From NCBI RefSeq assembly GCF_003018255.1, contig NZ_CP027440.1: DNA of 64,000 nucleotides; one strand, written 5' to 3'. Made by a program: the position numbers and the translations under genes. This DNA is from Escherichia coli (GTDB lineage Bacteria; Pseudomonadota; Gammaproteobacteria; Enterobacterales; Enterobacteriaceae). Below, in pieces: positions 1-64,000 of this stretch; positions within the stretch are counted from its first letter, which is position 1, and every line of letters begins with the position of its first letter. The notes under the pieces are model-generated. The model was given only the letters and a program-made list of their open reading frames with translations. It ran no database searches and was not told where the DNA came from.

Positions 1-1509
1 CTTCAGCCCCAGACGTTTCGCCAGCCGATGCAGGTTGGCGACGTCGGTTTCCAGCATCCGCGCACAGGCGGCCCAGTTGTGATGATTTTGCGCCAGTGCC
101 TGACGAATGGTTTCACGCTGGAACGCTTCTGTCGCTTCACGCAGGTTTTGCTTAACGATAGGCACCGCCGCCGCTTCTGGCGGCGGCAACGTCACCTCAG
201 GAAAAGCAAAATGTTGCGCCTCAAGAATCACTTCATCGCCGCTGCGAGTGGCTCTCGACAGTACTACCGCCCGATGAATAGCATGTTCCAGTTCGCGCAC
301 GTTTCCCGGAAAACTGTAGTGTTGCAGTAAATTTCGCGCCCCGGCACTTAATACCACGCGGGAGAGCCCCAGCCGCAAACGACACTGCTCGCAGAAATAC
401 CCCGCCAGCAGAATGACATCATCGCCCCGCTCACGCAGCGGCGGCACCGAAAGTGGAAACACGCTCAGGCGATGAAACAAATCGGCGCGGAATCGCCCTG
501 CCAGCACCTCTTCGCGTAAATCGCGGTTAGTCGCCGCCAGCACGCGCACATCGACCCGCAAACTGCGGTCATCGCCAACGCGCTGAATATCGCCATACTG
601 CAACACCCTCAGCAGCTTGGCCTGCAATGCCAACGACAACTCGCCGATCTCATCGAGAAACAGCGTGCCGTTATCCGCCATTTCAAACTTCCCGCTGCGG
701 TTACTGATAGCACCAGTAAACGCCCCTTTCACATGCCCGAACAACTCACTTTCCGCCACACTTTCCGGCAGTGCGGCACAGTTGAGATAGACCAGCGGAT
801 TCACCGCCCGTGGCGAGGCTTCATGAATCGCTTTCGCCACCAGCTCCTTACCGGTTCCCGTCTCACCGCTAATTAAAACGTTGAGATCGGATGCCGCCAC
901 AATCTCAATCTCTTTTTTCAATTGCGTCATGCCTGGGGACAAACCAATCATCTGCGTCTGTTTCACCGCTTCAAACGGCGCGGCATCGCCTGGCAGCATA
1001 TTCTGGCTTTCCAGTTGTTCAATCAGTAACGCATTACTTAACGCTCCCGCCGCCAGTGCGGCAATCAGCCGTAGCTCTTCGTCGCTGAAAACATCGAACT
1101 GATCGGGCTGCATCCCGTCGAGCGTCAAGGCACCGATCAGGTTTTGCCCGGCAAACAACGGCAAACCAACGCAGGCGTGAACCTTCAGACTCTCCTGCCC
1201 TGGAATCAAACCGTCATAAGGATCGGGCAATTCGCTGTCTGCGGGAAAGCGCACCACATCACCCGCGCGGGCAATCGCTTCCAGCCGTGGATGACCTTCC
1301 AGCGCAAAGCGTCTACCGAGTACATCCTTCGCCAGCCCGTCGATGGCAAGCGGAATAAACTGCCGCGAGTCGTAACGTAGCAACGCAGACGCATCGCACT
1401 CCAGCACCTGACGCAGCGTGGTGATCAGGCGCTGAAAACGATCCTGATGACCAATCCCACGCTGCAATTCGATGGCGATATTCGCCAGCACATCAACGGA
1501 AAAACTCAT
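1..1509 (-). CDS. norR: Anaerobic nitric oxide reductase transcription regulator NorR (sigma54-dependent activator); start ATG at 1509-1507, last ~2 codons and stop lie left of the window
   Basis: Minus-strand frame translated by hand: N-terminus [12 protein letters not shown]..., AAA+ motifs GETGTGKE and GAFTGA, C-terminus ...LAKRLGLK at window edge; divergent from norV. Not in ORF track because no stop codon within window. Confidence 0.9.
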
Positions 1510-1521
1510 CTTTGCCTCACT

Positions 1522-1577
1522 GTCAATTTGACTATAGATATTGTCATATCGACCATTTTATTGATAGTCATTTTGAC
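1522..1577. promoter_or_regulatory. Three NorR enhancer sites (GT-N7-AC inverted repeats) in the norR-norV intergenic region
   Basis: GTCAATTTGAC (1522-1532), GTCATATCGAC (1543-1553), GTCATTTTGAC (1567-1577) read directly from sequence. Confidence 0.85.
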
Positions 1578-1632
1578 TACTCATTAATGAGCACAATTTT
1601 ATTTATAGAGTAAAAACAATTAGATAAAAAAC

Positions 1633-1648
1633 TGGCACGCAATCTGCA
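1633..1648 (+). promoter_or_regulatory. sigma54 promoter of norVW (-24 TGGCAC / -12 TGCA)
   Basis: CTGGCACGCAATCTGCA about 50 nt upstream of norV ATG with GG-N10-GC spacing. Confidence 0.85.
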
Positions 1649-1695
1649 ATCAGCAAGACATCTTTTTAGAACACGCTGAATAAATTGAGGTTGCT

Positions 1696-3135
1696 ATGTC
1701 TATTGTGGTGAAAAATAACATTCATTGGGTTGGTCAACGTGACTGGGAAGTGCGTGATTTTCACGGTACAGAATATAAAACGCTGCGCGGCAGCAGCTAC
1801 AACAGCTACCTCATCCGCGAAGAAAAAAACGTGCTGATCGACACCGTCGACCATAAATTCAGCCGCGAATTTGTGCAGAACCTGCGTAATGAAATCGATC
1901 TGACGGATATCGATTACATCGTAATTAACCATGCTGAAGAGGACCACGCCGGGGCGCTGACCGAACTGATGGCACAAATTCCCGATACGCCGATCTACTG
2001 TACTGCCAACGCTATCGACTCGATAAATGGTCATCACCATCATCCGGAGTGGAATTTTAATGTGGTGAAAACAGGCGACACGCTGGATATCGGCAACGGC
2101 AAACAGCTCATTTTTGTCGAAACGCCAATGTTGCACTGGCCGGACAGCATGATGACTTACCTGACAGGCGACGCGGTACTGTTCAGTAACGATGCTTTCG
2201 GTCAGCACTACTGCGACGAGCATCTGTTCAACGATGAAGTGGATCAGACGGAGCTTTTCGAGCAGTGCCAGCGTTATTACGCCAATATCCTGACGCCGTT
2301 CAGCCGCCTGGTAACGCCGAAAATTACCGAGATCCTGGGCTTTAACTTACCAGTCGATATGATAGCGACCTCTCACGGCGTGGTATGGCGCGATAACCCG
2401 ACGCAAATTGTCGAGCTGTACCTGAAATGGGCGGCGGATTATCAGGAAGACAGAATCACCATTTTCTACGACACCATGTCGAATAATACCCGCATGATGG
2501 CCGATGCTATAGCCCAGGGTATTGCGGAAACCGACCCACGCGTAGCGGTGAAAATTTTCAACGTCGCCCGAAGCGATAAAAACGAAATCCTGACCAATGT
2601 CTTCCGCTCAAAAGGCGTGCTGGTCGGCACTTCGACGATGAATAACGTGATGATGCCAAAAATCGCCGGGCTGGTGGAGGAGATGACTGGTTTACGCTTT
2701 CGTAACAAACGCGCCAGTGCTTTCGGCTCTCACGGCTGGAGCGGCGGTGCGGTGGATCGTCTTTCCACACGCCTGCAGGATGCGGGTTTCGAAATGTCGC
2801 TTAGCCTGAAAGCCAAATGGCGACCGGACCAGGACGCTCTGGAGCTATGTCGTGAACACGGTCGCGAAATCGCCCGTCAGTGGGCGCTCGCGCCGCTGCC
2901 GCAGAGCACGGTGAATACGGTGGTTAAAGAAGAAACCTCTGCCACCACGACGGCTGACCTCGGCCCACGGATGCAGTGCAGCGTCTGCCAGTGGATTTAC
3001 GATCCGGCAAAAGGCGAGCCAATGCAGGACGTTGCGCCAGGAACGCCGTGGAGTGAAGTTCCGGATAACTTCCTGTGCCCGGAATGCTCCCTTGGCAAAG
3101 ACGTCTTTGACGAACTGGCATCGGAGGCAAAATGA
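1696..3135 (+). CDS. norV: Anaerobic nitric oxide reductase flavorubredoxin
   Basis: ORF track 479 aa; metallo-beta-lactamase-like N-terminus, flavodoxin-like core, C-terminal rubredoxin CxxC...CPxC (CSVCQW...CPEC). Confidence 0.96.
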
Positions 3136-4265
3136 GCAACGGCATTGTGATCATTGGTTCGGGCTTCGCCGCCCGCCAACTGGTGAAAAATATTCGCAAA
3201 CAGGACGCCTGTATTCCATTAACCCTGATTGCCGCCGACAGCATGGATGAGTACAACAAACCGGACCTCAGCCATGTTATCAGCCAGAGGCAACGTGCCG
3301 ATGACCTTACCCGCCAGACGGCGGGTGAATTTGCCGAGCAGTTTAATCTGCACCTGTTTCCGCACACCTGGGTAACGGATATCGATGCCGAAGCCCATGT
3401 GGTGAAAAGTCAGAATAATCAGTGGCAATACGACAAGTTAGTGCTGGCAACCGGTGCCAGCGCCTTTGTCCCGCCAGTGCCCGGGCGTGAGTTAATGCTG
3501 ACGTTAAATAGTCAGCAAGAGTATCGCGCCTGTGAAACGCAACTGCGGAATGCCCGACGCGTGTTGATTGTTGGCGGTGGCTTGATTGGTAGCGAACTGG
3601 CGATGGATTTTTGTCGTGCAGGCAAAGCGGTCACGCTAATCGACAACGCTGCCAGTATTCTGGCAGCGTTAATGCCACCGGAAGTAAGCAGCCGCTTGCA
3701 GCATCGGTTGACGGAGATGGGCGTTCATCTGCTGTTAAAATCTCAGTTGCAGGGGCTGGAAAAAACGGATTCTGGCATTCTGGCAACGCTGGACCGCCAG
3801 CGCAGCATCGAAGTGGATGCGGTAATTGCCGCCACCGGACTGCGCCCGGAAACCGCCCTGGCACGACGCGCCGGGCTGACGATTAATCGCGGCGTTTGCG
3901 TCGATAGTTATCTGCAAACCAGTAATGCCGATATTTATGCGCTGGGCGATTGCGCGGAAATTAACGGTCAGGTATTGCCGTTCCTCCAGCCGATTCAACT
4001 TAGCGCGATGGTGCTGGCAAAAAATCTTCTCGGCAATAACACGCCGCTGAAACTCCCGGCGATGCTGGTGAAAATCAAAACGCCGGAATTACCGCTGCAT
4101 CTGGCAGGCGAAACCCAGCGTCAGGATTTACGCTGGCAAATTAATACCGAACGCCAGGGAATGGTGGCGCGCGGTGTTGATGATGCCGACCAGCTTCGCG
4201 CCTTTGTGGTCAGTGAGGATCGGATGAAAGAGGCGTTTGGATTGTTGAAAACGTTGCCGGTGTAG
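3132..4265 (+). CDS. norW: NADH:flavorubredoxin reductase
   Basis: ORF track 377 aa; FAD/NAD dinucleotide-binding GxGxxG motifs ([16 protein letters not shown]); 4-nt overlap with norV stop. Confidence 0.95.
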
Positions 4266-4284
4266 GCGAGCTACAGTGCCCCAA

Positions 4285-4466
<182 letters not shown>

Positions 4467-4488
4467 TGGTGTCCAAATGCAACACGCT

Positions 4489-6741
4489 TTATCCGTTCTG
4501 GACTTCACCCGCTAACCAGCGCGCCGCAGCAATAACCCCCTGCCCCAGAGACAATCCACCATCGCCCGCCGGTAAACTCTGCGGGAAGAGCAACGTAAAA
4601 TCAGCAAGATAATGCGCCAGACGTGCACGCAGCAAACGGTTATGAATAACTCCGCCGCTAAATACCAGCGTAGTGATACCCCGCATCGTGGCCTGCTCAC
4701 GCATCAACGCGGCAAAACCCTGCGCCAGCGCATCATGAAACGCCCACGCGCGTTGATTAACCGGAGCCTGCCAGCTCAGCCACTGCTGCCAGAAAGTGGC
4801 GAGATCCAGTTGATTGTCCACCAGCGGCATCGTCACCGGATGCGTCACTCCGTCGCACGAAGCTGCGAGCGCCTCCAGAGCACAAGCCGCTTCACCTTCA
4901 TAACTTAACGTGGCTGGCGCACAGCCCAGTCCCGCCGCCACAGCATCGAACAAACGCCCACACGATGACGCCAGCGGCGCGTTAATTCCACGCTCAATGG
5001 CCCGCGCCAGCACGCTCCAGTTTTGCTGTTGCACACTTGCCGTTTCAGGGTAATTCTGCCACTCCGGCACAAAGCGCAGGCACTGCGCCAGCAGGTTACG
5101 CCACGGCTGCTTCGCCGCCAAATCGCCCCCAGCAAGCGCCACTGCAGGCAAGCCGCCCAGGTGCTGGCATTCGCGATAGTTCACCCGCAGGCACTCGCCG
5201 CCCCACAAAGCGCCGTTCTCCCCCATACCGATACCGTCGAGCGTCAACGCAATGACATCACCGCCATCCAGTGGCCAGTGATGTTCTGCCAGACACGCCG
5301 CCGCATGAGCATGATGATGCAGCACCGTTTGCGTCGGCAGATTCATCTCACGCGCCCACTGGCTGGAGACATAGCCCGGATGCGCGTCATGCACAACGTA
5401 TTGCGGGGTGAAATCGTAGATGTTTTGCATCAGGCGTAACGCTTCGCGCCACTGCATCTGGATGCCATCGTCACTTAAATCGCCCAGATGCTGGCTCAAC
5501 ACCGCTTGTTCACCGCGCACCAGGCAGAAGGTATTTTTCAGATCCGCGCCGAGACACAGCACAGGCGGAACATTTTTAAAGCCCGGAGGCAAAGCCAGCG
5601 CATCCGGCACATACCCCCGCGAACGGCGCAGCATTTCGCCGCTTTCGCGCACCACCGAATCATCCATCCGCTGCACGATGTCGCGGTTATGTATCAAGAA
5701 TCCGTCGGCAATGCCCTGCAAATCCGCCAGCGCCTGTTCGTTGCTGATAGCCGGTGGTTTACCGCTCAGGTTGCCGGAGGTCATCACCAGCGGGCATTGC
5801 AGTTCCTGTAACAGCAAATGCTGGAGCGGGTTCGCAGGCAACATCACCCCAACTTCGTTAAGGCCAGGGGCGATATCATCACAAAGCTCAGGAACGTATT
5901 TTTTATCCACCAGCACAATCGGCGCGGCGGGTGTGGTAAGCAACTGACGGGCAGCGTCTGGTAAACCTTCTGCCACTGGCAACATAACCGCCAGCGGTTT
6001 CGCCGGGCGATGTTTGCGCGCCCGCAGTGTCGCCACCGCGTTACTGTTACGCGCATCGCAGGCGAGATGAAATCCGCCAATCCCTTTGATGGCGACAATG
6101 TTGCCCATTTTTAACTGTGCGATAGCTGCCTGTAATGCCGCCTCTTGTTCTGCATGTTCACCATGACTTACCCATTCAAGATGGGGGCCACACTCCGGGC
6201 AGGCCACCGGCTGGGCGTGGAAGCGACGATCGAGCGGGTCACGGTACTCTTTGTCACAGGCCGGACACAGCGGAAACGCCGCCATCACGGTAAACGGGCG
6301 GTCGTAAGGCATGGCGCGAATAATGGTGAAACGCGGACCACAGTGAGTACAGTTGATAAACGGATAACGCCAGCGTCGTTCGCCTGGGGTATTCATTTCG
6401 GCAAGACAAGCAGGGCAAGTCGCGGCATCCGGGACAATTTGCGTATTCATGACGCCACCCGCGCTCTGGCGGATGGTGAACTCAGTGGGCAGTTGTGACC
6501 AGATAAACGGCTCACGCTCGACGCTATCAATACGCGCCAGTGGCGGGCAGTGCTGATGCAACTGCACAAGAAACGTTTCCGGATCTTCCAGCAGCCGGAC
6601 TTCTACGCCATCGCCGTCATTACAGACATCGCCGTGAAGATTTAATTGCTGTGCCAGTTGCCAGACAAACGGACGAAAACCGACGCCCTGCACTTTGCCA
6701 CGAATACGCAGTTGGACACCGCAAGATGTGTTTTTTGCCAT
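4489..6741 (-). CDS. hypF: [NiFe]-hydrogenase maturation carbamoyltransferase HypF
   Basis: ORF track 774 aa frame; start placed at internal Met ([19 protein letters not shown]...) giving 750 aa; acylphosphatase domain, two CxxC zinc-finger pairs, YrdC and Kae1-like regions. Confidence 0.94.
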
Positions 6742-6893
6742 TGAGTTATTCCCGCCATCATGAATTGCGTAACCCGCCCAGCCGGACACGACAGCGTCGC
6801 ATCCGGCAGTCACAGGTCGGCGATACTGCCCGCTTCGTATTCTACGAATATTTCCGGGAATTCCTTTGATGCCAGAACAGTTCAGTAAGATTT

Positions 6894-7421
6894 TTAGAAC
6901 ATCAGCGCCGTACGGCGACGTTTTTCTGCGCTCAGTTGTTCAAGTTTATTACGATCGACACAAATCAGCGCATGGGTCGGGCAAGCCGCCATACACGCCG
7001 GGCCGTCTTCACGATGGTTGCACAGGTCGCATTTATTGGCTTCGGCTTTGTCAGCCCGTACATTCAGCCCCGCGCCGCTGTTGCGAATCACCGGACGTAC
7101 CACCACTTCCATCGCGCCATACGGGCAAGCCACAACGCAGGTTTTGCAACCAATACAACGTTCCTGCATCACATGAACAAACCCTTTATCACGACTGATA
7201 GCACCATTCGGACAGACGTTAGCGCACGGTGCATCTTCACACTGACGGCAAACTGTCGCCGTGGAAATGTTCACACCTTTAATGACATGGATTCGCGGTA
7301 AAAAAGTTTCCGGGGTCAGCGATGCACAGTCCTGATTTTCCTGATGAGAAACCACGCACGCCACTTCACAGGTACGGCAACCAATACATTTACTCGCGTC
7401 AGCAATGATGAAACGGTTCAT
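6894..7421 (-). CDS. hydN: Electron transport protein HydN (4Fe-4S ferredoxin-type)
   Basis: ORF track frame 180 aa, start placed at [15 protein letters not shown] (175 aa); multiple CxxCxxCxxxCP ferredoxin motifs; upstream of hypF in same orientation. Confidence 0.93.
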
Positions 7422-7569
7422 CAAATTCTCCAGCAATGACAGTTAATGCGCCGATACATTCACAAATCATGCCAGTTTTTAATTTACTGTTATTTAAAGA
7501 AATTAAATTCTGTAATGCAGGAAAAACGATGTCATCGACACTAGTGACGATGACATGTGATGACAATGT

Positions 7570-8580
7570 TTATCGCGAAAGAGCAATGAGGGAGTCGCGG
7601 CGGATCAGTTTTCCGCTGAAGGTTTTCGGCGGTGTGTAAGCACCACCATCGAGCATAAATATCAGCCGCCCAATTATTTCCTGAATCATCTCAGTCACCG
7701 GAATTTTTACGCTGGAGAGCGCCGGAACGGTGTAGGGGGCAATAGCGATATCATCGAATCCGATAACTGACACCTGCTCTGGCACCGCTACGCCGCGCTC
7801 GTGTAACGCTTTCATCGCACCTATCGCCATATCGTCGTTACTGGCAACTAACGCGCTAAATTTAGCCCCACGTTCGAGCAACATTTCTACCCCTTCGGCC
7901 CCGCTGGCAGGCGTCCATTTACCGTTAGCGATAAGTTTTTCATTGAGCGCAATACCATGCTGCGCCAGCGCGTCTTTATACCCGGCAAGACGTTCAACGC
8001 TGGTGGGGGAATCCATCGAACCGGTAAGGAAAGCAATCTCCTGATGTCCGGCGTTTATCAACTCTGCCACGGCGTTAAAGCTGGTCTGTTTATGATCGCA
8101 CCAGACGCTATGGCTGCTGTTTTTGCGCAGGCGGCGATTAAGCACCATTATCGGCTGACTGTGTGCGTCAATGATGTCATCAATCTCATCCACGCTTAAA
8201 AAACGCGGGTAAATCATAATGGCGTCGCAGCGCAAATCCAGCAGATACTGAATCGCCTGGCGCTCTTCTTCGGCGCTGTGTTTACCATCTGCCAATAGCA
8301 ACTGTCGCCCTTTCTCTTCCGCCATTCGCGCGGCATGAAAGAGTAATTCACTAAAATAAATGCCGTGGTAAAGCGTGTTGGTCACGACCAGCCCCAGCGT
8401 CTGAGTACTCTTCGCCGACAGATTGCGCGCCAGCAAGTTTGGACGGTAACCGCTCTCTTCTACCGCCTGAAACACGCGATCTTTAGTCTCCTGGCTGACG
8501 TAGCCATTACCTGAAAGCACGCGGGAAACGGTCGCTTTTGAAACCCCGGCGCGCTTCGCCACTTCCAGCATCGTCGTCAT
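7570..8580 (-). CDS. ascG: LacI/GalR-family repressor of the asc operon
   Basis: ORF track frame 358 aa; start placed at MTTMLEVAKRAGVSKATVSRV (HTH) giving 336 aa; divergent from ascF. Confidence 0.92.
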   Translation of the reverse strand: MTTMLEVAKRAGVSKATVSRVLSGNGYVSQETKDRVFQAVEESGYRPNLLARNLSAKSTQTLGLVVTNTLYHGIYFSELLFHAARMAEEKGRQLLLADGKHSAEEERQAIQYLLDLRCDAIMIYPRFLSVDEIDDIIDAHSQPIMVLNRRLRKNSSHSVWCDHKQTSFNAVAELINAGHQEIAFLTGSMDSPTSVERLAGYKDALAQHGIALNEKLIANGKWTPASGAEGVEMLLERGAKFSALVASNDDMAIGAMKALHERGVAVPEQVSVIGFDDIAIAPYTVPALSSVKIPVTEMIQEIIGRLIFMLDGGAYTPPKTFSGKLIRRDSLIALSR

Positions 8581-8839
8581 CATTTTCATCCCTTTACACG
8601 CAATCAACGCAGTGTACTGCACCGTTTGCCGATTGTCCTTGCGCAATCGGCGGGAAAAATATTCAGGTGACCGGTTTCACAAATATAAAAAATGAACAAT
8701 TAACTCTCTTGCTTATTCAGTGACAACTATTCATGATTTTGTGAAACCGGTTTCCTAATTCCGTTTCAGCATCGGCATTTTTCCGTCACGTCGACTGATA
8801 ACAACTACATCTACCCTACTGATAACAGGATAAAATCCG

Positions 8840-11730
<2,891 letters not shown>

Positions 11731-11739
11731 GTAACAGTG

Positions 11740-11822
11740 CCGGATGCGGCGTGAACGCCTTATCCGGCCTACATGTCGCACGAACCAGGTAGGCCCGATA
11801 AGCGCAGCGCATCGGGCAATCT
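11740..11822. repeat. REP elements between ascB and hycI
   Basis: GCCGGATGCGGCGTGAACGCCTTATCCGGCCTAC and inverted partner GTAGGCCCGATAAGCGCAGCGCATCGGGCA. Confidence 0.85.
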
Positions 11823-11887
11823 GGCGTTTGCTATCAGTTCTGATTCCCTCATCAAGAACATCCCTGTCCTGATTCCTTACTGAAAAA

Positions 11888-12358
11888 CTACTCTTCTTCC
11901 ACCGCTAACTGCGCGAATCCGCCATTCCCTTCCCAGCCTTCCAGTCGTTGATAAACGGTTTCTACCGCATCTTTAATCGGCTGGGTCATCGGGTAGTAAA
12001 AGCCGACGATATCCGGCTGGATGCCGAGGAAAATCACTTCGCCAATGTCTTCTTTTAACTGGTCGATAAGGTAGTTCAACGGCATGTTATGGGTAGTCAT
12101 CATAAACATCTCGGCGATATCATCCGGATCGATGATGCGGATCTCGCCGGGGTTTAACCCCATATCCGTGGCGTCGACAATCAGCAGCCGTGTCGGGCGC
12201 AGTTCGCGGATGGCGACGATGTCGTTTTCCGGAGCGCTACCGCCGTCAATCACCACCCAGTTACCTTTCGGCGCGGCGGCGCACTTTTCCGCCAGCAGCG
12301 GGCCTGCGCCATCATCGCCCATCATGCTATTGCCAACACAAAGTAAAACGTCAGTCAC
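11888..12358 (-). CDS. hycI: Hydrogenase 3 large-subunit maturation endopeptidase
   Basis: ORF track 156 aa; [23 protein letters not shown]-terminus typical of HycI/HybD protease family; last gene of hyc operon. Confidence 0.95.
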   Translation of the reverse strand: MTDVLLCVGNSMMGDDGAGPLLAEKCAAAPKGNWVVIDGGSAPENDIVAIRELRPTRLLIVDATDMGLNPGEIRIIDPDDIAEMFMMTTHNMPLNYLIDQLKEDIGEVIFLGIQPDIVGFYYPMTQPIKDAVETVYQRLEGWEGNGGFAQLAVEEE

Positions 12359-12761
12359 GCAGTCTCCTCACCATCAAATAGATGGCGTTTTCCTGATGAA
12401 TATCATGCAGCATACTTAACAGCATTGTACTCCATTCTTTCTGCTGCGAAGTTTGCGCTGCCCGGGCTTTATCGAATGCGTTAGCCAGCATCGGCACATG
12501 GTTAATGTCGATGACGATCTCACCATATTTCGGCACGCCTTCCATTTTGCGGCGGGCTTCGCTGCCCGCCTCCAGAGTGGCAATCCATGCCAGATAGTCA
12601 TCCCACGGGCAGGTAAGCGCCGCTTCCAGGCAATCGATAACCCCAAGGTGGTGACCAATCGCCAGGCTGTAATAGACCACCTGCTGCGCCTCGGCGGGCG
12701 TAGCATCGTTCTCATCAATAAATTTACGGCTCAGTTGACTGAACACCACCTTTTCACTCAT
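12351..12761 (-). CDS. hycH: Formate hydrogenlyase maturation protein HycH
   Basis: ORF track 136 aa; position between hycG and hycI, overlapping junctions. Confidence 0.92.
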
Positions 12762-13525
12762 CGGATACGCGCCTCTTCAACAACATGATTCAGATGGCTG
12801 ACAATCTCGTTCAGACGCGGATCGTTTTCCGCTTCCAGCCAGCGTGCAACCTGTTCTTCGCCCTGCCCTAACTGTGTAAGGTAATCATCGGCAATCTGAC
12901 GACCGTAACGATAACCCGCCAGGCGGCGTGCTTCGCGATCCACTTTCACACGCAGCGGCTGCACCATATCGCCATGCAGGATCTCCGCCGGTTGTTCATC
13001 CTGCTCACCCGGCCCACGGGCGTGAATTTTCTGCTCCAGCAGGCCGAGCGCCATTGCAAAGCCGTATAGCGTAGCGGCAGGCGTTGGCGGGCAGCCAGGG
13101 ATGTAGACATCTACCGGGACGATTTTATCCGTACCGCCCCACACGCAGTAGAGATCGTGGAAGATCCCACCACTGTTACCGCAGGCACCGTAGGAGATAC
13201 AGATTTTCGGGTCCGGCGCGGACTGCCACGCACGCAGCGCAGGGGATCGCATTGCACGGGTGACCGCGCCGGTAAACAGTAAAATATCCGCATGACGCGG
13301 TGAAGGAACGACTTTAATGCCGAAGCGTTCTGCATCAAACAGCGGCGAAAGCGTGGCGAAAATTTCGATTTCGCAGCCGTTGCAGCCACCGCAGTCCACG
13401 CGGTAAACGTAGGCAGAACGTTTGATTTTTTTCAGTAACGACGCCTTCATGCTGGCGATGGATTCATCCACCGTCATCGGGACCGGAATGCCGTTGGCGT
13501 CACGGGGGCCTAATAAATTGCTCAT
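12758..13525 (-). CDS. hycG: Formate hydrogenlyase (hydrogenase 3) small subunit
   Basis: ORF track 255 aa; NuoB-like small subunit with conserved Cys ([14 protein letters not shown]). Confidence 0.95.
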
Positions 13526-14067
13526 CAGATGGCCTCTTTCATATGGCGAGTCAGTTCAATACGGTCGGACGGCACCAGGCATTTCTGGCGCTTACATTCC
13601 GGGCAAGTCTCAAAGCTTTCGCGGTGGTTTTCCGCGCGGCTGTCACCATTGTGCTTAAGCAGCGCAATGGCGTAGTCGATCTCTTTCTGGACGGCGAAAG
13701 GACGATTGCAGACGCGGCAGTTGCACAGCGCGAAGCGGGACTGTTGGAGGAAGTCTTCTTTCTTCCACACCGCCAGTTCGTACTCTTGCGACAGTTTGAT
13801 CGCCGCCGTCGGGCAAACTTCTTCGCAGCGTCCACAGAAGATGCAGCGCCCGAGATTAAACTCCCAGGCCAGCTCTCCTGTGGCGAGGTCGGTTTCAACC
13901 GTTAAGGCGTTTGACGGGCAGGCATTGACGCAGGCCGCGCAGCCGATGCACTGCTGCGGGTTCTGCTCTGGCTTACCACGGAAGTTTTTATCAACCGCAA
14001 TCGGCTCCAGCGGATAAGACGAGGTCGCCGTGCCGGTTTTGATGACTTTTTTGATAAAGGTAAACAT
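13525..14067 (-). CDS. hycF: Formate hydrogenlyase iron-sulfur subunit
   Basis: ORF track 180 aa; two 4Fe-4S CxxCxxCxxxCP motifs. Confidence 0.95.
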
Positions 14068-14076
14068 GGCGATTCC

Positions 14077-15786
14077 TTATTTCAGCGGCGAGTTTTTACG
14101 CTCAATGCTGTAACGCTCGAGTTCTTTGTACGGCACCACTTTGCTCTTCTTCTTACGCACATCGACCACGGTCATGCGGTCGGTACAGGAGTAGCAAGGG
14201 TCCAGGCTACCGATAATCAGCGGCGCATCGGAAACGGTGTTGCCGCGCAGCATGTAGCGCAGGGTCGGCCAGTTCGCGTAGGTCGCGGCACGGCAGCGCC
14301 AGCGGTACAGCTTCTGGTTGTCGCCGGTCATGCTCCAGTGGATATCGTCGCCGCGCGGCGCTTCGGCAAAGCCCAGCGCAAAACGGTGCGGAATGTAGGT
14401 AAAACCTTCTACCATCAACGGACCGCCCGGCAGGTTATCCAGACCGTAGTCGATCATGTTCAGCGCGGTATAGACCTCGTTGATTCGCACTTTCAGACGG
14501 GAAATAACGTCGCAGCCCTGCTCGCTGTGGACTTCCATTGGCAGCAGGCCATAACCGACAAACGGGTGATCGGCGCGAGTATCGCGGGCGTGACCGCTGG
14601 CGCGAACCATCGGGCCAACGTTACTGAAATCGCGGGCGATTTCCGGGTCCAGACGACCAATGCCGACGGTGCGCTGTTCCATGTTCGGTGTGCTCAGCAG
14701 CACATCCACCAGCTCCTGCACTTCACGACGCATCTGTTGTGCCAGATGGCGGGTCTGGATCATGTCGTCTTTCAGCAGATCGCGACGAATCCCGCCGATC
14801 AGGTTCAGGCCGTAGGTTTTACGTGCACCGGTAAGGATCTCTGCCATTTTCATGGAGGTTTCACGCACGCGGAAGAACTGCATAAAGCCGGAGTCGAAGC
14901 CGGTAAAGTGACAGGCGAGGCCGAGATTGAGCAGATGCGAGTGCAGGCGTTCCACCTCCAACAGAATGGCGCGGATCATCTGCGCACGTTCTGGCACCTG
15001 AATACCCATCGCGTTTTCCACCGACGTGGTGTAGGCGGTGCTGTGAGCAAAGCCGCAGATCCCGCACACACGGTCAGAGAGGAAGGTCACTTCGTTGTAA
15101 CCCATACGGGTTTCCGCCAGTTTTTCCATGCCGCGATGGACGTAGAACAGGCGGTAGTCGGCGTCGATAATGTTTTCACCATCGACAAACAGACGGAAGT
15201 GACCCGGTTCGTCAGAAGTGACGTGCAGGGGACCAATCGGCACGACGTTGTTTTTCTTGTCGCCCAGTTCGTTGATGAACTCGTAGGTTTCAGCATCGGT
15301 AGTCGGTGCCGGACGCTGACGATAATCCATGCTGTCTTTACGCAGAGGATAAAGTTCATCCGGCCAGTCATCCGGCAGCACCAGACGGCGTTCATCCGGC
15401 AGACCAACCGGAATCAAACCGTACATATCGCGCACTTCACGCTCGCCCCACACTGCCGCCGGAACGCGCGGCGTCACGGAAGGATACTCCGGTTTGTTGG
15501 CGTCAACTTCGACGCGCACCGTTACCCAACACTTAGTCCCCTTCTCCATCGACAGCACGTAATAAACGGCGTAATGACCATTCAGTTTGCGTTCGTCGTT
15601 ACCAAACAGCACCGACAGCCAGCCCCCCTGCTTGTAGTAGAGAAACTCCACCACTTCCGGCAGGTAGTTCACCTTCACGGTCACGGTCAGCTGATCTTTG
15701 GTCTGCCAGGCGTGGTCCAGCACGACGCCCGGAAATGCCTCATTCAGCGCGGCGAGATAATGTTGACCTAATTTTTCTTCAGACAT
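14077..15786 (-). CDS. hycE: Hydrogenase 3 [NiFe] large subunit
   Basis: ORF track frame 576 aa, start placed at MSEEKLGQHY (569 aa); N-terminal RxCGxC and C-terminal DPCxSCxDR nickel-binding motifs (DPCYSCTDR). Confidence 0.96.
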   Translation of the reverse strand: MSEEKLGQHYLAALNEAFPGVVLDHAWQTKDQLTVTVKVNYLPEVVEFLYYKQGGWLSVLFGNDERKLNGHYAVYYVLSMEKGTKCWVTVRVEVDANKPEYPSVTPRVPAAVWGEREVRDMYGLIPVGLPDERRLVLPDDWPDELYPLRKDSMDYRQRPAPTTDAETYEFINELGDKKNNVVPIGPLHVTSDEPGHFRLFVDGENIIDADYRLFYVHRGMEKLAETRMGYNEVTFLSDRVCGICGFAHSTAYTTSVENAMGIQVPERAQMIRAILLEVERLHSHLLNLGLACHFTGFDSGFMQFFRVRETSMKMAEILTGARKTYGLNLIGGIRRDLLKDDMIQTRHLAQQMRREVQELVDVLLSTPNMEQRTVGIGRLDPEIARDFSNVGPMVRASGHARDTRADHPFVGYGLLPMEVHSEQGCDVISRLKVRINEVYTALNMIDYGLDNLPGGPLMVEGFTYIPHRFALGFAEAPRGDDIHWSMTGDNQKLYRWRCRAATYANWPTLRYMLRGNTVSDAPLIIGSLDPCYSCTDRMTVVDVRKKKSKVVPYKELERYSIERKNSPLK

Positions 15787-15803
15787 GCTCAAACTCTCTT
15801 TAA

Positions 15804-16727
15804 TCACGCCGCCAGCAAGGAGACGAACGCTAAAAATGCAAAGCCAAAACCAGCCCAGGTAATGCGTGGAGTAATATCAAGACGCAAACGGGCCATGCTG
15901 TTTTCGAACAGCGCGATAACCAGTACGCCGACCACCAGTTTGACGATGGCAATCACCAGCGCCAGCAGCAGCCCACCGACGGTGAAGGTTTCCATTTGTC
16001 CCCACGGAATAAACACCCCGACGAACATCTGCAACACCACCAGCTGTTTCAGGCTGATGCCCCATTTCATGACGCCAAAGCCGCTGCCGCTATACTCAGA
16101 GAGCGGACCTTCCTGCAACTCCTGCTCGGCTTCCGCCAGGTCGAACGGCAGTTTGCCCATTTCGATAAAAGTGGCGAACGCACAGGCACAAAGCGCCAGC
16201 ACCAGCGGGATGCTCTGGCTCAGTGGCCAGTGATAAACGGTGTCGGTGATGTTGCTGATGTTGGTGGAACCGGCAACCTGTGCGGCGACCCACAGACCAA
16301 GCAGCAGCATCGGTTCAACCAACACGCCAAGCATCGCTTCACGGCTCGCGCCGATAGCGGTAAACGGGCTACCAGTATCCAGACCAGAAATGGCAAAGAA
16401 GAAACGCGCGATGGCGAAGAGATACAGTAAGGTGATCAAATCGCCCAGTTGCGGCAGCGGAGAGCCGACGGTCACCACCGGCAGCGCAGTGGCGATAGTC
16501 AGCATGACGCCCACCATCACATACGGCGTCAGGCGGAACACCCAGCCGGAGGCATCCGGGCCAACGCTCTGACGCCCCAGCAGTTTGATAATGTCGCGAT
16601 ACTCCTGCAACACGCCCGGCCCACGACGGTTATGCAAGCGGGCGCGCGCTACGCGGGTAATACCGGAGAGCAGCGGCGCAACGGCAAATAACACCAGCGC
16701 CTGAATTAACGGATATAAAACACTCAT
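15804..16727 (-). CDS. hycD: Formate hydrogenlyase membrane subunit (NuoH-like)
   Basis: ORF track 307 aa, hydrophobic multi-pass protein in hyc operon position. Confidence 0.94.
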   Translation of the reverse strand: MSVLYPLIQALVLFAVAPLLSGITRVARARLHNRRGPGVLQEYRDIIKLLGRQSVGPDASGWVFRLTPYVMVGVMLTIATALPVVTVGSPLPQLGDLITLLYLFAIARFFFAISGLDTGSPFTAIGASREAMLGVLVEPMLLLGLWVAAQVAGSTNISNITDTVYHWPLSQSIPLVLALCACAFATFIEMGKLPFDLAEAEQELQEGPLSEYSGSGFGVMKWGISLKQLVVLQMFVGVFIPWGQMETFTVGGLLLALVIAIVKLVVGVLVIALFENSMARLRLDITPRITWAGFGFAFLAFVSLLAA

Positions 16728-16729
16728 TC

Positions 16730-18556
16730 TCAGGCTCCTCGTGAAACAATAATCACCACCAGTACCGCCAGTTCAACCAGCGCCATCCGGCGGAACAGCA
16801 ACGCACTCCCCTCGCACTGCCAGCCCGGCACCAGCGACACCGGATTCAGCCATTTGCGTAGTTTCAGCACCGGCGCAAACGCCTGTTTCACCGGCATGGC
16901 AAAACCGTGAGCGGTAATCACCATTGATTTTTCATGATCGTAGCCGCACACCCAGGCCGCGCCGCGGGAACGCGACGGCAAACGATCGCCTTTGCAAATC
17001 GCCATAATGATGAATGGCAGCAGCGGGCAGGCAATCAGCAGCAACGTGATCATGGGTTGAGAAACGGTGGTGTTAGCAGGCTCCAGCGGCAGAGGTACAG
17101 CAGCAGAGAGCATCGGCAGTAGCCACGGCGCAGCAACACCGCCAATTACGCAGCAAATCGCCAGTGCCACTACGCTTACGCTCATCAGGAGCGGCGCACA
17201 GGTGGCGTTTTCGGCCTCTTTGGTACGCGGCGCGCCGAGGAAAGTAACGCCATAAACTTTCGCCATACACATCACCGCCAGCGCACCGGTAATTGCCAGC
17301 CCCACGGCGAGCAGCGGCCCGAGAAGACGGGCAACAAACGCGCCACTATTGCTCAGTTTGAAGAAGGATTGATAGATAACCCATTCCCCGGCAAACCCGT
17401 TCAGCGGCGGCAGCGCAGCCATTGCCATCAGCCCGACTAACATGGCGATGGAGATAACCGGCATTTTCTTGCCAATACCACCGAGTTTTTCGATATCGCG
17501 ATGACCGGTACGGAACCAGACGCTCCCCGCACCAAGGAACAGTACGCTCTTGAACAGGCTATGGTTAAGCAGATGGTACAGACCACCAACCAGACCAAGG
17601 GCAATCAGCGCCGGTTGTTCGAGCGCGATACCCGTTACGCCAGCGCCCAGCCCCAGCAGGATGATGCCGATATTTTCCAGGGTGTGGTAAGCCAGCAGAC
17701 GTTGGATATTATGTTCCATCAACGCATACAGACCGCCGACGAATGCGGTGATCATGCCGAGTACCAGCAGTGCGATCCCCCACCACAGCGGTGCATTACC
17801 GCCCAGTAGTGACAGAGTTAAAATGCCCAGCAGGCCAATTTTCATGACTACCGTGGAAAACAGCGCGGCAGCTGGCGCAGAGGCGTTGGCATGTGCCTGT
17901 GGCACCCAGCCGTGCAGCGGAATAATCCCGGCCAGCAGGCCAAAGCCAATCACACCGAGCAGCCAGATATCGGAACCGAGCGGCAGCTGTTGCATACGCA
18001 TATCCAGCAGGCGCAGATCCAGCGTGCCGTAACGCTGCCACAGCAGCCAGCAGGCAATCGCCAGCAGCAGAGTGCCAAGACGCCCCAGCGCAAACCACAG
18101 TTTGCCCTCTTTGCTGTTGCTGGTGAGGAACACCGCACACAGGGCCATGATTTCGGCCATTACCACGAACATGCCGAGGTTGCTGGCGATGACGGCGCAG
18201 ACGGCGGCAGCCATCAACATATTGATCTGCAAGCCGTTGCACTTCACCTGCGCGTGGCGATGCCAGTCAATGTTGTAGAGGCTGACAAACAGACCGCATA
18301 GGCCGAGCGTAATCAGCCAAATCGCATTAAGCGGAGAGATTTGCACATCGTAGCTTACCAGCGACAGCGCACCGCTCACGCCAACCGCGCCAGTCAGCAC
18401 TGTGAAGCCCGCGGCTGCCGTATACAGGCTACCAACCGCGCCGCCAATTCCGGCTATCCAGCCGCTTAGCGCCTTTTGAAAAGAAAAGAGAAATGCCAGA
18501 ACAGCGGCGGCGACAAACCACGCCACGCCGCTATTGATCAGGGAAATTGCGCTCAT
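16730..18556 (-). CDS. hycC: Formate hydrogenlyase membrane subunit (NuoL/antiporter-like)
   Basis: ORF track 608 aa, highly hydrophobic, operon position. Confidence 0.94.
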   Translation of the reverse strand: MSAISLINSGVAWFVAAAVLAFLFSFQKALSGWIAGIGGAVGSLYTAAAGFTVLTGAVGVSGALSLVSYDVQISPLNAIWLITLGLCGLFVSLYNIDWHRHAQVKCNGLQINMLMAAAVCAVIASNLGMFVVMAEIMALCAVFLTSNSKEGKLWFALGRLGTLLLAIACWLLWQRYGTLDLRLLDMRMQQLPLGSDIWLLGVIGFGLLAGIIPLHGWVPQAHANASAPAAALFSTVVMKIGLLGILTLSLLGGNAPLWWGIALLVLGMITAFVGGLYALMEHNIQRLLAYHTLENIGIILLGLGAGVTGIALEQPALIALGLVGGLYHLLNHSLFKSVLFLGAGSVWFRTGHRDIEKLGGIGKKMPVISIAMLVGLMAMAALPPLNGFAGEWVIYQSFFKLSNSGAFVARLLGPLLAVGLAITGALAVMCMAKVYGVTFLGAPRTKEAENATCAPLLMSVSVVALAICCVIGGVAAPWLLPMLSAAVPLPLEPANTTVSQPMITLLLIACPLLPFIIMAICKGDRLPSRSRGAAWVCGYDHEKSMVITAHGFAMPVKQAFAPVLKLRKWLNPVSLVPGWQCEGSALLFRRMALVELAVLVVIIVSRGA

Positions 18557-19164
18557 TTAGCCTCTCCACTTTGAGCCTGCTGAAACAAGGTGAGATCGCC
18601 AAAATCCGTGTTAAAAGTCAGCTCACGCTTACGTTTGCTGACGCGGGCGATATCGGTGTTATCCACCAGATGCAGGGCTTTAGTCGGGCACATCCGCACG
18701 CAGGCCGGACCTTGTTCATCAAAGCTACAAAGGTCACATTTGACGGCGATCGCGCGAATACCTGGCACCCAGTCAAGCAATGTGCTGACACGCGCCGGAG
18801 CAGGCGGTGCCGGTGGCGCTTTCGGGGTATTGGCGTTTGCCGGAATATCCAGCGGACGGCTGCCGGAAAATTCAATTGCGCCAAACGGGCAGGCGATGCC
18901 GCACAGTTTGCAGCTTACGCACAGACTTTCATTCAACTGCACGGCCCCATCAACGCGGGTGATGGCGTTAACCGGGCAAACCACCGCACAGGGCGCATCT
19001 TCACAGTGGTGACAGAGCTGCGGCGCAGATTCTTTTTCATTGAGCATCACTCGCAGGCGCGGCATTGATTGCAGGCCGTGCTGGCGATGCGTCTCTGAAC
19101 AGGCGGCCTCACAGGTGTGGCAGCCGATACAGAGCGTGGAGTCAGCAATTACAAAACGATTCAC
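18553..19164 (-). CDS. hycB: Formate hydrogenlyase 4Fe-4S ferredoxin subunit
   Basis: ORF track 203 aa; four CxxCxxCxxxCP ferredoxin motifs. Confidence 0.95.
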   Translation of the reverse strand: MNRFVIADSTLCIGCHTCEAACSETHRQHGLQSMPRLRVMLNEKESAPQLCHHCEDAPCAVVCPVNAITRVDGAVQLNESLCVSCKLCGIACPFGAIEFSGSRPLDIPANANTPKAPPAPPAPARVSTLLDWVPGIRAIAVKCDLCSFDEQGPACVRMCPTKALHLVDNTDIARVSKRKRELTFNTDFGDLTLFQQAQSGEAK

Positions 19165-19183
19165 CAGGCATTCCTCAGGTGAT

Positions 19184-19247
19184 TGTCATTTTTGACGAAA
19201 ACATGCCGATGAAATGTCATTTTCGACACTCATCGACACGCCCATCC
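19184..19247. promoter_or_regulatory. FhlA-type upstream activating motifs in the hycA-hycB intergenic region
   Basis: TGTCATTTTTGACG and TGTCATTTTCGACACTCATCGACACG; same motif family as the site at 19861-19888. Confidence 0.65.
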
Positions 19248-19288
19248 CCAAACAGGCGTAACGCCTGCAAAACGGGCAAAGCCTCAGC

Positions 19289-19750
19289 TCATGCTGCCGG
19301 GCTTTGTCCCTTTACCAGTTGGCTTAAATTCACCGGCACATTGTTTTCAATGGCGGTGTATAAGCTGTCGTAAACGCCAGCGATTTTTTCGAGATAGTGT
19401 TCCAGAACCTGTTCGCGATCGCGGATGTTGACCTTGCCATCAATCATGCCGTCAATGCTCAGTTGCGCCTGCGCAATCCGCTGTTTGTCTTCACCATCTT
19501 TTGTTTCGACGTAATACTCGATGGTGTGGCTGTTAAAGCCATCCGCCAGGGTGACGTAAATACGAAAATGTTCAAAAAGGACGAAACAGAGTTCTTTGTC
19601 CGGCGCGCAGCTCATGGCGTGATGCAGGCGCGCTTTCGATAACGTGATTCCCTGAACCAGCGAATTGCAGTAGATGTGCCACTGGTCCTGTAGGCGACGA
19701 TGCCGCTGTGCGATGTAATCGGCTTTCTCGCTTATTTCCCAAATAGTCAT
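19289..19750 (-). CDS. hycA: Formate hydrogenlyase regulatory protein HycA
   Basis: ORF track 153 aa (MTIWEISEKADYIAQRHRRLQDQWH...); first gene of hyc operon, divergent from hypA. Confidence 0.94.
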   Translation of the reverse strand: MTIWEISEKADYIAQRHRRLQDQWHIYCNSLVQGITLSKARLHHAMSCAPDKELCFVLFEHFRIYVTLADGFNSHTIEYYVETKDGEDKQRIAQAQLSIDGMIDGKVNIRDREQVLEHYLEKIAGVYDSLYTAIENNVPVNLSQLVKGQSPAA

Positions 19751-19786
19751 TGTCAGGTTACCCGTTTAACAGAGATGCCAGCTTTA

Positions 19787-19802
19787 AGCATTTTTTGTGC
19801 CA
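19787..19802 (-). promoter_or_regulatory. sigma54 promoter of the hyc operon
   Basis: Reverse complement reads TTGGCACAAAAAATGCT (GG-N10-GC) about 40 nt upstream of hycA start. Confidence 0.8.
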
Positions 19803-19860
19803 ACTTTTAATTTATTGTTATTAAAGCGATTTTTAAGCTAAAGATGAATTTCGTCGCCGT

Positions 19861-19888
19861 GTCGACGTGTCATTTCGACATCATCGAC
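19861..19888. promoter_or_regulatory. FhlA-type upstream activating sequence between hycA and hypA
   Basis: GTCGACGTGTCATTTCGACATCATCGAC, repeated TCGAC half-sites. Confidence 0.7.
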
Positions 19889-19915
19889 ATTATTCACCGC
19901 AGGGATAATCAACAC

Positions 19916-19931
19916 TGGCACAATTATTGCT
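19916..19931 (+). promoter_or_regulatory. sigma54 promoter of the hyp operon
   Basis: CTGGCACAATTATTGCTT (GG-N10-GC) about 30 nt upstream of hypA ATG. Confidence 0.8.
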
Positions 19932-19961
19932 TGTAGCTGGCAATAGTTAATGGGAGGCGAT

Positions 19962-20312
19962 ATGCACGAAATAACCCTCTGCCAACGAGCACTGGAATTG
20001 ATCGAACAGCAGGCCGCAAAACACGGCGCAAAACGCGTAACTGGGGTCTGGCTCAAAATTGGCGCATTTTCTTGTGTCGAAACCAGCTCTCTTGCCTTTT
20101 GTTTTGATCTGGTTTGCCGCGGCAGCGTGGCGGAAGGTTGTAAACTGCACCTCGAAGAACAAGAGGCCGAATGCTGGTGTGAAACATGCCAACAGTATGT
20201 GACGCTACTGACCCAGCGCGTCCGCCGCTGTCCACAGTGTCATGGTGACATGCTACAGATTGTGGCAGACGACGGTTTACAGATTCGGCGGATAGAAATA
20301 GACCAGGAGTGA
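19962..20312 (+). CDS. hypA: Hydrogenase nickel-insertion protein HypA
   Basis: ORF track frame 120 aa; start placed at MHEITLCQRALE (116 aa); MHE N-terminal nickel site and two CxxC zinc motifs. Confidence 0.95.
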   Translation: MHEITLCQRALELIEQQAAKHGAKRVTGVWLKIGAFSCVETSSLAFCFDLVCRGSVAEGCKLHLEEQEAECWCETCQQYVTLLTQRVRRCPQCHGDMLQIVADDGLQIRRIEIDQE

Positions 20313-20315
20313 GCG

Positions 20316-21188
20316 ATGTGTACAACATGCGGTTGCGGTGAAGGCAACCTCTATATTGAGGGTGATGAACATAACCCTCATTCCGCGTTTCGTAGCGCGC
20401 CATTTGCCCCGGCGGCACGCCCGAAGATGAAAATCACCGGCATTAAAGCGCCTGAATTTACCCCCAGCCAGACTGAAGAAGGCGACCTGCATTACGGTCA
20501 TGGCGAAGCGGGCACTCACGCGCCGGGCATGAGCCAGCGTCGGATGCTGGAAGTCGAAATTGACGTGCTGGACAAAAATAACCGTCTGGCTGAACGCAAC
20601 CGCGCGCGCTTTGCTGCCCGCAAGCAACTGGTGCTCAACCTGGTTTCCAGCCCTGGTTCCGGTAAAACCACCCTGCTGACGGAAACTTTAATGCGCCTGA
20701 AAGACAGCGTTCCGTGCGCGGTTATTGAAGGTGACCAGCAAACCGTGAACGATGCCGCACGCATTCGCGCTACCGGCACCCCAGCGATTCAGGTGAACAC
20801 CGGTAAAGGCTGCCATCTTGACGCACAGATGATTGCCGACGCCGCGCCGCGCCTGCCACTGGACGATAACGGTATTCTGTTTATCGAAAACGTCGGTAAC
20901 CTCGTTTGCCCGGCCAGCTTCGATCTCGGTGAAAAACACAAAGTGGCGGTGCTTTCCGTTACCGAAGGTGAAGACAAACCGCTGAAATATCCGCACATGT
21001 TTGCCGCCGCCTCGCTGATGCTGCTCAACAAAGTTGACTTGCTGCCGTATCTCAATTTCGACGTTGAGAAGTGCATCGCCTGCGCCCGTGAAGTCAATCC
21101 AGAAATTGAAATCATCCTTATTTCCGCCACCAGCGGCGAAGGGATGGACCAGTGGCTGAACTGGCTGGAGACACAGCGATGTGCATAG
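20316..21188 (+). CDS. hypB: Hydrogenase maturation GTPase / nickel metallochaperone HypB
   Basis: ORF track 290 aa; N-terminal [10 protein letters not shown] metal-binding motif, P-loop GSGKTTLL. Confidence 0.96.
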
Positions 21189-21451
21189 GCGTTCCCGGCC
21201 AGATCCGCACTATTGACGGCAACCAGGCGAAAGTCGACGTCTGCGGCATTCAGCGCGATGTCGATTTAACGTTAGTCGGCAGCTGCGATGAAAACGGTCA
21301 GCCACGCGTGGGCCAGTGGGTACTGGTTCACGTTGGCTTTGCCATGAGCGTAATTAATGAAGCCGAAGCACGCGACACTCTCGACGCCTTACAAAACATG
21401 TTTGACGTTGAGCCAGATGTCGGCGCGCTGTTGTATGGCGAGGAAAAATAA
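21179..21451 (+). CDS. hypC: Hydrogenase maturation factor HypC
   Basis: ORF track frame 99 aa; start placed at MCIGVPGQI (90 aa), conserved N-terminal Cys2. Confidence 0.94.
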
Positions 21452-22572
21452 TGCGTTTTGTTGATGAATATCGCGCGCCGGAACAGGTGATGCAGTTAAT
21501 TGAGCATCTGCGCGAACGTGCTTCACATCTCTCTTACACCGCCGAACGCCCTCTGCGGATTATGGAAGTGTGTGGCGGTCATACCCACGCCATTTTTAAA
21601 TTCGGCCTCGACCAGTTGCTACCGGAAAACGTTGAGTTTATCCACGGTCCGGGTTGCCCGGTGTGCGTACTGCCAATGGGTAGAATCGACACCTGCGTGG
21701 AGATTGCCAGCCATCCGGAAGTCATCTTCTGTACCTTTGGCGATGCCATGCGCGTACCAGGGAAACAGGGGTCGCTGTTGCAGGCAAAAGCACGCGGTGC
21801 CGATGTGCGCATCGTTTACTCGCCAATGGATGCGTTAAAACTGGCGCAGGAGAATCCAACCCGTAAAGTGGTATTCTTCGGCTTAGGTTTTGAAACCACC
21901 ATGCCGACCACCGCCATCACTCTGCAACAGGCGAAAGCCCGCGATGTGCAGAATTTTTACTTCTTCTGCCAGCACATTACGCTTATCCCGACGCTGCGCA
22001 GTTTGCTGGAACAGCCAGATAACGGTATCGACGCGTTCCTCGCGCCGGGCCACGTCAGTATGGTTATCGGCACTGATGCCTATAATTTTATCGCCAGCGA
22101 TTTTCATCGCCCGCTGGTGGTCGCTGGTTTCGAACCCCTTGATCTACTGCAAGGCGTGGTGATGCTGGTGGAGCAGAAAATAGCGGCCCACAGCAAGGTA
22201 GAGAATCAGTATCGTCGGGTGGTACCGGATGCCGGTAACCTGCTGGCGCAACAGGCGATTGCCGATGTGTTCTGTGTCAACGGCGACAGTGAATGGCGCG
22301 GCTTAGGCGTGATTGAATCTTCTGGCGTGCACCTGACGCCGGATTATCAACGATTCGATGCCGAAACACATTTCCGCCCGGCACCGCAGCAGGTCTGCGA
22401 TGACCCGCGTGCGCGTTGTGGCGAAGTCTTGACGGGCAAATGTAAGCCGCATCAATGCCCGCTGTTTGGTAACACCTGTAATCCTCAAACCGCGTTTGGT
22501 GCGCTGATGGTTTCCTCCGAAGGAGCGTGCGCCGCGTGGTATCAGTATCGTCAGCAGGAGAGTGAAGCGTGA
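21451..22572 (+). CDS. hypD: Hydrogenase maturation factor HypD
   Basis: ORF track 373 aa; conserved CGxH, GPGCPVC and C-terminal Cys motifs. Confidence 0.95.
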   Translation: MRFVDEYRAPEQVMQLIEHLRERASHLSYTAERPLRIMEVCGGHTHAIFKFGLDQLLPENVEFIHGPGCPVCVLPMGRIDTCVEIASHPEVIFCTFGDAMRVPGKQGSLLQAKARGADVRIVYSPMDALKLAQENPTRKVVFFGLGFETTMPTTAITLQQAKARDVQNFYFFCQHITLIPTLRSLLEQPDNGIDAFLAPGHVSMVIGTDAYNFIASDFHRPLVVAGFEPLDLLQGVVMLVEQKIAAHSKVENQYRRVVPDAGNLLAQQAIADVFCVNGDSEWRGLGVIESSGVHLTPDYQRFDAETHFRPAPQQVCDDPRARCGEVLTGKCKPHQCPLFGNTCNPQTAFGALMVSSEGACAAWYQYRQQESEA

Positions 22573-23579
22573 ATAATATCCAACTCGCCCACGGTAGCGG
22601 CGGCCAGGCGATGCAGCAATTAATCAACAGCCTGTTTATGGAAGCCTTTGCCAACCCGTGGCTGGCAGAGCAGGAAGATCAGGCCCGTCTTGATTTGGCA
22701 CAGCTGGTAGCGGAAGGCGACCGTCTGGCGTTCTCAACCGACAGTTACGTCATTGACCCGCTGTTCTTTCCTGGCGGTAATATCGGCAAGCTGGCGATTT
22801 GCGGCACCGCCAATGACGTTGCGGTCAGTGGCGCAATTCCGCGCTATCTCTCCTGTGGCTTTATCCTCGAAGAAGGATTGCCGATGGAGACACTGAAAGC
22901 CGTAGTGACCAGCATGGCAGAAACCGCCCGCGCGGCAGGCATTGCCATCGTTACTGGCGATACCAAAGTGGTACAGCGCGGCGCGGCAGATAAACTGTTT
23001 ATCAACACCGCTGGCATGGGCGCAATTCCGGCGAATATTCACTGGGGCGCACAGACGCTAACCGCAGGCGATGTATTGCTGGTTAGCGGTACACTCGGCG
23101 ACCATGGGGCGACTATCCTTAACCTGCGTGAGCAACTAGGGCTGGATGGAGAACTGGTCAGCGACTGCGCGGTGCTGACGCCGCTTATTCAGACGCTGCG
23201 TGACATTCCCGGCGTGAAAGCGCTGCGTGATGCCACCCGTGGTGGTGTAAACGCGGTGGTTCATGAGTTCGCGGCAGCCTGCGGTTGTGGTATTGAACTT
23301 TCAGAAGCGGCACTGCCGGTTAAACCTGCTGTGCGCGGCGTTTGCGAACTGCTGGGACTGGACGCCCTTAACTTTGCCAACGAAGGCAAACTGGTGATCG
23401 CCGTTGAACGCAACGCAGCAGAGCAAGTGCTGGCGGCGTTACATTCCCATCCATTGGGAAAAGATGCGGCGCTGATTGGCGAAGTAGTAGAACGTAAAGG
23501 TGTTCGTCTTGCCGGTCTGTATGGCGTGAAACGAACCCTCGATCTACCGCACGCCGAACCGCTTCCGCGTATATGCTAA
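22569..23579 (+). CDS. hypE: Carbamoyl dehydratase HypE
   Basis: ORF track 336 aa; PurM-like fold, C-terminal ...PRIC. Confidence 0.95.
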   Translation: MNNIQLAHGSGGQAMQQLINSLFMEAFANPWLAEQEDQARLDLAQLVAEGDRLAFSTDSYVIDPLFFPGGNIGKLAICGTANDVAVSGAIPRYLSCGFILEEGLPMETLKAVVTSMAETARAAGIAIVTGDTKVVQRGAADKLFINTAGMGAIPANIHWGAQTLTAGDVLLVSGTLGDHGATILNLREQLGLDGELVSDCAVLTPLIQTLRDIPGVKALRDATRGGVNAVVHEFAAACGCGIELSEAALPVKPAVRGVCELLGLDALNFANEGKLVIAVERNAAEQVLAALHSHPLGKDAALIGEVVERKGVRLAGLYGVKRTLDLPHAEPLPRIC

Positions 23580-23652
23580 TAAAATTCTAAATCTCCTATA
23601 GTTAGTCAATGACCTTTTGCACCGCTTTGCGGTGCTTTCCTGGAAGAACAAA

Positions 23653-25731
23653 ATGTCATATACACCGATGAGTGATCTCGGACAGCAAGGGTTGTTCGAC
23701 ATCACTCGGACACTATTGCAGCAGCCCGATCTGGCCTCGCTGTGTGAGGCTCTTTCGCAACTGGTAAAGCGTTCTGCGCTCGCCGACAACGCGGCTATTG
23801 TGTTGTGGCAAGCGCAGACTCAACGTGCGTCTTATTACGCATCGCGTGAAAAAGACACCCCCATTAAATATGAAGACGAAACTGTTCTGGCACACGGTCC
23901 GGTACGCAGCATTTTGTCGCGCCCTGATACGCTGCATTGCAGTTACGAAGAATTTTGTGAAACCTGGCCGCAGCTGGCCACAGGTGGGCTATACCCCAAA
24001 TTTGGTCACTATTGCCTGATGCCACTGGCGGCGGAAGGGCATATTTTTGGTGGCTGTGAATTTATTCGTCATGACGATCGCCCCTGGAGCGAAAAAGAGT
24101 TCAATCGTCTGCAAACATTTACGCAGATCGTTTCTGTCGTCACCGAACAAATCCAGAGCCGCGTCGTTAACAATGTCGACTATGAGTTGTTATGCCGGGA
24201 ACGCGATAACTTCCGCATCCTGGTCGCCATCACTAACGCGGTGCTTTCCCGCCTGGATATGGACGAACTGGTCAGCGAAGTCGCCAAAGAAATCCACTAC
24301 TACTTCGACATTGACGATATCAGCATCGTCTTACGCAGCCACCGTAAAAACAAACTCAACATCTACTCCACTCACTATCTTGATAAACAGCATCCCGCTC
24401 ACGAACAGAGCGAAGTCGATGAAGCCGGAACCCTCACCGAACGCGTCTTCAAAAGTAAAGAGATGCTGTTGATTAATCTCCACGAGCGGGACGATTTAGC
24501 CCCCTATGAACGCATGTTGTTCAACACCTGGGGCAACCAGATTCAAACCTTGTGCCTGTTACCGCTGATGTCTGGCGACACCATGCTGGGCGTGCTAAAA
24601 CTGGCGCAATGCGAAGAGAAAGTCTTTACCACTACCAATCTGAGCTTACTGCGCCAGATTGCCGAACGTGTGGCAATCGCTGTCGATAACGCCCTCGCCT
24701 ATCAGGAAATTCATCGTCTGAAAGAACGGCTGGTTGATGAAAACCTCGCCCTGACCGAGCAGCTCAACAATGTTGATAGTGAATTTGGCGAGATTATTGG
24801 CCGCAGCGAAGCCATGTACAGCGTACTTAAACAAGTGGAAATGGTGGCGCAAAGTGACAGTACCGTTCTGATCCTCGGTGAAACTGGTACAGGTAAAGAG
24901 CTGATTGCCCGCGCGATCCATAATCTCAGTGGGCGTAATAATCGCCGTATGGTCAAAATGAACTGCGCGGCGATGCCTGCCGGATTGCTGGAAAGCGATC
25001 TATTTGGTCATGAGCGTGGGGCTTTTACCGGTGCCAGCGCTCAGCGCATTGGTCGTTTTGAACTGGCGGATAAAAGCTCACTATTCCTCGATGAAGTGGG
25101 CGATATGCCGCTGGAGTTACAGCCGAAGTTGCTGCGTGTATTACAGGAACAGGAGTTTGAACGTCTCGGCAGCAACAAAATCATTCAGACGGACGTACGT
25201 TTAATTGCCGCGACTAACCGCGATCTGAAAAAAATGGTCGCCGACCGAGAGTTCCGTAGCGATCTCTATTACCGTCTGAACGTATTCCCGATCCACCTGC
25301 CGCCACTACGCGAGCGTCCGGAAGATATTCCGCTGCTGGCGAAAGCCTTTACCTTCAAAATTGCCCGTCGTCTGGGGCGCAATATCGACAGCATTCCTGC
25401 CGAGACGCTGCGCATCCTGAGCAACATGGAATGGCCGGGCAACGTGCGTGAGCTGGAAAACGTCATTGAGCGCGCGGTATTGCTAACACGCGGCAACGTG
25501 CTGCAGCTGTCATTGCCAGATATTGCTTTACCAGAACCTGAAACGCCGCCTGCCGCAACGGTTGTCGCCCAGGAGGGCGAAGATGAATATCAGTTGATTG
25601 TTCGCGTGCTGAAAGAAACAAACGGCGTGGTTGCCGGGCCTAAAGGCGCTGCGCAACGTCTGGGGCTGAAACGCACGACTCTGCTGTCACGGATGAAGCG
25701 ACTGGGAATTGATAAATCGGCATTGATTTAA
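23653..25731 (+). CDS. fhlA: Formate hydrogenlyase transcriptional activator FhlA (sigma54-dependent)
   Basis: ORF track frame 704 aa; start placed at MSYTPMSDLGQQG (692 aa); GAF-type N-terminal region, AAA+ GETGTGKE and GAFTGA motifs, C-terminal HTH. Confidence 0.95.
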   Translation: MSYTPMSDLGQQGLFDITRTLLQQPDLASLCEALSQLVKRSALADNAAIVLWQAQTQRASYYASREKDTPIKYEDETVLAHGPVRSILSRPDTLHCSYEEFCETWPQLATGGLYPKFGHYCLMPLAAEGHIFGGCEFIRHDDRPWSEKEFNRLQTFTQIVSVVTEQIQSRVVNNVDYELLCRERDNFRILVAITNAVLSRLDMDELVSEVAKEIHYYFDIDDISIVLRSHRKNKLNIYSTHYLDKQHPAHEQSEVDEAGTLTERVFKSKEMLLINLHERDDLAPYERMLFNTWGNQIQTLCLLPLMSGDTMLGVLKLAQCEEKVFTTTNLSLLRQIAERVAIAVDNALAYQEIHRLKERLVDENLALTEQLNNVDSEFGEIIGRSEAMYSVLKQVEMVAQSDSTVLILGETGTGKELIARAIHNLSGRNNRRMVKMNCAAMPAGLLESDLFGHERGAFTGASAQRIGRFELADKSSLFLDEVGDMPLELQPKLLRVLQEQEFERLGSNKIIQTDVRLIAATNRDLKKMVADREFRSDLYYRLNVFPIHLPPLRERPEDIPLLAKAFTFKIARRLGRNIDSIPAETLRILSNMEWPGNVRELENVIERAVLLTRGNVLQLSLPDIALPEPETPPAATVVAQEGEDEYQLIVRVLKETNGVVAGPKGAAQRLGLKRTTLLSRMKRLGIDKSALI

Positions 25732-25775
25732 CAGATGTGGTTATACTCGATCAACATTCAATGAAAGGAGGCAGT

Positions 25776-26204
25776 ATGGCAGTTTCAGCAAGAAATCAAT
25801 TAACCGGAACAGTTAGCACAGTAGCAATGGGCGCTGTGAATGATGAAGTAGAACTGACGCTGGCAGGTGGTGCAAAGCTGGTGGCAATTGTGACTCACAG
25901 CAGCCAGCAAGCGCTGGGTCTGGCGAAAGGGAAAGAAGCGATTGCCCTGATTAAAGCCCCGTGGGTCACGCTGGCAACGGAAGACTGTGGACTGAAATTC
26001 TCTGCTCGCAACCAGTTTGCTGGCAGCGTGTCGACAATCACCGAAGGCGCAGTGAACGCCACTGTCCATATCAAAACGGATGCGGGTTTTGAAATTGTGG
26101 CAGTGGTAACAAATGAAAGTCAGGATGAAATGAAACTCACCACTGGCTCGCGCGTTATTGCATTGATCAAAGCATCAGCCATCCTGATTGCCACCAAAGC
26201 GTAA
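25776..26204 (+). CDS. Small di-Mop (tandem TOBE-domain) molybdate/tungstate-binding protein (molbindin)
   Basis: ORF track frame 25737..26204; start placed at ATG 25776 preceded by AAAGGAGG; two tandem ~70-aa repeats each beginning SARNQ(L/F)xG..S and ending ALIKA (MAVSARNQLTGTVS...ALIKAPWV / FSARNQFAGSVS...ALIKASAI). Confidence 0.75.
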   Translation: MAVSARNQLTGTVSTVAMGAVNDEVELTLAGGAKLVAIVTHSSQQALGLAKGKEAIALIKAPWVTLATEDCGLKFSARNQFAGSVSTITEGAVNATVHIKTDAGFEIVAVVTNESQDEMKLTTGSRVIALIKASAILIATKA

Positions 26205-26215
26205 ACGCCTTATTT

Positions 26216-26250
26216 GCCGGAGAGTATGGCTCTCCGGCAGATTTATTTCT
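26216..26250 (+). terminator. Rho-independent terminator after the di-Mop gene (convergent with ygbA)
   Basis: GCCGGAGAG-TATGG-CTCTCCGGC hairpin followed by AGATTTATTTCTTT. Confidence 0.65.
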
Positions 26251-26587
26251 TTGGACGATATTTTTCTGGCAACTCCGGCACCGGACGCTTGTCATCGATG
26301 AGATGACGCACGGTTAAGATCGGATGACGCCACAGCATTCTCGGCCCGGCCCAACGCATAATCTGTTTCATCTCTTCACGCTTTGCAGGCTGGTAACAGT
26401 GCACCGGACACTGCTTACAGGCTGGTTTCTCTTCACCGAACACACATTTATCCAGCCGCTTTTGCGCGTAAGCAAACAACGCCTCGTAATGCTCCGGCTC
26501 TGCTGACGCCTGCGGGCATTTCGCTTGATAAAGATCGATCATTTTTTTAATCGTCAGTTTTTCACGAGAGATACGCTTGCCGGACAT
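26243..26587 (-). CDS. ygbA: Nitrous oxide-stimulated promoter family protein YgbA
   Basis: ORF track 114 aa; Cys-rich small protein (CPQ...CKQCPVHCYQ); position between fhlA region and mutS, divergent from mutS. Confidence 0.88.
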   Translation of the reverse strand: MSGKRISREKLTIKKMIDLYQAKCPQASAEPEHYEALFAYAQKRLDKCVFGEEKPACKQCPVHCYQPAKREEMKQIMRWAGPRMLWRHPILTVRHLIDDKRPVPELPEKYRPKK

Positions 26588-26604
26588 GCTGCCTCCATAC
26601 TCTT

Positions 26605-26627
26605 AAGGTGCATTTATATTACAACTT
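26605..26627. promoter_or_regulatory. NsrR-like operator (imperfect 11-1-11 inverted repeat) in the ygbA promoter region
   Basis: AAGGTGCATTTATATTACAACTT lies 18-40 nt upstream of the ygbA start codon; resembles the NsrR consensus as I recall it (AAGATGCATTT-N-AAATGCATCTT). Confidence 0.55.
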
Positions 26628-26872
26628 AATTTTAAAGGGGACTATGGCTCTGAAGGAGGAGGTTTCTTCAACCGACGAATTTGGCGATCTTGTTTCATCG
26701 TCATCACGCAAAAGCTGCAAAGCAGCATTTTTCGCGGAACCGACATCAAGAACTCACCTTTCGCGTCTTCCCCTGAAATGATTAACTCCGGTATCATGTG
26801 CGCCTTATGTGATTACAACGAAAATAAAAACCATCACACTACATTTAACATCAGGGAGCCGGACTTAACCCC

Positions 26873-29434
26873 ATGAGAACAATAGAAAATTTCGACGCCC
26901 ATACGCCTATGATGCAGCAGTATCTCAAGCTGAAAGCCCAGCATCCCGAGATCCTGCTGTTTTACCGGATGGGCGACTTTTATGAACTGTTTTATGACGA
27001 CGCAAAACGGGCGTCGCAACTGCTGGATATTTCACTGACCAAACGCGGTGCTTCAGCGGGAGAGCCAATCCCGATGGCGGGGATTCCCTACCATGCGGTG
27101 GAAAACTACCTCGCCAAACTGGTGAATCAGGGCGAATCGGTTGCTATTTGTGAACAGATTGGCGATCCGGCGACCAGCAAAGGGCCGGTCGAGCGCAAAG
27201 TTGTCCGTATCGTTACGCCGGGCACCATCAGCGATGAAGCGCTGTTGCAGGAACGTCAGGACAACCTGCTGGCGGCTATCTGGCAGGACAGCAAGGGGTT
27301 CGGCTACGCCACGCTGGATATCAGCTCCGGGCGTTTTCGCCTGAGCGAACCGGCGGACCGCGAAACGATGGCGGCAGAACTGCAACGTACGAATCCAGCG
27401 GAATTACTGTATGCGGAAGATTTCGCCGAGATGTCGCTGATTGAAGGTCGCCGCGGCCTGCGTCGTCGCCCGCTGTGGGAGTTTGAAATCGACACCGCTC
27501 GCCAGCAATTGAACCTGCAATTTGGCACCCGAGATCTGGTCGGTTTTGGTGTGGAGAACGCACCACGCGGACTTTGTGCTGCCGGTTGTCTGTTGCAGTA
27601 TGCGAAAGATACCCAACGCACGACCCTGCCGCATATTCGTTCTATCACTATGGAACGTCAGCAGGACAGCATCATTATGGATGCCGCGACGCGTCGTAAC
27701 CTGGAAATTACTCAGAACCTGGCCGGCGGTGCGGAAAATACGCTGGCTTCAGTGCTCGACTGTACTGTAACGCCGATGGGTAGTCGTATGCTGAAACGCT
27801 GGCTGCATATGCCAGTGCGCGATACCCGCGTGTTGCTTGAGCGCCAGCAAACTATTGGCGCATTGCAGGATTTCACCGCCGAGCTGCAGCCGGTACTGCG
27901 TCAGGTCGGCGACCTGGAACGTATTCTGGCGCGTCTGGCTTTACGAACTGCTCGTCCACGCGATCTGGCCCGTATGCGTCACGCTTTCCAGCAACTGCCG
28001 GAGCTGCGCGCGCAACTGGAAGGTGTCGATAGCGCCCCGGTACAAGCACTGCGTGAGAAGATGGGCGAGTTTGCCGAACTGCGCGACCTGCTGGAGCGAG
28101 CAATCATCGACACGCCGCCGGTGCTGGTACGCGACGGTGGTGTTATTGCGACTGGTTATAACGAAGAACTGGATGAATGGCGCGCGCTGGCTGACGGCGC
28201 GACCGATTATCTGGAGCGTCTGGAAGTCCGCGAGCGTGAACGTACTGGCCTGGACACCCTGAAAGTCGGCTTTAACGCGGTTCATGGTTATTACATTCAG
28301 ATCAGCCGTGGACAAAGCCATCTGGCACCCATCAATTACATGCGTCGCCAGACGCTGAAAAACGCCGAGCGCTACATTATTCCAGAGCTAAAAGAGTACG
28401 AAGACAAAGTTCTCACTTCAAAAGGCAAAGCACTGGCACTGGAAAAACAGCTTTATGAAGAGTTGTTCGACCTGCTGTTGCCGCATCTGGAAGCGTTGCA
28501 ACAGAGCGCGAGCGCGCTGGCGGAACTCGACGTGCTGGTGAACCTGGCGGAACGGGCCTATACGCTGAACTACACCTGCCCGACCTTTATTGATAAACCG
28601 GGTATTCGCATCACCGAAGGCCGCCATCCGGTGGTTGAACAGGTGCTGAATGAGCCGTTTATCGCCAACCCGCTGAACCTGTCGCCGCAGCGTCGCATGT
28701 TGATCATTACCGGTCCGAATATGGGCGGTAAAAGTACCTATATGCGCCAGACCGCACTGATTGCGCTGATGGCCTACATCGGCAGCTATGTACCGGCACA
28801 AAAAGTCGAGATTGGACCTATCGATCGCATCTTTACCCGCGTAGGGGCAGCGGATGATCTGGCATCCGGGCGTTCAACCTTTATGGTGGAAATGACCGAA
28901 ACCGCCAATATTTTACATAACGCCACCGAGTACAGTCTGGTGCTGATGGATGAGATTGGGCGTGGAACGTCCACTTACGATGGTCTGTCGCTGGCGTGGG
29001 CGTGCGCGGAAAATCTGGCGAATAAGATTAAAGCGTTGACGTTGTTTGCTACCCACTATTTCGAGCTGACCCAGTTACCGGAGAAAATGGAAGGCGTCGC
29101 CAACGTGCATCTCGATGCACTGGAGCACGGCGACACCATTGCCTTTATGCACAGCGTGCAGGATGGCGCAGCGAGCAAAAGCTACGGCCTGGCGGTTGCA
29201 GCTCTGGCCGGCGTGCCAAAAGAGGTTATTAAGCGCGCACGGCAAAAACTGCGTGAGCTGGAAAGCATTTCGCCGAACGCCGCCGCTACGCAAGTGGATG
29301 GTACGCAAATGTCTTTGCTGTCAGTGCCAGAAGAAACGTCGCCTGCGGTCGAAGCACTGGAAAATCTCGACCCGGATTCACTGACTCCGCGTCAGGCGCT
29401 GGAGTGGATTTATCGCTTGAAGAGTCTGGTGTAA
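26873..29434 (+). CDS. mutS: DNA mismatch repair protein MutS
   Basis: ORF track 853 aa; Walker [10 protein letters not shown], conserved mismatch-binding N-terminus (GDFYELF). Confidence 0.97.
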
Positions 29435-29440
29435 TAACAA

Positions 29441-29475
29441 TTCCCGATAGTCTTTTGCTATCGGGAATATTAACG
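29441..29475 (+). terminator. Putative mutS terminator hairpin
   Basis: TTCCCGATAG-TCTTTTG-CTATCGGGAA perfect 10-bp stem 7 nt after the mutS stop; weak U-tract. Confidence 0.5.
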
Positions 29476-29539
29476 ACAACTGACGAATCAAATAAAAATA
29501 CCCTGTATAATAGGAAATCTTATTTTACAGGGTAAAACC

Positions 29540-30196
29540 ATGCCATCTACACGCTACCAAAAAATCAATGCCCATCACTATCACCATATATGGGCCGTTG
29601 GTGATATTCATGGTGACTATCAATTATTACAATCCCGCTTACATCAACTCTCTTTTTGTCCTGAAACCGACTTGCTTATTTCTGTCGGCGATAACATCGA
29701 TCGTGGGCCCGAGAGTCTTAACGTGCTGCGCCTGTTAAACCAGCCCTGGTTTATCTCCGTCAAAGGCAACCACGAAGCGATGGCGCTTGAGGCATTCGAA
29801 ACTGGCGATGGAAATATGTGGCTTGCCAGCGGTGGTGACTGGTTTTTCGATTTAAATGATTCAGAGCAACAAGAGGCAATAGATCTGTTGCTGAAATTCC
29901 ATCACCTTCCACATATTATTGAAATCACTAACGACACCATAAAATATGTCATCGCACATGCAGATTATCCGGGGAAGGAGTATCAGTTTGGCAAAGAAAT
30001 AGCGGAGAGCGAATTACTCTGGCCTGTTGATCGTGTGCAGAAATCACTTAATAGCGAATTACAAAAAATAAACGGCGCTGATTATTTTATATTTGGACAT
30101 ATGATGTTTGATAACATTCAGACGTTCGCAAACCAGATTTATATTGATACCGGATCGCCGAAAAGCGGGCGGCTGTCATTTTATAAAATAAAGTAG
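29540..30196 (+). CDS. pphB: Serine/threonine protein phosphatase 2 (lambda-PPase-like metallophosphatase)
   Basis: ORF track 218 aa; metallophosphatase motifs GDIHG, GDNIDRG, GNHE; AT-rich relative to neighbours. Confidence 0.92.
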   Translation: MPSTRYQKINAHHYHHIWAVGDIHGDYQLLQSRLHQLSFCPETDLLISVGDNIDRGPESLNVLRLLNQPWFISVKGNHEAMALEAFETGDGNMWLASGGDWFFDLNDSEQQEAIDLLLKFHHLPHIIEITNDTIKYVIAHADYPGKEYQFGKEIAESELLWPVDRVQKSLNSELQKINGADYFIFGHMMFDNIQTFANQIYIDTGSPKSGRLSFYKIK

Positions 30197-30246
30197 TCTC
30201 ATGCTTCTTCTGTGAAGCATGAGTAACCCGGCGTTATTGCAGGTCA

Positions 30247-31016
30247 TTATTCATTTTTCGCTACCAGCAAAGAGAGATCCAGCTTCGCCAGCGCGCGGCT
30301 GGCACTCTCCGGCAGACCATCGTCAGTAATGATCTGATCAAACTCGCTTAATGGTAACGCCAGCCATGTCGCCACCTGTCCATATTTCGTCGCATCACAG
30401 ACCAAAACTCGCTGGCGGCTGGCACTGGCAATCGCCCGTTTCACCGTGACTTTATCTTCTGCTGGCGTAGAGATCCCCCGCACACTCCATGACGATGCAG
30501 AAATAAAAGCCTGATCAATCATCAGGCTACGCAGCATGGTCGCAGCGGCTTCCCCAACACAGGAACGGTTTTCCCGACACACTGCGCCGCCAGTGTGAAT
30601 AATTGTGCAATTACTGTTGTCGAGCAAGTAGTCCGCAATAACGAAGTCGTTAGTAACCACTGTGAGTGGCTCCATGTGAGTCAGATGCTGTGCAATCGCT
30701 AACGTGGTCGTTCCCGCATCCAGATAGATACAACGTCCCGGCTGAACAAGACTTGCCGCCAGCTTGCCAATAGCCGCTTTTTGCGTCATTGCCAGCGCAG
30801 TTTTTACCTGATGAGAAGGTTCATGCGCCACCCGTCCCGGAGACTGGACGCCCCCGGACACCAACACAACGGCTCCCTGCTGCTCCAGTTTTTGTAAATC
30901 CCGACGAATGGTCATATGTGACACATTCATTCTGTCCGTTAGTTCAGCAATACTAACAATGCCTTTTTCAGCTACCATCTCAAGGATGATTTGGCGACGC
31001 TCTACGGGTATCAACT
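30247..31016 (-). CDS. ygbI: DeoR-family transcriptional regulator
   Basis: ORF track frame 30247..31044 (265 aa from ATG); the conserved N-terminus as I recall it (MIPVERRQIILEMV...) would correspond to a TTG start at 31016 preceded by AGGAAGGA; DeoR HTH plus sugar-binding domain. Start codon uncertain (31016 vs 31044). Confidence 0.85.
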
Positions 31017-31209
31017 TTTGCTCCTTCCTTTGTCCTGCTGACATTCTACGCTATTTGCCTGCGAAACGTGCGCGGCGCAACTAACGCTTAGTTCACATAA
31101 AATAACATACAATGTTAATTTTTGTGAATCAGCTCACCATATCGTTATCTTTCCGCGCTTATATTCACAACATCAAACAAAATATCACTTAAATTAACAA
31201 GGAGAGCAG

Positions 31210-32118
31210 ATGAAAACGGGATCGGAGTTTCATGTCGGTATCGTTGGCTTAGGGTCAATGGGAATGGGAGCAGCACTGTCATGTGTCCGCGCAGGTCTTT
31301 CTACCTGGGGCGCAGACCTGAACAGCAATGCCTGCGCTACGTTGAAAGAGGCAGGTGCTTGCGGAGTTTCTGATAACGCCGCGACGTTTGCCGAAAAACT
31401 GGACGCTCTGCTGGTGCTGGTGGTCAATGCGGCCCAGGTTAAACAGGTGCTGTTTGGTGAAACAGGCGTTGCACAACATCTGAAACCCGGTACGGCAGTA
31501 ATGGTTTCTTCCACTATCGCCAGTGCTGATGCGCAAGAAATTGCTACCGCTCTGGCTGGATTCGATCTGGAAATGCTGGATGCGCCAGTTTCTGGTGGTG
31601 CAGTAAAAGCCGCTAACGGTGAAATGACTGTCATGGCCTCCGGTAGCGATATTGCCTTTGAACGACTAGCACCCGTGCTGGAAGCCGTTGCCGGAAAAGT
31701 TTATCGCATAGGTGCAGAACCGGGACTAGGTTCGACCGTAAAAATTATTCACCAGTTGTTAGCGGGCGTACATATTGCTGCCGGAGCCGAAGCGATGGCA
31801 CTTGCAGCCCGTGCGGGGATCCCGCTGGATGTGATGTATGACGTCGTGACCAATGCCGCCGGAAATTCATGGATGTTCGAAAACCGGATGCGTCATGTGG
31901 TGGATGGCGATTACACCCCGCATTCAGCCGTCGATATTTTTGTTAAGGATCTTGGTCTGGTTGCCGATACCGCCAAAGCCCTGCACTTCCCGCTGCCATT
32001 GGCCTCAACAGCATTGAATATGTTCACCAGCGCCAGTAACGCGGGTTACGGGAAAGAAGACGATAGCGCAGTTATCAAGATTTTCTCTGGCATCACCCTA
32101 CCGGGAGCGAAATCATGA
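31210..32118 (+). CDS. ygbJ: NAD-dependent beta-hydroxyacid dehydrogenase (L-threonate dehydrogenase-like)
   Basis: ORF track 302 aa; N-terminal Rossmann GxGxxG (VGIVGLGSMG), 3-hydroxyisobutyrate dehydrogenase family. Confidence 0.92.
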   Translation: MKTGSEFHVGIVGLGSMGMGAALSCVRAGLSTWGADLNSNACATLKEAGACGVSDNAATFAEKLDALLVLVVNAAQVKQVLFGETGVAQHLKPGTAVMVSSTIASADAQEIATALAGFDLEMLDAPVSGGAVKAANGEMTVMASGSDIAFERLAPVLEAVAGKVYRIGAEPGLGSTVKIIHQLLAGVHIAAGAEAMALAARAGIPLDVMYDVVTNAAGNSWMFENRMRHVVDGDYTPHSAVDIFVKDLGLVADTAKALHFPLPLASTALNMFTSASNAGYGKEDDSAVIKIFSGITLPGAKS

Positions 32119-33377
32119 TCAAGATTGGCGTTATCGCCGATGATTTTACCGGCGCGACGGATATCGCCAGTTTTCTGGTGGAAAACGGTCTACCAACGGT
32201 ACAAATTAACGGTGTTCCAACAGGTAAAATGCCGGAAGCAATCGACGCACTGGTGATCAGCCTGAAAACGCGCTCCTGTCCGGTGGTTGAAGCCACACAG
32301 CAATCGCTGGCGGCTCTGAGCTGGTTGCAACAGCAAGGTTGCAAACAGATCTATTTCAAATACTGCTCTACTTTCGACAGTTCGGCGAAAGGTAATATCG
32401 GCCCGGTTACCGATGCATTAATGGATGCTCTCGACACGCCGTTTACGGTCTTCTCTCCGGCCCTGCCGGTCAACGGACGTACGGTTTATCAGGGGTATTT
32501 GTTCGTAATGAATCAACTGCTGGCCGAATCCGGGATGCGCCATCACCCGGTAAATCCCATGACCGACAGCTATCTTCCCCGTCTGGTTGAAGCGCAATCC
32601 ACAGGGCGCTGCGGCGTCGTTTCGGCACATGTTTTCGAACAAGGTGTGGATGCCGTTCGTCAGGAGCTGGCTCGCTTACAGCAAGAGGGCTACCGCTACG
32701 CGGTGCTTGATGCGCTGACCGAACACCATCTGGAAATTCAGGGAGAAGCCTTGCGCGATACCCCACTGGTAACGGGCGGTTCTGGTCTGGCGATTGGCCT
32801 TGCCCGGCAGTGGGCGCAAGAAAACGGTAACCAGGCTCGCGAAGCAGGGCGTCCGCTCGCTGGGCGCGGCGTAGTGCTCTCCGGTTCATGCTCTCAAATG
32901 ACCAACCGCCAGGTGGCACATTACCGTCAAATTGCACCAGCCCGTGAGGTTGATGTGGCACGCTGCCTCTCAACCGAAACTCTGGCCGCTTATGCACACG
33001 AGCTGGCAGAGTGGGTTCTGGGCCAGGAAAGTGTACTTGCTCCACTGGTTTTTGCCACCGCCAGCACTGACGCATTGGCAGCAATTCAACAGCAATACGG
33101 TGCACAAAAAGCCAGTCAGGCAGTGGAAACACTGTTTTCTCAACTAGCGGCGCGGTTAGCAGCGGAAGGCGTGACACGCTTTATTGTCGCAGGCGGTGAG
33201 ACCTCCGGCGTAGTCACACAGAGCCTGGGCATAAAAGGTTTTCATATTGGCCCAACCATTTCCCCCGGCGTGCCGTGGGTAAACGCACTGGATAAGCCTG
33301 TCTCACTCGCCCTTAAATCTGGCAACTTCGGTGATGAAGCCTTTTTTTCACGAGCCCAAAGAGAGTTTTTATCATGA
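32115..33377 (+). CDS. ygbK: DUF1537-family acid-sugar kinase (3-oxo-tetronate kinase-like)
   Basis: ORF track 420 aa; N-terminal MIKIGVIADDFTGATD typical of the four-carbon acid sugar kinase family; operon position. Confidence 0.9.
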   Translation: MIKIGVIADDFTGATDIASFLVENGLPTVQINGVPTGKMPEAIDALVISLKTRSCPVVEATQQSLAALSWLQQQGCKQIYFKYCSTFDSSAKGNIGPVTDALMDALDTPFTVFSPALPVNGRTVYQGYLFVMNQLLAESGMRHHPVNPMTDSYLPRLVEAQSTGRCGVVSAHVFEQGVDAVRQELARLQQEGYRYAVLDALTEHHLEIQGEALRDTPLVTGGSGLAIGLARQWAQENGNQAREAGRPLAGRGVVLSGSCSQMTNRQVAHYRQIAPAREVDVARCLSTETLAAYAHELAEWVLGQESVLAPLVFATASTDALAAIQQQYGAQKASQAVETLFSQLAARLAAEGVTRFIVAGGETSGVVTQSLGIKGFHIGPTISPGVPWVNALDKPVSLALKSGNFGDEAFFSRAQREFLS

Positions 33378-34012
33378 GCGATTTCGCAAAAGTAGAGCAG
33401 TCTTTGCGAGAGGAGATGACGCGGATTGCCAGTTCATTCTTTCAGCGCGGATATGCAACTGGTTCGGCTGGCAATCTGTCGCTGCTTTTACCTGACGGGA
33501 ATTTACTGGCGACACCGACAGGTTCATGCCTGGGCAATCTCGATCCGCAGCGGCTTTCCAAAGTCACCGCGGATGGCGAATGGTTAAGTGGTGACAAACC
33601 CTCGAAAGAGGTGCTCTTTCATCTGGCGCTGTATCGCAACAATCCGCGCTGTAAAGCGGTAGTGCATTTGCACAGTACGTGGTCGACGGCGCTTTCCTGC
33701 CTGGAAGGGCTGGACAGCAATAACGTTATTCGGCCGTTCACACCATACGTGGTGATGCGGATGGGAAACGTCCCGCTGGTGCCCTATTACCGACCGGGCG
33801 ATAAACGCATCGCACAGGATCTGGCGGAACTGGCAGCAGACAATCAGGCTTTTTTACTGGCAAATCATGGCCCAGTGGTTTGCGGTGAAAGCCTGCAAGA
33901 AGCCGCCAACAATATGGAAGAGCTAGAGGAAACGGCAAAGCTGATTTTTATTCTCGGTGACCGCCCGATCCGTTATCTGACCGCAGGTGAAATTGCGGAA
34001 TTAAGGAGTTAA
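33374..34012 (+). CDS. ygbL: Class II aldolase/adducin-family protein (3-oxo-tetronate 4-phosphate decarboxylase-like)
   Basis: ORF track 212 aa; class II aldolase fold signatures (HLHS, NHG), operon position. Confidence 0.9.
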
Positions 34013-34016
34013 TGCA

Positions 34017-34793
34017 ATGCCTCGTTTTGCAGCTAATTTATCCATGATGTTCACCGAAGTGCCTTTTATTGAACGCTTCGCCGCAGCGCGAAAAGCCGGG
34101 TTCGATGCTGTGGAGTTTCTGTTTCCCTATGACTACTCCCCCCAGCAAATCCAGCAGCAACTGGCGCAAAACCACCTGACGCTGGCGCTGTTCAATACCG
34201 CTCCCGGAGATATTAATGCGGGAGAATGGGGATTATCCGCCCTTCCCGGACGTGAGCACGAAGCACGTGCAGACATCGACCTGGCACTGGAATATGCATT
34301 GGCGCTCAATTGTGAACAAGTCCATGTGATGGCAGGCGTCGTGCCCGCTGGCGAAGATGCTGAACGGTACCGGGCAGTATTTATTGATAATCTCCGCTAC
34401 GCTGCCGACCACTTTGCGCCACACGGCAAGCGAATATTGGTTGAAGCACTCAGCCCCGGCGTTAAGCCTCATTATCTCTTCTCCAGCCAGTATCAGGCAC
34501 TGGCTATTGTTGAAGAGGTTGCGCGAGATAACGTTTTTATTCAACTAGATACTTTCCATGCGCAAAAAGTAGATGGCAACCTGACGCATTTAATCCGCGA
34601 CTACGCCGGGAAATATGCGCACGTACAAATTGCCGGACTACCTGATCGACATGAACCGGACGATGGAGAAATCAACTATCCGTGGCTGTTCCGCCTGTTC
34701 GATGAAGTGGGATATCAGGGCTGGATCGGTTGTGAATACAAACCTCGTGGCCTCACCGAAGAAGGACTTGGCTGGTTTGACGCCTGGCGCTAA
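34017..34793 (+). CDS. ygbM: Hydroxypyruvate isomerase-family protein (2-oxo-tetronate isomerase-like, TIM barrel)
   Basis: ORF track 258 aa; [13 protein letters not shown]-terminus of Hyi/OtnI family. Confidence 0.9.
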
Positions 34794-34881
34794 TTCGTTA
34801 AATCCCCAATTACAACGTACCCATACATCCCCCCATCTACGGATGGGGTAGGTTAACTATAACTTTCAGACAGGGTTTCCC

Positions 34882-36246
34882 ATGTCCACAATTACATTGT
34901 TATGCATTGCGTTAACTGGCGTAATCATGCTGTTGCTGCTGGTCATCAAGGCAAAGGTACAACCATTCGTTGCTCTGCTCCTCGTCAGCCTGTTAGTCGC
35001 ACTTGCGGCGGGTATACCGGCGGGCGAAGTGGGTAAAGTGATGATCGCCGGGATGGGCGGTGTGCTTGGTTCCGTCACTATTATTATTGGTCTGGGCGCT
35101 ATGCTGGGGCGTATGATCGAACACTCTGGTGGTGCAGAGTCACTGGCTAATTATTTCAGTCGCAAGTTAGGCGACAAACGAACTATCGCTGCGCTGACTC
35201 TGGCAGCGTTCTTCCTCGGTATTCCCGTCTTCTTTGATGTCGGCTTTATTATTCTTGCGCCAATCATTTACGGTTTTGCCAAGGTTGCCAAAATATCACC
35301 ACTCAAATTTGGTCTGCCTGTCGCTGGGATCATGCTCACTGTTCACGTGGCGGTACCGCCTCATCCAGGCCCTGTCGCCGCAGCGGGGTTACTCCACGCA
35401 GACATCGGCTGGCTAACCATCATCGGTATTGCGATTTCTATTCCCGTAGGGATTGTTGGCTACTTTGCAGCGAAAATAATCAATAAGCGCCAATATGCGA
35501 TGTCGGTCGAGGTACTGGAACAGATGCAACTGGCTCCGGCCAGTGAGGAAGGCGCGACAAAATTAAGCGATAAAATAAATCCACCGGGCGTCGCGCTGGT
35601 CACCTCGCTAATTGTTATTCCTATCGCGATTATCATGGCGGGTACGGTTTCCGCAACACTGATGCCGCCTTCGCATCCCCTGCTTGGTACGCTACAGCTG
35701 ATCGGCTCACCAATGGTAGCTCTAATGATTGCGCTGGTGCTGGCATTCTGGTTATTGGCTTTACGTCGCGGCTGGAGCTTACAACACACCAGCGACATTA
35801 TGGGCTCAGCCCTTCCCACTGCGGCGGTAGTGATTTTGGTTACTGGTGCTGGAGGGGTATTTGGCAAAGTGCTGGTGGAATCGGGCGTCGGTAAAGCCCT
35901 TGCCAACATGTTACAAATGATTGACCTGCCTCTGTTACCAGCCGCATTTATTATTTCACTGGCGCTGCGTGCATCGCAGGGGTCAGCAACCGTAGCAATC
36001 CTGACAACCGGCGGGTTACTCTCAGAAGCGGTGATGGGATTGAATCCAATTCAGTGCGTATTGGTGACGCTGGCAGCCTGCTTTGGTGGGCTTGGCGCGT
36101 CACATATTAATGACTCAGGGTTCTGGATTGTGACCAAATATCTGGGGTTGTCGGTAGCAGACGGGCTGAAAACCTGGACAGTGTTAACGACCATTCTCGG
36201 TTTTACCGGATTCTTAATTACCTGGTGCATATGGGCGGTAATTTGA
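34882..36246 (+). CDS. ygbN: GntP-family acid-sugar permease
   Basis: ORF track 454 aa, multi-pass hydrophobic, GntP-like. Confidence 0.9.
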   Translation: MSTITLLCIALTGVIMLLLLVIKAKVQPFVALLLVSLLVALAAGIPAGEVGKVMIAGMGGVLGSVTIIIGLGAMLGRMIEHSGGAESLANYFSRKLGDKRTIAALTLAAFFLGIPVFFDVGFIILAPIIYGFAKVAKISPLKFGLPVAGIMLTVHVAVPPHPGPVAAAGLLHADIGWLTIIGIAISIPVGIVGYFAAKIINKRQYAMSVEVLEQMQLAPASEEGATKLSDKINPPGVALVTSLIVIPIAIIMAGTVSATLMPPSHPLLGTLQLIGSPMVALMIALVLAFWLLALRRGWSLQHTSDIMGSALPTAAVVILVTGAGGVFGKVLVESGVGKALANMLQMIDLPLLPAAFIISLALRASQGSATVAILTTGGLLSEAVMGLNPIQCVLVTLAACFGGLGASHINDSGFWIVTKYLGLSVADGLKTWTVLTTILGFTGFLITWCIWAVI

Positions 36247-36253
36247 CCTTAAT

Positions 36254-36290
36254 AAAAGGTCCGATGGGCATCGGACCTTTTATTTAGCGC
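36254..36290. terminator. Bidirectional terminator between convergent ygbN and ecdD
   Basis: AAAAGGTCCGAT-GGGC-ATCGGACCTTTTATTT: stem flanked by A-run and T-run, usable on both strands. Confidence 0.75.
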
Positions 36291-36520
36291 TTACCTTCCG
36301 CCAGCAGCGGCGGGATGCTCGGCACCATCGGCGCGTCATCAATATCTTTCTGCGTCATGCGGAACGCTTCGGGATAATGTTCGCGGCTGGTGCGGCGTAG
36401 CGGTTCGGTATCGCGCCAGGTATAGAGGCAATGCTGGCACTGGTAGACCATCCAGACATCTTTTACCGGCGATTTCGCCATCACTTCAATCTGTTCATCG
36501 GCACAACGTGGACAAATCAT
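36284..36520 (-). CDS. ecdD: Small subunit D of hydroxyarylic-acid (4-hydroxybenzoate/vanillate-type) decarboxylase
   Basis: ORF track 78 aa with zinc-ribbon-like Cys pairs (CPRCADEQ ... CQHC); immediately downstream of UbiD-like gene in same operon. Confidence 0.72.
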   Translation of the reverse strand: MICPRCADEQIEVMAKSPVKDVWMVYQCQHCLYTWRDTEPLRRTSREHYPEAFRMTQKDIDDAPMVPSIPPLLAEGKR

Positions 36521-36530
36521 CTTGTTCTCC

Positions 36531-37958
36531 TTATTGACGTGCGGCCAGCATAGCGGTCAGTTTTTCAGCCCAGGCTTTGGTTTCCGGTAAGTCCACCACC
36601 GGCTGGCTGTAGTGACCACGGTTGTCCGGGGCGACAGGCGTGGTGGCGTCGATAATCAGCTTGTCGGTGATCCCCGCCGGACTTGAGCCAGGGTCGAGTT
36701 CCAGCACGGACATATTCGGCAACTGTACCAAATCCCCTGCCGGGTTCACTTTCGAGGAGAGCGCCCACATCACCTGCGGCAGGTTGAACGGATCAACGTC
36801 TTCATCGACCATAATCACCATCTTCACGTAGCCCAGACCGTGCGGCGTGGTCATCGCACGCAGGCCCACCGCGCGGGCAAAGCCGCCGTAGCGTTTTTTG
36901 GTGGAGATAATCGCCAGCAGGCCGTGGGTGTACATGGCGTTTACCGCCTGCACTTCCGGGAACTCGGCTTTCAGTTGTTGATACAGCGGCACGCAGGTGG
37001 CAGGCCCCATCAGGTAGTCGATTTCGGTCCACGGCATACCAAGATAGAGCGATTCGAAAATCGGTTTGGTACGGTAAGAGACTTTATCGATACGCACCAC
37101 GGTCATGTTACGCCCGCCGGAGTAGTGGCCGGTAAACTCACCGAACGGCCCTTCAATCTCACGTTTACGACTTTCGATAACCCCTTCGAGGATCACTTCC
37201 GAGCCCCACGGCACATCAAAACCGGTCAGCGGGGCGGTGGCGATCGGGTACGGGCTTTCGCGCAGCGCGCCTGCCATTTCGTACTCAGACTGATCGTATT
37301 TCAGCGGCGTGGCCCCCATTAGGGTGATGATCGGATCGTTACCGAGTGTGATGGCAATCGGCAGATCTTCACCGCGCTCTTCTGCTTTATGCAGATGCAG
37401 GGCGATATCGTGCATCGGCACCGGTTGCAGGCCGAGCTTACGCTTGCCCTTCACTTCCATGCGGTAGATGCCGACGTTCTGCTTGCCGAAGTTATCCGGG
37501 TCGAGCGGATCGCGGGAAACCACGCACGCTTTATCGAGATAGAAACCGCCATCACCGTCGTTTAAACGAAACAGCGGCAGAATATTGAACAGGTTGATCT
37601 CGTCGCCATCGACGGTGTTCTGCGCCCAGGCTGGATTGGCGCGGCGCTCCGGGGCAATGGGGAAGTTATCCCAGCGGCGGATAAACTCATCAATCTGTTT
37701 TTTAACCGGGGTGTTTGGCGGCAGGCCGAGGGAAATCGCGTGGTTCTGCCAGGAACCGATGGTGTTCATTGCCACGCGGGCATCGATAAAGCCGCGAATA
37801 TTATCAAACCAAAGCGCGGGCGCGCCGTCGCCGATACGCCCGGTGGCGTTGGCTGCGGCTGCCAGATCCGGTTCCGCGTTCACCTCTTCGCTGATTTTCA
37901 GTAACTGGCCGTGGTCATCAAGCGCCTGTAAAAAGCTGCGTAAATCATCAAATGCCAT
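36531..37958 (-). CDS. ecdC: UbiD-family (prenylated-FMN-dependent) decarboxylase, subunit C of hydroxyarylic acid decarboxylase
   Basis: ORF track 475 aa; UbiD-family length and layout; between UbiX-like gene and small D subunit. Confidence 0.88.
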   Translation of the reverse strand: MAFDDLRSFLQALDDHGQLLKISEEVNAEPDLAAAANATGRIGDGAPALWFDNIRGFIDARVAMNTIGSWQNHAISLGLPPNTPVKKQIDEFIRRWDNFPIAPERRANPAWAQNTVDGDEINLFNILPLFRLNDGDGGFYLDKACVVSRDPLDPDNFGKQNVGIYRMEVKGKRKLGLQPVPMHDIALHLHKAEERGEDLPIAITLGNDPIITLMGATPLKYDQSEYEMAGALRESPYPIATAPLTGFDVPWGSEVILEGVIESRKREIEGPFGEFTGHYSGGRNMTVVRIDKVSYRTKPIFESLYLGMPWTEIDYLMGPATCVPLYQQLKAEFPEVQAVNAMYTHGLLAIISTKKRYGGFARAVGLRAMTTPHGLGYVKMVIMVDEDVDPFNLPQVMWALSSKVNPAGDLVQLPNMSVLELDPGSSPAGITDKLIIDATTPVAPDNRGHYSQPVVDLPETKAWAEKLTAMLAARQ

Positions 37959-38551
37959 TATTCATTCTCCTGAGAAAAATTCCGGGCCTGCGGCAATCCT
38001 TGCCAGCGCCTGGCGTGAGGATGTTCGAGGCCAAATTGATCCAGCACGCGGGCTACCACGTGGTGGACAATGTCATCTACCGTTTCGGGATGGTTATAAA
38101 AGGCAGGCATCGGCGGCACCATCGCCACGCCCATGCGCGAAAGTGCGAGCATATTTTCGAGATGGATTGTGCTAAGCGGCATTTCACGCGGCACCAGCAC
38201 CAGTTTGCGGCCTTCTTTGAGCACGACGTCCGCCGCGCGCCCCACCAGGCCATCGGCGTAACCAGCGCGGATACCGGCGAGCGTTTTCATACTGCATGGA
38301 ATAACGATCATGCCGTCGGTACGAAAGGAGCCGGAAGAGATAGTCGCCGCCTGATCCGCCGGGTTATGGCTGAAGTCTGCGAGGGCGGCAACATCGCGAG
38401 CGCTGTAAGGCGTTTCCAGTTCAATCGTGATTTTCGCCCACTTCGACATCACTAGATGAGTCTCGACATTCGGCATCTCCCGCAGCGCTTGCAGTAATGC
38501 CACACCAAGAGGCGCACCGGTAGCCCCTGTCATCCCGACGATCAGTTTCAT
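37958..38551 (-). CDS. ecdB: UbiX-like flavin prenyltransferase (Pad1-type), subunit B
   Basis: ORF track 197 aa; MKLIVGMTGATGA flavoprotein N-terminus typical of UbiX/Pad1. Confidence 0.9.
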   Translation of the reverse strand: MKLIVGMTGATGAPLGVALLQALREMPNVETHLVMSKWAKITIELETPYSARDVAALADFSHNPADQAATISSGSFRTDGMIVIPCSMKTLAGIRAGYADGLVGRAADVVLKEGRKLVLVPREMPLSTIHLENMLALSRMGVAMVPPMPAFYNHPETVDDIVHHVVARVLDQFGLEHPHARRWQGLPQARNFSQENE

Positions 38552-38697
38552 TGCTTACTCTCTTAATTGTTCGTATACGAACGTTATTATTAACATACTC
38601 CTTCATTTCCACAGCGGCAAGGATTGAAAAGTAACAACATCTTCTTCGTCACTGAAAAACCGCTATGATAGCGACAGAGAATTAGCCCGGAGTTTAC

Positions 38698-39105
38698 ATG
38701 GCGTTACGAAATAAAGCGTTCCATCAGTTACGACAGCTTTTTCAGCAGCATACAGCTCGCTGGCAGCACGAGTTACCTGACCTGACCAAACCACAGTACG
38801 CGGTGATGCGCGCCATTGCTGATAAGCCTGGTATCGAACAGGTGGCACTGATAGAAGCAGCAGTCAGCACCAAAGCAACGCTGGCAGAAATGTTGGCAAG
38901 AATGGAAAATCGTGGCTTAGTCAGACGTGAACATGACGCCGCTGACAAGCGGCGACGCTTTGTCTGGCTGACTGCCGAAGGAGAAAAGGTACTTGCTGCG
39001 GCGATCCCCATTGGTGACAGTGTGGATGAGGAATTTTTGGGGCGTTTGAGTGCAGAAGAGCAGGAGCTGTTTATGCAGTTGGTGCGCAAGATGATGAGCA
39101 AATAG
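38698..39105 (+). CDS. MarR/SlyA-family transcriptional regulator
   Basis: ORF track 135 aa; winged-helix region (LTKPQYAVMRAIADKPGIEQVAL ... RREHDAADKRR); divergent from the decarboxylase operon. Confidence 0.82.
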   Translation: MALRNKAFHQLRQLFQQHTARWQHELPDLTKPQYAVMRAIADKPGIEQVALIEAAVSTKATLAEMLARMENRGLVRREHDAADKRRRFVWLTAEGEKVLAAAIPIGDSVDEEFLGRLSAEEQELFMQLVRKMMSK

Positions 39106-39167
39106 GATGCTGATTGCCGGGTAGGACGCTGACGAGTCTTATCCAGGCGACAAAACACACCGACTTC

Positions 39168-39207
39168 CCAAACAAAAGAAAAAGGCCAGCCTCGCTTGAG
39201 ACTGGCC
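39168..39207 (-). terminator. rpoS rho-independent terminator
   Basis: Minus-strand reading: GGCCAGTCTCAAGCGAGGCTGGCC hairpin followed by TTTTTCTTTTGTT. Confidence 0.8.
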
Positions 39208-39225
39208 TTTCTGACAGATGCTTAC

Positions 39226-40218
39226 TTATTCGCGGAACAGCGCTTCGATATTCAGCCCCTGCGTTTGCAGGATTTCGCGCAAACGGCGCAGGCCTTCAAC
39301 CTGAATCTGGCGAACACGTTCACGGGTGAGGCCAATTTCACGACCTACATCTTCCAGTGTTGCCGCTTCGTACCCCAGCAAACCGAATCGACGTGCCAGT
39401 ACTTCACGCTGTTTGGCGTTCAGCTCGAACAGCCATTTGACGATGCTCTGCTTCATATCGTCATCTTGCGTGGTATCTTCCGGACCGTTCTCTTTTTCAT
39501 CGGCCAGGATGTCCAGCAACGCTTTTTCGGAATCACCACCCAGCGGGGTGTCTACCGAGGTAATGCGCTCGTTAAGACGAAGCATACGGCTGACGTCATC
39601 AACTGGCTTATCCAGTTGCTCTGCGATCTCTTCCGCACTTGGTTCGTGGTCCAGTTTATGGGACAACTCGCGTGCGGTTCGCAGGTAAACGTTCAGCTCC
39701 TTTACGATGTGAATAGGCAAACGAATAGTACGGGTTTGGTTCATAATCGCCCGTTCGATCGTCTGGCGAATCCACCAGGTTGCGTATGTTGAGAAGCGGA
39801 AACCACGTTCCGGGTCAAACTTCTCTACCGCGCGGATCAGCCCCAGGTTGCCCTCTTCGATCAGGTCCAGCAACGCCAGACCACGATTGCCATAACGGCG
39901 GGCAATTTTTACCACCAGACGCAAGTTACTCTCGATCATCCGGCGGCGGGAGGCAACATCTCCACGCAGTGCGCGACGCGCAAAATAAACTTCTTCTTCG
40001 GCCGTTAACAGTGGTGAATAACCAATCTCACCAAGGTAAAGCTGAGTCGCGTCCAGCACACGCTGTGTGGCTCCCTGCGATAACAGTTCCTCTTCGGCCA
40101 AATCGTTATCACTGGGTTCCTCTTCTACTAAGGCCTTTTCGTCAAAAACCTCAACTCCGTTCTCATCAAATTCCGCATCTTCATTTAAATCATGAACTTT
40201 CAGCGTATTCTGACTCAT
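39226..40218 (-). CDS. rpoS: RNA polymerase sigma factor RpoS (sigma-38)
   Basis: ORF track frame 342 aa; start placed at [21 protein letters not shown] (330 aa); sigma70-family regions 2-4. Confidence 0.97.
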
Positions 40219-40790
40219 AAGGTGGCTCCTACCCGTGATCCCTTGACGGAACATTCAAGCAAAAGCCTGGTTCCGCCGATTTATCGCTGCGGCAAATAAC
40301 GCAGCGGGTTTACGGATTTCCCCTTGTAACGAATTTCAAAATGCAAGCGTGTTGAACTGGTTCCGGTGCTACCCATGGTTGCTATTTTTTGCCCCGCCTT
40401 CACTTCTTGTTGTTCCCGGACCAGCATTGTGTCGTTATGGGCGTAGGCACTCAGGTAATCATCATTATGTTTGATGATAATCAGATTACCGTAGCCGCGC
40501 AGCGCGTTACCGGCATAAACAACGCGGCCATCTGCGGTCGCGATAATTGCCTGTCCTTTGCTGCCTGCGATATCAATCCCCTTGTTGCCCCCCTCAGAAG
40601 CGCCAAAGGTTTCGATCACTTTGCCCTCAGTCGGCCAGCGCCAGGTGGAGATAGGCGTACTGGTTGATGTACTGCTGACAGTCGGCTCGGTTGTGCTTGC
40701 TGTTGGTACCGTTACAGGCGCTGTGACCGTGGTCGCAGTTGGCTTGTTGTTCGGCAACATTTTGTTAGCACTCTGTTCACCCGAAGACTC
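40219..40790 (-). promoter_or_regulatory. rpoS long 5' leader and main promoter, embedded in the nlpD coding region
   Basis: From established E. coli knowledge (rpoS transcribed from a promoter inside nlpD with a leader of several hundred nt); only the gene arrangement is seen here, the promoter itself was not mapped. Confidence 0.5.
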
Positions 40791-41420
40791 AGAATACGTA
40801 ATTGTCGGTTGCGACGCAACAGCAACGGTGGAATTTTGTGCAGGCTTGATCACAACTCCTTGCTCTGCTGCGTCGGCCTGGGTAATGGCATTTCCGCCAG
40901 TGATTGGCGTACCGGAAGCATTACCCACCTGTAAGGTCTGACCGACGTTCAGCGCGTATGGTGCCTGAATATTGTTGCGCTGAGCAAGGTCACGGAAATC
41001 GTTGCCAGTAATCCAGGCGATATAGAAAAGTGTGTCGCCTTTTTTCACGGTATAGGTACTGCCGCTATAACTGCCTTTCGGAATGTTCCCATACTGACGG
41101 TTGTAGACGATGCGTCCGTTTTCCATCTGTACCGGCTGCTGAGCTACTGGCTGTACTGGCTGGATTTGCGGTTGTTGAGTAGCCTGAATTTGTGGCTGCT
41201 GTACCGGCTGAATTTGCGGTTGCTGCGCTGTAGACGTCGTCCCCATTTTCGGCGGCGGCGTAATCAACATACCAGAATTGGTATTTGCAGGCGCATTGCC
41301 ATTAACGGAGCTGACCGGTGCCGGTGGATTTGAAGTGTCAGAACAGCCTGCCAGCCATAGCGAAACCAGTGACAAAGCCGCAATGCGGCGAACGGTGAAT
41401 TTTGGGCTTCCCGCGCTCAT
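40281..41420 (-). CDS. nlpD: Murein hydrolase activator lipoprotein NlpD (LysM + M23 peptidase-like)
   Basis: ORF track 379 aa; lipobox LAGCS, Q/P-rich repeat linker, LysM and LytM domains. Confidence 0.95.
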
Positions 41421-41559
41421 TTATCCCCCAGGAAAAATTGGTTAATAACCAGTGACATAATTACCGTGCAAGGCACCATACTGAACACTGGAAAAGATGT
41501 TCACGATACGCTGACCTGCGGCAAAATAACCAGGAAAAATCCAGGTATTTCCTCACGTT

Positions 41560-42921
<1,362 letters not shown>

Positions 42922-42941
<20 letters not shown>

Positions 42942-43971
42942 AATCACCTGTTGTGTTGATAAGTTCCCTGACAACGCTGGTTGCAAAACTTCCCGCCGGA
43001 AGCCAGAAACGGATTTCTACGGTGACGTCATCCCACCAGTTCCAGCTTAATTGTTGCGGATACAGCAGCATCGCTCTGCGCGCGGCTTCAACTTTTTCGC
43101 GCACCAGTAAGGTTTGTAATTCAGTTTCTTCGGCGACAGCTGCTTGTTCGAATGCCAGCGCTTCACGCTGAGTTCCCCATTCGCCACTGCCCGGCAATGC
43201 GGCGGTTATCATCAGCTCTTTATCGTTGACGCGACGCTGTAATTCCGCCAGTTCTTCGGTGGTTGCAACAAACCAGCTACCACGTCCGGCTAATTGTAGC
43301 GCATCGCCGTCAACAACTTGATTAACGTCTGCTTTTTTGAGGCGCTCAGCAACAATCTGATTAAACAACGCACTGCGGGCTGCCGACAACCAAAAACTCC
43401 GTTTATTGCGATCGCGCACCGGAGTATTGGTTTGCGCCCAACGCAGCGCGCCCTGCAAGTTGCTACCGCCAATCCCAAAACGTTGGGCACCGAAGTAGTT
43501 CGGTACACCTTTTACGCAAATATCGATCAGACGTTGTTCAACGTCATCGCGATTGCTCACTTCGCGTAGTACCAGGGTAAAGGCGTTACCTTTCAGCGCC
43601 CCTAAACGCAGCTTGCGCTTGTGCCGCGCATACTCCAGCACCTGGCAGCCTTCCAGTTGAAAGGCGCTCAGATCGGGCATCTCTTTGCCCGGCACGCGAG
43701 CGCATAACCACTGTTCCGTAACAGCATGTTTATCTTTTTGCCCAGCGAAGCTGACTTCACGGGCATGAATTTTCAGGAATTTCGCCAGTGCATCCGCCAC
43801 AAAACGGGTATTGCAGCCGTTTTTGAGGATTCTAACCAGAATATGCTCACCTTCACCATCAGGCTCAAAGCCCAAATCTTCCACCACCACAAAGTCTTCC
43901 GGATTGGCTTTCAGCAGCCCGGTGCCTTGCGGTTTACCGTGGAGGTAAGTGAGATTATCAAACTCAATCAT
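42922..43971 (-). CDS. truD: tRNA pseudouridine(13) synthase TruD
   Basis: ORF track 349 aa; operon position between ispF and surE. Confidence 0.94.
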
Positions 43972-44447
43972 TTTGTTGCCTTAATGAGTAGCGCCACCGC
44001 TTCACAGGCAATCCCTTCCCCACGTCCGGTAAATCCCAGTTTTTCCGTAGTAGTGGCTTTCACGTTAACATCATCCATATGGCAGCCGAGATCTTCGGCA
44101 ATAAACACGCGCATTTGTGGAATGTGCGGCAACATCTTCGGTGCCTGAGCGATGATAGTGACATCGACGTTGCCGAGGGCATAACCTTTCGCCTGAATAC
44201 GACGCCAGGCTTCGCGCAACAGCTCGCGGCTGTCGGCACCTTTAAATGCCGGATCGGTATCCGGGAACAGCTTGCCTATATCTCCCAGCGCCGCCGCGCC
44301 AAGCAATGCATCGGTCAACGCATGGAGCGCCACGTCGCCATCAGAATGCGCCAGCAGCCCTTTTTCGTAAGGAATGCGTACGCCACCAATGATAATTGGG
44401 CCTTCACCGCCAAAGGCGTGTACGTCAAAACCGTGTCCAATTCGCAT
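43968..44447 (-). CDS. ispF: 2-C-methyl-D-erythritol 2,4-cyclodiphosphate synthase
   Basis: ORF track 159 aa; [12 protein letters not shown] zinc-binding N-terminus. Confidence 0.96.
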
Positions 44448-45157
44448 TATGTATTCTCCTGATGGATGGTTCGGGTGAGGTAAAATTCGGCCAGCGCCAA
44501 ATCCTCCGGGCGCGTTACCTTGATGTTATCCGCGCGGCCTTCAACAAGTTGCGGATGAAAACCGCAATATTCCAGCGCCGAGGCCTCATCGGTAATGGTA
44601 GCGCCTTCATTTAGAGCGCGCGTCAGGCAGTCATGTAACAGCTCACGAGGGAAAAATTGCGGCGTCAGCGCGTGCCATAAGCCGTTGCGATCAACGGTAT
44701 GAGCAATGGCATTTTTGCCCGGTTCGGCACGTTTCATCGTATCGCGCACCGGCGCAGCGAGGATCCCCCCCGTGCGGCTGGTTTCGCTCAACGCCAACAA
44801 TCGCGCGAGGTCATCCTGATGCAGACAAGGACGAGCGGCGTCATGCACCAATACCCACTGCGCGTCGCCAGCGGCTTTCAGACCTGCCAGCACGGAATCG
44901 GCACGCTCTTCACCACCATCAACAACCGTGATTCGTGGATGATTCGCCAGAGGAAGTTGTGCAAAGCGGCTATCGCCAGGACTTATGGCAATGACGACAC
45001 GTTTCACCCTGGGATGCGCCAGCAGCGCATACACCGAGTGTTCAAGAATGGTTTGATTACCGATTGAGAGATATTGCTTAGGACATTCCGTTTGCATTCG
45101 GCGGCCAAATCCGGCCGCCGGAACCACGGCGCAAACATCCAAATGAGTGGTTGCCAT
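44447..45157 (-). CDS. ispD: 2-C-methyl-D-erythritol 4-phosphate cytidylyltransferase
   Basis: ORF track 236 aa; [11 protein letters not shown] nucleotide-binding motif. Confidence 0.96.
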
Positions 45158-45175
45158 GTTAATTCCCGGGCTGAT

Positions 45176-45487
45176 TTATCGATTATTTTGCCCCGCAGAC
45201 TGTGCGCGCTTTGACGCGTCAGGCACCAGACGATAAAACGTTTCGCCCGGCCTGGTCATGCTGAGTTCATTACGCGCACGCTCTTCGAGCGCCTCCTGGC
45301 CGCCATTGAGATCGTCAATTTCGGCAAAAAGCTGATCGTTTCGCGCTTTAAGTTTCGCGTTTGTAGCTTGCTGTGCCGCCACATCATTATTGACGCGAGT
45401 ATAGTCATGTATACCGTTCTTACCGAACCACAGCGAATACTGTAGCCAGACCAGAATAGCCAGCAACAGCAGCGTTAGTTTACCCAT
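45176..45487 (-). CDS. ftsB: Cell division protein FtsB
   Basis: ORF track 103 aa; N-terminal TM helix then coiled coil. Confidence 0.94.
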
Positions 45488-45679
45488 CCTGCCCCCTGAA
45501 AAACGGCATCTTCATCCCATGCATCCGAAGACGACTCTACATCCTCTGTTGGGGATACCGCGACAACGCGGGCAAATGTACCACATTTGTCCATTGTTAC
45601 GTATACCCAGGGCGTGCAGAACATAATCTCATTATTAGTTACGGATTGAATTATGAACAGAATAGAGAGGAAAGAACAA

Positions 45680-46003
45680 TTAACCCAGTAGCCACATAAA
45701 CAGCGCACCAAACATAATGCCAACCGTCGCCAGAGTGAAAACAATACTGTAGCGTAGCTTTCCGTCCATCAATGAATGCAGTGCAATCCCCACCACTACA
45801 GCGACGGGCATCAGCGCCAGAAAGAAAGGCCAGGTGTAGATAAAAAAGAGCAGCGTGTTAGAGCCATAAATCAACATCGGAATTGCCAACGCGCACAGCC
45901 ACGATAAAAAACCAACCACAGCGCCTGGCAGCGACCATGTGGTGTCTTCAACCTCAGTAAGGCTGTCGTTATTTGTTAATGTAATGTTGTGGCTGTTACG
46001 CAT
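45680..46003 (-). CDS. ygbE: Inner membrane protein YgbE (DUF3561)
   Basis: ORF track 107 aa, three predicted hydrophobic helices; position between ftsB and cysC. Confidence 0.82.
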   Translation of the reverse strand: MRNSHNITLTNNDSLTEVEDTTWSLPGAVVGFLSWLCALAIPMLIYGSNTLLFFIYTWPFFLALMPVAVVVGIALHSLMDGKLRYSIVFTLATVGIMFGALFMWLLG

Positions 46004-46052
46004 ATCTGATCCTGTTACTTTGACGAACCGGGCATGGAAACCCGGCGGTGTC

Positions 46053-46658
46053 TCAGGATCTGATAATATCGTTCTGTCTCAACAGATCTAATAATTGCTG
46101 TACCAAATTTGTTACTAATTGTTCACCATTGAGATGAATTTCTGCCGATTCAGGCGCTTCGTAAACGGAATCTATTCCCGTAAAGTTGCGCAGTTCACCG
46201 GCACGCGCTTTCTTATATAAACCTTTTGGATCGCGGGCTTCGCAAATCGCCAGCGGCGTATCGACAAACACTTCGATAAAGCGCCCTTCTCCTACGCGTT
46301 CGCGAACCATCTGGCGTTCGGCGCGGTGTGGCGAGATAAATGCGGTCAGCACCACCAGTCCGGCTTCAACCATCAAATTCGCCACTTCACCAACCCGACG
46401 GATATTCTCTTTACGGTCGGCATCGCTAAAACCGAGATCGCTGCATAATCCGTGGCGAACGTTGTCGCCATCCAGCAGATACGTACTGACGCCAAGTTTA
46501 TGTAACGCCTCCTCCAGCGCCCCCGCGACGGTTGATTTACCGGAACCAGAGAGGCCGGTAAACCACAGCACAACACCACGATGACCGTGGTGCTGTTCGC
46601 GTTGTTGCGGAGTTACTGGGTGGCTATGCCAGACGACGTTTTCGTCATGCAGCGCCAT
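46053..46658 (-). CDS. cysC: Adenylyl-sulfate (APS) kinase
   Basis: ORF track 201 aa; P-loop GLSGSGKST. Confidence 0.96.
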
Positions 46659-48085
46659 TATTTATCTCCCAGTAAATCGCGCGCACCCCAATGCGGGAAA
46701 TGGCGGCGAACCAGGGCATTCAATTCCAGTTCGAATGCACTGAATTCAGATGGCGCAGCAGTTGCCTGGCTAACTGGTTCGTGCACCATACCGGCACCTA
46801 CGGTCACATTACTCAGGCGATCGATAAAAATCAGCCCACCGGTAACCGGGTTTTGCTGATAACGATCTAACACCAGTGGCTCGTCAAAGGTGAGATCTAC
46901 CAGGCCGATGCCGTTCAGCGGCAGGTTTTCAACTTCGCGTTGGGTAAGGTTATTGATATCAACCTGATAACGAATGCCATCAACACGAGCACGCGTCTTC
47001 TTACCGGCAATTTTGATGTCATAACTCTGGCCCGGGGAAAGCGGCTGTTCCGCCATCCATACCACATCCACCGACGCGCTCTGCACAGCCGGTAACGCTT
47101 CGTCTGCCGCCAGCAGCAGATCGCCACGGCTGATGTCGATCTCATCCGTCAGCACCAGGGTGATCGCTTCTCCGGCAAAGGCTTCTTCGCGATCGCCATC
47201 AAAAGTCACGATCCGCGCGACGTTTGATTCCACACCAGAGGGCAGCACTTTGACACGTTGCCCGACTTCCACGCGACCGGATGCCAGCGTTCCGGCGTAG
47301 CCACGAAAATCGAGATTCGGACGGTTAACGTACTGCACCGGGAAGCGCATTGGCTGAGCATCCACCACTCGCTGGATCTCCACGGTTTCCAGCACTTCGA
47401 GCAGTGTCGGACCGCTGTACCACGGCATACTTTCACTTTGCGAAGCCACATTGTCGCCTTCCAGTGCAGAGAGCGGCACAAAGCGGATATCCAGATTACC
47501 CGGCAGCTGCCCGGCAAACGTCAGATAATCTTCGCGAATACGGGTGAACGTCTCTTCACTGTAACCCACCAGATCCATTTTGTTGATCGCCACGACCAGA
47601 TGTTTGATCCCCAACAGTGTGGAGATAAAACTGTGACGACGGGTTTGATCGAGCACGCCTTTACGGGCATCGATCAGTAAGATCGCCAGTTCACATGTCG
47701 ATGCGCCAGTCGCCATATTGCGGGTGTACTGCTCGTGCCCTGGGGTATCGGCGATAATAAATTTACGCTTCTCGGTAGAGAAATAACGGTAAGCCACGTC
47801 AATGGTGATGCCCTGTTCGCGCTCAGCTTGCAGGCCGTCCACCAGCAGAGCCAGATCCAGCTTTTCGCCCTGGGTGCCGTGACGTTTACTGTCGTTATGC
47901 AGCGATGAGAGCTGATCTTCGTAGATTTGGCGGGTATCGTGCAGCAGGCGACCAATCAGGGTACTTTTGCCGTCATCGACGCTACCACAGGTCAGAAAAC
48001 GCAGCAGGCTTTTATGTTGTTGCGCAATCATCCATGCTTCGACGCCGCCTTCATTGGCGATTTGTTGTGCAAGTGCGGTGTTCAT
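46658..48085 (-). CDS. cysN: Sulfate adenylyltransferase subunit 1 (GTPase)
   Basis: ORF track 475 aa; EF-Tu-like GTPase motifs ([14 protein letters not shown]). Confidence 0.96.
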
Positions 48086-48086
48086 C

Positions 48087-48995
48087 TTAAAAATACCCCT
48101 GACGTTTTTTCAGCTCCATAGACCCCGCCTGGTCGCGGTCAATTACGCGGCCCTGACGTTCACTGGTGGTGGAAACCAGCATCTCTTCGATGATCTCCGG
48201 CAGTGTTTGCGCATTTGACTCCACCGCGCCGGTCAGCGGCCAACAGCCCAGTGTGCGGAAACGCACCATCCGTTTTTTAATCACTTCGCCCGGTTGCAGG
48301 TCGATACGGTTGTCATCAATCATCATCAACATACCGTCGCGTTCCAGAACCGGACGTTCCGCAGCAAGATACAGCGGAACAATGTCGATATTTTCCAGCC
48401 AGATGTATTGCCAGATATCCTGCTCGGTCCAGTTAGAGAGCGGGAAGACGCGGATGCTTTCGCCTTTGTTAATTTGCCCGTTGTAGTTGTGCCACAGCTC
48501 CGGGCGCTGATTTTTCGGATCCCAGCGATGGAAGCGGTCACGGAAAGAGTAGATTCGCTCTTTAGCGCGGGATTTCTCTTCGTCACGGCGCGCACCACCG
48601 AAGGCGGCATCAAAACCGTATTTGTTCAGCGCCTGTTTCAGGCCTTCAGTTTTCATAATATCGGTATGTTTCGCGCTGCCGTGTACGAATGGATTAATCC
48701 CCATCGCCACGCCTTCCGGGTTTTTATGCACCAGCAGCTCGCAGCCGTAGGCTTTCGCCGTACGATCGCGGAACTCATACATCTCGCGGAATTTCCAGCC
48801 GGTATCGACATGCAGCAACGGGAAAGGCAGCGTACCTGGATAAAACGCCTTGCGCGCCAGATGCAGCATGACGCTGGAATCTTTACCGATAGAGTAGAGC
48901 ATCACCGGATTTGAGAATTCTGCAGCCACCTCGCGAATAATGTGGATGCTTTCCGCCTCCAGTTGCCGCAGGTGGGTAAGTCGTTTTTGATCCAT
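48087..48995 (-). CDS. cysD: Sulfate adenylyltransferase subunit 2
   Basis: ORF track 302 aa; PAPS-reductase-like ATP-PPase fold (SIGKDSSV). Confidence 0.96.
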
Positions 48996-49246
48996 AACCG
49001 TTCCTTTGCAATACCGCTATTTTCTTGCCATCAGATGTTTCGACTATAGGGAGCGTAAGAGAACGAATGAAATTACCAATTAGAATGAGTAGTTCCTTAA
49101 CGGAATAACGATTTGGCAAAGCTAATATCAAAAAGTGCTTAAGGCACCGGATTTCGGGCGTTTAGGAAGATTTGAAATTGTTTTAGCGCAGCGGCAGTTT
49201 CATACTATGACGGTAAAAAAATTTGCATGGTATTTAAGGACTCACT

Positions 49247-50284
49247 ATGTTTTCCGCATTGCGCCACCGTACCGCTGCCCTGGCGCTCGGCGTATGCTTT
49301 ATCCTCCCCGTACACGCCTCGTCACCTAAACCTGGCGATTTTGCTAATACCCAGGCACGACATATTGCTACTTTCTTTCCGGGACGCATGACCGGAACTC
49401 CTGCAGAAATGTTATCTGCCGATTATATTCGCCAACAGTTTCAGCAAATGGGTTATCGCAGTGATATTCGGACATTTAATAGTCGGTATATTTATACCGC
49501 CCGCGATAATCGCAAGAGCTGGCATAACGTGACGGGAAGTACGGTGATTGCCGCTCATGAAGGCAAAGCTCCGCAGCAGATCATCATTATGGCGCATCTG
49601 GATACTTACGCTCCGCTGAGCGATGCTGACGCCGATGCCAATCTCGGCGGGCTGACGTTACAAGGAATAGATGATAACGCCGCAGGTTTAGGTGTCATGC
49701 TGGAACTGGCAGAACGCCTGAAAAATACGCCTACCGAGTATGGTATTCGATTTGTGGCGACCAGTGGTGAAGAGGAAGGGAAATTAGGTGCTGAGAATTT
49801 ACTCAAGCGGATGAGTGACACCGAAAAGAAAAATACGCTGCTGGTGATTAATCTCGATAACTTAATTGTTGGCGATAAATTGTATTTCAATAGTGGTGTA
49901 AAAACCCCTGAAGCAGTAAGGAAATTAACGCGCGACAGGGCGCTGGCAATTGCGCGTAGTCATGGAATTGCCGCAACGACCAATCCGGGTTTGAATAAAA
50001 ATTATCCGAAAGGCACTGGGTGTTGTAATGACGCAGAAATATTCGACAAAGCCGGTATTGCTGTACTTTCGGTGGAAGCGACTAACTGGAATCTTGGGAA
50101 TAAGGATGGTTATCAGCAACGCGCAAAAACAGCCGCATTCCCTGCGGGAAATAGCTGGCATGACGTAAGACTGGATAATCAACAACATATTGATAAGGCG
50201 CTTCCTGGAAGAATAGAACGTCGCTGCCGTGATGTTATGCGGATAATGCTACCTCTGGTGAAGGAGTTGGCGAAGGCGTCTTGA
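49247..50284 (+). CDS. iap: Alkaline phosphatase isozyme conversion aminopeptidase (M28 family)
   Basis: ORF track 345 aa; signal peptide, M28 peptidase motifs; located immediately upstream of the CRISPR array as in the classic iap locus. Confidence 0.94.
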   Translation: MFSALRHRTAALALGVCFILPVHASSPKPGDFANTQARHIATFFPGRMTGTPAEMLSADYIRQQFQQMGYRSDIRTFNSRYIYTARDNRKSWHNVTGSTVIAAHEGKAPQQIIIMAHLDTYAPLSDADADANLGGLTLQGIDDNAAGLGVMLELAERLKNTPTEYGIRFVATSGEEEGKLGAENLLKRMSDTEKKNTLLVINLDNLIVGDKLYFNSGVKTPEAVRKLTRDRALAIARSHGIAATTNPGLNKNYPKGTGCCNDAEIFDKAGIAVLSVEATNWNLGNKDGYQQRAKTAAFPAGNSWHDVRLDNQQHIDKALPGRIERRCRDVMRIMLPLVKELAKAS

Positions 50285-50304
50285 TGGGTTTGAAAATGGG
50301 AGTT

Positions 50305-50333
50305 GGGAGTTCTACCGCAGGGGCGGGGAATTC
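50305..50333 (-). repeat. Decayed relic CRISPR repeat (about 19/29 identity) at the leader-distal end of the array, one spacer-length (32 bp) away from repeat 1
   Basis: GGGAGTTCTACCGCAGGGGCGGGGAATTC aligned by hand to the consensus repeat; correct 61-bp phasing. Confidence 0.6.
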
Positions 50334-50365
50334 TAAGTGATATCCATCATCGCATCCAGTGCGCC

Positions 50366-51188
50366 CGGTTTATCCCCGCTGACGCGGGGAACACACATGA
50401 ATGTCGGTTCAGACCGTGTTTTTACCCGGTTTATCCCCGCTGGCGCGGGGAACACGAGGCTGAACAGGGAGGGGGCTACCGGCACAGCGGTTTATCCCCG
50501 CTGGCGCGGGGAACACTTGCCAACCGCCAAAGACTGGAAAACCAATCTCGGTTTATCCCCGCTGGCGCGGGGAACACTTAAACTTGCCGCCGGTATGGGG
50601 GGAACGGGCCGGTTTATCCCCGCTGGCGCGGGGAACTCGTTTCGCGTCGATCGCCTTTTGCGCAATCGCGCCGGTTTATCCCCGCTGGCGCGGGGAACTC
50701 TTTCTTTTTCCATTTAAGTTATTCTAATACCCCGGTTTATCCCCGCTGGCGCGGGGAACTCGATCATGCCTTACTAAAAGGTCCGCTGACGGGCGGTTTA
50801 TCCCCGCTGGCGCGGGGAACTCATCATGACAAAAAGTTACGCTCATCTATTCAACGGTTTATCCCCGCTGGCGCGGGGAACTCTCCATATGTTGCCCCGC
50901 TCGGGACAACACCCCCGGTTTATCCCCGCTGGCGCGGGGAACTCTTAGCGCCGACAAAAGAAGTTGCGGATAACAGCGGTTTATCCCCGCTGGCGCGGGG
51001 AACTCGCCCGTTCCCAGGGAGTGCGGCTCCACCCCCGCGGTTTATCCCCGCTGACGCGGGGAACTCTTCAGTTTCACACTCGGTAATGCCGTTATTTACG
51101 GTTTATCCCCGCTGGCGCGGGGAACTCCTCGGGGCCAGCCTCCCCCATTAACCCGGCACCGGTTTATCCCCGCTGGCGCGGGGAACTC
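50366..51188 (-). CRISPR. Type I-E CRISPR array, 14 direct repeats of 29 bp (plus-strand form CGGTTTATCCCCGCTGGCGCGGGGAACTC) separated by 13 spacers of 32-33 bp; transcribed on the minus strand from the leader at 51189-51293
   Basis: Repeats located by eye at 50366, 50427, 50488, 50549, 50610, 50672, 50733, 50794, 50855, 50916, 50977, 51038, 51099, 51160 (61-62 bp period); repeat is reverse complement of the I-E repeat GAGTTCCCCGCGCCAGCGGGGATAAACCG; adjacent cas2-cas1. Confidence 0.97.
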
Positions 51189-51293
51189 TCTAAAAGTATA
51201 CATTTGTTCTTAAAGCATTTTTTCCCATAAAAACAACCCACCAACCTTAATGTAACATTTCCTTATTATTAAAGATCAGCTAATTCTTTGTTT
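51189..51293 (-). promoter_or_regulatory. CRISPR leader (AT-rich) between last repeat and cas2 stop
   Basis: About 105 bp AT-rich sequence (..AAAGTATACATTTGTTCTTAAAGCATTTTTTCCCATAAAAACAACC..) directly abutting repeat 14, located at the cas2-proximal end. Confidence 0.85.
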
Positions 51294-52497
<1,204 letters not shown>

Positions 52498-52512
52498 TTT
52501 ATTACACCTCAA

Positions 52513-53112
52513 TCACAGTGGAGCCAAAGATAGCAAGCCACATCCCATCGATTTAGCTGGCCCAATACCTTGCTGTACAAGATCTATTAACGCTGGCGCG
52601 TCGTTGATGGTGATCACCCCTTCAAAGCAAACCGTTTGGATCTTTCCACTTTTACCATCACCAGAAAAATACTGTGGCCGTTCCGATATGGGATGCACAT
52701 CTTCAACGCGCGCCGCATTGCCCAATTTACGTTGCAACCACGCGATTTGTTCTGCTTCTTTTATTAACGGAACCCGACAGCGTTTAATATTCCCTTTACT
52801 GTCCAGGCGCTTTTGATTGTCGAGAATAGTTTTGATCGGATTTGCCCGAAGCCGAAAATAGAGTGGAACACCAACCTGAAGTTGAAATTCAACCTGTTTA
52901 GTTTTAATGACTGTCGCAACGGCAGTAGAAACAGGCATTTGCGCTGACTGCAATAAAACATGACAGCCTTCTGGTGTGTTTCGCTTCTCAACATGAAAAA
53001 GAAAATCACGAGCAGCATCCGGTCTGTTTGGAAATAAATGCCATAATCCCTGGTGAAGTTGGTAAAGATCCCTGCTCCAGGCCCTGGCAATGATGACTTT
53101 ACTGAGATACAT
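52513..53112 (-). CDS. cas6e: Cas6e (CasE) crRNA endoribonuclease
   Basis: ORF track 199 aa (MYLSKVIIARAWSRDLYQLH...). Confidence 0.95.
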   Translation of the reverse strand: MYLSKVIIARAWSRDLYQLHQGLWHLFPNRPDAARDFLFHVEKRNTPEGCHVLLQSAQMPVSTAVATVIKTKQVEFQLQVGVPLYFRLRANPIKTILDNQKRLDSKGNIKRCRVPLIKEAEQIAWLQRKLGNAARVEDVHPISERPQYFSGDGKSGKIQTVCFEGVITINDAPALIDLVQQGIGPAKSMGCGLLSLAPL

Positions 53113-53773
53113 CCATACCTCCTTTAATCACATACCATTCTCGGGAAGCAAATTGTCGAGGTAAGGTGATCATCGGTTCGTCGCGCACCGTAAATTTTAA
53201 ATGATGCCCGTCAACTGATTCCTCACTATAAATATCGCCGCCAACGGGCTCATAATTTAATAGCGCCTTCTGAGGATCCGACGCCTGACATGTCCCGAGA
53301 AAAAGCGGTTGTGTTAGCGGACAACTCCTCCGCCCCAGATACGGTGTATACCGAGGCTTTAATACTGCTTTTTCAAGTTCTGACATAACCATCGTTGCCT
53401 GTGGTGTTAACCAGATAGCGACGGTAAAGGAGGCATCACATAAATATTCGCGCCATGTTTGAATCGTTTCATGACTTTTCAAACCACGGTAATCTTCTCG
53501 CGCTCCAAGGACTGTATGGTAATCACGCAACCCCGTTACAGACACACGACGATCGTCAAGAATGAGTTCATCGCAGCGCACTGCAAATTGCACACTCTCT
53601 GATAACGCCTGTAATGAAGAAGTATCATCACGTTGGATCCCAAGACAAGCCCCGAGTAGCCCTAATAACCCGCTTCGGGTCGGAAATCTTCCGGTAGGTC
53701 GCGTTCCTTCAAAGGTCGGCTGCCCCCAGGCTTGCATTGGCCCAGCAAGCCGCAAGATCAAATAAGATCTCAT
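53099..53773 (-). CDS. cas5: Cas5e (CasD) Cascade subunit
   Basis: ORF track frame 226 aa; start placed at MRSYLILRLAGPMQAWG (224 aa). Confidence 0.94.
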   Translation of the reverse strand: MRSYLILRLAGPMQAWGQPTFEGTRPTGRFPTRSGLLGLLGACLGIQRDDTSSLQALSESVQFAVRCDELILDDRRVSVTGLRDYHTVLGAREDYRGLKSHETIQTWREYLCDASFTVAIWLTPQATMVMSELEKAVLKPRYTPYLGRRSCPLTQPLFLGTCQASDPQKALLNYEPVGGDIYSEESVDGHHLKFTVRDEPMITLPRQFASREWYVIKGGMDVSQ

Positions 53774-53775
53774 GT

Positions 53776-54867
53776 TCACGCCTCGCCATTATTACGAACC
53801 CAGGATTTTAACTGTTCTAAAGTAGGCATTTGTTTAACTTGAGCAGTAATTGGGTCTACATCAGATAAGCTGAATTGCGCAGCAGCTCCGTTCAGACCAT
53901 ATCCATTGGCAACGCGATCCCAATATTGATTAAACGCCTGTATAGACGGTTGCAAAAAGCCATCTTTCGCTTTAACCGCTTTTTCAAAAGCATTTGCCAT
54001 AGAAAGTGGCATATCGGAGAAATTAACCATTACCATATCCGCAGGGTTAAAAGCGGCATAAGTACGCTGTTTTGCTCCAGGGACCTCTGTTGCCAGCATA
54101 TGAACAACATGGGTTGCAATTTCCAGAGCCTGCTCCCTGGAGGCACCACCTAAATTTTCCTGAAGTTGAGCGAGGTTAATGTTGGCATAACGATAAAAAA
54201 CACCCGATGAAAATTCCTGAGTTCCCAGATGTGCAGAACCTTGTTCCTGTAAATCATCTACAGCGGTGAACCAGTCAATATCAGAATCAACCTGATGAGT
54301 AGTGATCGCATGCGCAATGGACATTGCACCATCAACTTTTCCCAACTCACTCATCATGCCGCTGGTTGCCATTCTTCCACTAAGCGCAATATCAACACCC
54401 TGCTGTAAATTCACACGTATGGCGGCAATATCTTCCTTAAGAACTTTGAGCAGCTTTTTATCATCCAGATTATCAGCCTCTGCTTTTGCAACCTGCTCAC
54501 AGAACCAGGCTATTTCTCCCACAACCCAGGGAGTAACCGCATCGGCAGAAATCTTTTCGGCTTCATCAACTAATTTACCGGAGAGCAGCGCTAATGTCTT
54601 ATCGATGATTTTTTGGTCAAAACGTTCACCAAGTTTTTGCCGAAGAACATCACGTAATTGTGCAAGATGAATTGTTCTGAGACTGGATTCACCAATATTT
54701 TGTGCGTAATAATCACTTTTACGCATCGCATGTTTAAGGCTTTGACTTGAAATTCTTACTCGTCTTTTCCCGCCGAAAATAGCGTCTTTCTGCATGTTCA
54801 TATCGTCGCGGTTCAGACATGAAGGGCTGTGAGAGATCAGAACATGAATATTGATAAAGTTAGACAT
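53776..54867 (-). CDS. cas7: Cas7e (CasC) Cascade backbone subunit
   Basis: ORF track 363 aa ([22 protein letters not shown]...). Confidence 0.95.
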
Positions 54868-54879
54868 AGAAAGGTTTCC

Positions 54880-55362
54880 TTACGCATTTTTGTTTGTGGT
54901 CAATACAAAATCTTCCAGAAGTTGCTGGCGTTCGCGCTTTCCCCACCAGGTCAACATCCTGGCCATTAATGGCCAGTCAAGTACGGGTTCGGCGTGAGTA
55001 AGTAATCGACGTAACTGGACCATATCGGCTGTTCTGTCAGCCCGAATTAATTGAAAGATACGGCGCTCGTTAATTCTTCCACTATTGGCTAAAGCTCTTC
55101 CCAACGAGATACCTGTTGTTTGCTCCGTTTTTTTGTCCTGATGTCGGATGACATTCTTTCCTGCGCTCAGGCAAAACACCATGCGCAAAAGAGCCTGCTG
55201 GTGACGTGGGTTTTCCCAACCAAAAGATTGCACCAGCCTATAAAACGCAGGGATATCGCGTAATTCATCAGGTTCTGAAACACGTCTAATTTGCGCACAT
55301 GCTCCATTATCCAGTTGTTGCCAGGCTCGATATAAAGCCATTGCATCAATTTCATCAGCCAT
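54880..55362 (-). CDS. cse2: Cse2 (CasB) Cascade small subunit
   Basis: ORF track 160 aa. Confidence 0.94.
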   Translation of the reverse strand: MADEIDAMALYRAWQQLDNGACAQIRRVSEPDELRDIPAFYRLVQSFGWENPRHQQALLRMVFCLSAGKNVIRHQDKKTEQTTGISLGRALANSGRINERRIFQLIRADRTADMVQLRRLLTHAEPVLDWPLMARMLTWWGKRERQQLLEDFVLTTNKNA

Positions 55363-56863
55363 TTGATGGCCCTCCTTGAGGTTTTAACTCCCGTAAATGT
55401 TTGTATAGCGTGGCGCGGGCAAGCGCTAATGTGCTTATTAATTTAGGATGATGTGCATAGGGAGCTACAGATTGATTAAATAGCATTTCACACAATTGAT
55501 GAAGTTTGTCTCGTAAATCAGCTATTACCTCATCAGCTTGGGAAAAATTAATATTCGCCAATACATCGGGAATTAATAATTCACTCTGTCGATAGAAATG
55601 CCTTTCTGCAGTCTCATGAACAGAAACTCCGGCCCCTTTGAAGTCTTTATTTTTAAACCCTTCTGCAAAGGTATATAACGCCTTGCGTAAGGCTGTTTTA
55701 TATCCCAAACCAACAGTCACTATTTCGTTTATCACATTGCCGTATTGTTGCCACCCCTGATTAAACATCAACACATCATGACGCCGTTCAAGAATAGATG
55801 CTTGATTATTACGATATCCCCCCATAATCAATTCAAGAGGACTTTGCGGCGCAATATTTCTGAATTGATTCACAACCGCCGCCACGCGATTTCCATTTTC
55901 ATTTTGAATAATCTTATCTACCACAACTCGGCTGATTTGTGTCCATGATGGTGCGGAGGTGGTGAAAGCAAGAAATTTTTCCTCAACCTCCCCTTTCTTG
56001 ACTGTTACCAGACAAGGGGAATGCGGATGGGGCCATAGCCCATTAACTGTAAAGGTAAATTTTTCCTTAAGAAAACCGGTATAACGCAAATTGCTTTCCT
56101 GACCACAGCAAGAACATTTACCAATCCCAATGGGATCGCATAGTTCAATATGCGCTGGTTGCCAGAATAAACCACGGACAAACCCAATTGAAGAAGCAGG
56201 CACCGATTCATTCGGCTTGACAGGCTTAACCCAGGTAGGTTGGTTTTCCGTATGTAATTCATTGGGAAATTGTTTTTGAAGACGAGGTATTGTGAGGACA
56301 TTGAGTAATACCGTCGAGCGAAGATCGATCCCACATACGAAGGTGGTTATAGGTGTTCCTCCACGTAAACCGCTTTTAAAGCCACCACCAAAACCAGGTG
56401 CCTGATTCGCCTGGTTGAATAACGCAATCGCAGTGCATCCACCACATAATGCTTCACCCTGCCCCGGTTGATTGACAAATGCACAATTCGTCGCGCCGCT
56501 TACCCCAGCCAACAGTTTTTCCATTGGAGTCACATCATTTGCTTTGACACCTTTGGTCTGCATAAAGGGATGTTCTGCGTGATTAAGGTAGAACATATCT
56601 ATCCACGGCGCGATGAGTTGTTGAAACTCATCTTCAGTGAGCGGATTCATTATGCGATGTCGAAATTCAACGTCATCTTTTGCCGGGGCGATAATTTGCC
56701 CAATGCAAACCAGCAGTGCTAAAGTGGCCAGTTCCATATCGTCACGGGGCAAACTTAATCGCCACTGATCTCTACTGCAGTATAGCGATTGCAGATTTAT
56801 GATTTGGACTTTCCCCCCGTTTCGCGGGCGTACAGGGATCCAGTTATCAATAAGCAAATTCAT
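55355..56863 (-). CDS. cse1: Cse1 (CasA) Cascade large subunit
   Basis: ORF track 502 aa (MNLLIDNWIPVRPRNGG...). Confidence 0.95.
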   Translation of the reverse strand: MNLLIDNWIPVRPRNGGKVQIINLQSLYCSRDQWRLSLPRDDMELATLALLVCIGQIIAPAKDDVEFRHRIMNPLTEDEFQQLIAPWIDMFYLNHAEHPFMQTKGVKANDVTPMEKLLAGVSGATNCAFVNQPGQGEALCGGCTAIALFNQANQAPGFGGGFKSGLRGGTPITTFVCGIDLRSTVLLNVLTIPRLQKQFPNELHTENQPTWVKPVKPNESVPASSIGFVRGLFWQPAHIELCDPIGIGKCSCCGQESNLRYTGFLKEKFTFTVNGLWPHPHSPCLVTVKKGEVEEKFLAFTTSAPSWTQISRVVVDKIIQNENGNRVAAVVNQFRNIAPQSPLELIMGGYRNNQASILERRHDVLMFNQGWQQYGNVINEIVTVGLGYKTALRKALYTFAEGFKNKDFKGAGVSVHETAERHFYRQSELLIPDVLANINFSQADEVIADLRDKLHQLCEMLFNQSVAPYAHHPKLISTLALARATLYKHLRELKPQGGPSNG

Positions 56864-57277
56864 TTGTTCTCCTTCATATGCTCCGACATTTCTCCTGCAT
56901 TTCTATGCGTCGGCACACTTCCGTTATCGGTAAAAACAAAGAAAAAATACGGCGTAATTAATTCAATAATCACATTCACTGCAAAAATATATTCATTGGT
57001 TTAATACAATTAACCTATACATATATTAAGATGTGTTGAATTGTTTAAAGACAATAATGCATGCATTTCAAATCTGCAAGTTATTCGTTTTATTATCAAA
57101 GAAATTTTTAGTTATAATAATTACCATAAATTTTATTACATAAAATATTCATACTGTGAATATAAAATCTCATACCGGGAAATTAAAAGAAGATGTACAT
57201 TGTGCACTTTCCCTACTTAAGTAGGGATAAACCGTTATTGGTCTTGTTATCGTCATTGATACCAATCATTCCCGAAG
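56864..57277 (-). promoter_or_regulatory. AT-rich cas3-cse1 intergenic region expected to carry the Cascade operon promoter (Pcas) and H-NS/LeuO control sites
   Basis: 414 bp strongly AT-rich non-coding stretch directly upstream of cse1; regulatory assignment is from established E. coli knowledge, exact promoter positions not determined here. Confidence 0.6.
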
Positions 57278-59944
57278 TTATTTGGGATTTGCAGGGATGA
57301 CTCTGGTCATCCCTTCATCCCGAGTGTAGGTAATAACAATATTATTACCCTGCCAGATCCATCCATCCTGATTCTGTTTCCCTTCCAGCCAAAGTAACCC
57401 ATCTTCATCTACTACTTCAGAAAAATTACGTTTCCAGGTGAAGGGTACATTGACGCGATTAAGTGCTAACGCCTCATACTGCTGTTCATGACTTAGGTCC
57501 TCGTAGACCTGGCCATCGAGCAGTTGTTTACCTGAAGACGTTTGTAAATAAGGCAATAATGGCAGGCTCATTTCCCCATCCCTCGTTACCGCAAGAATTG
57601 TTTCATCGTTATCCTGCAAGCTATATTCTTCAGCCCACTGCAGAACCTTGCGAGCCTTGAACCTCTTTTCACACTCAGCGCTTTCAAACTTATCCATGCC
57701 TTTGATGACCCATTCTGGCTCATCCATTTCAGCATCATCGTAAATGCTATCCAGCCATTGCCGGTAGGCATCGGGGAAAAATAAGGATGCTCCATTAAGT
57801 TCCTCAATATGTTGCTGCGTCCGCCACATGACTCTAACGTTGCTATAAATATGCTCATGTCGTCCGTAACCTTCGCCATCAGGCAGCAAAACGGTGGCAA
57901 GAGGAACCTCAAAACCAGCGGGACGATATTTGCGATGATGGCGATGTAAACGGCCCAATCGTTGGAAAAGTAAATCTGCGGGGCAATGCTGAGTAATTAA
58001 CCAATCAAAATCAACGTCGAGTGATTGTTCCACGACCTGGGTGGCGACAAGTATCCGTCCAACATTTCGCTTCCCATTTTTGCCGAAATTGCTAATAACT
58101 CGATTCTCTTTTTCACGACGATCGTTCAGCGTAAAGCGCGCATGAAACAAATCTATATCTACTTGCGTGTTATTTAGTTCCTTTAACCGTTGGTGGCATA
58201 GCTGTGCAACATCAACCAAATTGCAGATAAGACAGACTTGTGCACCCGCATTTGCCGCTACGATCATTCGCTCTAACATCCTAAGGTCAGGTAACATGTC
58301 AGCTAAATAAATAGGTTCTGGCCGAATCGAAAAGCGGGGCGGGAGTTGTTCTGAATGAGCTAACAGATCAAAACGTTGTGCACCATTCACACCTCGCCAG
58401 TTAATGAGTGGATATGCGGAGTTATTTTCCTCTGGATCTGTATGCAGACCATAAGTATCCAGAAGTTTCTGTTTTTGTTTCATTGGTAGAGTTGCGGAAA
58501 GAAGAATAACACTCCCCCCCACATCAGCCTGAGCCTTGAGCACAGCCTCCAGCAAGCCGTTCATATACGTGTCGTAAGCATGAACTTCATCAACAATTAA
58601 AACACTTCGACCAATTCCCAAACCACGGATAAAGCGGTGTTTAACTGGCAATACCGATATCAACACCTGATCAATCGTGCAAACGCCGATTTGCCCAAGA
58701 AACACTTTCTTATTGCTTTGTGACAACCACTGACAACACTGAACCCATGCTTCTTCTTGCCCCTGCTCAGTAAATGCGCGTGATTTTATTGATTGAAAAA
58801 GGTGGTTAAAACGTGAATTACCATGAGCAAGAATAAGATTTGGGGAGGTAAATAAACGGCTCGCGTTCGCTTCCATTCTGCTGAGCATTGCATTTGCAGT
58901 AGCTTGTGTAGGGAGGGCAAAAATAACACTATCCGCAAGTTGTTGGTCAATAAGTTTCCAGGCATAGGCCAGCGCAGTTTCAGTTTTACCTGAACCCGTA
59001 GGTGCCTCTATTACCGTCAGCCCGGGCGCTACTGGAAGAGCATCAACTAACACTTGTAATTGTCTGGGTTGATAGCCATTGTCCAGTAGAGCATGAACAC
59101 CTTCATAACATCGCTTATTTGATACAAGGCCGCTCAACTCCAATACCCGGCTCGCATCCTGCTGTCGGTCCTGGAAATACGTTCTTAGAGCATTTATGTT
59201 GGAAGGTGCATCCTCTTTAAACAGAAAGGTATTCGTTGTAGTCCAGGAGCCTAACCAGTCAGCAAGCGAGCAAAAACCTGCTAACAGTGATGAACAATCA
59301 GGTGGTATATCGTTTATAGATAACCCGGCTGGCGTTAAAAATAATGCTTCGAGTACAGATATCCACTCCTCACGAGCCTGTTTATCTTGCGCAGCATAAG
59401 ATGCCAGAGAAGCTGGCATTTCCCAACGCGACTTATCTTGATCCTGGGAATGTAATATAAAACCATGATGTCCTGTAACAGCCTCTACCCATGGAAACCA
59501 GGACTCATAAGGATGAGGAGCGGCATCAAAAAAACTGAAAAAATCCCCGGGAGATTGCTCTGAAAGTGAATCCTGGTTAAACCAATACAGACCGGCTGCA
59601 CCATGATTAAATTTACGGCACATTTGTGTTGATGGACCATTAAGTGATGGCGTTGCAGGATTTAATTTCAGCCAACTTTCTGCTGATTTATATTGGAATC
59701 GTATATCAAACTTTCCGATATCATGAAGGGCAATGAAAAATAACAGCCAGGCTTTCACCTTCTGTTTTGATAGCATTTCATTTCGGCAAAAAGCATTTTG
59801 TAGTACGACTGATTGATCCCACCAGCAATCTGCAACAGCTGCAACATCCAGGCAATGATAAATCAACAGATGAATATCATTTCCTTTCGTCAGGCTTTTT
59901 GAGGATTTCCCCCAGTAATGACATATATATTTAAAAGGTTCCAT
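57278..59944 (-). CDS. cas3: Cas3 HD-nuclease/helicase (type I-E)
   Basis: ORF track 888 aa; HD motif (ALHDIGKFD), Walker A EAPTGSGKTE, DEVH box (LIVDEVHAYD); SD GGGAGG 7 nt upstream of ATG. Confidence 0.96.
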   Translation of the reverse strand: MEPFKYICHYWGKSSKSLTKGNDIHLLIYHCLDVAAVADCWWDQSVVLQNAFCRNEMLSKQKVKAWLLFFIALHDIGKFDIRFQYKSAESWLKLNPATPSLNGPSTQMCRKFNHGAAGLYWFNQDSLSEQSPGDFFSFFDAAPHPYESWFPWVEAVTGHHGFILHSQDQDKSRWEMPASLASYAAQDKQAREEWISVLEALFLTPAGLSINDIPPDCSSLLAGFCSLADWLGSWTTTNTFLFKEDAPSNINALRTYFQDRQQDASRVLELSGLVSNKRCYEGVHALLDNGYQPRQLQVLVDALPVAPGLTVIEAPTGSGKTETALAYAWKLIDQQLADSVIFALPTQATANAMLSRMEANASRLFTSPNLILAHGNSRFNHLFQSIKSRAFTEQGQEEAWVQCCQWLSQSNKKVFLGQIGVCTIDQVLISVLPVKHRFIRGLGIGRSVLIVDEVHAYDTYMNGLLEAVLKAQADVGGSVILLSATLPMKQKQKLLDTYGLHTDPEENNSAYPLINWRGVNGAQRFDLLAHSEQLPPRFSIRPEPIYLADMLPDLRMLERMIVAANAGAQVCLICNLVDVAQLCHQRLKELNNTQVDIDLFHARFTLNDRREKENRVISNFGKNGKRNVGRILVATQVVEQSLDVDFDWLITQHCPADLLFQRLGRLHRHHRKYRPAGFEVPLATVLLPDGEGYGRHEHIYSNVRVMWRTQQHIEELNGASLFFPDAYRQWLDSIYDDAEMDEPEWVIKGMDKFESAECEKRFKARKVLQWAEEYSLQDNDETILAVTRDGEMSLPLLPYLQTSSGKQLLDGQVYEDLSHEQQYEALALNRVNVPFTWKRNFSEVVDEDGLLWLEGKQNQDGWIWQGNNIVITYTRDEGMTRVIPANPK

Positions 59945-60248
59945 TAATAGCCTCCCTGTTTTTTTAGTATTATCGATGATATCAGTGGACTATTTTTCGA
60001 TGCTGCTCATAAATATCGAATTACAGTGATATACACATGTCTTGCCTCCCTGCAAAGAAGAGACTAACATTCGAATTGCTTAGGTTCGAACGCAGGCCTC
60101 AGGTTGATAGAAATATCGCCTGGGGCTTTTGTCCATCTGGAACCTCGCGAATGCTTAACGCCAGACAGCCTCAAGCACCCAACTCCATTCTATACCTGTT
60201 AATTCTCCCTGCGATGTTCACCTTTAAATGCCGGAATGCTGCTCGCAA

Positions 60249-60290
60249 AATAAAAACGCCCCCATCATTTCTGACAGAGGCGTTTAATTT
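60249..60290 (-). terminator. Putative terminator downstream of cysH (end of cysJIH operon)
   Basis: Minus-strand reading: AAACGCC...GGCGTTT 7-bp stem with long loop followed by TTATTTTGCG; weak. Confidence 0.35.
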
Positions 60291-60302
60291 ATCCGGCAAT
60301 AT

Positions 60303-61037
60303 TTACCCTTCGTGTAACCCACATTCCCTTTTTAAGCCAAAGAAACGCGTTTCTTCTTCCGCCATGCCGGGTTCCCATTTACGGGTTGTATGGGTATCAC
60401 CGACCGATAAATATCCTTCGTCCCATAATGGGTGATATTTCAGGCCATGTTTTTGCAGGTACTGATAAATAGTTCGGTTATCCCAGTCGATAATCGGCAG
60501 CACTTTAAATACGCCACGCTGAATTGCCAGCACCGGTAAATTGGCGCGGCTGCCGGATTGTTCACGGCGCAGGCCAGCAAACCAGGTTTGCGCATTCAGT
60601 TCTTTCAGCGCCCGGTTCATCGGTTCGACTTTGTTGATCTCGTTGTACTTCTCAATCCCCTCAACACCCTGCTCCCACAGTTTACCGTAGCGCGCTTCCT
60701 GCCAGGCGGCGCTTTCGGTAGCGCGGTACACTTTCAGGTTGAGCTTGAGTTTGTCCGTTAACTCGTCAATAAAGCGGTAGGTTTCTGGGAACAGATAGCC
60801 GGTATCGGTGAGGATCACCGGAATATCCGGGCGAATCTGATTCACCAGATGCAGGCTCACCGCCGCCTGAATGCCAAAGCTGGAAGAAAGTACATATTCA
60901 CCGGGCAGATTATCCAGCGCCCAGGCAACGCGGCCTTCAGCGTCCAGTTTTTCCAGTTCGGCGTTAGTTTCCGCCAGCGCCAGAATGCGATCTACCTTCG
61001 GCAGTTCGTTCAGGGCGTTTAGATCGAGTTTGGACAT
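60303..61037 (-). CDS. cysH: Phosphoadenosine phosphosulfate (PAPS) reductase
   Basis: ORF track frame 257 aa; start placed at [17 protein letters not shown] (244 aa); C-terminal ECGLH motif. Confidence 0.96.
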
Positions 61038-61057
61038 AGATTCCTCACTGTTTGCCT

Positions 61058-61094
61058 TGCCTGATGCGACGCTCACGCGTCTTATCAGGCCTAC
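61058..61094. repeat. REP element between cysH and cysI
   Basis: GCCTGATGCGACGCTCACGCGTCTTATCAGGCCTAC. Confidence 0.8.
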
Positions 61095-61110
61095 AAGACC
61101 GGGCTAATGG

Positions 61111-62823
61111 TTAATCCCACAAATCGCGCGCCGGATCGAGCACCGGGCGAATGATGCCCGCACGCACCGTAAAGTCGCCGAAGCCTTCACCCGCTTCGCG
61201 CTCTTTCGCCCAGCGCCCTATCAGTTCATCAAGCGACGCCAGGATTTCCGGCTCGGTGATGTTTTCTTTATACATCCGTGGGATACGTGTCCCAATGCGG
61301 TTGCCGCCAAGATGCAAGTTGTAGCGACCTGGCGCTTTACCCACCAGGCCCACTTCCGCCAGCATCGCGCGACCACAACCGTTCGGGCAGCCTGTTACAC
61401 GCATCACGATATGCTCATCGCTGACACCATGTTTCGCCATTAAATTATCGATGTTGTCGATAAAAGACGGCAGGAAACGCTCGGCTTCGGCCATCGCCAG
61501 CGGGCAAGTCGGGAATGACACGCAGGCCATTGAGTTTTCACGCTGCGGCGTGACGGCATTCATTAACCCGCTCTCTTTGGCGATCTTCTCGATCTTCGCT
61601 TTCTCGCTTTCCGGCACACCGGCGATGATCAGATTCTGGTTCGCCGTAATGCGGAAATCGCCTTTGTGGATCTTCGCGATCTCCAGCAGGCCGGTTTTCA
61701 GCGGACGCCCAGGATAATCAAGGATGCGACCATTTTCGATAAACAGCGTCAGATGCCAGTTATCATCAATGCCCTTAACCCAGCCAATACGATCGCCGCG
61801 TCCGGTAAACTCATACGGACGGATCGGTTCAAATTTGATCCCCGCGCGACGCTCCACTTCCGCTTTAAACGTCTCAACCCCCACGCGCTCCAGCGTGTAT
61901 TTGGTTTTGGCATTTTTACGATCGGTTCGGTTACCCCAGTCACGCTGAGTTGTCACGACGGCTTCCGCCACTGCCAACGTATGCTCCAGCGGCAGATAGC
62001 CAAACTCACTCGCGGTGCGGGCGTAGGTTTTCTTGTTGCCGTGTTCGGTGGAAAGCCCACCGCCCACCAACAGGTTAAAGCCCACCAGCTTGCCGTTTTC
62101 GGCGATTGCCACGAAGTTCATGTCGTTGGCGTGCAGATCGATATCGTTCTGCGGCGGGATCACTACCGTGGTTTTGAACTTACGCGGCAGGTAGGTCTGA
62201 CCAAGGATCGGCTCTTCATCAGTAGTGGCGACTTTTTCCTGATCGAGCCAGATCTCCGCATACGCGCGGGTACGAGGCAGCAGATGTTCAGAGATTTTCT
62301 TCGCCCATTCATATGCTTCCGCGTGCAGTTGCGACTCGTAAGGGTTCGAGGTGCAGAGTACGTTACGGTTCATGTCGTTAGCAGTCGCCAGCGCATCAAG
62401 GCCGACCGAGTGCAGCATCTGGTGCACCGGTTTGACGTTCTTTTTCAGAATGCCGTGGAACTGAAACGTCTGGCGGTTGGTCAGGCGAATGCTGCCATAG
62501 ATGGTGTTTTCACCGGCAAATTTGTCTATCGCCTGCCACTGTTTGGTGGTGATCACGCCACCCGGCAGACGGCAGCGCAACAGCATCGCGTGGCGCGGCT
62601 CCAGCTTCTGTTCAGCACGTTCGGCGCGGATGTCGCGGTCATCCTGCTGATACATGCCGTGGAAGCGGATCAGCAGGAAGTTGTCGCCCTTAAAGCCGCC
62701 GGTCAGACCGTCGTTTAAATCTTCCGCAATGGTGCCGCGCAGGTAGTTGCTTTCAAGCTTCATGCGCTCGGCGTCTGTCAGTTTTCCTTCGACCACTAAA
62801 GGCCCTGGATGTTTTTCGCTCAT
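61111..62823 (-). CDS. cysI: Sulfite reductase (NADPH) hemoprotein beta subunit
   Basis: ORF track 570 aa; siroheme/4Fe-4S Cys motifs (CxxxxxC ... CPNGC). Confidence 0.96.
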
Positions 62824-64000
62824 TAGTAGACATCTCGCTGATAACGGCGCTCTACGCGCAGCTCACTTAAAAATTCATCCGCCGCTTCGGTGTCCATGCC
62901 ACCAAATTCGGCAATCACTTCCAGAAGTGCCTGCTCAACGTCTTTCGCCATGCGATTAGCGTCGCCGCAGACATAAATGTGGGCACCGTCATTGATCCAG
63001 CGCCACAGCTCCGCGCCCTGTTCGCGCAGTTTGTCTTGTACGTAAATTTTTTCTTTTTGATCGCGCGACCAGGCAAGATCGATACGCGTCAGCACGCCCT
63101 CTTTGACGTAGCGCTGCCATTCCACCTGGTAGAGGAAATCTTCCGTAAAGTGCGGGTTGCCAAAGAACAGCCAGTTTTTCCCCGGCGCCTCGTCGGCGGC
63201 GCGTTGCTGCATAAAGGCGCGGAACGGCGCGATGCCGGTGCCTGGGCCAATCATAATCACCGACGTTTCCGGATTGGCTGGCAGGCGGAAGTTGTCGTTA
63301 TGTTCGATAAAGACGCGGACTTCACCATCTTCTTCCACACGATCTGCGAGGAAGCTGGAGGCACCACCGGCACGGGCGCGGCCTTCCACGTCGTAACGCA
63401 CCACACCAACGGTAACGTGCACTTCGTTCTCGACTTCCGCCTGCGAGGAGGCGATGGAATACAGGCGCGGGGTCAGCGGGCGCAGCAGGTTAATCAGCGC
63501 TTCGGCATCCAGTTGCGCCGGAGAGAAACGCACCATGTCAACAATCGGCGTGGTCGCGGCGTAATGCTGTAACTTCGCTTTATCGCCCACCAGCGGCAGC
63601 AGCGTTTCGCTGCGGGTAAGCGTGGCGTAGTTCTCAACAATATTCGCGGTGTTGACGGTCAGTTCAAAGTGCCACTGTAGCGCTTCGCTCAGGGTCAGCG
63701 TTTTGCCGTCAACGGTGACAGGTTCATCGCCTTTCAGCCACAGCAGTTCGACAAGTTCTTTCACCAGTGCCGGATCGTTCTGATACCAGACGCCCAGCGC
63801 GTCACCCGGCTGGTAACGCAGGCCAGAGTCACCTAAGTCAATTTCGATATGGCGAACGTCTTTTTCAGAGTTACGCCCGGTAATTTTCTGGTTAACAGAG
63901 AGGCTCGCCACCAGCGGCGCGTCTTTGCTGTACGGGCTGGTGTGGATTTCATTTACCGCGCCAGTAGCGACGGATTGCGAAGGTGCCGCGACAGGCGCAC
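62823..64000 (-). CDS. cysJ: Sulfite reductase (NADPH) flavoprotein alpha subunit, 3' (C-terminal) portion only; gene continues beyond window end
   Basis: Minus-strand frame open to the window edge; FAD/NADPH-binding C-terminal domain ending ...RYQRDVY; overlaps cysI start by 1 nt. Confidence 0.93.

Follow-up and report, generated by a model that had tools for sequence, protein, structure and literature searches.

What is the DNA that separates ygbN from rpoS in this Escherichia coli genome, what does it encode, and is it a newcomer to the interval or a resident that other strains have lost? Within the window (the whole stretch of 64,000 nucleotides that was analysed), the interval between the stop codons of the two genes extends over 36247-39225. 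We are confident that it holds the hosA-vdcBCD locus of the E. coli chromosome, which specifies a 4-hydroxybenzoate-inducible, non-oxidative and reversible hydroxyarylic acid decarboxylase and is also known under the names ecdBCD, kpdBCD, pad1-yclC-yclD and 'slyA'. Gene content, family membership, motif conservation, the sequence and position of the operator, and the distribution among genomes are direct observations; the enzyme activity, the ligand of HosA and the repression are published for near-identical orthologues, and the promoter hexamers are inferred. The enzymes, the cofactor chemistry, the regulator with its ligand, operator and crystal structure, and the polymorphism among strains have all been published already. 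The RefSeq annotation is correct, with the same four genes annotated in 2,380 complete E. coli genomes, and all four exact protein sequences were already public.

The segment and its boundaries

According to the ORF list, the gene order is ygbN (+), vdcD (-), vdcC (-), vdcB (-), hosA (+) and rpoS (-), and the four inner ORFs, which together cover 36284-39105, are all intact. The first-pass annotation described a UbiX-like protein, a UbiD-like protein, a small Cys-rich subunit and a divergent MarR gene, a reading confirmed by the ORFs, Pfam, the NCBI models and the structures; the family assignments of VdcB, VdcC, VdcD and the MarR protein are far beyond chance. The left flank is ygbN (o454; 34882..36246, + strand), with which the ygbI-ygbN cluster ends and which encodes a GntP-family transporter (NF007332, 827 bits, cut-off 524) and is named ygbN in matching genomes. 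The right flank is rpoS (39226..40218, - strand; 330 aa; NF004207, 604 bits), named so in all matching genomes, the 342-aa rpoS ORF in the ORF list being a mechanical extension upstream.

The genes were said to lie between the ygbN and rpoS terminators, and hairpins were indeed found at both places. An inverted repeat at 36248..36287, with 19-nt arms that are 95% complementary and a 2-nt loop, is common to the convergent ygbN and vdcD, such that the T-tract and right arm of the hairpin contain the vdcD stop codon (36284-36286); the hairpin persists in K-12-type genomes as far as 36284. The second inverted repeat, the rpoS terminator at 39179..39212 (15 pairs, 7 of them G-C, then a T-run), is the sole terminator-like structure 3' of the convergent hosA, and homology to K-12-type genomes starts again at its first nucleotide, 39179. 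In the comparison with these genomes, the missing DNA is 36285-39178, that is, 2,894 bp, and the K-12 junction contains a 7-nt filler, GTGCACA, without counterpart in the window. In an Rfam scan of 34000-42000, no RNA family passed the threshold. Comparison of sequences by eye reveals a REP-like sequence (39116..39148) in the gap from hosA to the rpoS terminator, and a sequence that resembles it, again by eye, lies at the end facing rpoS in the alternative insert of B2-type genomes. A CRISPR array was picked up by a repeat search and missed by Tandem Repeats Finder.

Variation and history of the interval

The location of the segment within the polymorphic mutS-rpoS interval, also noted at the first pass, is borne out by a comparison across 5,426 complete E. 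coli genomes, which updates earlier PCR-based counts and distinguishes four types of interval: the window type (1,592 genomes, counted by the ygbN-vdcD junction), the O157 type (807, by the pphB-vdcD junction), the K-12 type, without the segment (1,944), and the B2 type (1,040). Polymorphism patterns I-IV of the o454-nlpD, or mutS-rpoS, region were reportedly described earlier by LeClerc in 1999, Herbelin in 2000, Culham and Wood in 2000, and Kotewicz in 2003. Pattern IV, the EPEC type, consists of o454 (ygbN), kpdD, kpdC, kpdB, 'slyA' and rpoS (Ewers et al., 2014), and the window matches this gene order exactly. Thus, the interval is of pattern IV, which in terms of typing marks the strain as 'pattern IV' E. 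coli, and not of the O157:H7 type (pattern I) to which the gene set had been assigned at first, because the window keeps the ygbI-ygbN cluster between pphB and vdcD, whereas in O157:H7 the cluster is missing and pphB adjoins vdcD. The window differs from the published scheme in having a TOBE-domain gene between fhlA and mutS, whereas the long fhlA-mutS amplicon was there confined to pattern III (B2) (Ewers et al., 2014).

Should the segment then be considered an insert? Relative to K-12, the description of a ~2.9-kb insert and of an interval that is not identical to the K-12 arrangement stands, but in evolutionary terms it does not, given that hosA-vdc(B)CD is found within 6 kb of rpoS in 51 of the 80 species loci, in Citrobacter, Enterobacter, Klebsiella, Kluyvera, Kosakonia, Leclercia, Salmonella and others. 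In Enterobacteriaceae, the hosA-vdc locus has belonged to the rpoS-mutS interval since ancestral times, and its absence is the derived state; because the cluster is located beside rpoS in so many species, we conclude that the segment was lost or replaced in E. coli of the K-12 and B2 types.

The position of hosA-vdcBCD directly 3' of rpoS in most of the Enterobacteriaceae loci examined, with the E. coli hosA convergent and sharing a terminator with rpoS, might conceivably be functional, in that variants of the segment would alter the 3' context of rpoS and contribute to the known differences in RpoS level between strains. We consider this very unlikely; if it were true, four common E. coli variants would act on rpoS via read-through, antisense transcription or terminator efficiency. 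In some other genera, about 2.6 kb of extra DNA is present between rpoS and hosA.

It is likewise very unlikely that the segment represents a horizontally acquired island tied to pathogenic strains. The absence of the segment from K-12 and B2 genomes and its G+C content (0.56-0.60, compared to about 0.50-0.53 in the flanks) are compatible with such an origin, and a 2024 preprint has HosA passing from Shigella dysenteriae into pathogenic E. coli. Furthermore, one clear case of inter-genus exchange is detectable, with 84-86% of the synonymous third positions of vdcC and vdcD identical between Pseudocitrobacter and the window, compared to 42% in hosA and 63% in mutS. However, synonymous-site identity in most genera is 59-69% for vdcC, 52-63% for mutS and 58-79% for rpoS, a pattern expected under vertical descent, and the cross-genus synteny with rpoS argues against an island in general and against the Shigella-to-E. 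coli transfer of hosA proposed in the preprint in particular. Nor does the segment show mobility genes or flanking direct repeats, the search for the latter at its boundaries, as the trace of an insertion or deletion, having returned only short matches at chance level. The segment has 2,419 matches, all of them chromosomal and none on plasmids, and it occurs in 44% of the complete genomes, among them numerous commensals and isolates from animals. Long residence, followed by loss or replacement in some lineages, therefore remains the reading that we adopt. The allele is rare: across the segment, identity reaches 99% or more in a single one of the 5,426 complete genomes and is 95-98% in most. 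Its DNA differs by about 4% from the majority of copies in E. coli, but its proteins are still 97-99% identical to those that have been studied.

The decarboxylase

The three genes vdcB, vdcC and vdcD are arranged as one operon: they are co-oriented in the order B-C-D, the vdcB stop codon overlaps the vdcC start at 37958, the vdcC-vdcD gap is 10 nt, and there is one terminator, 3' of vdcD. Comparison with characterised systems, the obvious check on the initial reading, confirms the identity of all three, as each exceeds the cut-off of its NCBI curated model and they match the structures 1SBZ and 7AE4. The product of vdcB (ecdB/kpdB/pad1; 37958..38551, - strand), a UbiX-family flavin prenyltransferase of 197 aa, scores 311 bits with the VdcB model NF041206 (cut-off 290), 150.8 bits with Pfam Flavoprotein and 246 bits with TIGR00421, and aligns over residues 1-197 with Pad1 of E. 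coli O157:H7 (1SBZ, E 1e-128). The catalytic subunit, encoded by vdcC (ecdC/kpdC/yclC; 36531..37958, - strand), is a UbiD-family decarboxylase of 475 aa, dependent on prenylated FMN (prFMN), with the UbiD_N, UbiD and UbiD_C domains of Pfam and 788 bits against the VdcC model NF041204 (cut-off 650). Its alignment with ShVdcC of 7AE4 (E 6e-160) covers residues 3-471 of the 475, with E269 and E274 of the EGPFGE motif (269-274) aligned to E273 and E278 of ShVdcC; N161 and R166 are found within QNVGIYR, and the Glu-Arg-Glu catalytic motif is intact. The third gene, vdcD (ecdD/kpdD/yclD; 36284..36520, - strand), encodes a zinc-ribbon subunit of 78 aa, which binds to VdcC and activates it (VdcD model NF041205, 119.8 bits, cut-off 30); it matches the ShdD chain in 7AE4 (E 4.8e-11), and its Cys 3, 6, 28 and 31, in two CxxC knuckles, are at the positions of the Zn ligands of ShVdcD.

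Which characterised systems come closest? EcdBCD (Pad1-YclC-YclD) with HosA of E. coli O157:H7, EPEC and UMN026 consists of the same four genes in the same order and orientation, and the O157:H7 copies are 99% identical to VdcC, VdcB and VdcD of the window and 97% identical to its HosA, with an identical operator; the left neighbour differs, being ygbN here and pphB there. Orthologous operons of Klebsiella and Enterobacter occupy the same site beside rpoS, with VdcC 96-97% identical to that of the window, and the Klebsiella operon converts 4-hydroxybenzoate (4-HBA) to phenol. Far more distant are the Firmicutes homologues ShVdcCD of Sedimentibacter hydroxybenzoicus and BsdBCD of Bacillus subtilis (structures 7AE4, 7AE5 and 7AE7; E 5e-11 for the D subunit), which nevertheless have the same subunit composition and share with the window the four Zn-binding cysteines of the D subunit and the Glu-Arg-Glu motif.

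The substrate, which had been held to be unreadable from the sequence, is supplied by published work: the ligand of HosA is 4-hydroxybenzoate, and a review table places the O157:H7 enzyme, EcdCD, among the 4-hydroxybenzoate decarboxylases. From the headings of that table we infer that compounds 49a and 57a are 4-hydroxybenzoate and vanillate, which would make vanillate the second substrate of the O157:H7 enzyme. According to published work, the orthologues from O157:H7, Salmonella and Klebsiella decarboxylate 4-hydroxybenzoate and/or vanillate; lysate containing K. pneumoniae kpdBCD converts 4-HBA to phenol, and the published work on ShVdcCD found VdcD to be needed for the activity of VdcC on both 4-HBA and vanillate. 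By analogy with these enzymes, VdcB, as a UbiX-type prenyltransferase, would produce prenylated FMN, with which VdcC, a UbiD-type hexamer, would remove CO2 from 4-hydroxybenzoate to yield phenol and, less efficiently, act on vanillate to yield guaiacol. The 4-Cys zinc ribbon of VdcD is predicted to dock on VdcC beside the catalytic Glu-Arg-Glu loops, and activity would depend on it. The strain is accordingly expected, on the same analogy, to convert 4-hydroxybenzoate, a paraben breakdown product and tyrosine metabolite, to phenol. It is exceedingly improbable that the trio instead decarboxylates protocatechuate (as an AroY-type enzyme) or gallate, or is a redundant copy of the UbiX/UbiD pair of ubiquinone synthesis, for although membership of the UbiX/UbiD superfamily is shared, with AroY, UbiD and Fdc1 structures all detected with VdcC and a related K. 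pneumoniae enzyme that takes several more hydroxybenzoates, the model scores speak against the AroY, gallate decarboxylase and housekeeping UbiD/UbiX identities (VdcC reaches 174 bits with the UbiD equivalog NF008175, cut-off 788, and passes its own cut-off), the match of VdcC to ShVdcC is much stronger than those to AroY-type structures (E 1e-25 to 1e-28) or E. coli UbiD (E 4e-47), a VdcD subunit accompanies VdcC, and the cognate regulator HosA has 4-hydroxybenzoate as its ligand.

HosA and its operator

The 4-hydroxybenzoate/vanillate decarboxylase is accompanied by hosA (38698..39105, + strand), which encodes a MarR-family repressor of vdcBCD and of its own gene (135 aa; Pfam MarR, 45.8 bits, cut-off 24.6), identical in 133 of 134 residues to the 'Transcriptional regulator HosA' of PDB 8AGA. 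HosA is reported to bind 4-HBA with a KD of 4.7 uM, and its release from DNA by 4-HBA has been published for the proteins of UMN026 and EPEC; HosA represses the decarboxylase operon and hosA itself from a site downstream of the transcription start (Roy and Ranjan, 2016, as cited in later papers). An operator was to be expected in 38552-38697, between the divergent vdcB and hosA, and the published 14-bp HosA site is present there, at 38569..38582, as the perfect palindrome GTTCGTATACGAAC, 17 nt 5' of the vdcB start codon. The 26 nt around GTTCGTATACGAAC are identical to oligo T_H, the HosA binding-site probe of PMC6261655, and GTTCG-N4-CGAAC is kept at the same position in 68 of the 76 hosA-bearing loci of other species. 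By analogy, HosA would bind this palindrome shortly past the vdcB transcription start and so switch off both the operon and hosA, and 4-hydroxybenzoate, on binding HosA, would release it from the DNA and switch the operon on.

A promoter scanner reported no site over 36100-39400, and the vdcB promoter was therefore deduced from cross-genus conservation. The putative promoter (38592..38620, - strand) combines a -35 hexamer TTGCCG (38615-38620) and a -10 hexamer TATGTT (38592-38597), separated by a 17-nt spacer; the positions of both hexamers are conserved in the cross-genus alignment, and with 8 of 12 consensus matches they fall under the threshold of the scanner, which explains its silence. 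With this promoter, the operator would be located at about +3 to +17 of the vdcB transcript, which fits the published placement of the HosA site downstream of the transcription start. A Shine-Dalgarno-like AAGAGAG (38558..38564, - strand) can be read 6 nt 5' of the vdcB ATG.

On the hosA side, the element CTATCATAGC (38662..38671) is conserved across genera and contains, 28 nt 5' of the hosA ATG, a -10-like TATGAT (38664-38669, + strand), which is probably the -10 of the hosA promoter, although its role is uncertain and no convincing -35 was found. The palindrome at 38659-38675 was considered as a second HosA site and rejected, being unlike the operator; more probably, it carries the hosA -10. 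Many other genera have one more operator-like site, located about 65 nt upstream, which is absent from E. coli, and HosA of the orthologous operons in other genera is 70-81% identical to that of the window. In B. subtilis, the regulator, BsdA, is a LysR-type protein in place of the MarR protein.

Layout and identity of the hosA-vdcBCD segment

Compared by BLAST with a K-12-type genome, the interval between ygbN (34882-36246, plus strand) and rpoS (39226-40218, minus strand) differs by 2,894 bp of extra DNA (36285-39178, hereafter the segment), so the first-pass annotation was right that K-12 lacks these genes. The ORF list likewise bears out the layout that it had described, namely three abutting, co-oriented minus-strand genes, vdcD (36284-36520, 78 aa), vdcC (36531-37958, 475 aa) and vdcB (37958-38551, 197 aa), and a divergent plus-strand gene of the MarR family, hosA (38698-39105, 135 aa). 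The convergent ygbN and vdcD share a hairpin with 19-nt arms (36248-36287), and another of 15 pairs (39179-39212) lies downstream of rpoS; K-12 keeps both of these terminators, with 7 nt of unrelated filler at its junction. The REP-like sequence between hosA and the rpoS terminator (39116-39148) resembles the sequence at the end nearest rpoS in the alternative B2-type insert (locus L004, about 5207-5245) and may mark a site of recombination or be a remnant common to both.

The identities proposed for the products (UbiX-like VdcB, UbiD-like VdcC, small Cys-rich VdcD and a MarR-type regulator) are supported by Pfam, which finds Flavoprotein, UbiD_N/UbiD/UbiD_C and MarR domains, by the NCBIfam models, with 788 bits against a curated cut-off of 650 for VdcC, 311 against 290 for VdcB and 120 against 30 for VdcD, and by structure matches. 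Among solved structures, VdcB matches Pad1 of E. coli O157:H7 (1SBZ, E 1e-128), VdcC matches ShVdcC (7AE4, E 6e-160, residues 3-471 aligned) and VdcD matches ShVdcD (E 5e-11); the MarR protein is identical at 133 of 134 residues to PDB 8AGA, 'Transcriptional regulator HosA'. The EGPFGE motif of VdcC (269-274) aligns with E273/E278 of ShVdcC, N161 and R166 lie within QNVGIYR, and the motif together with R166 constitutes the Glu-Arg-Glu triad of UbiD enzymes. VdcD contains Cys 3, 6, 28 and 31, exactly the residues reported as Zn ligands in ShVdcD. Housekeeping UbiD was rejected as an identity (174 bits against an NCBIfam cut-off of 788). The hosA-vdcBCD locus is already known, and the exact sequences of all four proteins are present in public collections, in tens to more than 1,000 contigs each.

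Arrangement and age of the mutS-rpoS interval

The first reading is thus confirmed as an observation and its annotation-level interpretation is right; two of its labels, 'O157:H7-type' and 'insert', need correcting. The order in the window is mutS, pphB, ygbI through ygbN, vdcDCB, hosA, rpoS, as in strain DETEC-S792, whereas O157:H7 lacks the entire ygbI-ygbN cluster and has vdcD immediately after pphB. The mutS-rpoS region falls into four patterns (Ewers et al., 2014), and queries specific to a junction or a segment, run over 5,426 complete E. coli genomes, bear out the polymorphism that had been asserted: pattern IV, the EPEC type to which the window belongs (ygbN-vdcD junction), occurs in 1,592 genomes, pattern I, the O157 type (pphB-vdcD junction, o454 absent), in 807, pattern II, the K-12 type (ygbN directly adjoining rpoS), in 1,944, and pattern III, the B2 type (MBL-hydrolase and flavodoxin genes inserted), in 1,040, together 99% of the set. 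The segment is near-complete in 2,380 complete E. coli genomes, and no match to it is plasmid-borne. Strain GN04979, in which an IS1A element replaces the stretch from mid-pphB to the rpoS terminator (locus L005, 8089-9010), represents a fifth, IS-mediated variant.

So is the segment an insertion at all? A synteny scan of VdcC relatives, with one genome per species, returned 80 loci, and in 51 of these rpoS lies at most 6 kb from hosA-vdc(B)CD, the usual gene order being nlpD-rpoS-hosA-vdcBCD-(pphB)-mutS. Linkage to rpoS extends over Citrobacter, Enterobacter, Klebsiella, Kluyvera, Kosakonia, Leclercia, Atlantibacter, Franconibacter and other genera; Salmonella and Phytobacter have the cluster in inverted orientation. 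Rahnella, Pantoea, Erwinia and one Vibrio, all outside the family, also possess it, but away from both rpoS and mutS. In most genera, third-position identity is 59-69% for vdcC versus 52-63% for mutS and 58-79% for rpoS, and this similarity implies that the 97% identity of the VdcC protein reflects strong purifying selection and vertical inheritance. Escherichia sp. E1V33 and Pseudocitrobacter have a junction homologous to the pphB-vdcD hairpin of O157:H7. The 'insert' label is therefore apt only by comparison with K-12: the decarboxylase segment is old at the rpoS-mutS site, and the K-12 and B2 states represent loss or replacement. Older literature, that of Herbelin in 2000 and of Kotewicz in 2003, reportedly agrees. 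The same synteny and synonymous-site evidence speaks against the claim, made in a 2024 HosA preprint, that hosA was transferred from Shigella. A ygbM homologue also lies within the Salmonella interval, so either the presence or the absence of the ygb cluster may be ancestral. That the conserved convergent hosA-rpoS linkage affects rpoS expression, an idea based on the linkage itself, is very improbable; if true, it would be a novel influence on rpoS expression.

In Enterobacter, Lelliottia, Leclercia and the Klebsiella oxytoca group, some 2.6 kb of other DNA separates rpoS from hosA, so the rpoS-proximal junction is variable outside E. coli too. In Pseudocitrobacter (loci L006, L009 and L010, 6001-7672), vdcC and vdcD are 84-86% identical to those of the window at synonymous sites, versus 60% for vdcB, 42% for hosA, 63% for mutS and 71% for rpoS, a pattern indicating that Escherichia and Pseudocitrobacter have exchanged a vdcC-vdcD patch.

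Substrate and the HosA operator

The first-pass annotation held that the sequence does not reveal substrate specificity, which is true, but the substrate is already known from experiments on orthologues; indeed, the literature already answers both the substrate and the operator questions. A review table places recombinant EcdCD (E. coli O157:H7), StdBCD (Salmonella), BsdBCD (B. subtilis) and KpBCD (Klebsiella) under '4-hydroxybenzoate decarboxylases' that have one best and one second substrate in common, of which the Streptomyces vanillate decarboxylase accepts only the second; we infer that the compound numbers denote 4-hydroxybenzoate and vanillate. E. coli lysate with kpdBCD converts 4-hydroxybenzoate to phenol, and VdcC activity on both acids requires VdcD. 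The VdcC of the window is 99% identical to that of O157:H7 and 96-97% identical to those of Klebsiella and Enterobacter. In 12 species loci, hosA directly adjoins vdcC, and no vdcB match reaches 60% coverage; these presumably take prFMN from the housekeeping UbiX.

The operator, to be sought in 38552-38697, lies 17 nt upstream of the vdcB ATG: GTTCGTATACGAAC (38569-38582) is palindromic over all 14 bp, and the 26 nt around it are identical to the HosA binding-site oligonucleotide in PMC6261655. According to summaries there and in a 2024 preprint on the structure of HosA, the protein acts from a site downstream of the transcription start to repress both its own gene and the decarboxylase operon, and 4-hydroxybenzoate (KD 4.7 uM) frees it from DNA (Roy & Ranjan, 2016). 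GTTCG-N4-CGAAC occupies the same place in 68 of the 76 hosA-bearing loci of other species. A consensus promoter scanner did not detect a vdcB promoter; an alignment of 18 hosA-vdcB intergenic regions shows a conserved -35 TTGCCG (38615-38620) and, after a 17-nt spacer, a conserved -10 TATGTT (38592-38597). This putative promoter would put the operator at about +3 to +17, in agreement with the published roadblock model. Within another conserved element, CTATCATAGC (38662-38671), whose role is uncertain, a -10-like TATGAT would serve hosA. E. coli has a single operator. In many genera, a further operator-like site (e.g. ATCGTATACGAAC) overlaps the vdcB -35 about 65 nt upstream of the main operator, and in some loci of Pantoea, Mixta, Rouxiella and Vibrio two full palindromes are spaced about 70 nt apart.

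Recombination in and around the window allele

The segment allele is rare, with at least 99% identity in DETEC-S792 only, 98.6% in three genomes and 95-98% in the rest, and the flanks are nearest to B2-like genomes (99.0-99.3%). Compared with O157:H7, mutS (26873-29434) is 92-96% identical in 500-nt bins, 94% overall and 83% at synonymous third positions, whereas rpoS and nlpD are 99-100% identical; so unusual a divergence is in line with the horizontal exchange known for mutS. Against DETEC-S792, blocks of 100% identity within 24000-50500 (24000-29500, 37000-38000, 44500-50500) alternate with blocks of 98-99% (30000-36500, 41000-44000), a recombination mosaic between close relatives. All these peculiarities are signs of an already known regional recombination mosaic and leave the functional reading of the segment unaffected.

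Between fhlA and mutS, a gene (25737-26204, plus strand) encodes a protein of 155 aa that carries two TOBE domains and is also annotated in DETEC-S792 and GN04979. A long fhlA-mutS amplicon was reported in pattern III strains only (Ewers et al., 2014), whereas the window pairs this gene with pattern IV. Downstream of iap lies a CRISPR array (50366-51068, 61-nt period) with the 29-nt type I-E repeat CGGTTTATCCCCGCTGGCGCGGGGAAC; the spacers of the window and of DETEC-S792 are different, and identity there falls to 70-86%.

Follow-up and report, generated by a model that had tools for sequence, protein, structure and literature searches.

Sigma-S, the product of rpoS, is the general stress and stationary-phase sigma factor of the cell. 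Its regulation through the mRNA leader was worked out on the K-12 rpoS allele, and the rpoS promoter was reportedly mapped experimentally in K-12 by Lange et al. in 1995 and Takayanagi et al. in 1994. Work that used the 5' segment from -564 to +188 has described the inhibitory stem, RNase III cuts at -15/-94 and the mechanism of sRNA action (PMC2831331). Two Hfq motifs, (AAN)4 and A6, precede the sRNA site by 60-80 nt and their roles have been described (PMC3458560).

The gene and its surroundings vary between strains. At codon 33, GAG is usual in natural non-K-12 isolates, MG1655 carries CAG and some K-12 stocks carry an amber TAG (PMC2700278); the Q33E form is reportedly similar in functional activity (PMC3074542). 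In the mutS-rpoS interval, the arrangement called pattern IV (EPEC E2348/69-type) comprises ygbN (o454), kpdD-kpdC-kpdB-slyA/hosA, rpoS and nlpD (Ewers et al. 2014, PMC4209514), and this o454-nlpD pattern is typical of non-B2 phylogroups (PMC4209514).

Here we describe the nlpD-rpoS locus in a 64,000-nt stretch of Escherichia coli DNA (contig NZ_CP027440.1, assembly GCF_003018255.1), hereafter the window. The locus was compared over 2,195 nt, in a gap-free alignment, with K-12 MG1655, O157:H7 Sakai and the closest complete genomes. With high confidence we regard it as a standard E. coli nlpD-rpoS locus with a functional, natural-type (Glu-33) rpoS that is expressed and regulated as in K-12.

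The rpoS gene is intact

The two genes and the rpoS terminator are placed as follows.

39226..40218, minus strand: rpoS coding sequence, sigma-S, 330 aa plus stop (from the open reading frame and its translation)
39179..39212, minus strand: rpoS intrinsic terminator, 15-bp stem with a T-rich tail (from a terminator scan)
40281..41420, minus strand: nlpD, 379 aa, murein hydrolase activator lipoprotein, host of the rpoS promoter and leader

The open reading frame at 39226..40254 (minus strand) holds the MSQNTLKV start at 40218, after which 330 codons run to the stop with no internal stop; the preliminary description was thus right that rpoS is full length. RpoS equivalog models in NCBIfam recognise the protein well above their cutoffs (NF004207, 604.6 bits against 394, residues 1-329; TIGR02394, 480.7 bits against 378.7) and the Pfam regions follow one another uninterrupted: Sigma70_r1_2 (56-88), r2 (94-163), r3 (174-248) and r4 (262-315). 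A 342-aa form starting at ATG 40254 was considered and rejected, as the sequence there equals that of K-12 and it is the ATG at 40218 that has a Shine-Dalgarno sequence in front of it. The RpoS equivalog model also speaks against the longer start, its alignment beginning at the first residue of the 330-aa protein.

RpoS of the window has the same amino acid sequence as Sakai NP_311622.1 and RefSeq WP_000081550.1, the latter being the RpoS annotated in CFSAN018748, RM14516, JNE23-011 and DETEC-S792. An exact-sequence look-up found it on at least 1,000 contigs, under the record name 'MULTISPECIES RpoS [Enterobacteriaceae]'. Since the protein is the same as that of the common functional allele, sigma-S activity in vivo (katE/HPII catalase, accumulation of glycogen, resistance to stress) is predicted to be positive.

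The neighbour nlpD is equally ordinary. NlpD scores 679 bits against NCBIfam NF008123 (cutoff 311), contains LysM and Peptidase_M23 domains, and its gene is separated from rpoS by a 62-nt spacer (40219-40280). The order surE-pcm-nlpD-rpoS is the same in K-12, Sakai and four other genomes.

Comparison with K-12 and O157:H7

The K-12 MG1655 gene (b2741) has the same length, the same nlpD-rpoS order and the same terminator hairpin as the window. The Sakai gene (ECs_3595, NP_311622.1) encodes the same 330-aa protein with Glu-33 and has the same leader elements. Over the aligned 2,195 nt the differences are distributed as follows.

K-12 MG1655: 21 differences; nlpD 9, all synonymous; rpoS 12, only codon 33 non-synonymous
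O157:H7 Sakai: 18 differences; nlpD 6, one non-synonymous; rpoS 12, all synonymous

Thus K-12 RpoS has Gln-33 (CAG) where the window has Glu-33, the 11 further rpoS differences being synonymous, and Sakai NlpD has H46 where the window has N46, next to 5 further synonymous differences. Alignment of rpoS and its leader with these two references had been suggested beforehand; its outcome is ordinary, with residue 33 the only residue of the sigma factor that differs from K-12.

40120..40122, minus strand: codon 33, GAG (Glu), the natural-isolate allele; CAG (Gln) in K-12 MG1655

The preliminary description had singled out codon 33 for comparison with reference strains. The residue is Glu here and in Sakai, and Gln in K-12 MG1655. 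It does not lie within the 13-residue string that was quoted for it: that string corresponds to residues 37-49, and codon 33 encodes the second of the three Glu residues in ALVEEEPS. A query of 87 nt with codon 33 at its centre was found exactly in 4,807 of the 5,414 complete E. coli genomes that gave a match (~89%); among the matches listed, the one-mismatch class contains the K-12 laboratory derivatives DHB4, ATCC 98082 and HB101. As this count agrees with the literature, Glu-33 is the species norm and does not distinguish the strain; at residue 33 it is K-12 that is unusual.

Promoter and leader elements

The rpoS control region had been placed within nlpD, as in other E. coli, and both the promoter and a leader of ~567 nt are indeed found there. 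Positions are numbered with the A of the rpoS ATG (window 40218) as +1. The leader was delimited by its identity to the sequence of K-12, the strain in which it was mapped.

40791..40819, minus strand: main rpoS promoter in nlpD, 17-nt spacer; identical in K-12 and Sakai
40819-40814, minus strand: -35 hexamer TTGCGT, -601..-596 from the ATG
40796-40791, minus strand: -10 hexamer TATTCT, -578..-573 from the ATG
40219..40785, minus strand: rpoS 5' leader, ~567 nt, of which 40281-40785 doubles as nlpD coding sequence
40403..40414, minus strand: (AAN)4 Hfq distal-face binding motif AACAACAAGAAG, -196..-185; same in K-12 and Sakai
40385..40390, minus strand: A6 Hfq-binding motif AAAAAA, -172..-167, within CAAAAAAT at 40391-40384
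40315..40336, minus strand: target AAAUUCGUUACAAGGGGAAAUC of the sRNAs DsrA, RprA and ArcZ, -118..-97; identical to K-12 and Sakai
40224..40229, minus strand: Shine-Dalgarno sequence GGAGCC, -11..-6; same in K-12 and Sakai

The position of the hexamers is compatible with a transcript start near -567 (window ~40785). A generic sigma-70 consensus scan of 39100-41700 called no site and so missed the rpoS promoter. The known promoter is a poor match to the consensus, hence the scan neither confirms nor refutes it, and the promoter was assigned because the sequence equals the one mapped by experiment in K-12. An Rfam scan of the whole window returned no family for the rpoS leader, its sole match being sok (60024-60180).

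The layout of the Hfq motifs agrees with that described in the literature, (AAN)4 at -196..-185 and A6 at -172..-167 preceding the sRNA target at -118..-97. The target AAAUUCGUUACAAGGGGAAAUC also forms the upstream arm of the predicted inhibitory stem: in a fold of -150..+30, -124..-94 pairs with -18..+12, and the minimum free energy (MFE) structure equals the centroid (-54.3 kcal/mol, z-score -2.2). This predicted pairing fits the reported cleavage by RNase III at -15/-94 (PMC2831331). Judged by sequence, every mapped control element is unchanged: promoter hexamers, (AAN)4, A6, sRNA target, Shine-Dalgarno sequence, inhibitory stem and terminator.

Pairing with the sRNAs was calculated for K-12 sRNA sequences against a 51-nt site, with 300 shuffled sites as the control. 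DsrA forms a predicted duplex of -34.4 kcal/mol that none of the 300 shuffles equalled, and RprA one of -32.5 kcal/mol that was equalled by a single shuffle. In the same crude calculation the duplex with full-length ArcZ did not reach significance, with 37 of the 300 shuffled sites doing equally well. Duplexes of the full sRNAs with a 280-nt leader segment were discarded in favour of the 51-nt site, as they consisted of meaningless long-range interior loops and were no better than shuffles.

The mutS-rpoS interval and the origin of the allele

The preliminary description had called the adjacent mutS-rpoS interval polymorphic, and it does differ from K-12 and is of a non-K-12 type. The interval contains pphB, ygbI-ygbN, then kpdD, kpdC, kpdB and the MarR/SlyA-like hosA.

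36531-37958: kpdC, open reading frame collinear with the JNE23-011 annotation
37958-38551: kpdB, open reading frame collinear with the JNE23-011 annotation
38698-39105: hosA, MarR/SlyA-like, open reading frame collinear with the JNE23-011 annotation

In an alignment with K-12, Sakai and JNE23-011, homology to K-12 stops right after the terminator stem (~39181) and the sequence then continues as the Sakai/JNE23-011 type. Beyond the terminator K-12 proceeds directly to ygbN, whereas the window has hosA-kpdBCD first. Sakai shares the kpdB/hosA-side junction with the window but has no ygbI-N between pphB and kpdD; the collinearity with JNE23-011 includes ygbI-N. The kpd-hosA block adjoins rpoS in 2,377 of 5,426 complete genomes. 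The layout of the window matches pattern IV of PMC4209514, an assignment made by gene order alone.

The allele itself is assembled from widespread parts. Of 60 ranks sampled at even spacing from 5,420 genomes, the first 10 (about one sixth) carry the 582-nt promoter and leader exactly, among them one O157:H7 strain, ECOR29 and PCN033; K-12 derivatives have three mismatches to this segment. The 993-nt rpoS coding sequence found no exact match among complete genomes, the best having one mismatch, and the best match to the full 2,195-nt nlpD-rpoS segment has three mismatches in the same collection. A synonymous GAA at codon 330 was considered as a SNP private to this strain and rejected, as its exact 87-nt context occurs in 1,004 genomes. 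RM14516 has the rpoS of the window except at codon 330. CFSAN018748 has exactly the same nlpD and differs at three rpoS sites; at two of these, codons 55 and 168, the window agrees with RM14516. The rpoS allele is therefore a new combination of common synonymous variants, and that combination is its sole unique feature.

JNE23-011, the closest genome, shows 5 differences from the window over ~22 kb. It is further separated by ~36 SNPs clustered at 36918-38430 (kpdC/kpdB) and by scattered SNPs in rpoS, nlpD and pcm. This clustered and scattered pattern fits recombination in a known mosaic region, and recombination in the mutS-rpoS region would account for the reshuffling of the synonymous rpoS SNPs. 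The nearest genomes are 99.0-99.8% identical over the flanks. A search of complete genomes for a donor lineage with an exact kpdC-rpoS match found none, the best reaching 99.5%.

These observations bear on a second reading, in which recombination has produced a distinct, mosaic rpoS allele, characteristic of a rare lineage and useful as a typing marker but with no functional consequence. The chances of this being so are, in our estimate, about even. It would account for a coding sequence with no exact complete-genome counterpart although each of its SNPs is individually common, for the way RM14516 and CFSAN018748 each match a different part of the locus, for the SNP-dense patch directly downstream in kpdC/kpdB and for nearest genomes that reach no more than 99.8% identity over the flanks. 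Against it, only 3-5 sites in rpoS are informative, a number at which recombination is indistinguishable from recurrent mutation, and the collection holds complete genomes, so that exact matches may exist among drafts. A mosaic origin is in any case compatible with a standard nlpD-rpoS locus, of which it would be a sub-case.

SNPs in the leader

Relative to K-12 the leader has three differences (-294, -183 and -162) and relative to Sakai one (-306), all of them synonymous third-position changes in nlpD. The window equals K-12 over -700..-295 and over -161..+96. Two of the SNPs flank the Hfq motifs on their 3' side, -183 at a distance of 2 nt from (AAN)4 and -162 at 5 nt from the A6 run; both motifs are intact, and the alleles at both positions are common to Sakai and the window.

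The full leaders of the window and K-12 are predicted to be almost equally stable (-195.1 kcal/mol for the window, -194.4 kcal/mol for K-12) and to share their 3' structure in the full-length fold. In a short fold of -263..+60 the MFE structures of the window and K-12 differ 5' of the sRNA site, so that a minor influence of -183 or -162 on folding is conceivable, if improbable.

That the leader SNPs alter Hfq- or sRNA-dependent translation, giving carriers of the haplotype a different basal or induced level of RpoS from K-12, seems to us very improbable: the G at -183 and the A at -162 do adjoin the two Hfq-binding motifs, the short fold does shift upstream of the sRNA site and RpoS levels are strain-specific (PMC3074542), but the motifs, sRNA site and inhibitory stem are all unchanged, the gap between the full-leader folds is 0.7 kcal/mol, the changes fall at synonymous third codon positions of nlpD as neutral drift predicts, Sakai carries both alleles too, and the variation in level has been put down mainly to ppGpp and other trans factors and not to the rpoS sequence (PMC3074542).

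Discussion

The reading of the region as a standard, functional nlpD-rpoS locus combines two kinds of claim. Gene integrity, identity of the protein with a common allele and conservation of the mapped elements are observed. Promoter use, activation by sRNAs and RpoS activity in this strain are inferred by analogy with work on K-12. We found no sequence evidence that contradicts this reading. On this reading the differences from the reference strains are neutral and the allele has no distinguishing functional polymorphism. The preliminary description had named, as the outcome that would refute its point, an allele identical to a reference and devoid of distinguishing polymorphisms; for the protein, which equals that of Sakai, and for the leader, which is common, this is largely the case, and what remains are synonymous SNPs.

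If the locus works as in K-12, most rpoS mRNA would start at the promoter inside nlpD, whose -10 hexamer occupies 40796-40791. In the resulting ~567-nt leader, the segment -124..-94 would pair with the Shine-Dalgarno/start segment -18..+12 and so block translation. Hfq would load on the (AAN)4 and A6 motifs (-196..-167) and help DsrA, RprA or ArcZ to pair with -118..-97, thereby freeing the ribosome-binding site. The transcript would end at the hairpin terminator at 39212-39179.

RpoS activity depends on trans factors that are encoded outside the window, among them RssB, Hfq, the sRNAs and ppGpp. The level of RpoS is also known to vary between strains independently of the rpoS sequence, largely through ppGpp and other trans factors (PMC3074542). 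Together these two points mean that an intact rpoS does not prove normal RpoS levels.

The biology of the locus is already known; the allele is common and offers no new biology. It is highly doubtful that the natural leader haplotype (G at -183, A at -162) tunes Hfq loading or folding in a way unlike K-12; were it to do so, K-12, the basis of all mechanistic work, would be slightly unrepresentative for the translational control of rpoS. The pattern IV layout and the mosaic of common SNPs carry typing and phylogenetic information only. An intact rpoS is nonetheless a useful negative result, as stored and laboratory isolates often carry rpoS mutations. With the species-typical Glu-33 allele and with known leader control elements that equal those of K-12, the strain is predicted to be RpoS-proficient.

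The mutS-rpoS interval

The polymorphic stretch next to rpoS (31500-39225) is of the composite type called pattern IV, a layout of the mutS-rpoS region described by Ewers et al. 2014 (PMC4209514), in which the following two segments are found.

Within 31500-39225: K-12 segment, consisting of pphB and ygbI-ygbN
Within 31500-39225, directly adjoining rpoS: O157-type segment, consisting of the hydroxyarylic acid decarboxylase genes kpdD/kpdC/kpdB and the MarR/SlyA-like gene hosA

A search of complete E. coli genomes placed the kpd-hosA block beside rpoS in 2,377 of 5,426. Compared with the closest genome, JNE23-011, about 36 SNPs are clustered in kpdC/kpdB (36918-38430); the roughly 22 kb preceding this patch contain just 5. 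Lying immediately downstream of rpoS, the patch has the look of a tract imported by recombination. No exact match to the 36918-38430 tract was found among complete genomes, the best reaching 99.5%.

On the other side of rpoS, alignment with K-12 (MG1655) revealed one lone difference in the pcm-nlpD intergenic region, where the nlpD promoters are situated. This position, 41478, is T in both the window and the O157:H7 reference Sakai but G in K-12; on the aligned sequences, K-12 is once more the exception.

Other features of the window

Further features were located as follows.

25737-26204, plus strand: ORF between fhlA and ygbA, listed as 155 aa and annotated in JNE23-011 as TOBE-domain-containing
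50366-51190: CRISPR array of type I-E, adjoining iap, in which the repeat CGGTTTATCCCCGCTGGCGCGGGGAAC recurs about 14 times with a 61-nt period
51300-59944: cas2-cas1-cas6e-cas5e-cas7e-casB-casA-cas3, after the CRISPR array
60024-60180, minus strand: sok antitoxin RNA (Rfam RF01794), between cas3 and cysH

The ORF at 25737-26204, given as 429 nt in the JNE23-011 annotation, appears to be the counterpart of c3292, listed as a putative molybdenum-pterin-binding gene (PMC4209514). The Sakai map has no annotated gene between fhlA and ygbA. At 4279-4468, a 96-nt unit holding REP-like palindromic sequence (GCCGGATGCGGCGTAAACGTCTTAT...) occurs in two tandem copies with 82% matches, probably an intergenic BIME/REP cluster.

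The CRISPR region is 367 nt longer than that of DETEC-S792, the closest genome for that half of the window, an excess that corresponds to about six additional repeat-spacer units. Beyond cas3, sok scored 104.4 bits in the Rfam scan (gathering score 59). Where Sakai has a 50-aa Hok/Gef protein annotated, the ORF listing of the window shows nothing of 40 aa or longer that resembles an intact hok gene, the sole nearby minus-strand ORF being 60171-60299 (42 aa).

Relatives of the window

The nearest complete genomes are JNE23-011, JNE112863 and DETEC-S792. Among 5,426 complete E. coli genomes, the top identity was 99.8% for 14500-39225 and 99.0% for 39226-64000; with none exceeding these values, the lineage of the window is therefore sparsely represented among finished genomes.

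Follow-up and report, generated by a model that had tools for sequence, protein, structure and literature searches.

A CRISPR array with its leader and a complete type I-E cas operon lies between iap and cas2 in the 64,000-nucleotide stretch of Escherichia coli DNA that was analysed (the window). All eight cas genes adjoining the array scored above the NCBIfam cut-offs, and a CRISPR feature is annotated at the equivalent place in RefSeq relatives. The iap gene forms the conserved flank on the side of the oldest units. Over cysC-iap, this flank has 99.9% identity to E. coli DETEC-S792, and it was found at an identity of at least 90% in 5,425 of 5,426 complete E. coli genomes. The iap-adjacent repeat array of E. 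coli was reportedly first described by Ishino and colleagues in 1987.

A mismatch scan of the whole window and a repeat search agreed in phase and gave 14 phased 29-nt direct repeats at 50366-51188. The first-pass annotation had counted 14 well-phased 29-bp repeats, and its count, its phase and its subtype boundaries were all reproduced by the automated repeat search. The copies, which lie on the minus strand, are CGGTTTATCCCCGCTGGCGCGGGGAAC[A/T]C and have 0-2 mismatches to the E. coli type I-E consensus GAGTTCCCCGCGCCAGCGGGGATAAACCG. On the plus strand the repeats appear as the canonical E. coli type I-E repeat in reverse complement, and the array is therefore read on the minus strand. The 13 spacers all differ from each other. 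They are 32 nt long apart from one of 33 nt at 50639-50671, which accounts for the single 62-nt step in a period of 61 nt. The features of the locus are collected in Table 1.

Table 1. Features of the iap-cas2 CRISPR locus, with positions in the window
Feature	Position	Strand	Remarks
iap (alkaline phosphatase isozyme conversion aminopeptidase)	49247-50284	+	345-aa ORF; NCBIfam NF007568, 704 bits
Relic 'anchor' terminal repeat	50305-50333	-	plus strand GGGAGTTCTACCGCAGGGGCGGGGAATTC; crRNA sense GAATTCCCCGCCCCTGCGGTAGAACTCCC
Ghost spacer	50334-50365	-	32-nt fossil spacer
Repeat 1	50366-50394	-	ACAC subtype; G-to-A in loop; oldest intact repeat
Spacer 1	50395-50426	-	putative target in the P1/P7 phage-plasmid family
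Repeats 2-4 (ACAC) and spacers 2, 3	50427-50577	-	putative ancestral part of the array
Spacer 4	50578-50609	-	last before the subtype change; ACAC iap-side, ACTC leader-side
Repeats 5-14 (ACTC, 'L2-specific') and spacers 5-13	50610-51188	-	
Spacer 5	50639-50671	-	sole 33-nt spacer
Repeat 12	51038-51066	-	ACTC subtype; G-to-A in loop
Spacer 12	51067-51098	-	putative target in a prophage tail-tip J-like gene
Repeats 1-7, starts	50366, 50427, 50488, 50549, 50610, 50672, 50733	-	
Repeats 8-14, starts	50794, 50855, 50916, 50977, 51038, 51099, 51160	-	
CRISPR leader, L2 (K-12) type	51189-51293	-	A+T-rich, 105 nt; 105/105 identical to the K-12 MG1655 leader
cas2e	51294-51578	-	TIGR01873, 139 bits
cas1e	51580-52497	-	TIGR03638, 375 bits
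Cascade genes, whole block	52513-56863	-	each above NCBIfam cut-off
cas6e	52513-53112	-	
cas5e	53099-53779	-	
cas7e	53776-54867	-	
cse2	54880-55362	-	
cse1	55355-56863	-	
cas3	57278-59944	-	NF007248, 1606 bits

The palindromic repeat is predicted to form a stem-loop of the kind that is bound and cut by Cas6e, with a 7-bp stem and a 4-nt loop at -15.1 kcal/mol (z ~ -3.6). Tandem Repeats Finder returned zero rows for the array. This does not count against the array, because the unique spacers hold the identity between the units low. At the E-value threshold, Rfam 15 gave no CRISPR repeat family, just two weak Chlorobi-1 hits on the repeats. These hits are probably due to chance, and the missing Rfam match probably reflects the content of the library and says little on the array.

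Repeats 1 (50366) and 12 (51038) read GCTGACGCG, which confirms the G-to-A change that had been noticed in both. In the crRNA sense, the change falls within the loop of the hairpin, where the tetraloop GCCA becomes GUCA. With the predicted fold energy unchanged at -15.1 kcal/mol, it is structurally neutral in the modelled fold. Since A or T is found at the variant site of repeat 1 in seven of the eight sampled strains, the change in this repeat appears to be old, that is ancestral. The change in repeat 12 is missing in the matching repeat of strain JNE112863, and strain JNE23-011 has no repeat carrying it. Its absence from these two nearest relatives suggests that it is recent or was recombined from GAC-type repeats, which dominate arrays such as that of AR_0369.

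No sigma-70 promoter was found in the leader by a simple consensus scan. The sole terminator call of the scan was a repeat hairpin that happens to precede a T-rich spacer. As the consensus promoter scan was negative, transcription was inferred from the identity of the leader to that of K-12, where the leader promoter has been mapped experimentally. By analogy with K-12, the leader would drive transcription of the array on the minus strand, and Cas6e would cut at the base of each repeat hairpin to give crRNAs that guide Cascade and Cas3. Cas1-Cas2 would insert new spacers at the leader and duplicate the leader-adjacent repeat, and H-NS would silence the system.

The Cas2 protein of the window is 94% identical to K-12 Cas2 and 87% identical to the Cas2 of an E1 strain. 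It has the E2 length of 94 aa versus 97 aa in E1. Cas2 differs just moderately between the variants (94% versus 87%), so the E2 assignment rests mainly on the leader, which is that of K-12, the reference strain for E2. We conclude that the locus is E. coli CRISPR2.1 (CRISPR-I), the array of a type I-E system that very probably belongs to the K-12-like cas-E2/L2 variant.

The K-12 CRISPR-I array occupies the same iap-cas2 locus and shares the 105-nt leader, the repeat consensus, the ACTC ending at the leader side and the layout of the cas operon. The relic repeat and the ghost spacer of K-12 are also those of the window, apart from one indel and a few substitutions. However, K-12 has 13 good repeats with a change from ACAC to ACTC after one spacer, whereas the window has 14 with the change after four, and all the true spacers differ. 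The possibility that the window is K-12 itself was rejected on account of these different spacers and because an identical array was found in no complete genome.

One spacer length upstream of repeat 1, the first-pass annotation had noted a relic repeat with about 19 of 29 identical positions. This holds: the sequence at 50305-50333 is identical to the ACTC consensus in 19 of 29 positions and to the ACAC form in 18 of 29. The gap to repeat 1 is exactly 32 nt, which places the relic in phase with the array. The matches are unevenly spread, with 16 of 19 in the spacer-adjacent part and 3 of 10 in the far part. Elsewhere in the window, an identity of at least 19/29 occurred at 3.2e-5 per position on both strands, and in the shuffled 80-nt flank an in-phase match of this quality had a frequency of 2.5e-5 (200,000 shuffles), so the relic aligns better than shuffled sequence. 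It was conserved in all eight sampled strains. In Escherichia sp. MOD1-EC7003, most of the relic is deleted and iap and the ghost spacer are retained. No additional relic was found 61 or 122 nt upstream. A second relic inside iap was considered and dropped, as the identities there (10/29 or less) were at the background level. We conclude that the relic is a genuine decayed repeat.

The relic and the adjoining ghost spacer form a tandem that is not specific to this strain. The 80-nt block that runs from the stop codon of iap through the ghost spacer was present at an identity of at least 90% and in single copy in 3,762 of 5,426 complete E. coli genomes. No annotated feature lay under the block in any of the 40 matches listed. 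In RefSeq, the PGAP CRISPR features begin at the first good repeat, which bears out the earlier remark that the relic and its spacer usually go unannotated. The standard annotation pipelines leave out this terminal pair. In an alignment of four L2/E2 and four L1/E1 strains, the tandem had a mean column identity of 97%; the ghost spacer varied at 1 of its 32 positions and the relic in about 5 columns.

This pair has been described before. Almendros 2014 (PMC3903273), citing Diez-Villasenor et al. 2010, reports a tandem of a 'degenerated repeat and particular spacer' that is common to E. coli whatever the cas-E variant. The tandem of the window differs in nothing material from the one in these two papers. 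The relic and the ghost spacer are therefore real, unannotated and species-wide rather than strain-specific, yet already published. What can be added is the count over 5,426 genomes and a candidate source of the spacer.

In a scan of one genome per species, the core of the ghost spacer turned up away from any CRISPR array at L013:9165-9196 of a draft E. coli genome. The match covers 30 of 32 positions, both mismatches are PAM-distal, and the flank reads ATT. It lies inside a DUF2857 gene, next to an integrating-conjugative-element gene of the PFL_4669 family and a traR-like gene. By this match to a mobile-element gene, the ghost spacer is a genuine old spacer, which also backs the reading of the relic as a one-time repeat. 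The DUF2857 gene carrying the match had no megablast hit in the 5,426 complete E. coli genomes, which suggests that the source element is rare or absent in that set. When the ghost spacer and spacers 2-11 were searched in the phage and plasmid collections, they gave nothing beyond hits at chance level and a single chromosome that had been filed as a plasmid. The DUF2857 gene of an integrative-conjugative element is thus a candidate source of the fossil spacer. If true, this origin would date an ancient meeting of the E. coli lineage with that element family.

The persistence of the tandem raises the question of selection. The relic and the ghost spacer could be kept as an anchor that, being unable to recombine with the true repeats, guards the array against being lost altogether, or because they give rise to a crRNA-like regulator. 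The tandem occurs in 3,762 genomes irrespective of the cas variant, the ghost spacer persists in a cryptic Escherichia clade, and it varies at 1 of 32 positions against about 5 columns of the relic, although eight strains are too small a sample to test this. Almendros 2014 (PMC3903273) also proposes the degenerated repeat as an 'anchor'. However, at 90-99% the tandem is conserved no better than the iap region next to it, and plain hitch-hiking beside iap accounts for the persistence. In addition, no target of the ghost spacer was found in the window. The relic is predicted to fold into a weak 4-bp hairpin at -6.4 kcal/mol, compared with -15.1 for the true repeats, with its two basal pairs lost. 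As just this 4-bp stem is retained, it is doubtful that the ghost spacer could yield a correctly processed crRNA or that Cas6e would process the modelled relic hairpin. We therefore consider selection on the tandem unlikely. The wider proposal that it is selectively kept across E. coli and the sister Escherichia clades, as a recombination-proof anchor keeping a landing site for incoming cas modules or as the source of a crRNA-like RNA, appears quite unlikely as well.

Inside the array, repeats 1-4 end in ACAC and repeats 5-14 end in ACTC. The two endings had been noted in the first-pass annotation and were confirmed by the mismatch scan. There they had been taken as part of an age gradient; the split itself is real, but it is not a mark of ageing, as the subtype tracks the leader and the cas-E variant. 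The ACAC ending was found in 42 of the 43 repeats of four E1/L1 strains, which have the other leader and the 97-aa Cas2, and ACTC stands at the leader end in all seven L2/E2 arrays examined. The exact junction of an ACTC repeat with the L2 leader, searched with a 74-nt query (12 nt of the repeat and 62 nt of the leader), occurred in 1,191 of 1,221 genomes with an L2 leader. For the ACAC repeat and the L1 leader, the exact junction occurred in 1,773 of 1,833 genomes with an L1 leader. At the scale of the species, the subtype follows the leader type in about 97% of each class over roughly 3,000 genomes.

The L1 and L2 leaders, the 'L2-specific CRISPRs' and the integration of an E2 module at the array have been described (Almendros 2014, PMC3903273). 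According to that paper, the cas-E2 genes moved in as a module together with the L2 leader and one or more 'L2-specific' repeat units, and the iap-proximal part of the older array is kept. From the association of subtype and leader across genomes and from this published module exchange, we read the switch between repeats 4 and 5 as a seam. It fits the joining of two histories and not a gradual decay. In AR_0369 and LD93-1, an ACTC repeat is sandwiched between ACAC repeats, a pattern which requires more than one insertion plus deletions in the history of those arrays.

The sharing of spacers with other genomes was determined for the two parts of the array. About 1,000 complete genomes have at least one of spacers 1-3 in their chromosomal CRISPR arrays. 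Any of spacers 4-13 was found in just 11 of 5,426, and spacer 5 was in no other complete E. coli genome. With the ghost spacer in 3,762 genomes, sharing falls from the iap end through spacers 1-3 to spacers 4-13, so that the age gradient proposed for the spacers, old at the iap end, stands. The related proposal that the newest spacers are at the leader end held in part: the polarity is supported by the sharing, but recent acquisition is not, as the leader-end spacers are shared with relatives.

No identical array was found among the complete E. coli genomes. The nearest relatives in this set are JNE112863, JNE23-011 and DETEC-S792, with flanks that are 99.8-99.9% identical, and all three have the relic, the ghost spacer and repeat 1 in common with the window. 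JNE112863 shares spacers 1, 3, 4 and 6-13, including the three leader-end ones, but spacers 2 and 5 are missing from it and six additional internal spacers are present. JNE23-011 has a shorter version of the same array, sharing spacers 1, 3, 4, 8-10, 12 and 13; here, the last two leader-end spacers are kept and spacer 11 is missing. DETEC-S792 shares spacers 1-3 and has a different leader-proximal half. JNE112863 carries both fourth spacers, that of DETEC-S792 and that of the window, with an ACAC repeat in between, which is the arrangement predicted if the window and the DETEC-S792 arrays arose by deletion from such an ancestor. In JNE112863, as in the window, spacer 4 stands between an ACAC repeat toward iap and an ACTC repeat toward the leader. 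As judged by sequence comparison, the array departs from its nearest relatives in internal spacers, apparently mostly by loss, with no sign of recent acquisition. The E. coli CRISPR system is viewed as largely dormant in nature, and relatives that differ by internal loss and not by acquisition agree with this view.

Taken together, the array is very probably a historical mosaic of a K-12-like cas-E2/L2 type I-E CRISPR2.1 locus. The decayed terminal repeat and the fossil spacer at the iap end, which are fixed in the species, would predate the split of the cas-E variants. The four ACAC repeats with the widely shared spacers would have been inherited from an older array with cas-E1 and an L1 leader. 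From repeat 5 on, the ACTC ending would have entered with an L2 leader/cas-E2 module that recombined into the array, and would have been copied at each acquisition. Later change may have been mostly internal spacer loss through recombination between repeats. A deletion across the seam would leave an ACTC-ended repeat and so shift the seam toward iap; such deletions would explain why its position varies from strain to strain, for example in K-12, where the seam lies closer to iap, with a single spacer before it.

The same switch could in principle be due to one point mutation from ACAC to ACTC, arising in situ in the repeat beside the leader and passed on with every further acquisition, giving a simple age gradient in a single lineage. 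In type I-E systems, the leader-adjacent repeat is duplicated at each acquisition, so that a mutation there would spread, and the array of the window does show one clean transition. However, the subtype tracks the leader variant over about 3,000 genomes and the E1 strains are ACAC nearly throughout (42 of 43 repeats), the spacers at the junction differ between the window and DETEC-S792, and the literature credits module exchange (Almendros 2014, PMC3903273). A mutation in place is therefore very unlikely. At some point, the ACTC mutation must still have occurred once, and the donor lineage is its probable place of origin.

As to the iap end of the mosaic, the idea that the relic was never a repeat, and is either a chance resemblance or a hairpin of iap acting as a 3' stabiliser or terminator, draws on its position 21 nt past the iap stop codon, on the strong extended hairpin predicted for the K-12 version (-14.1 kcal/mol) and on four other chance sites with at least 19/29 in the window, but it is extremely unlikely given the exact phase with its shuffle frequency of 2.5e-5, the clustering of the matches in the spacer-side half, the true spacer (30/32 to a mobile element) between the relic and repeat 1, the lack of a T-run or a terminator call after the relic, and MOD1-EC7003, where iap and the spacer remain without most of the relic.

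The first-pass interpretation of the locus is thus supported in part: it was right in outline, but the repeat subtypes were misread as ageing. The decayed end repeat, the conserved last spacer and the two repeat subtypes were all already described in the literature of 2010-2014. The locus is a textbook E. coli CRISPR array and matters little beyond bookkeeping. The modest gains are the subtype-leader counts, the internal spacer loss seen in the relatives and the candidate integrative-conjugative-element source of the fossil spacer.

The intact spacers were compared with the phage and plasmid collections and with the rest of the window. No target was found elsewhere in the 64-kb window at 9 mismatches or fewer, so there is no self-targeting inside the 64 kb. 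Spacers 2-11 gave no match in the phage and plasmid collections beyond the exceptions named with the ghost spacer, and among the intact spacers none but 1 and 12 had a convincing match. Matches of spacer 13 to siphophage tape-measure genes (28/32 or 27/30, E ~0.5) were not relied on. Spacer 1 matched gene upf94.2 of phage P7 in 32 of 32 positions, and many P1-like phage-plasmids match too. The flank in P7 is CAG, which is CTG in the crRNA sense and not the canonical AAG. Spacer 12 matched a prophage tail-tip J-like gene in 30 of 32 positions, with a perfect seed and both mismatches PAM-distal, and the match is followed by CTT, that is an AAG PAM in the crRNA sense. By these matches, a mobile-element origin was shown for some of the spacers, with P7/P1, the prophage J gene and the integrative-element DUF2857 gene as the apparent sources. 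The flanks of the matched protospacers differ, with AAG for spacer 12, CTG for spacer 1 and ATT for the ghost spacer.

Beside cas3 lies a repeat-like mini-array. Its first unit, ACTTTCCCTACTTAAGTAGGGATAAACCG, is identical to the CRISPR repeat at 19 of 29 positions and keeps the geometry of a true repeat, a 7-bp stem and a 4-nt loop, through two compensatory pair changes. This unit carries the exact ATAAACCG handle, and its fold was calculated at -10.3 kcal/mol (z -3.6). Next come a spacer roughly 31 nt long and then a weaker second unit (14/29). When the spacer was compared with its predicted target upstream of cse1, pairing was found at positions 1-5, 7-8, 10-11 and 13-17. The arrangement agrees with the regulatory mini-array that Shmakov et al. 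(2023) described for type I-E in E. coli, and judged from its sequence the cas3-side element fits a mini-array of this kind.

Mini-array beside cas3 and the predicted target of its spacer
Feature	Window coordinates	Strand	Location	PAM
Repeat-like mini-array	57206-57294	+	antisense to cas3, directly past its stop codon	
Predicted target of the mini-array spacer	57078-57112		upstream of cse1	AAG

For the species-wide ghost spacer, the 32-nt fossil spacer next to the relic repeat, a 30/32 match was found in E. coli SCPM-O-B-8794 (NZ_JAATUR010000001.1, L013:9165-9196). The match lies within a DUF2857 gene that adjoins a gene of the PFL_4669 integrating-conjugative-element family and a traR-like gene, and it is flanked by AAT, not CTT. 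This DUF2857 gene had no megablast match among 5,426 complete E. coli genomes.

The relic repeat itself, the decayed anchor unit of the array, varies between genomes. In K-12 (L002:1640-1670), it has a 1-nt insertion and ends in GGGGGAACTC. The K-12 relic folds into a long hairpin closed by GAGUUC/GAACUC that is far stronger (-14.1 kcal/mol, z -5.2) than that of the window version (-6.4 kcal/mol). In the non-coli Escherichia sp. MOD1-EC7003 (L015:1-420), a deletion has removed most of the relic repeat, but the ghost spacer is retained. The array of this strain stops abruptly within a repeat, at the junction of …CGCTGGCGCG and CTGAGGAATCCCC…, which suggests that the leader and cas side were removed by a deletion or an insertion.

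A 4.5-kb contig labelled as a Bacillota bacterium MAG (JAEWTL010000035.1) contains a typical E. coli iap end, the relic, the ghost spacer and a CRISPR2.1 array. It is almost certainly E. coli sequence that was mis-binned or is contaminating.

In AR_0369 (L005:1360-1390) and LD93-1 (L006:1360-1390), ACAC repeats flank an ACTC repeat that carries the G-to-A change in its loop and precedes the ancestral spacers 2 and 3. The repeat subtypes are therefore non-monotonic in some strains, and this order points to recombination or insertion inside the arrays.

By a known rule, the PAM of the newest protospacer supplies the last base of the repeat. In DETEC-S792, the leader-adjacent repeat (L001:2044-2072) starts with TGG on the plus strand, whereas the other repeats start with CGG; its last base in the crRNA sense is therefore A instead of G. 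This is in line with the PAM-copy rule, with the newest spacer here coming from a non-AAG site.

Follow-up and report, generated by a model that had tools for sequence, protein, structure and literature searches.

A type I-E CRISPR array at the iap-cas2 locus of Escherichia coli and the sources of some of its thirteen spacers

The window, by which we mean the whole 64,000-nt stretch of Escherichia coli DNA that was analysed (contig NZ_CP027440.1), carries a type I-E CRISPR-Cas locus between iap and cysH. Its features, in plus-strand coordinates, are:

49247-50284, plus strand: iap, with cysD, cysN and cysC farther out on this side
50366-51188, minus strand: type I-E CRISPR array (the iap-cas2 array, also called "CRISPR 2.1" or CRISPR-I), 14 repeats and 13 spacers
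51189-51293, minus strand: AT-rich leader, the 105 nt between cas2 and the first repeat, 105/105 identical to the leader of K-12 MG1655
51294-59944, minus strand: complete type I-E cas operon, in the order cas2, cas1, casE, casD, casC, casB, casA, an intergenic gap and cas3
57278-59944, minus strand: cas3

The cysH, cysI and cysJ genes lie beyond cas3, on the cas-operon side of the array, and in related genomes a feature annotated as "CRISPR" occupies the position that corresponds to the array. The eight Cas proteins are all of full length, and each passes the curated NCBIfam equivalog cut-off for type I-E. The same arrangement, in which cysDNC and cysHIJ lie to either side, surrounds CRISPR-I (iap-cas2) of E. 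coli K-12 MG1655, where cas7 to cas2 are 98.2% identical at the nucleotide level and the array has the same 29-nt repeat and 61-nt periodicity. A crRNA-sense consensus pattern, searched with at most 5 mismatches, picks out the K-12 repeats, and the repeat seen here is its reverse complement. Judged by its sequence, the locus is a K-12-type type I-E system with its array in the canonical position. The first-pass annotation would have been refuted had all of its spacers been identical to those of a well-characterised reference array. None is shared with K-12, and the exact array occurs in 0 of 5,426 complete E. coli genomes.

On the plus strand, the 29-nt repeats have the consensus CGGTTTATCCCCGCTGGCGCGGGGAACTC (reverse-complemented with respect to the crRNA sense) and start at 50366, 50427, 50488, 50549, 50610, 50672, 50733, 50794, 50855, 50916, 50977, 51038, 51099 and 51160. 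The periodicity is 61 nt, once 62 nt, and the spacers are all unique. This regularity, together with the near-identity of the repeats, far exceeds chance; Rfam, run at gathering thresholds, reported no CRISPR family in the array. The first-pass annotation had listed thirteen spacers, from 50395-50426 (S1) to 51128-51159 (S13), and these coordinates are exact, as are the sequences that it cited for S6 and S13. Twelve of the thirteen are 32 nt long and S5 (50639-50671) is 33 nt, as had been remarked; set beside K-12, whose own array has two 33-nt spacers to the one found here, this length is unremarkable. The four leader-distal repeats (within 50366-50577) have AACAC as their plus-strand ending, which reads GTGTT... 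in crRNA orientation where K-12 has GAGTT..., and the ending is AACTC in the ten leader-proximal ones. In repeats 1 and 12 (the latter at 51038-51066) a G of the stem is replaced by A (CTGACG). Because the AT-rich leader and the cas operon lie on the side of 51189 and beyond, S13 is leader-proximal, in agreement with the first reading of the array, and S1 is leader-distal.

We searched for protospacers by comparing the concatenated spacers with 50,697 phage records, 72,556 plasmids and the 5,426 complete E. coli genomes by blastn (word size 11, E ≤ 10). Each match was then realigned in crRNA orientation along the whole spacer, and the three bases that precede the protospacer on its 5' side were read as the PAM. 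Whether any spacer would hit anything outside CRISPR arrays had been left open at the outset. S1, S8, S12 and S13 match mobile elements over at least 30 of 32 positions, S10 and S3 probably have targets as well, and all of these matches lie in phage, prophage or plasmid genes. The spacers and their best-supported targets are:

50395-50426, minus strand: S1, the oldest, leader-distal spacer; lxr/upf94.2 gene of P7/pO111_2-type phage-plasmids, 32/32, PAM CTG
50456-50487, minus strand: S2, an anchor spacer present in ~1,000 E. coli arrays; no protospacer found
50517-50548, minus strand: S3, an anchor spacer; virB9 of P-type conjugative plasmids, probable diverged target
50578-50609, minus strand: S4; Fels-1 tape-measure gene, 23/32 (21 contiguous), PAM CAT, weak
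50639-50671, minus strand: S5, 33 nt; no credible protospacer
50701-50732, minus strand: S6, 25% GC; no protospacer found
50762-50793, minus strand: S7; no protospacer found
50823-50854, minus strand: S8, 31% GC; lambdoid prophage immunity/early-region gene, 31/32, PAM GAG
50884-50915, minus strand: S9; no protospacer found
50945-50976, minus strand: S10; prophage terminase large subunit gene, 28/32, PAM AAA, probable diverged target
51006-51037, minus strand: S11, 78% GC; no protospacer found
51067-51098, minus strand: S12, 38% GC; prophage tail-tip protein J gene, 30/32, canonical PAM AAG
51128-51159, minus strand: S13, leader-proximal; encodes the conserved tape-measure motif GAGLMGEAGPE

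Spacers that had been reversed, but not complemented, served as a control. The best of these reached 37 bits (E = 5) in phages, versus 41-60 bits for the real matches, and against the 5,426 E. coli genomes they gave no match at all, versus 45-56 bits for the real spacers. Related phage records, more than 100 of them, repeat a single chance 23/25 match of the reversed set. A high record count is thus no evidence in itself, because one chance match multiplies over related phages. In the plasmid search, artefacts that span the junctions of the concatenated query reach 43-44 bits, and matches to an Enterobacter pitrilysin, a Nitratireductor cobyrinate synthase, Borrelia plasmids, chicken microviruses and a Providencia phage were set aside as artefacts of this kind. 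We rate the targets of S1, S8, S12 and S13 as secure, those of S10 and S3 as probable, and that of S4 as doubtful.

The S8 target is in strain STEC384 (NZ_CP091029.1, 2675105-2675136), in a gene annotated as "type I restriction endonuclease", and the single mismatch falls at a third codon position. The S12 target is in JNE151685 (NZ_AP027258.1, 2196850-2196881), and its two mismatches fall within one codon (Thr to Ser). For S13, the best match (30/32, PAM GCG) is in the IMG/VR contig UViG_2823450951_000005. Dhillonvirus phages match S13 at 28/32 (Zar3M) and 27/30 (Envy and relatives) and HK022-like phages at 26/30, with AGG or AAG as the PAM at the site. An IMG/VR scan in which all 21 non-wobble positions of S13 were fixed retrieved more than 120 viral contigs that encode GAGLMGEAGPE, and the PAM at the homologous sites is AAG in 50, AGG in 23, ATG in 14 and GAG in 6, together 93 of 120. 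Searched alone against the E. coli genomes, S13 matched only the arrays of two isolates described below, plus prophages at 26/30. Matches of 21/23 to IS3/ISEc52 elements were rejected (E = 6).

S10 aligns with positions 4952558-4952589 of NZ_CP030768.1. Third-codon-position mismatches are a feature of several alignments, accounting for 4 of 4 in S13 (against Zar3M), 3 of 4 in S10 and the only one in S8. S3 matches virB9 in the Vibrio plasmid pFORC14 (27/32, PAM TTA) and in a Yersinia massiliensis plasmid (26/32, PAM AAC). In each virB9 gene, three mismatches are at third positions and the remainder are in one divergent codon; the peptide PTAKDWKTN, read from the alignment against the CDS frames, is conserved. 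At 46 bits, S3 scores only marginally above the junction artefacts, and because the score is this close to noise the assignment draws mainly on the codon pattern and on recurrence in two separate virB9 genes.

These weaker alignments raise the question of whether, S1 apart, the partial matches (S3, S4, S10 and S13) arose by chance, in which case the sources of the spacers would simply be unknown. E-values of 0.03-1 for S3, S10 and S4, whose matches cover 23-28 of 32 positions, are in keeping with this, as are the 37-44 bits that chance matches attain in the reversed control and across query junctions, and the ease with which one such match is multiplied over 100 related phage records. However, S13, S10 and S3 all fall within hallmark genes of mobile elements, their mismatches concentrate at third codon positions, and the peptides that they encode are conserved. 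The viral contigs that agree with S13 at every non-wobble position, and the empty reversed control against E. coli genomes, also count against chance, which we consider an unlikely explanation of the set as a whole. For S4 taken singly, a match by chance is quite possible.

About half of the spacers are without a known source. For S2, S5, S6, S7, S9 and S11 the phage, plasmid and E. coli databases held nothing credible outside arrays, and exact-pattern scans of IMG/VR gave 0 matches for each; these patterns spanned 27 of 32 nt, with N at every sixth position as the sole variation allowed, and diverged targets could escape them. Scans of JGI metagenomes for S6 and S7 likewise gave 0 matches. 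Several candidates were rejected. A scan of GTDB genomes for S5 found one match, in an ABC-transporter ATPase gene of Rhizobium sp. GN54 (26/33, PAM CCC), which has five consecutive PAM-distal mismatches and was judged to be chance. S5 also matches Rhizobium phage 16-3 and Sinorhizobium phage NV1.1.1 at 27/30 with gaps (E = 5), which is at the level of the reversed control, and 24/26 matches of S2 in Sinorhizobium (E = 4) lie in unannotated megaplasmid DNA. Within S9 is a GC-rich inverted repeat, GTTGCCCCGCTCGGGACAAC, that resembles a terminator stem-loop, so the source of this spacer may be intergenic. The same 10-mer, in opposite orientations (GGGAACGGGC and GCCCGTTCCC), stands at the end of S4 (50600-50609) and at the start of S11 (51006-51015), and a portion of it resembles GGGGAAC of the repeat. 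This may be chance (the estimated expectation is ~0.1), or it may reflect overlapping or related source sites.

Base composition proved a poor guide to origin. The first-pass annotation had pointed to AT-rich spacers as a sign of phage or plasmid ancestry, and S6, S8 and S12 are indeed AT-rich, but the thirteen range from 25 to 78% GC with a mean of ~53%, and the window is at 52.5%. AT-richness is uninformative here, because the mean equals that of the window, spacers traced to a mobile element cover 31-72% GC, and S6, the most AT-rich, is without a target. The expectation of an AWG/AAG-type PAM held in part. S12 has AAG and S8 has GAG, both of which are interference-proficient, but the sole perfect match, that of S1, has CTG in nearly all of its targets. 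CTG and AAA are both listed as non-interfering by Shah et al. 2013 (Table 1, PMC3737346), and in Musharova et al. 2019 (PMC6568314) a plasmid with a CTG PAM was built for priming assays. Position -1 of the PAM is G in 4 of 4 strong matches (S1, S8, S12 and S13), a small sample that agrees with the established view that the PAM supplies the last base of the repeat. Self-targeting had been raised as a possibility, and the check, run within the 64-kb window, returned no match outside the array (best 16/17).

The perfect S1 protospacer occurs in phage P7 (NC_050152.1, 93995-94026), pO111_2 (NC_013370.1, 87237-87268), Salmonella phage SJ46 and altogether ~100 P1-like phage-plasmids. P1 itself matches at 28/32 with PAM ATG, and its four mismatches include seed position 4. 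Among the plasmids with the perfect protospacer, ~97 have the PAM CTG and 3 have ATG (for example pB16EC0268-4, CP088811.1); the latter were found with a 55-nt query bearing ATG in place of CTG. The A-to-C change, at position -3 of the PAM, converts an Arg codon (AGA) to a Ser codon (AGC) in Lxr/Upf94.2. That an ancient spacer of CRISPR 2.1 matches P7 and pO111_2 is already stated by Sheludchenko et al. 2015 (PMC4422515). Like their "ancient spacer 1", S1 is leader-distal and matches both elements at 32/32, and from this shared position and pair of targets, rather than from sequence, we infer that the two are the same spacer. P7 is also among the spacer targets in a 2025 survey (PMC12736100).

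The distribution of S1 target alleles could be taken as CRISPR escape, with the non-interfering CTG in P7 types and ATG plus a seed mismatch in P1 types, S1 having shaped its own target. If true, this would be rare evidence from nature of selection on P1/P7 phage-plasmids by the E. coli I-E system, which is supposed to be silent. P7 and P1 differ at 5 of 35 nt across the S1 protospacer and PAM, which is within the top 11% of windows along the gene and not significant. Nor is the lxr target depleted in genomes with S1 arrays, since ~36-45 have both versus ~34 expected (from summary counts). PAM escape is thus unsupported, because the divergence is unexceptional and co-occurrence is not reduced, and we regard it as very unlikely. 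The CTG versus ATG polymorphism over ~100 P7-like phage-plasmids could nevertheless serve to test whether natural CRISPR immunity selects for escape, and it is the one point of wider interest in this locus. A P7-like plasmid with a perfect S1 target is also carried by strain 88COLEC, in which cas1e is annotated as frameshifted. This strain was rejected as a case in which array and target co-occur, as its array is without S1 and its three leader-distal spacers are shared with K-12, not with the window.

Comparison with other arrays bears on how the spacers were gained and lost. S1, S2 and S3 occur together at the distal end of arrays in ~1,000 of the 5,426 complete E. coli genomes and, on this distribution, are species-wide anchor spacers. 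The closest arrays are those of two Japanese human isolates, JNE112863 (NZ_AP045072.1) and JNE23-011 (NZ_AP045067.1), in which 571 nt to either side of the array are 100% identical to the window. Their spacers run:

JNE112863: S1, S3, X1, S4, S6, S7, S8, S9, S10, Y1-Y5, S11, S12, S13
JNE23-011: S1, S3, X1, S4, S8, S9, S10, S12, S13

These arrays thus share 11 and 8 of the 13 spacers, respectively, in the same order, with S1 at the distal end and S12-S13 next to the leader, and both retain the boundary between AACAC and AACTC repeats. On the chromosomes of the two isolates, the spacers common to them occur in one place per record, the array itself. The window array has S2 and S5, which are absent from both isolates, and is without X1 (between S3 and S4) and Y1-Y5 (between S10 and S11). 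X1 is GAACTGGCGTTGAGTGATAAATTTGACGGAAT, at 723-754 of the extracted array stretches of both isolates, and Y1-Y5 are at 1150-1425 of the JNE112863 stretch. Beyond these isolates, S4 also occurs in the array of strain 18KM2445, and S6, found in JNE112863 as well, is in 8 other E. coli arrays (one base differs over 33 aligned, the spacer plus one flanking base).

The simplest reading fits an ancestor with at least 19 spacers, from which each strain would have lost internal spacers independently. Since the three arrays all end in S12-S13 and differ solely by internal losses, it appears that no spacer has been gained since their common ancestor. None of the 5,426 complete E. coli genomes contains S5; the position of this spacer is internal, which argues that it is an ancestral spacer lost by the JNE lineage and not a new one. 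The description of S13 as the most recent acquisition therefore holds for order but not for time, because S13 is leader-proximal in both isolates as well. That the array is an actively updating memory, with S13 recording a recent siphophage infection of this strain, would suit the intact cas operon and leader, the origin of the leader-adjoining S13 in a phage tape-measure gene and the AAG, AGG, ATG or GAG at most of its homologous sites, but is highly improbable given the identical flanks around the same S13 in the two other isolates, the lack of any leader-end addition among the three arrays, and the finding of no perfect S13 target in the 50,697 phage records, the 5,426 E. coli genomes or, with a stricter scan, IMG/VR.

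We conclude that this is very probably an ordinary E. coli type I-E array, whose spacers are an inherited rather than a recent record and come, where identifiable, from temperate or plasmid-like sources. The mechanism is established in K-12, and the near-identity of the two loci suggests that it would operate similarly here. Transcription would start from the leader and follow the minus strand, CasE would cut the transcript inside each repeat to give 61-nt crRNAs, and Cascade with 32-nt guides would find protospacers adjoining a 5' AAG, ATG, AGG or GAG PAM, with Cas3 degrading the target. Cas1-Cas2 would insert new 33-bp units beside the leader. In the history that we favour, S1-S3 are the species-wide anchors, the other spacers are shared with the two isolates, and the array of this strain differs from theirs by internal loss only. 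The identifiable sources are temperate or plasmid-like enterobacterial elements: a P7/P1-type phage-plasmid for S1, lambdoid or siphovirus prophages for S8, S10, S12 and S13 (an early gene, terminase, tail tip and tape measure), and probably a T4SS gene of a conjugative plasmid for S3.

Present-day protection looks limited on these matches, because a near-perfect target together with an interference-proficient PAM is seen for S8 and S12 only, each in a single prophage, and the S1 target mostly has CTG. In K-12, H-NS silences the CRISPR system. The feature is real but ordinary. It is a well-known locus in a new allelic form, its spacer targets are informative in part, and it has little significance beyond strain typing, for which its spacer content groups the strain with the two Japanese human isolates. 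The array also exemplifies what is known of type I-E arrays in E. coli, with slow turnover, diversification through spacer loss and ancient anchors. Targets mainly in temperate phages and plasmids, and many spacers without a known source, also fit that picture.

One further element lies next to the cas operon. In the intergenic region between cas3 and cysH, at 60024-60180 on the minus strand, is a full-length match to the sok antitoxin RNA (Rfam RF01794), with 104 bits versus a gathering score of 59, which suggests that a hok/sok-type toxin-antitoxin locus adjoins the operon.

What the first reader, a model, noticed from the sequence alone, without database searches (positions are those of the whole stretch)
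57195..57235. CRISPR-repeat-like fragment and perfect palindrome inside the cas3-cse1 intergenic region
At 57208-57223 there is a perfect 16-bp palindrome CCCTACTTAAGTAGGG. It overlaps GGGATAAACCG (57216-57226), which is an exact 11-nt match (12/13 with flanks) to the 3' end of the I-E repeat (..CGGGGATAAACCG), here in inverted orientation relative to the array. An 11-mer match is expected by chance only about 0.03 times in this window. It sits just downstream of the cas3 stop and upstream of cse1, so it could be a cas3 terminator hairpin, a regulator-binding palindrome, or a vestige of an ancestral repeat.
Basis: seen in the sequence. Interest (0 to 1): 0.4.

Follow-up and report, generated by a model that had tools for sequence, protein, structure and literature searches.

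The report
Degenerate mini-CRISPR regulating cas genes
The palindrome is the first pseudo-repeat of a tiny degenerate CRISPR array, lying backwards between cas3 and cse1, whose "spacer" matches a site beside the cas promoter; this is a known kind of self-regulating guide RNA (CreR) that has apparently already been noted for E. coli.

Summary
The palindrome is at 57211-57226 (18 bp as 57210-57227) and GGGATAAACCG is at 57224-57234, on the + strand, antisense to the cas genes and the array.

Taken alone it is weak evidence. The window has two other chance 11-mer matches to the repeat and another 18-bp palindrome.

In context it is ψR1 of a mini-array:
- ψR1, 57206-57234: same hairpin geometry as the repeat, plus an intact ATAAACCG 5' handle.
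- ψS, 57235-57265: 31 nt.
- ψR2, 57266-57294: second hairpin, overlapping the cas3 stop codon.

ψS matches an AAG-flanked site 154 nt upstream (57078-57112) at 14 of 15 pairing positions. Three of the four mismatches are at flipped-out positions 6, 12 and 18. None of 20,000 shuffles reaches 14.

Eleven loci from other taxa share the architecture, each with its own ψS matching its own target. Three compensatory or restoring seed changes occur within the E. coli-like lineage.

It has no terminator features, and the perfect palindrome is not conserved.

This fits CreR-type autorepression. Shmakov et al. 2023 describe such a mini-array in "the E. coli I-E locus", and Liu et al. list a "K12creA" plasmid. 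Function in E. coli is inferred, not shown.

The parts
57206..57234 (+). ψR1, the pseudo-repeat ACTTTCCCTACTTAAGTAGGGATAAACCG. It has a 7-bp stem with a 4-nt loop at 57210-57227 and the 8-nt crRNA 5' handle ATAAACCG at 57227-57234.
   Evidence: 19 of 29 positions identical to the array repeat, with the same hairpin geometry and compensatory stem changes. The hairpin is part of the minimum-free-energy fold. The hairpin and handle are invariant in 6 E. coli strains. Homologous ψR1 sits at the same offset in L074.
57235..57265 (+). ψS, a 31-nt spacer-like sequence TTATTGGTCTTGTTATCGTCATTGATACCAA.
   Evidence: Its length is one nt short of the array's 32-33 nt spacers. Its first 17 nt match the PAM-flanked site at 57081. 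Seed positions co-vary with the target in JNE151685 and L074.
57266..57294 (+). ψR2, the degenerate second pseudo-repeat TCATTCCCGAAGTTATTTGGGATTTGCAG. Its hairpin is at 57270-57287. It overlaps the cas3 stop codon (57278-57280) and the last cas3 codons on the opposite strand.
   Evidence: 14 of 29 positions identical to the repeat, with the same TT-CCC...GGG-A hairpin geometry. Equivalent ψR2 hairpins lie 21-33 nt after the handle in most orthologues.
57078..57080 (+). AAG, the canonical type I-E PAM immediately 5' of the predicted protospacer.
   Evidence: The best target carries an AAG PAM in all 11 loci from other taxa.
57081..57112 (+). Predicted CreR target (protospacer). Effective pairing is 57081-57097, TTATTCGTTTTATTATC; the PAM-distal part does not match.
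   Evidence: 14 of 15 pairing positions over positions 1-17, with three of the four mismatches over positions 1-18 at 6, 12 and 18. It is the best hit on both strands of the 64-kb window. 0 of 20,000 spacer shuffles and none of about 800 other registers reach 14.
57090..57118 (+). Candidate promoter for the mini-array (inferred; possibly the published anti-Pcas): -35 TTATTA 57090-57095, 17-nt spacer, -10 TATAAT 57113-57118. The -35 lies inside the protospacer.
   Evidence: Consensus scan only (overlapping sites). The number of such sites in this AT-rich region is no more than chance. The assignment is supported by analogy: seven of nine orthologues have a promoter-like site just upstream of ψR1, and in three of them (L008, L048, L057) its -35 lies within the 32-nt protospacer.
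57051..57079 (-). Candidate Pcas core (inferred, weak 7/12 match): -35 TTGCAG 57079-57074, overlapping the complement of the PAM; 17-nt spacer; -10 TATTGT 57056-57051.
   Evidence: Read directly from the sequence. The recurring 'complement of PAM + G = C-TTGnnn' arrangement is seen in 8 of the 10 loci laid out. It has not been checked against the mapped Pcas start site, because Pul et al. 2010 is not held.

Best explanation
The palindrome is the stem-loop of ψR1, the first pseudo-repeat of a degenerate two-repeat mini-CRISPR (ψR1-ψS-ψR2, 57206-57294). It lies on the strand opposite the cas operon, in the cas3-cse1 spacer of a K-12-type E. coli I-E locus. It is a CreR-type (Cas-regulating, crRNA-like) RNA gene.

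Proposed mechanism:
1. The + strand is transcribed from a promoter in the intergenic region, probably the published 'anti-Pcas' promoter, whose 150-200-nt product has no known role.
2. Cas6e cleaves at the 3' base of both hairpins. This yields a roughly 60-nt RNA: the AUAAACCG handle, the 31-nt ψS, and the ψR2 hairpin.
3. Cascade loads this RNA and binds the AAG-flanked site at 57078-57112, using only the first 17 nt or so of the guide.
4. That R-loop is too short to license Cas3 cleavage. Cascade therefore sits as a roadblock on the divergent promoter region, repressing the cse1 (Cascade) operon and probably its own promoter.
5. The resulting negative feedback is relieved when real crRNAs or anti-CRISPRs titrate Cascade.

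Shown here: the anatomy, the statistical significance of the self-match, the conserved architecture, and ψS-target covariation. Inferred: transcription, Cas6e processing, Cascade loading, repression, and the exact promoter positions.
For: - Anatomy. ψR1 is 19/29 identical to the repeat, with identical geometry and an intact 8-nt handle. ψR2 keeps the hairpin that forms the crRNA 3' handle. This is the asymmetry reported for CreA/CreR.
- Specificity. The hairpin motif occurs only at the array and at these two sites, 60 nt apart.
- Fold. Both hairpins appear in the minimum-free-energy structure, z = -3.4.
- Self-target. AAG PAM with 14 of 15 pairing positions, and mismatches at 6, 12, 18 and 9 only. 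It is unique in the window; 0 of 20,000 shuffles reach it; only the true register scores this high.
- Covariation inside the lineage. In JNE151685, ψS position 7 and target position 7 are both G->A, and target position 9 T->C restores a match. In L074, position 8 is T->C in both ψS and target.
- Same architecture elsewhere. Citrobacter, Marinomonas, Methylococcaceae, Methylovulum, Edaphovirga, Izhakiella, Pantoea, Porticoccaceae, Pseudomonadales and L077 each have a different ψS matching its own AAG-flanked site. Own scores are 10-15; non-cognate scores average 8.6 with a maximum of 12.
- Stem covariation. 20 cells carry double-sided changes; 0 of 500 shuffles reach that.
- Footprint. In the diverged intergenic regions that keep the element (E. 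coli, L074, L077), PAM+seed, ψR1+handle+ψS start and ψR2 are the conserved blocks.
- Literature. I-E mini-arrays between cas3 and cas8, transcribed opposite to cas3 and targeting an AAG-flanked site upstream of Pcas, are described for 'the E. coli I-E locus'. A Salmonella I-E CreR repressed PcasA through E. coli Cascade. A 'K12creA' plasmid is listed. The anti-Pcas RNA is 150-200 nt, overlaps the cas3 transcript, and has no known role.
Against: - Nothing here shows expression, processing or repression.
- The window and K-12 have a true mismatch at guide position 9, and K-12 has another at position 17, giving 13/15.
- ψS is 31 nt, not 32.
- E. coli has about 70 extra nt between target and ψR1, so the promoter-overlap logic seen in orthologues holds only if the distal promoter candidate is the real one.
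- Promoter-like hits in this AT-rich spacer are no more frequent than in shuffles.
- Liu et al. built K12 creA and K12 Pcas constructs but report only the Salmonella element. That could mean the K-12 test was weak or negative.
- In wild-type K-12 the operon is silenced by H-NS, so the loop would matter only when H-NS repression is lifted.
- A Salmonella locus with the K-12-like cas variant has an eroded ψR1, so the element can be lost.
- Orthologues were selected for a hairpin plus handle, so the percent-paired figure is partly circular.
Confidence: 0.8

Rival explanations
1. A non-functional relic. An ancient inverted or ectopic repeat-spacer-repeat unit is decaying neutrally in the spacer, and the match to the nearby site is a duplication remnant or coincidence.
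For: The pseudo-repeats are strongly degenerate, at 19/29 and 14/29. ψR1 is eroded in a Salmonella locus. Only 9 of 66 species loci have a strict ψR1. Shmakov et al. consider some mini-arrays (type III) to be degraded and non-functional.
Against: Neutral decay would not keep the handle intact and preserve both stems through compensatory changes. It would not keep a PAM-flanked seed match whose sequence differs between taxa but tracks its own ψS, nor produce paired changes at seed positions 7 and 8. The mismatches fall at the structurally irrelevant positions 6, 12 and 18.
Confidence: 0.1
2. An antisense or termination element for cas3. The hairpins stop or stabilise the cas3 transcript, or the anti-Pcas RNA acts by base-pairing with the cas3 3' end, independently of Cascade. 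The reviews that cite Pul et al. 2010 describe this as the original authors' suggestion.
For: The element starts 52 nt after the cas3 stop codon, and ψR2 overlaps the stop and the last codons. The anti-Pcas RNA overlaps the cas3 transcript and was suggested to interfere with cas3 termination or translation. Because the stems are near-palindromic, they also form in the cas3 mRNA.
Against: There is no terminator signature and no U-tract on either strand. In several orthologues ψR2 does not overlap cas3. This model does not explain the handle, the repeat-like geometry or the PAM-flanked self-target. It is not mutually exclusive with the CreR model.
Confidence: 0.07
3. A protein-binding palindrome, acting as an operator for a dimeric regulator such as LeuO, CRP, SlyA or an unknown factor.
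For: It is a perfect 18-bp palindrome. The intergenic region binds H-NS, LeuO, CRP and SlyA according to the literature.
Against: The palindrome is not conserved as such. Orthologous stems keep pairing but have asymmetric loops and different stem sequences. The sites reported in the texts I could read are placed near Pcas or the mini-array's start region, not at this position.
Confidence: 0.03

Closest known systems
CreR (Cas-regulating RNA) of type I-E, validated for Salmonella enterica ATCC 51960 (Liu et al., bioRxiv 10.1101/2023.03.10.532045)
   Same: Both are degenerate mini-CRISPRs in the region upstream of casA/cse1. ψR1 keeps the 5' handle and ψR2 keeps the 3' hairpin. ψS matches an AAG-flanked site upstream of casA only over its PAM-proximal part, about 15-17 nt. 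The repeat differs by one nt from the E. coli one, and the Salmonella CreR works with E. coli Cascade.
   Different: The ψS is unrelated in sequence: TAGATACAGTCTTAA in Salmonella versus TTATTGGTCTTGTTATC here. The match is 15 consecutive nt in Salmonella and 14/15 with one real mismatch here. The target is about 140 bp upstream of casA in Salmonella and 217 bp here. No functional data for the E. coli element appear in the text.
I-E regulatory mini-array of Shmakov et al. 2023 (bioRxiv 10.1101/2023.03.03.530964; NAR 51:8150), Figure 4B, 'the E. coli I-E locus'
   Same: It lies between cas3 and cas8e and is transcribed opposite to cas3. The better-conserved repeat is next to the seed. The target has an AAG PAM in the region upstream of Pcas that overlaps the H-NS site. 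This matches what I derived independently, so it is very probably the same element.
   Different: I could not see the figure, the accession or the sequence, so identity is inferred from the text. That study is computational for I-E; its experiment was on I-F1. Their stated cut-off was a 16-bp BLASTN match, whereas the exact match here is 11 nt. The term 'anti-Pcas' does not occur in that preprint.
CreTA (CreA antitoxin RNA plus CreT toxin), type I-B Haloarcula hispanica
   Same: A crRNA-like RNA from a degenerate mini-array guides Cascade to a partially matching promoter for repression without cleavage.
   Different: No toxin partner is evident. The only ORF through the region (35 aa, 57193-57300) is not conserved, and in most orthologues the gap between target and ψR1 is too short (43-67 nt) to hold a gene.
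anti-Pcas transcript of E. coli K-12 (Pul et al. 2010, as summarised in PMC7074321 and PMC10011333)
   Same: It comes from the same intergenic region and the same strand, opposite to cas3 and casA. It is 150-200 nt, predicted to be highly structured, overlaps the cas3 3' end, and is H-NS-repressed.
   Different: Its start site is not available to me, so whether it covers 57206-57294 is inferred. Its published role is 'unknown', with a possible effect on cas3 termination or translation, rather than a guide RNA.

Membership tests
CreR / crRNA-like regulatory mini-array (type I-E) | Two repeat-like sequences flanking a spacer-length sequence, outside the CRISPR array and inside the cas locus | tested here: met
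   ψR1 is 57206-57234, ψS is 31 nt, and ψR2 is 57266-57294, all between cas3 and cse1.
CreR / crRNA-like regulatory mini-array (type I-E) | ψR1 conserves the 5'-handle nucleotides; ψR2 conserves the hairpin that becomes the 3' handle | tested here: met
   The handle ATAAACCG is 8/8 in ψR1. Both have the 7-bp stem and 4-nt loop. The post-hairpin part of ψR2 is degenerate.
CreR / crRNA-like regulatory mini-array (type I-E) | ψS partially complementary, from the seed end, to a site with a functional PAM | tested here: met
   AAG PAM; 14 of 15 pairing positions within positions 1-17; no match beyond that. 0 of 20,000 shuffles reach this score.
CreR / crRNA-like regulatory mini-array (type I-E) | The target lies in or next to the promoter of the effector cas genes | tested here: inconclusive
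   The target is 217 nt upstream of the cse1 ATG in the region reported to hold Pcas. The promoter hexamers I assign are weak consensus matches. Shmakov et al. state that the target is immediately upstream of Pcas.
CreR / crRNA-like regulatory mini-array (type I-E) | ψS and target are maintained together in relatives | tested here: met
   Paired changes occur at seed positions 7 and 8, and position 9 is restored. Eleven loci from other taxa have cognate scores of 10-15 against a non-cognate mean of 8.6.
CreR / crRNA-like regulatory mini-array (type I-E) | Transcribed and processed by Cas6e into a crRNA-like RNA that loads into Cascade | not testable with these tools
   The only support is indirect and from the literature: an anti-Pcas RNA of 150-200 nt on this strand.
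CreR / crRNA-like regulatory mini-array (type I-E) | Cascade- and ψS-dependent repression of the cas promoter, relieved by crRNA excess or Acr proteins | not testable with these tools
   This has been shown for the Salmonella CreR in E. coli. No data are available for this element.
Canonical CRISPR array | Near-identical direct repeats with a leader that supports spacer acquisition | tested here: not met
   The pseudo-repeats are 19/29 and 14/29 identical to the repeat, and there are only two copies. Shmakov et al. report no IHF site in the mini-array leader.
Intrinsic (Rho-independent) terminator | GC-rich stem-loop followed by a U-tract | tested here: not met
   No terminator-like sites are found on either strand in 56800-57400. 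The tails are ATAAACCG on the + strand and AAAGTGCA on the - strand.
CreTA toxin-antitoxin RNA pair | An adjacent toxin gene whose promoter is the CreA target | tested here: not met
   There is no conserved ORF or room for a gene between target and ψR1 in most orthologues. The 35-aa ORF in E. coli is not conserved. An RNA toxin cannot be excluded.
Any Rfam family | A match to a curated covariance model | tested here: not met
   No match at E <= 1 in 56700-57500 on either strand.

The most novel reading that the evidence does not exclude
The anti-Pcas transcript of E. coli K-12, mapped in 2010 and still listed as having no known role, may be the precursor of this CreR.

On this reading, the mature RNA places Cascade on a site whose PAM complement runs directly into the -35 hexamer of Pcas and which also covers the -35 of its own promoter. 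One bound Cascade would then shut both divergent promoters. That would give the model I-E system an H-NS-independent autoregulatory loop that senses crRNA load.

The held texts do not make this link explicitly, and no experiment on the K-12 element is reported in them.
Probability: 0.45. Interest if true: 0.5.

Novelty: already known. Interest (0 to 1): 0.33.

Why it matters
E. coli K-12 is the reference type I-E system. Its cas regulation is usually described only in terms of H-NS, LeuO, CRP and StpA.

A Cascade-guided autorepression loop encoded in the cas3-cse1 spacer would add an RNA layer that links Cascade production to crRNA load and to anti-CRISPR attack. It would also give a function to the orphan anti-Pcas RNA.

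There are practical consequences. Engineered strains that replace or truncate this spacer remove either the guide or its target, which may change Cascade levels. A typical example is insertion of an inducible promoter upstream of cse1.

As a discovery it is modest. The class is established, and the E. coli element has apparently been noticed by two groups.

Tried and rejected
- Terminator reading: scanned both strands and found nothing.
- Rfam: no family matches.
- Exact Pcas and anti-Pcas start sites: Pul 2010, Westra 2010 and the NAR version of Shmakov 2023 are not held. The SlyA, Cas3-limiting and modelling papers give no coordinates.
- Toxin partner (CreT-like): the 35-aa ORF through the mini-array is not conserved.
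- Population-level contrast in E. coli (mini-array versus adjacent spacer DNA): uninformative, because all copies are 95-100% identical. The window merely carries a rare C->T at 57208.
- Phage or viral mimic of this ψS (Cracr-like): no hit in viral contigs or GenBank phages.
- A Salmonella locus as a bridge to the validated CreR: the one retrieved carries the K-12-like cas variant with an eroded ψR1, not the ATCC 51960 element.
- Atlantibacter (L075) and L076: cas3 abuts cse1, so there is no room for an RNA gene.
- The second E. coli I-E cas variant was not examined.

Full report
**1. The observation**

The window carries a K-12-type E. coli type I-E locus on the minus strand.
- The array is at 50366-51188, with 14 repeats of GAGTTCCCCGCGCCAGCGGGGATAAACCG read on the minus strand.
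- cse1/casA is at 55355-56863.
- cas3 is at 57278-59944.

The window is not K-12 itself. K-12 is 98.4% identical across this spacer, and strain JNE23-011 is 100% identical. The spacer is present in 1,133 of 5,426 complete E. coli genomes.

- CCCTACTTAAGTAGGG is at 57211-57226, and is an 18-bp palindrome as 57210-57227.
- GGGATAAACCG is at 57224-57234, on the + strand and inverted relative to the array.

Taken alone it is not clearly beyond chance.
- Any 11-mer of the repeat is expected 0.58 times in the window.
- Two other such matches exist, at 5001 and 14594.
- A second 18-bp perfect palindrome sits at 54959.

**2. What it is**

On the + strand the motif is a pseudo-repeat, not a fragment. 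ψR1 (57206-57234) is ACTTT-CCCTAC-TTAA-GTAGGG-ATAAACCG, against GAGTT-CCCCGC-GCCA-GCGGGG-ATAAACCG for the repeat. Identity is 19/29, with the same stem and tetraloop, a closing U·A pair, and an intact 8-nt crRNA 5' handle.

Thirty-one nt further on lies a second hairpin of the same geometry. This is ψR2 (57266-57294), TCATT-CCCGAA-GTTA-TTTGGG-ATTTGCAG, and it overlaps the cas3 stop codon.

Two results support this layout.
- The motif T-CCC-xyz-N4-z'y'x'-GGG-A occurs in the 64-kb window only at the 14 repeats and at these two sites. They are 60 nt apart, against an array period of 61. Shuffles give 0.11 hits.
- Both hairpins are in the minimum-free-energy fold of the + strand RNA (-29.5 kcal/mol, z = -3.4).

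Rfam has no match, and RefSeq annotates nothing here.

**3. The spacer has a target in the same spacer DNA**

I scanned both strands of the window for seed matches to ψS (TTATTGGTCTTGTTATCG...). The top hit is at 57081, on the + strand, preceded by the canonical I-E PAM AAG (57078-57080). It reads TTATTCGTTTTATTATCA.

Over positions 1-18 the mismatches are at 6, 12, 18 and 9. The first three are the every-sixth bases that are flipped out in a Cascade R-loop (established I-E structural knowledge). That leaves 14 of 15 pairing positions matched, and beyond position 18 there is no match.

Controls:
- 0 of 20,000 shuffles of the spacer reach 14; the highest is 13, seen once.
- Among about 800 mock spacers taken from the same AT-rich region, only the true register immediately after ATAAACCG reaches 14.

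A caveat applies: I chose the scoring scheme after seeing the hit. However, it is the standard I-E pairing rule, and the cross-locus results below are independent of that choice.

**4. Comparative evidence**

*Within the E. coli-like lineage.*
- The 89%-identical strain JNE151685 has ψS position 7 G->A together with target position 7 G->A. Its target position 9 is T->C, which removes the one real mismatch.
- A metagenomic relative, L074 (Cse1 72% identical), has ψR1 at the identical offset, 347 nt from the cse1 ATG. Position 8 is T->C in both ψS and target, scoring 14/15.

*Across species.* A Cse1-alignment scan of species-representative genomes returned 66 loci.
- Nine have a strict hairpin plus handle. 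It is always antisense to cse1 and 160-280 nt upstream of it, and always in a long cas3-cse1 spacer. Most of the remaining loci have cas3 abutting cse1.
- Each ψS is different but matches its own AAG-flanked site upstream on the same strand at 10-15 of 15 positions.
- Non-cognate ψS/region pairs average 8.6, with a maximum of 12 (n = 124).
- L077 adds another case, at 12/15.
- Ten of the twelve sequences, and both L074 and L077, have a clean 6-bp TT-CCC...GGG ψR2 hairpin 21-33 nt after the handle.

*Stem covariation.* Across 18 ψR1, ψR2 and repeat sequences, 95% of stem cells pair, and 20 cells carry changes on both sides, all in the upper three base pairs. 0 of 500 shuffles reach that. The percent-paired figure is partly circular because I selected for at least 5 of 6 pairs. 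The double-sided changes are the informative part.

*Footprint.* In an alignment of diverged spacers, E. coli, L074 and L077 share PAM+seed, ψR1+handle+ψS start and ψR2 as conserved blocks. The Salmonella locus keeps only ψR2 well.

*Erosion.* That Salmonella locus carries the K-12-like cas variant, and its ψR1 is eroded, so the element can decay.

**5. Mechanism**

The anatomy and covariation fit the CreR model.
- A crRNA-like RNA is cut out of the mini-array by Cas6e and loaded into Cascade.
- It guides Cascade to a partially matching, PAM-flanked site at the cas promoter.
- The truncated R-loop gives binding without Cas3 cleavage.
- The result is autorepression that is relieved when bona fide crRNAs or Acr proteins titrate Cascade.

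*Promoter geometry (inferred).*
- In seven of the nine orthologues a σ70-like promoter sits on the mini-array strand with its -10 ending 8-10 nt before the ψR1 hairpin. In three of them (L008, L048, L057) the -35 lies within the 32-nt protospacer.
- On the cse1 strand, the complement of the PAM runs into a TTGnnn hexamer in 8 of the 10 loci (C-TTGAAT, C-TTGTAT, C-TTGCAG). This is a candidate Pcas -35.
- In E. coli the corresponding candidates are TTGCAG (57079-57074), 17 nt, TATTGT (57056-57051) for Pcas, and TTATTA (57090-57095), 17 nt, TATAAT (57113-57118) for the mini-array.
- These are weak consensus matches in AT-rich DNA, where hits are no more frequent than in shuffles, and I could not check them against mapped start sites.
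- E. coli has about 70 extra nt between target and ψR1, including a 21-nt tandem repeat at 57140-57188.

*Link to anti-Pcas.* The published anti-Pcas RNA is 150-200 nt, lies on this strand, overlaps cas3, is H-NS-repressed, and has no known role. A start near 57125 would place its 3' end just past ψR2. This link is my inference.

**6.

- Terminator: no signature on either strand.
- Regulator-binding palindrome: the palindrome is not conserved and only the RNA stem is.
- Vestige of a repeat: correct about the origin, but the covariation argues for maintained function.

**7. Comparison with what is known**

Shmakov et al. 2023 report that about 19% of bacterial I-E loci carry mini-arrays, typically in long cas3-cas8 spacers. 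For "the E. coli I-E locus" they describe:
- a mini-array transcribed opposite to cas3;
- a target with an AAG PAM;
- a target that overlaps the H-NS site immediately upstream of Pcas.

That is the arrangement I derived independently, although I could not see their figure or sequence.

Liu et al. validated a Salmonella I-E CreR in E. coli MG1655. Their plasmid table lists "Ptac-K12creA ... creA from E. coli MG1655" and "K12 Pcas-gfp (355 bp upstream of CasA)". A 355-bp fragment would end at window position 57218, inside the ψR1 hairpin. It would therefore contain the target but not a complete mini-array. No result for the K-12 constructs appears in the text.

I found no experimental report on the K-12 element in the held library and no phage copy of its ψS.

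**8. Verdict**

It belongs to an established class (CreR / crRNA-like regulatory mini-array) and has apparently already been described computationally for E. coli. I therefore rate novelty as "already known" and interest as modest.

What may still be new is the explicit link to anti-Pcas, the geometry in which one bound Cascade covers both divergent promoters, and experimental proof in K-12.

Noticed in passing
window 57140-57188: A tandem repeat of period 21 with 2.3 copies (consensus ATAAAATACTCATACCGGGAAA). It lies in the roughly 70 nt that E. coli has between the target and ψR1 but orthologues lack. It may be a duplication that moved the mini-array away from its target and promoter.
   Followed up: partly
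window 57193-57300 (+): A 35-aa hydrophobic ORF (MYIVHFPYLSRDKPLLVLLSSLIPIIPEVIWDLQG) runs through ψR1-ψS-ψR2. It has no counterpart in orthologues, and the stop is lost in strain JNE151685. It is probably spurious rather than a CreT-like toxin.
   Followed up: yes
window 54959-54976 and 60340-60355: Two further perfect palindromes: 18 bp at 54959, inside the cse2-like ORF (54880..55362), and 16 bp at 60340. The shuffle expectation for 18-bp palindromes is 0.27 per window.
   Followed up: no
window 5001 (+) and 14594 (-): Two other exact 11-mer matches to the GC-rich part of the CRISPR repeat, far from the cas locus. They are consistent with chance (0.58 expected) and show that an 11-mer match alone is weak evidence.
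   Followed up: partly
window 50366-51188: Array heterogeneity. The four repeats at 50366-50549 read GTGTT... where the other ten read GAGTT.... Two repeats (50366 and 51038) carry CGCGTCAGCG instead of CGCGCCAGCG. One spacer is 33 nt rather than 32.
   Followed up: no
E. coli records NZ_CP029180.1 (H82) and NZ_AP027800.1 (H94): In these strains the mini-array or the adjacent spacer DNA matches in two separate places, each with partial coverage. This suggests an insertion, possibly an IS element, that splits the region.
   Followed up: no
L072 (Salmonella enterica, GCA_900456175.1), antisense strand about 335-420 nt upstream of cse1: A Salmonella locus with the K-12-like cas variant (Cse1 78% identical) has a homologous region. 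Its ψR2 is intact but ψR1 and the handle are eroded (CCCTCTTGTCGGATGGGTAAACCA). This looks like a decaying copy.
   Followed up: partly
L006, L007, L040 (Xenorhabdus), L011 (Pantoea), L046, L054, L070: These loci have long cas3-cse1 spacers (about 300-475 nt) but no strict hairpin plus handle by my criteria. They may hold more degenerate mini-arrays or something else.
   Followed up: no
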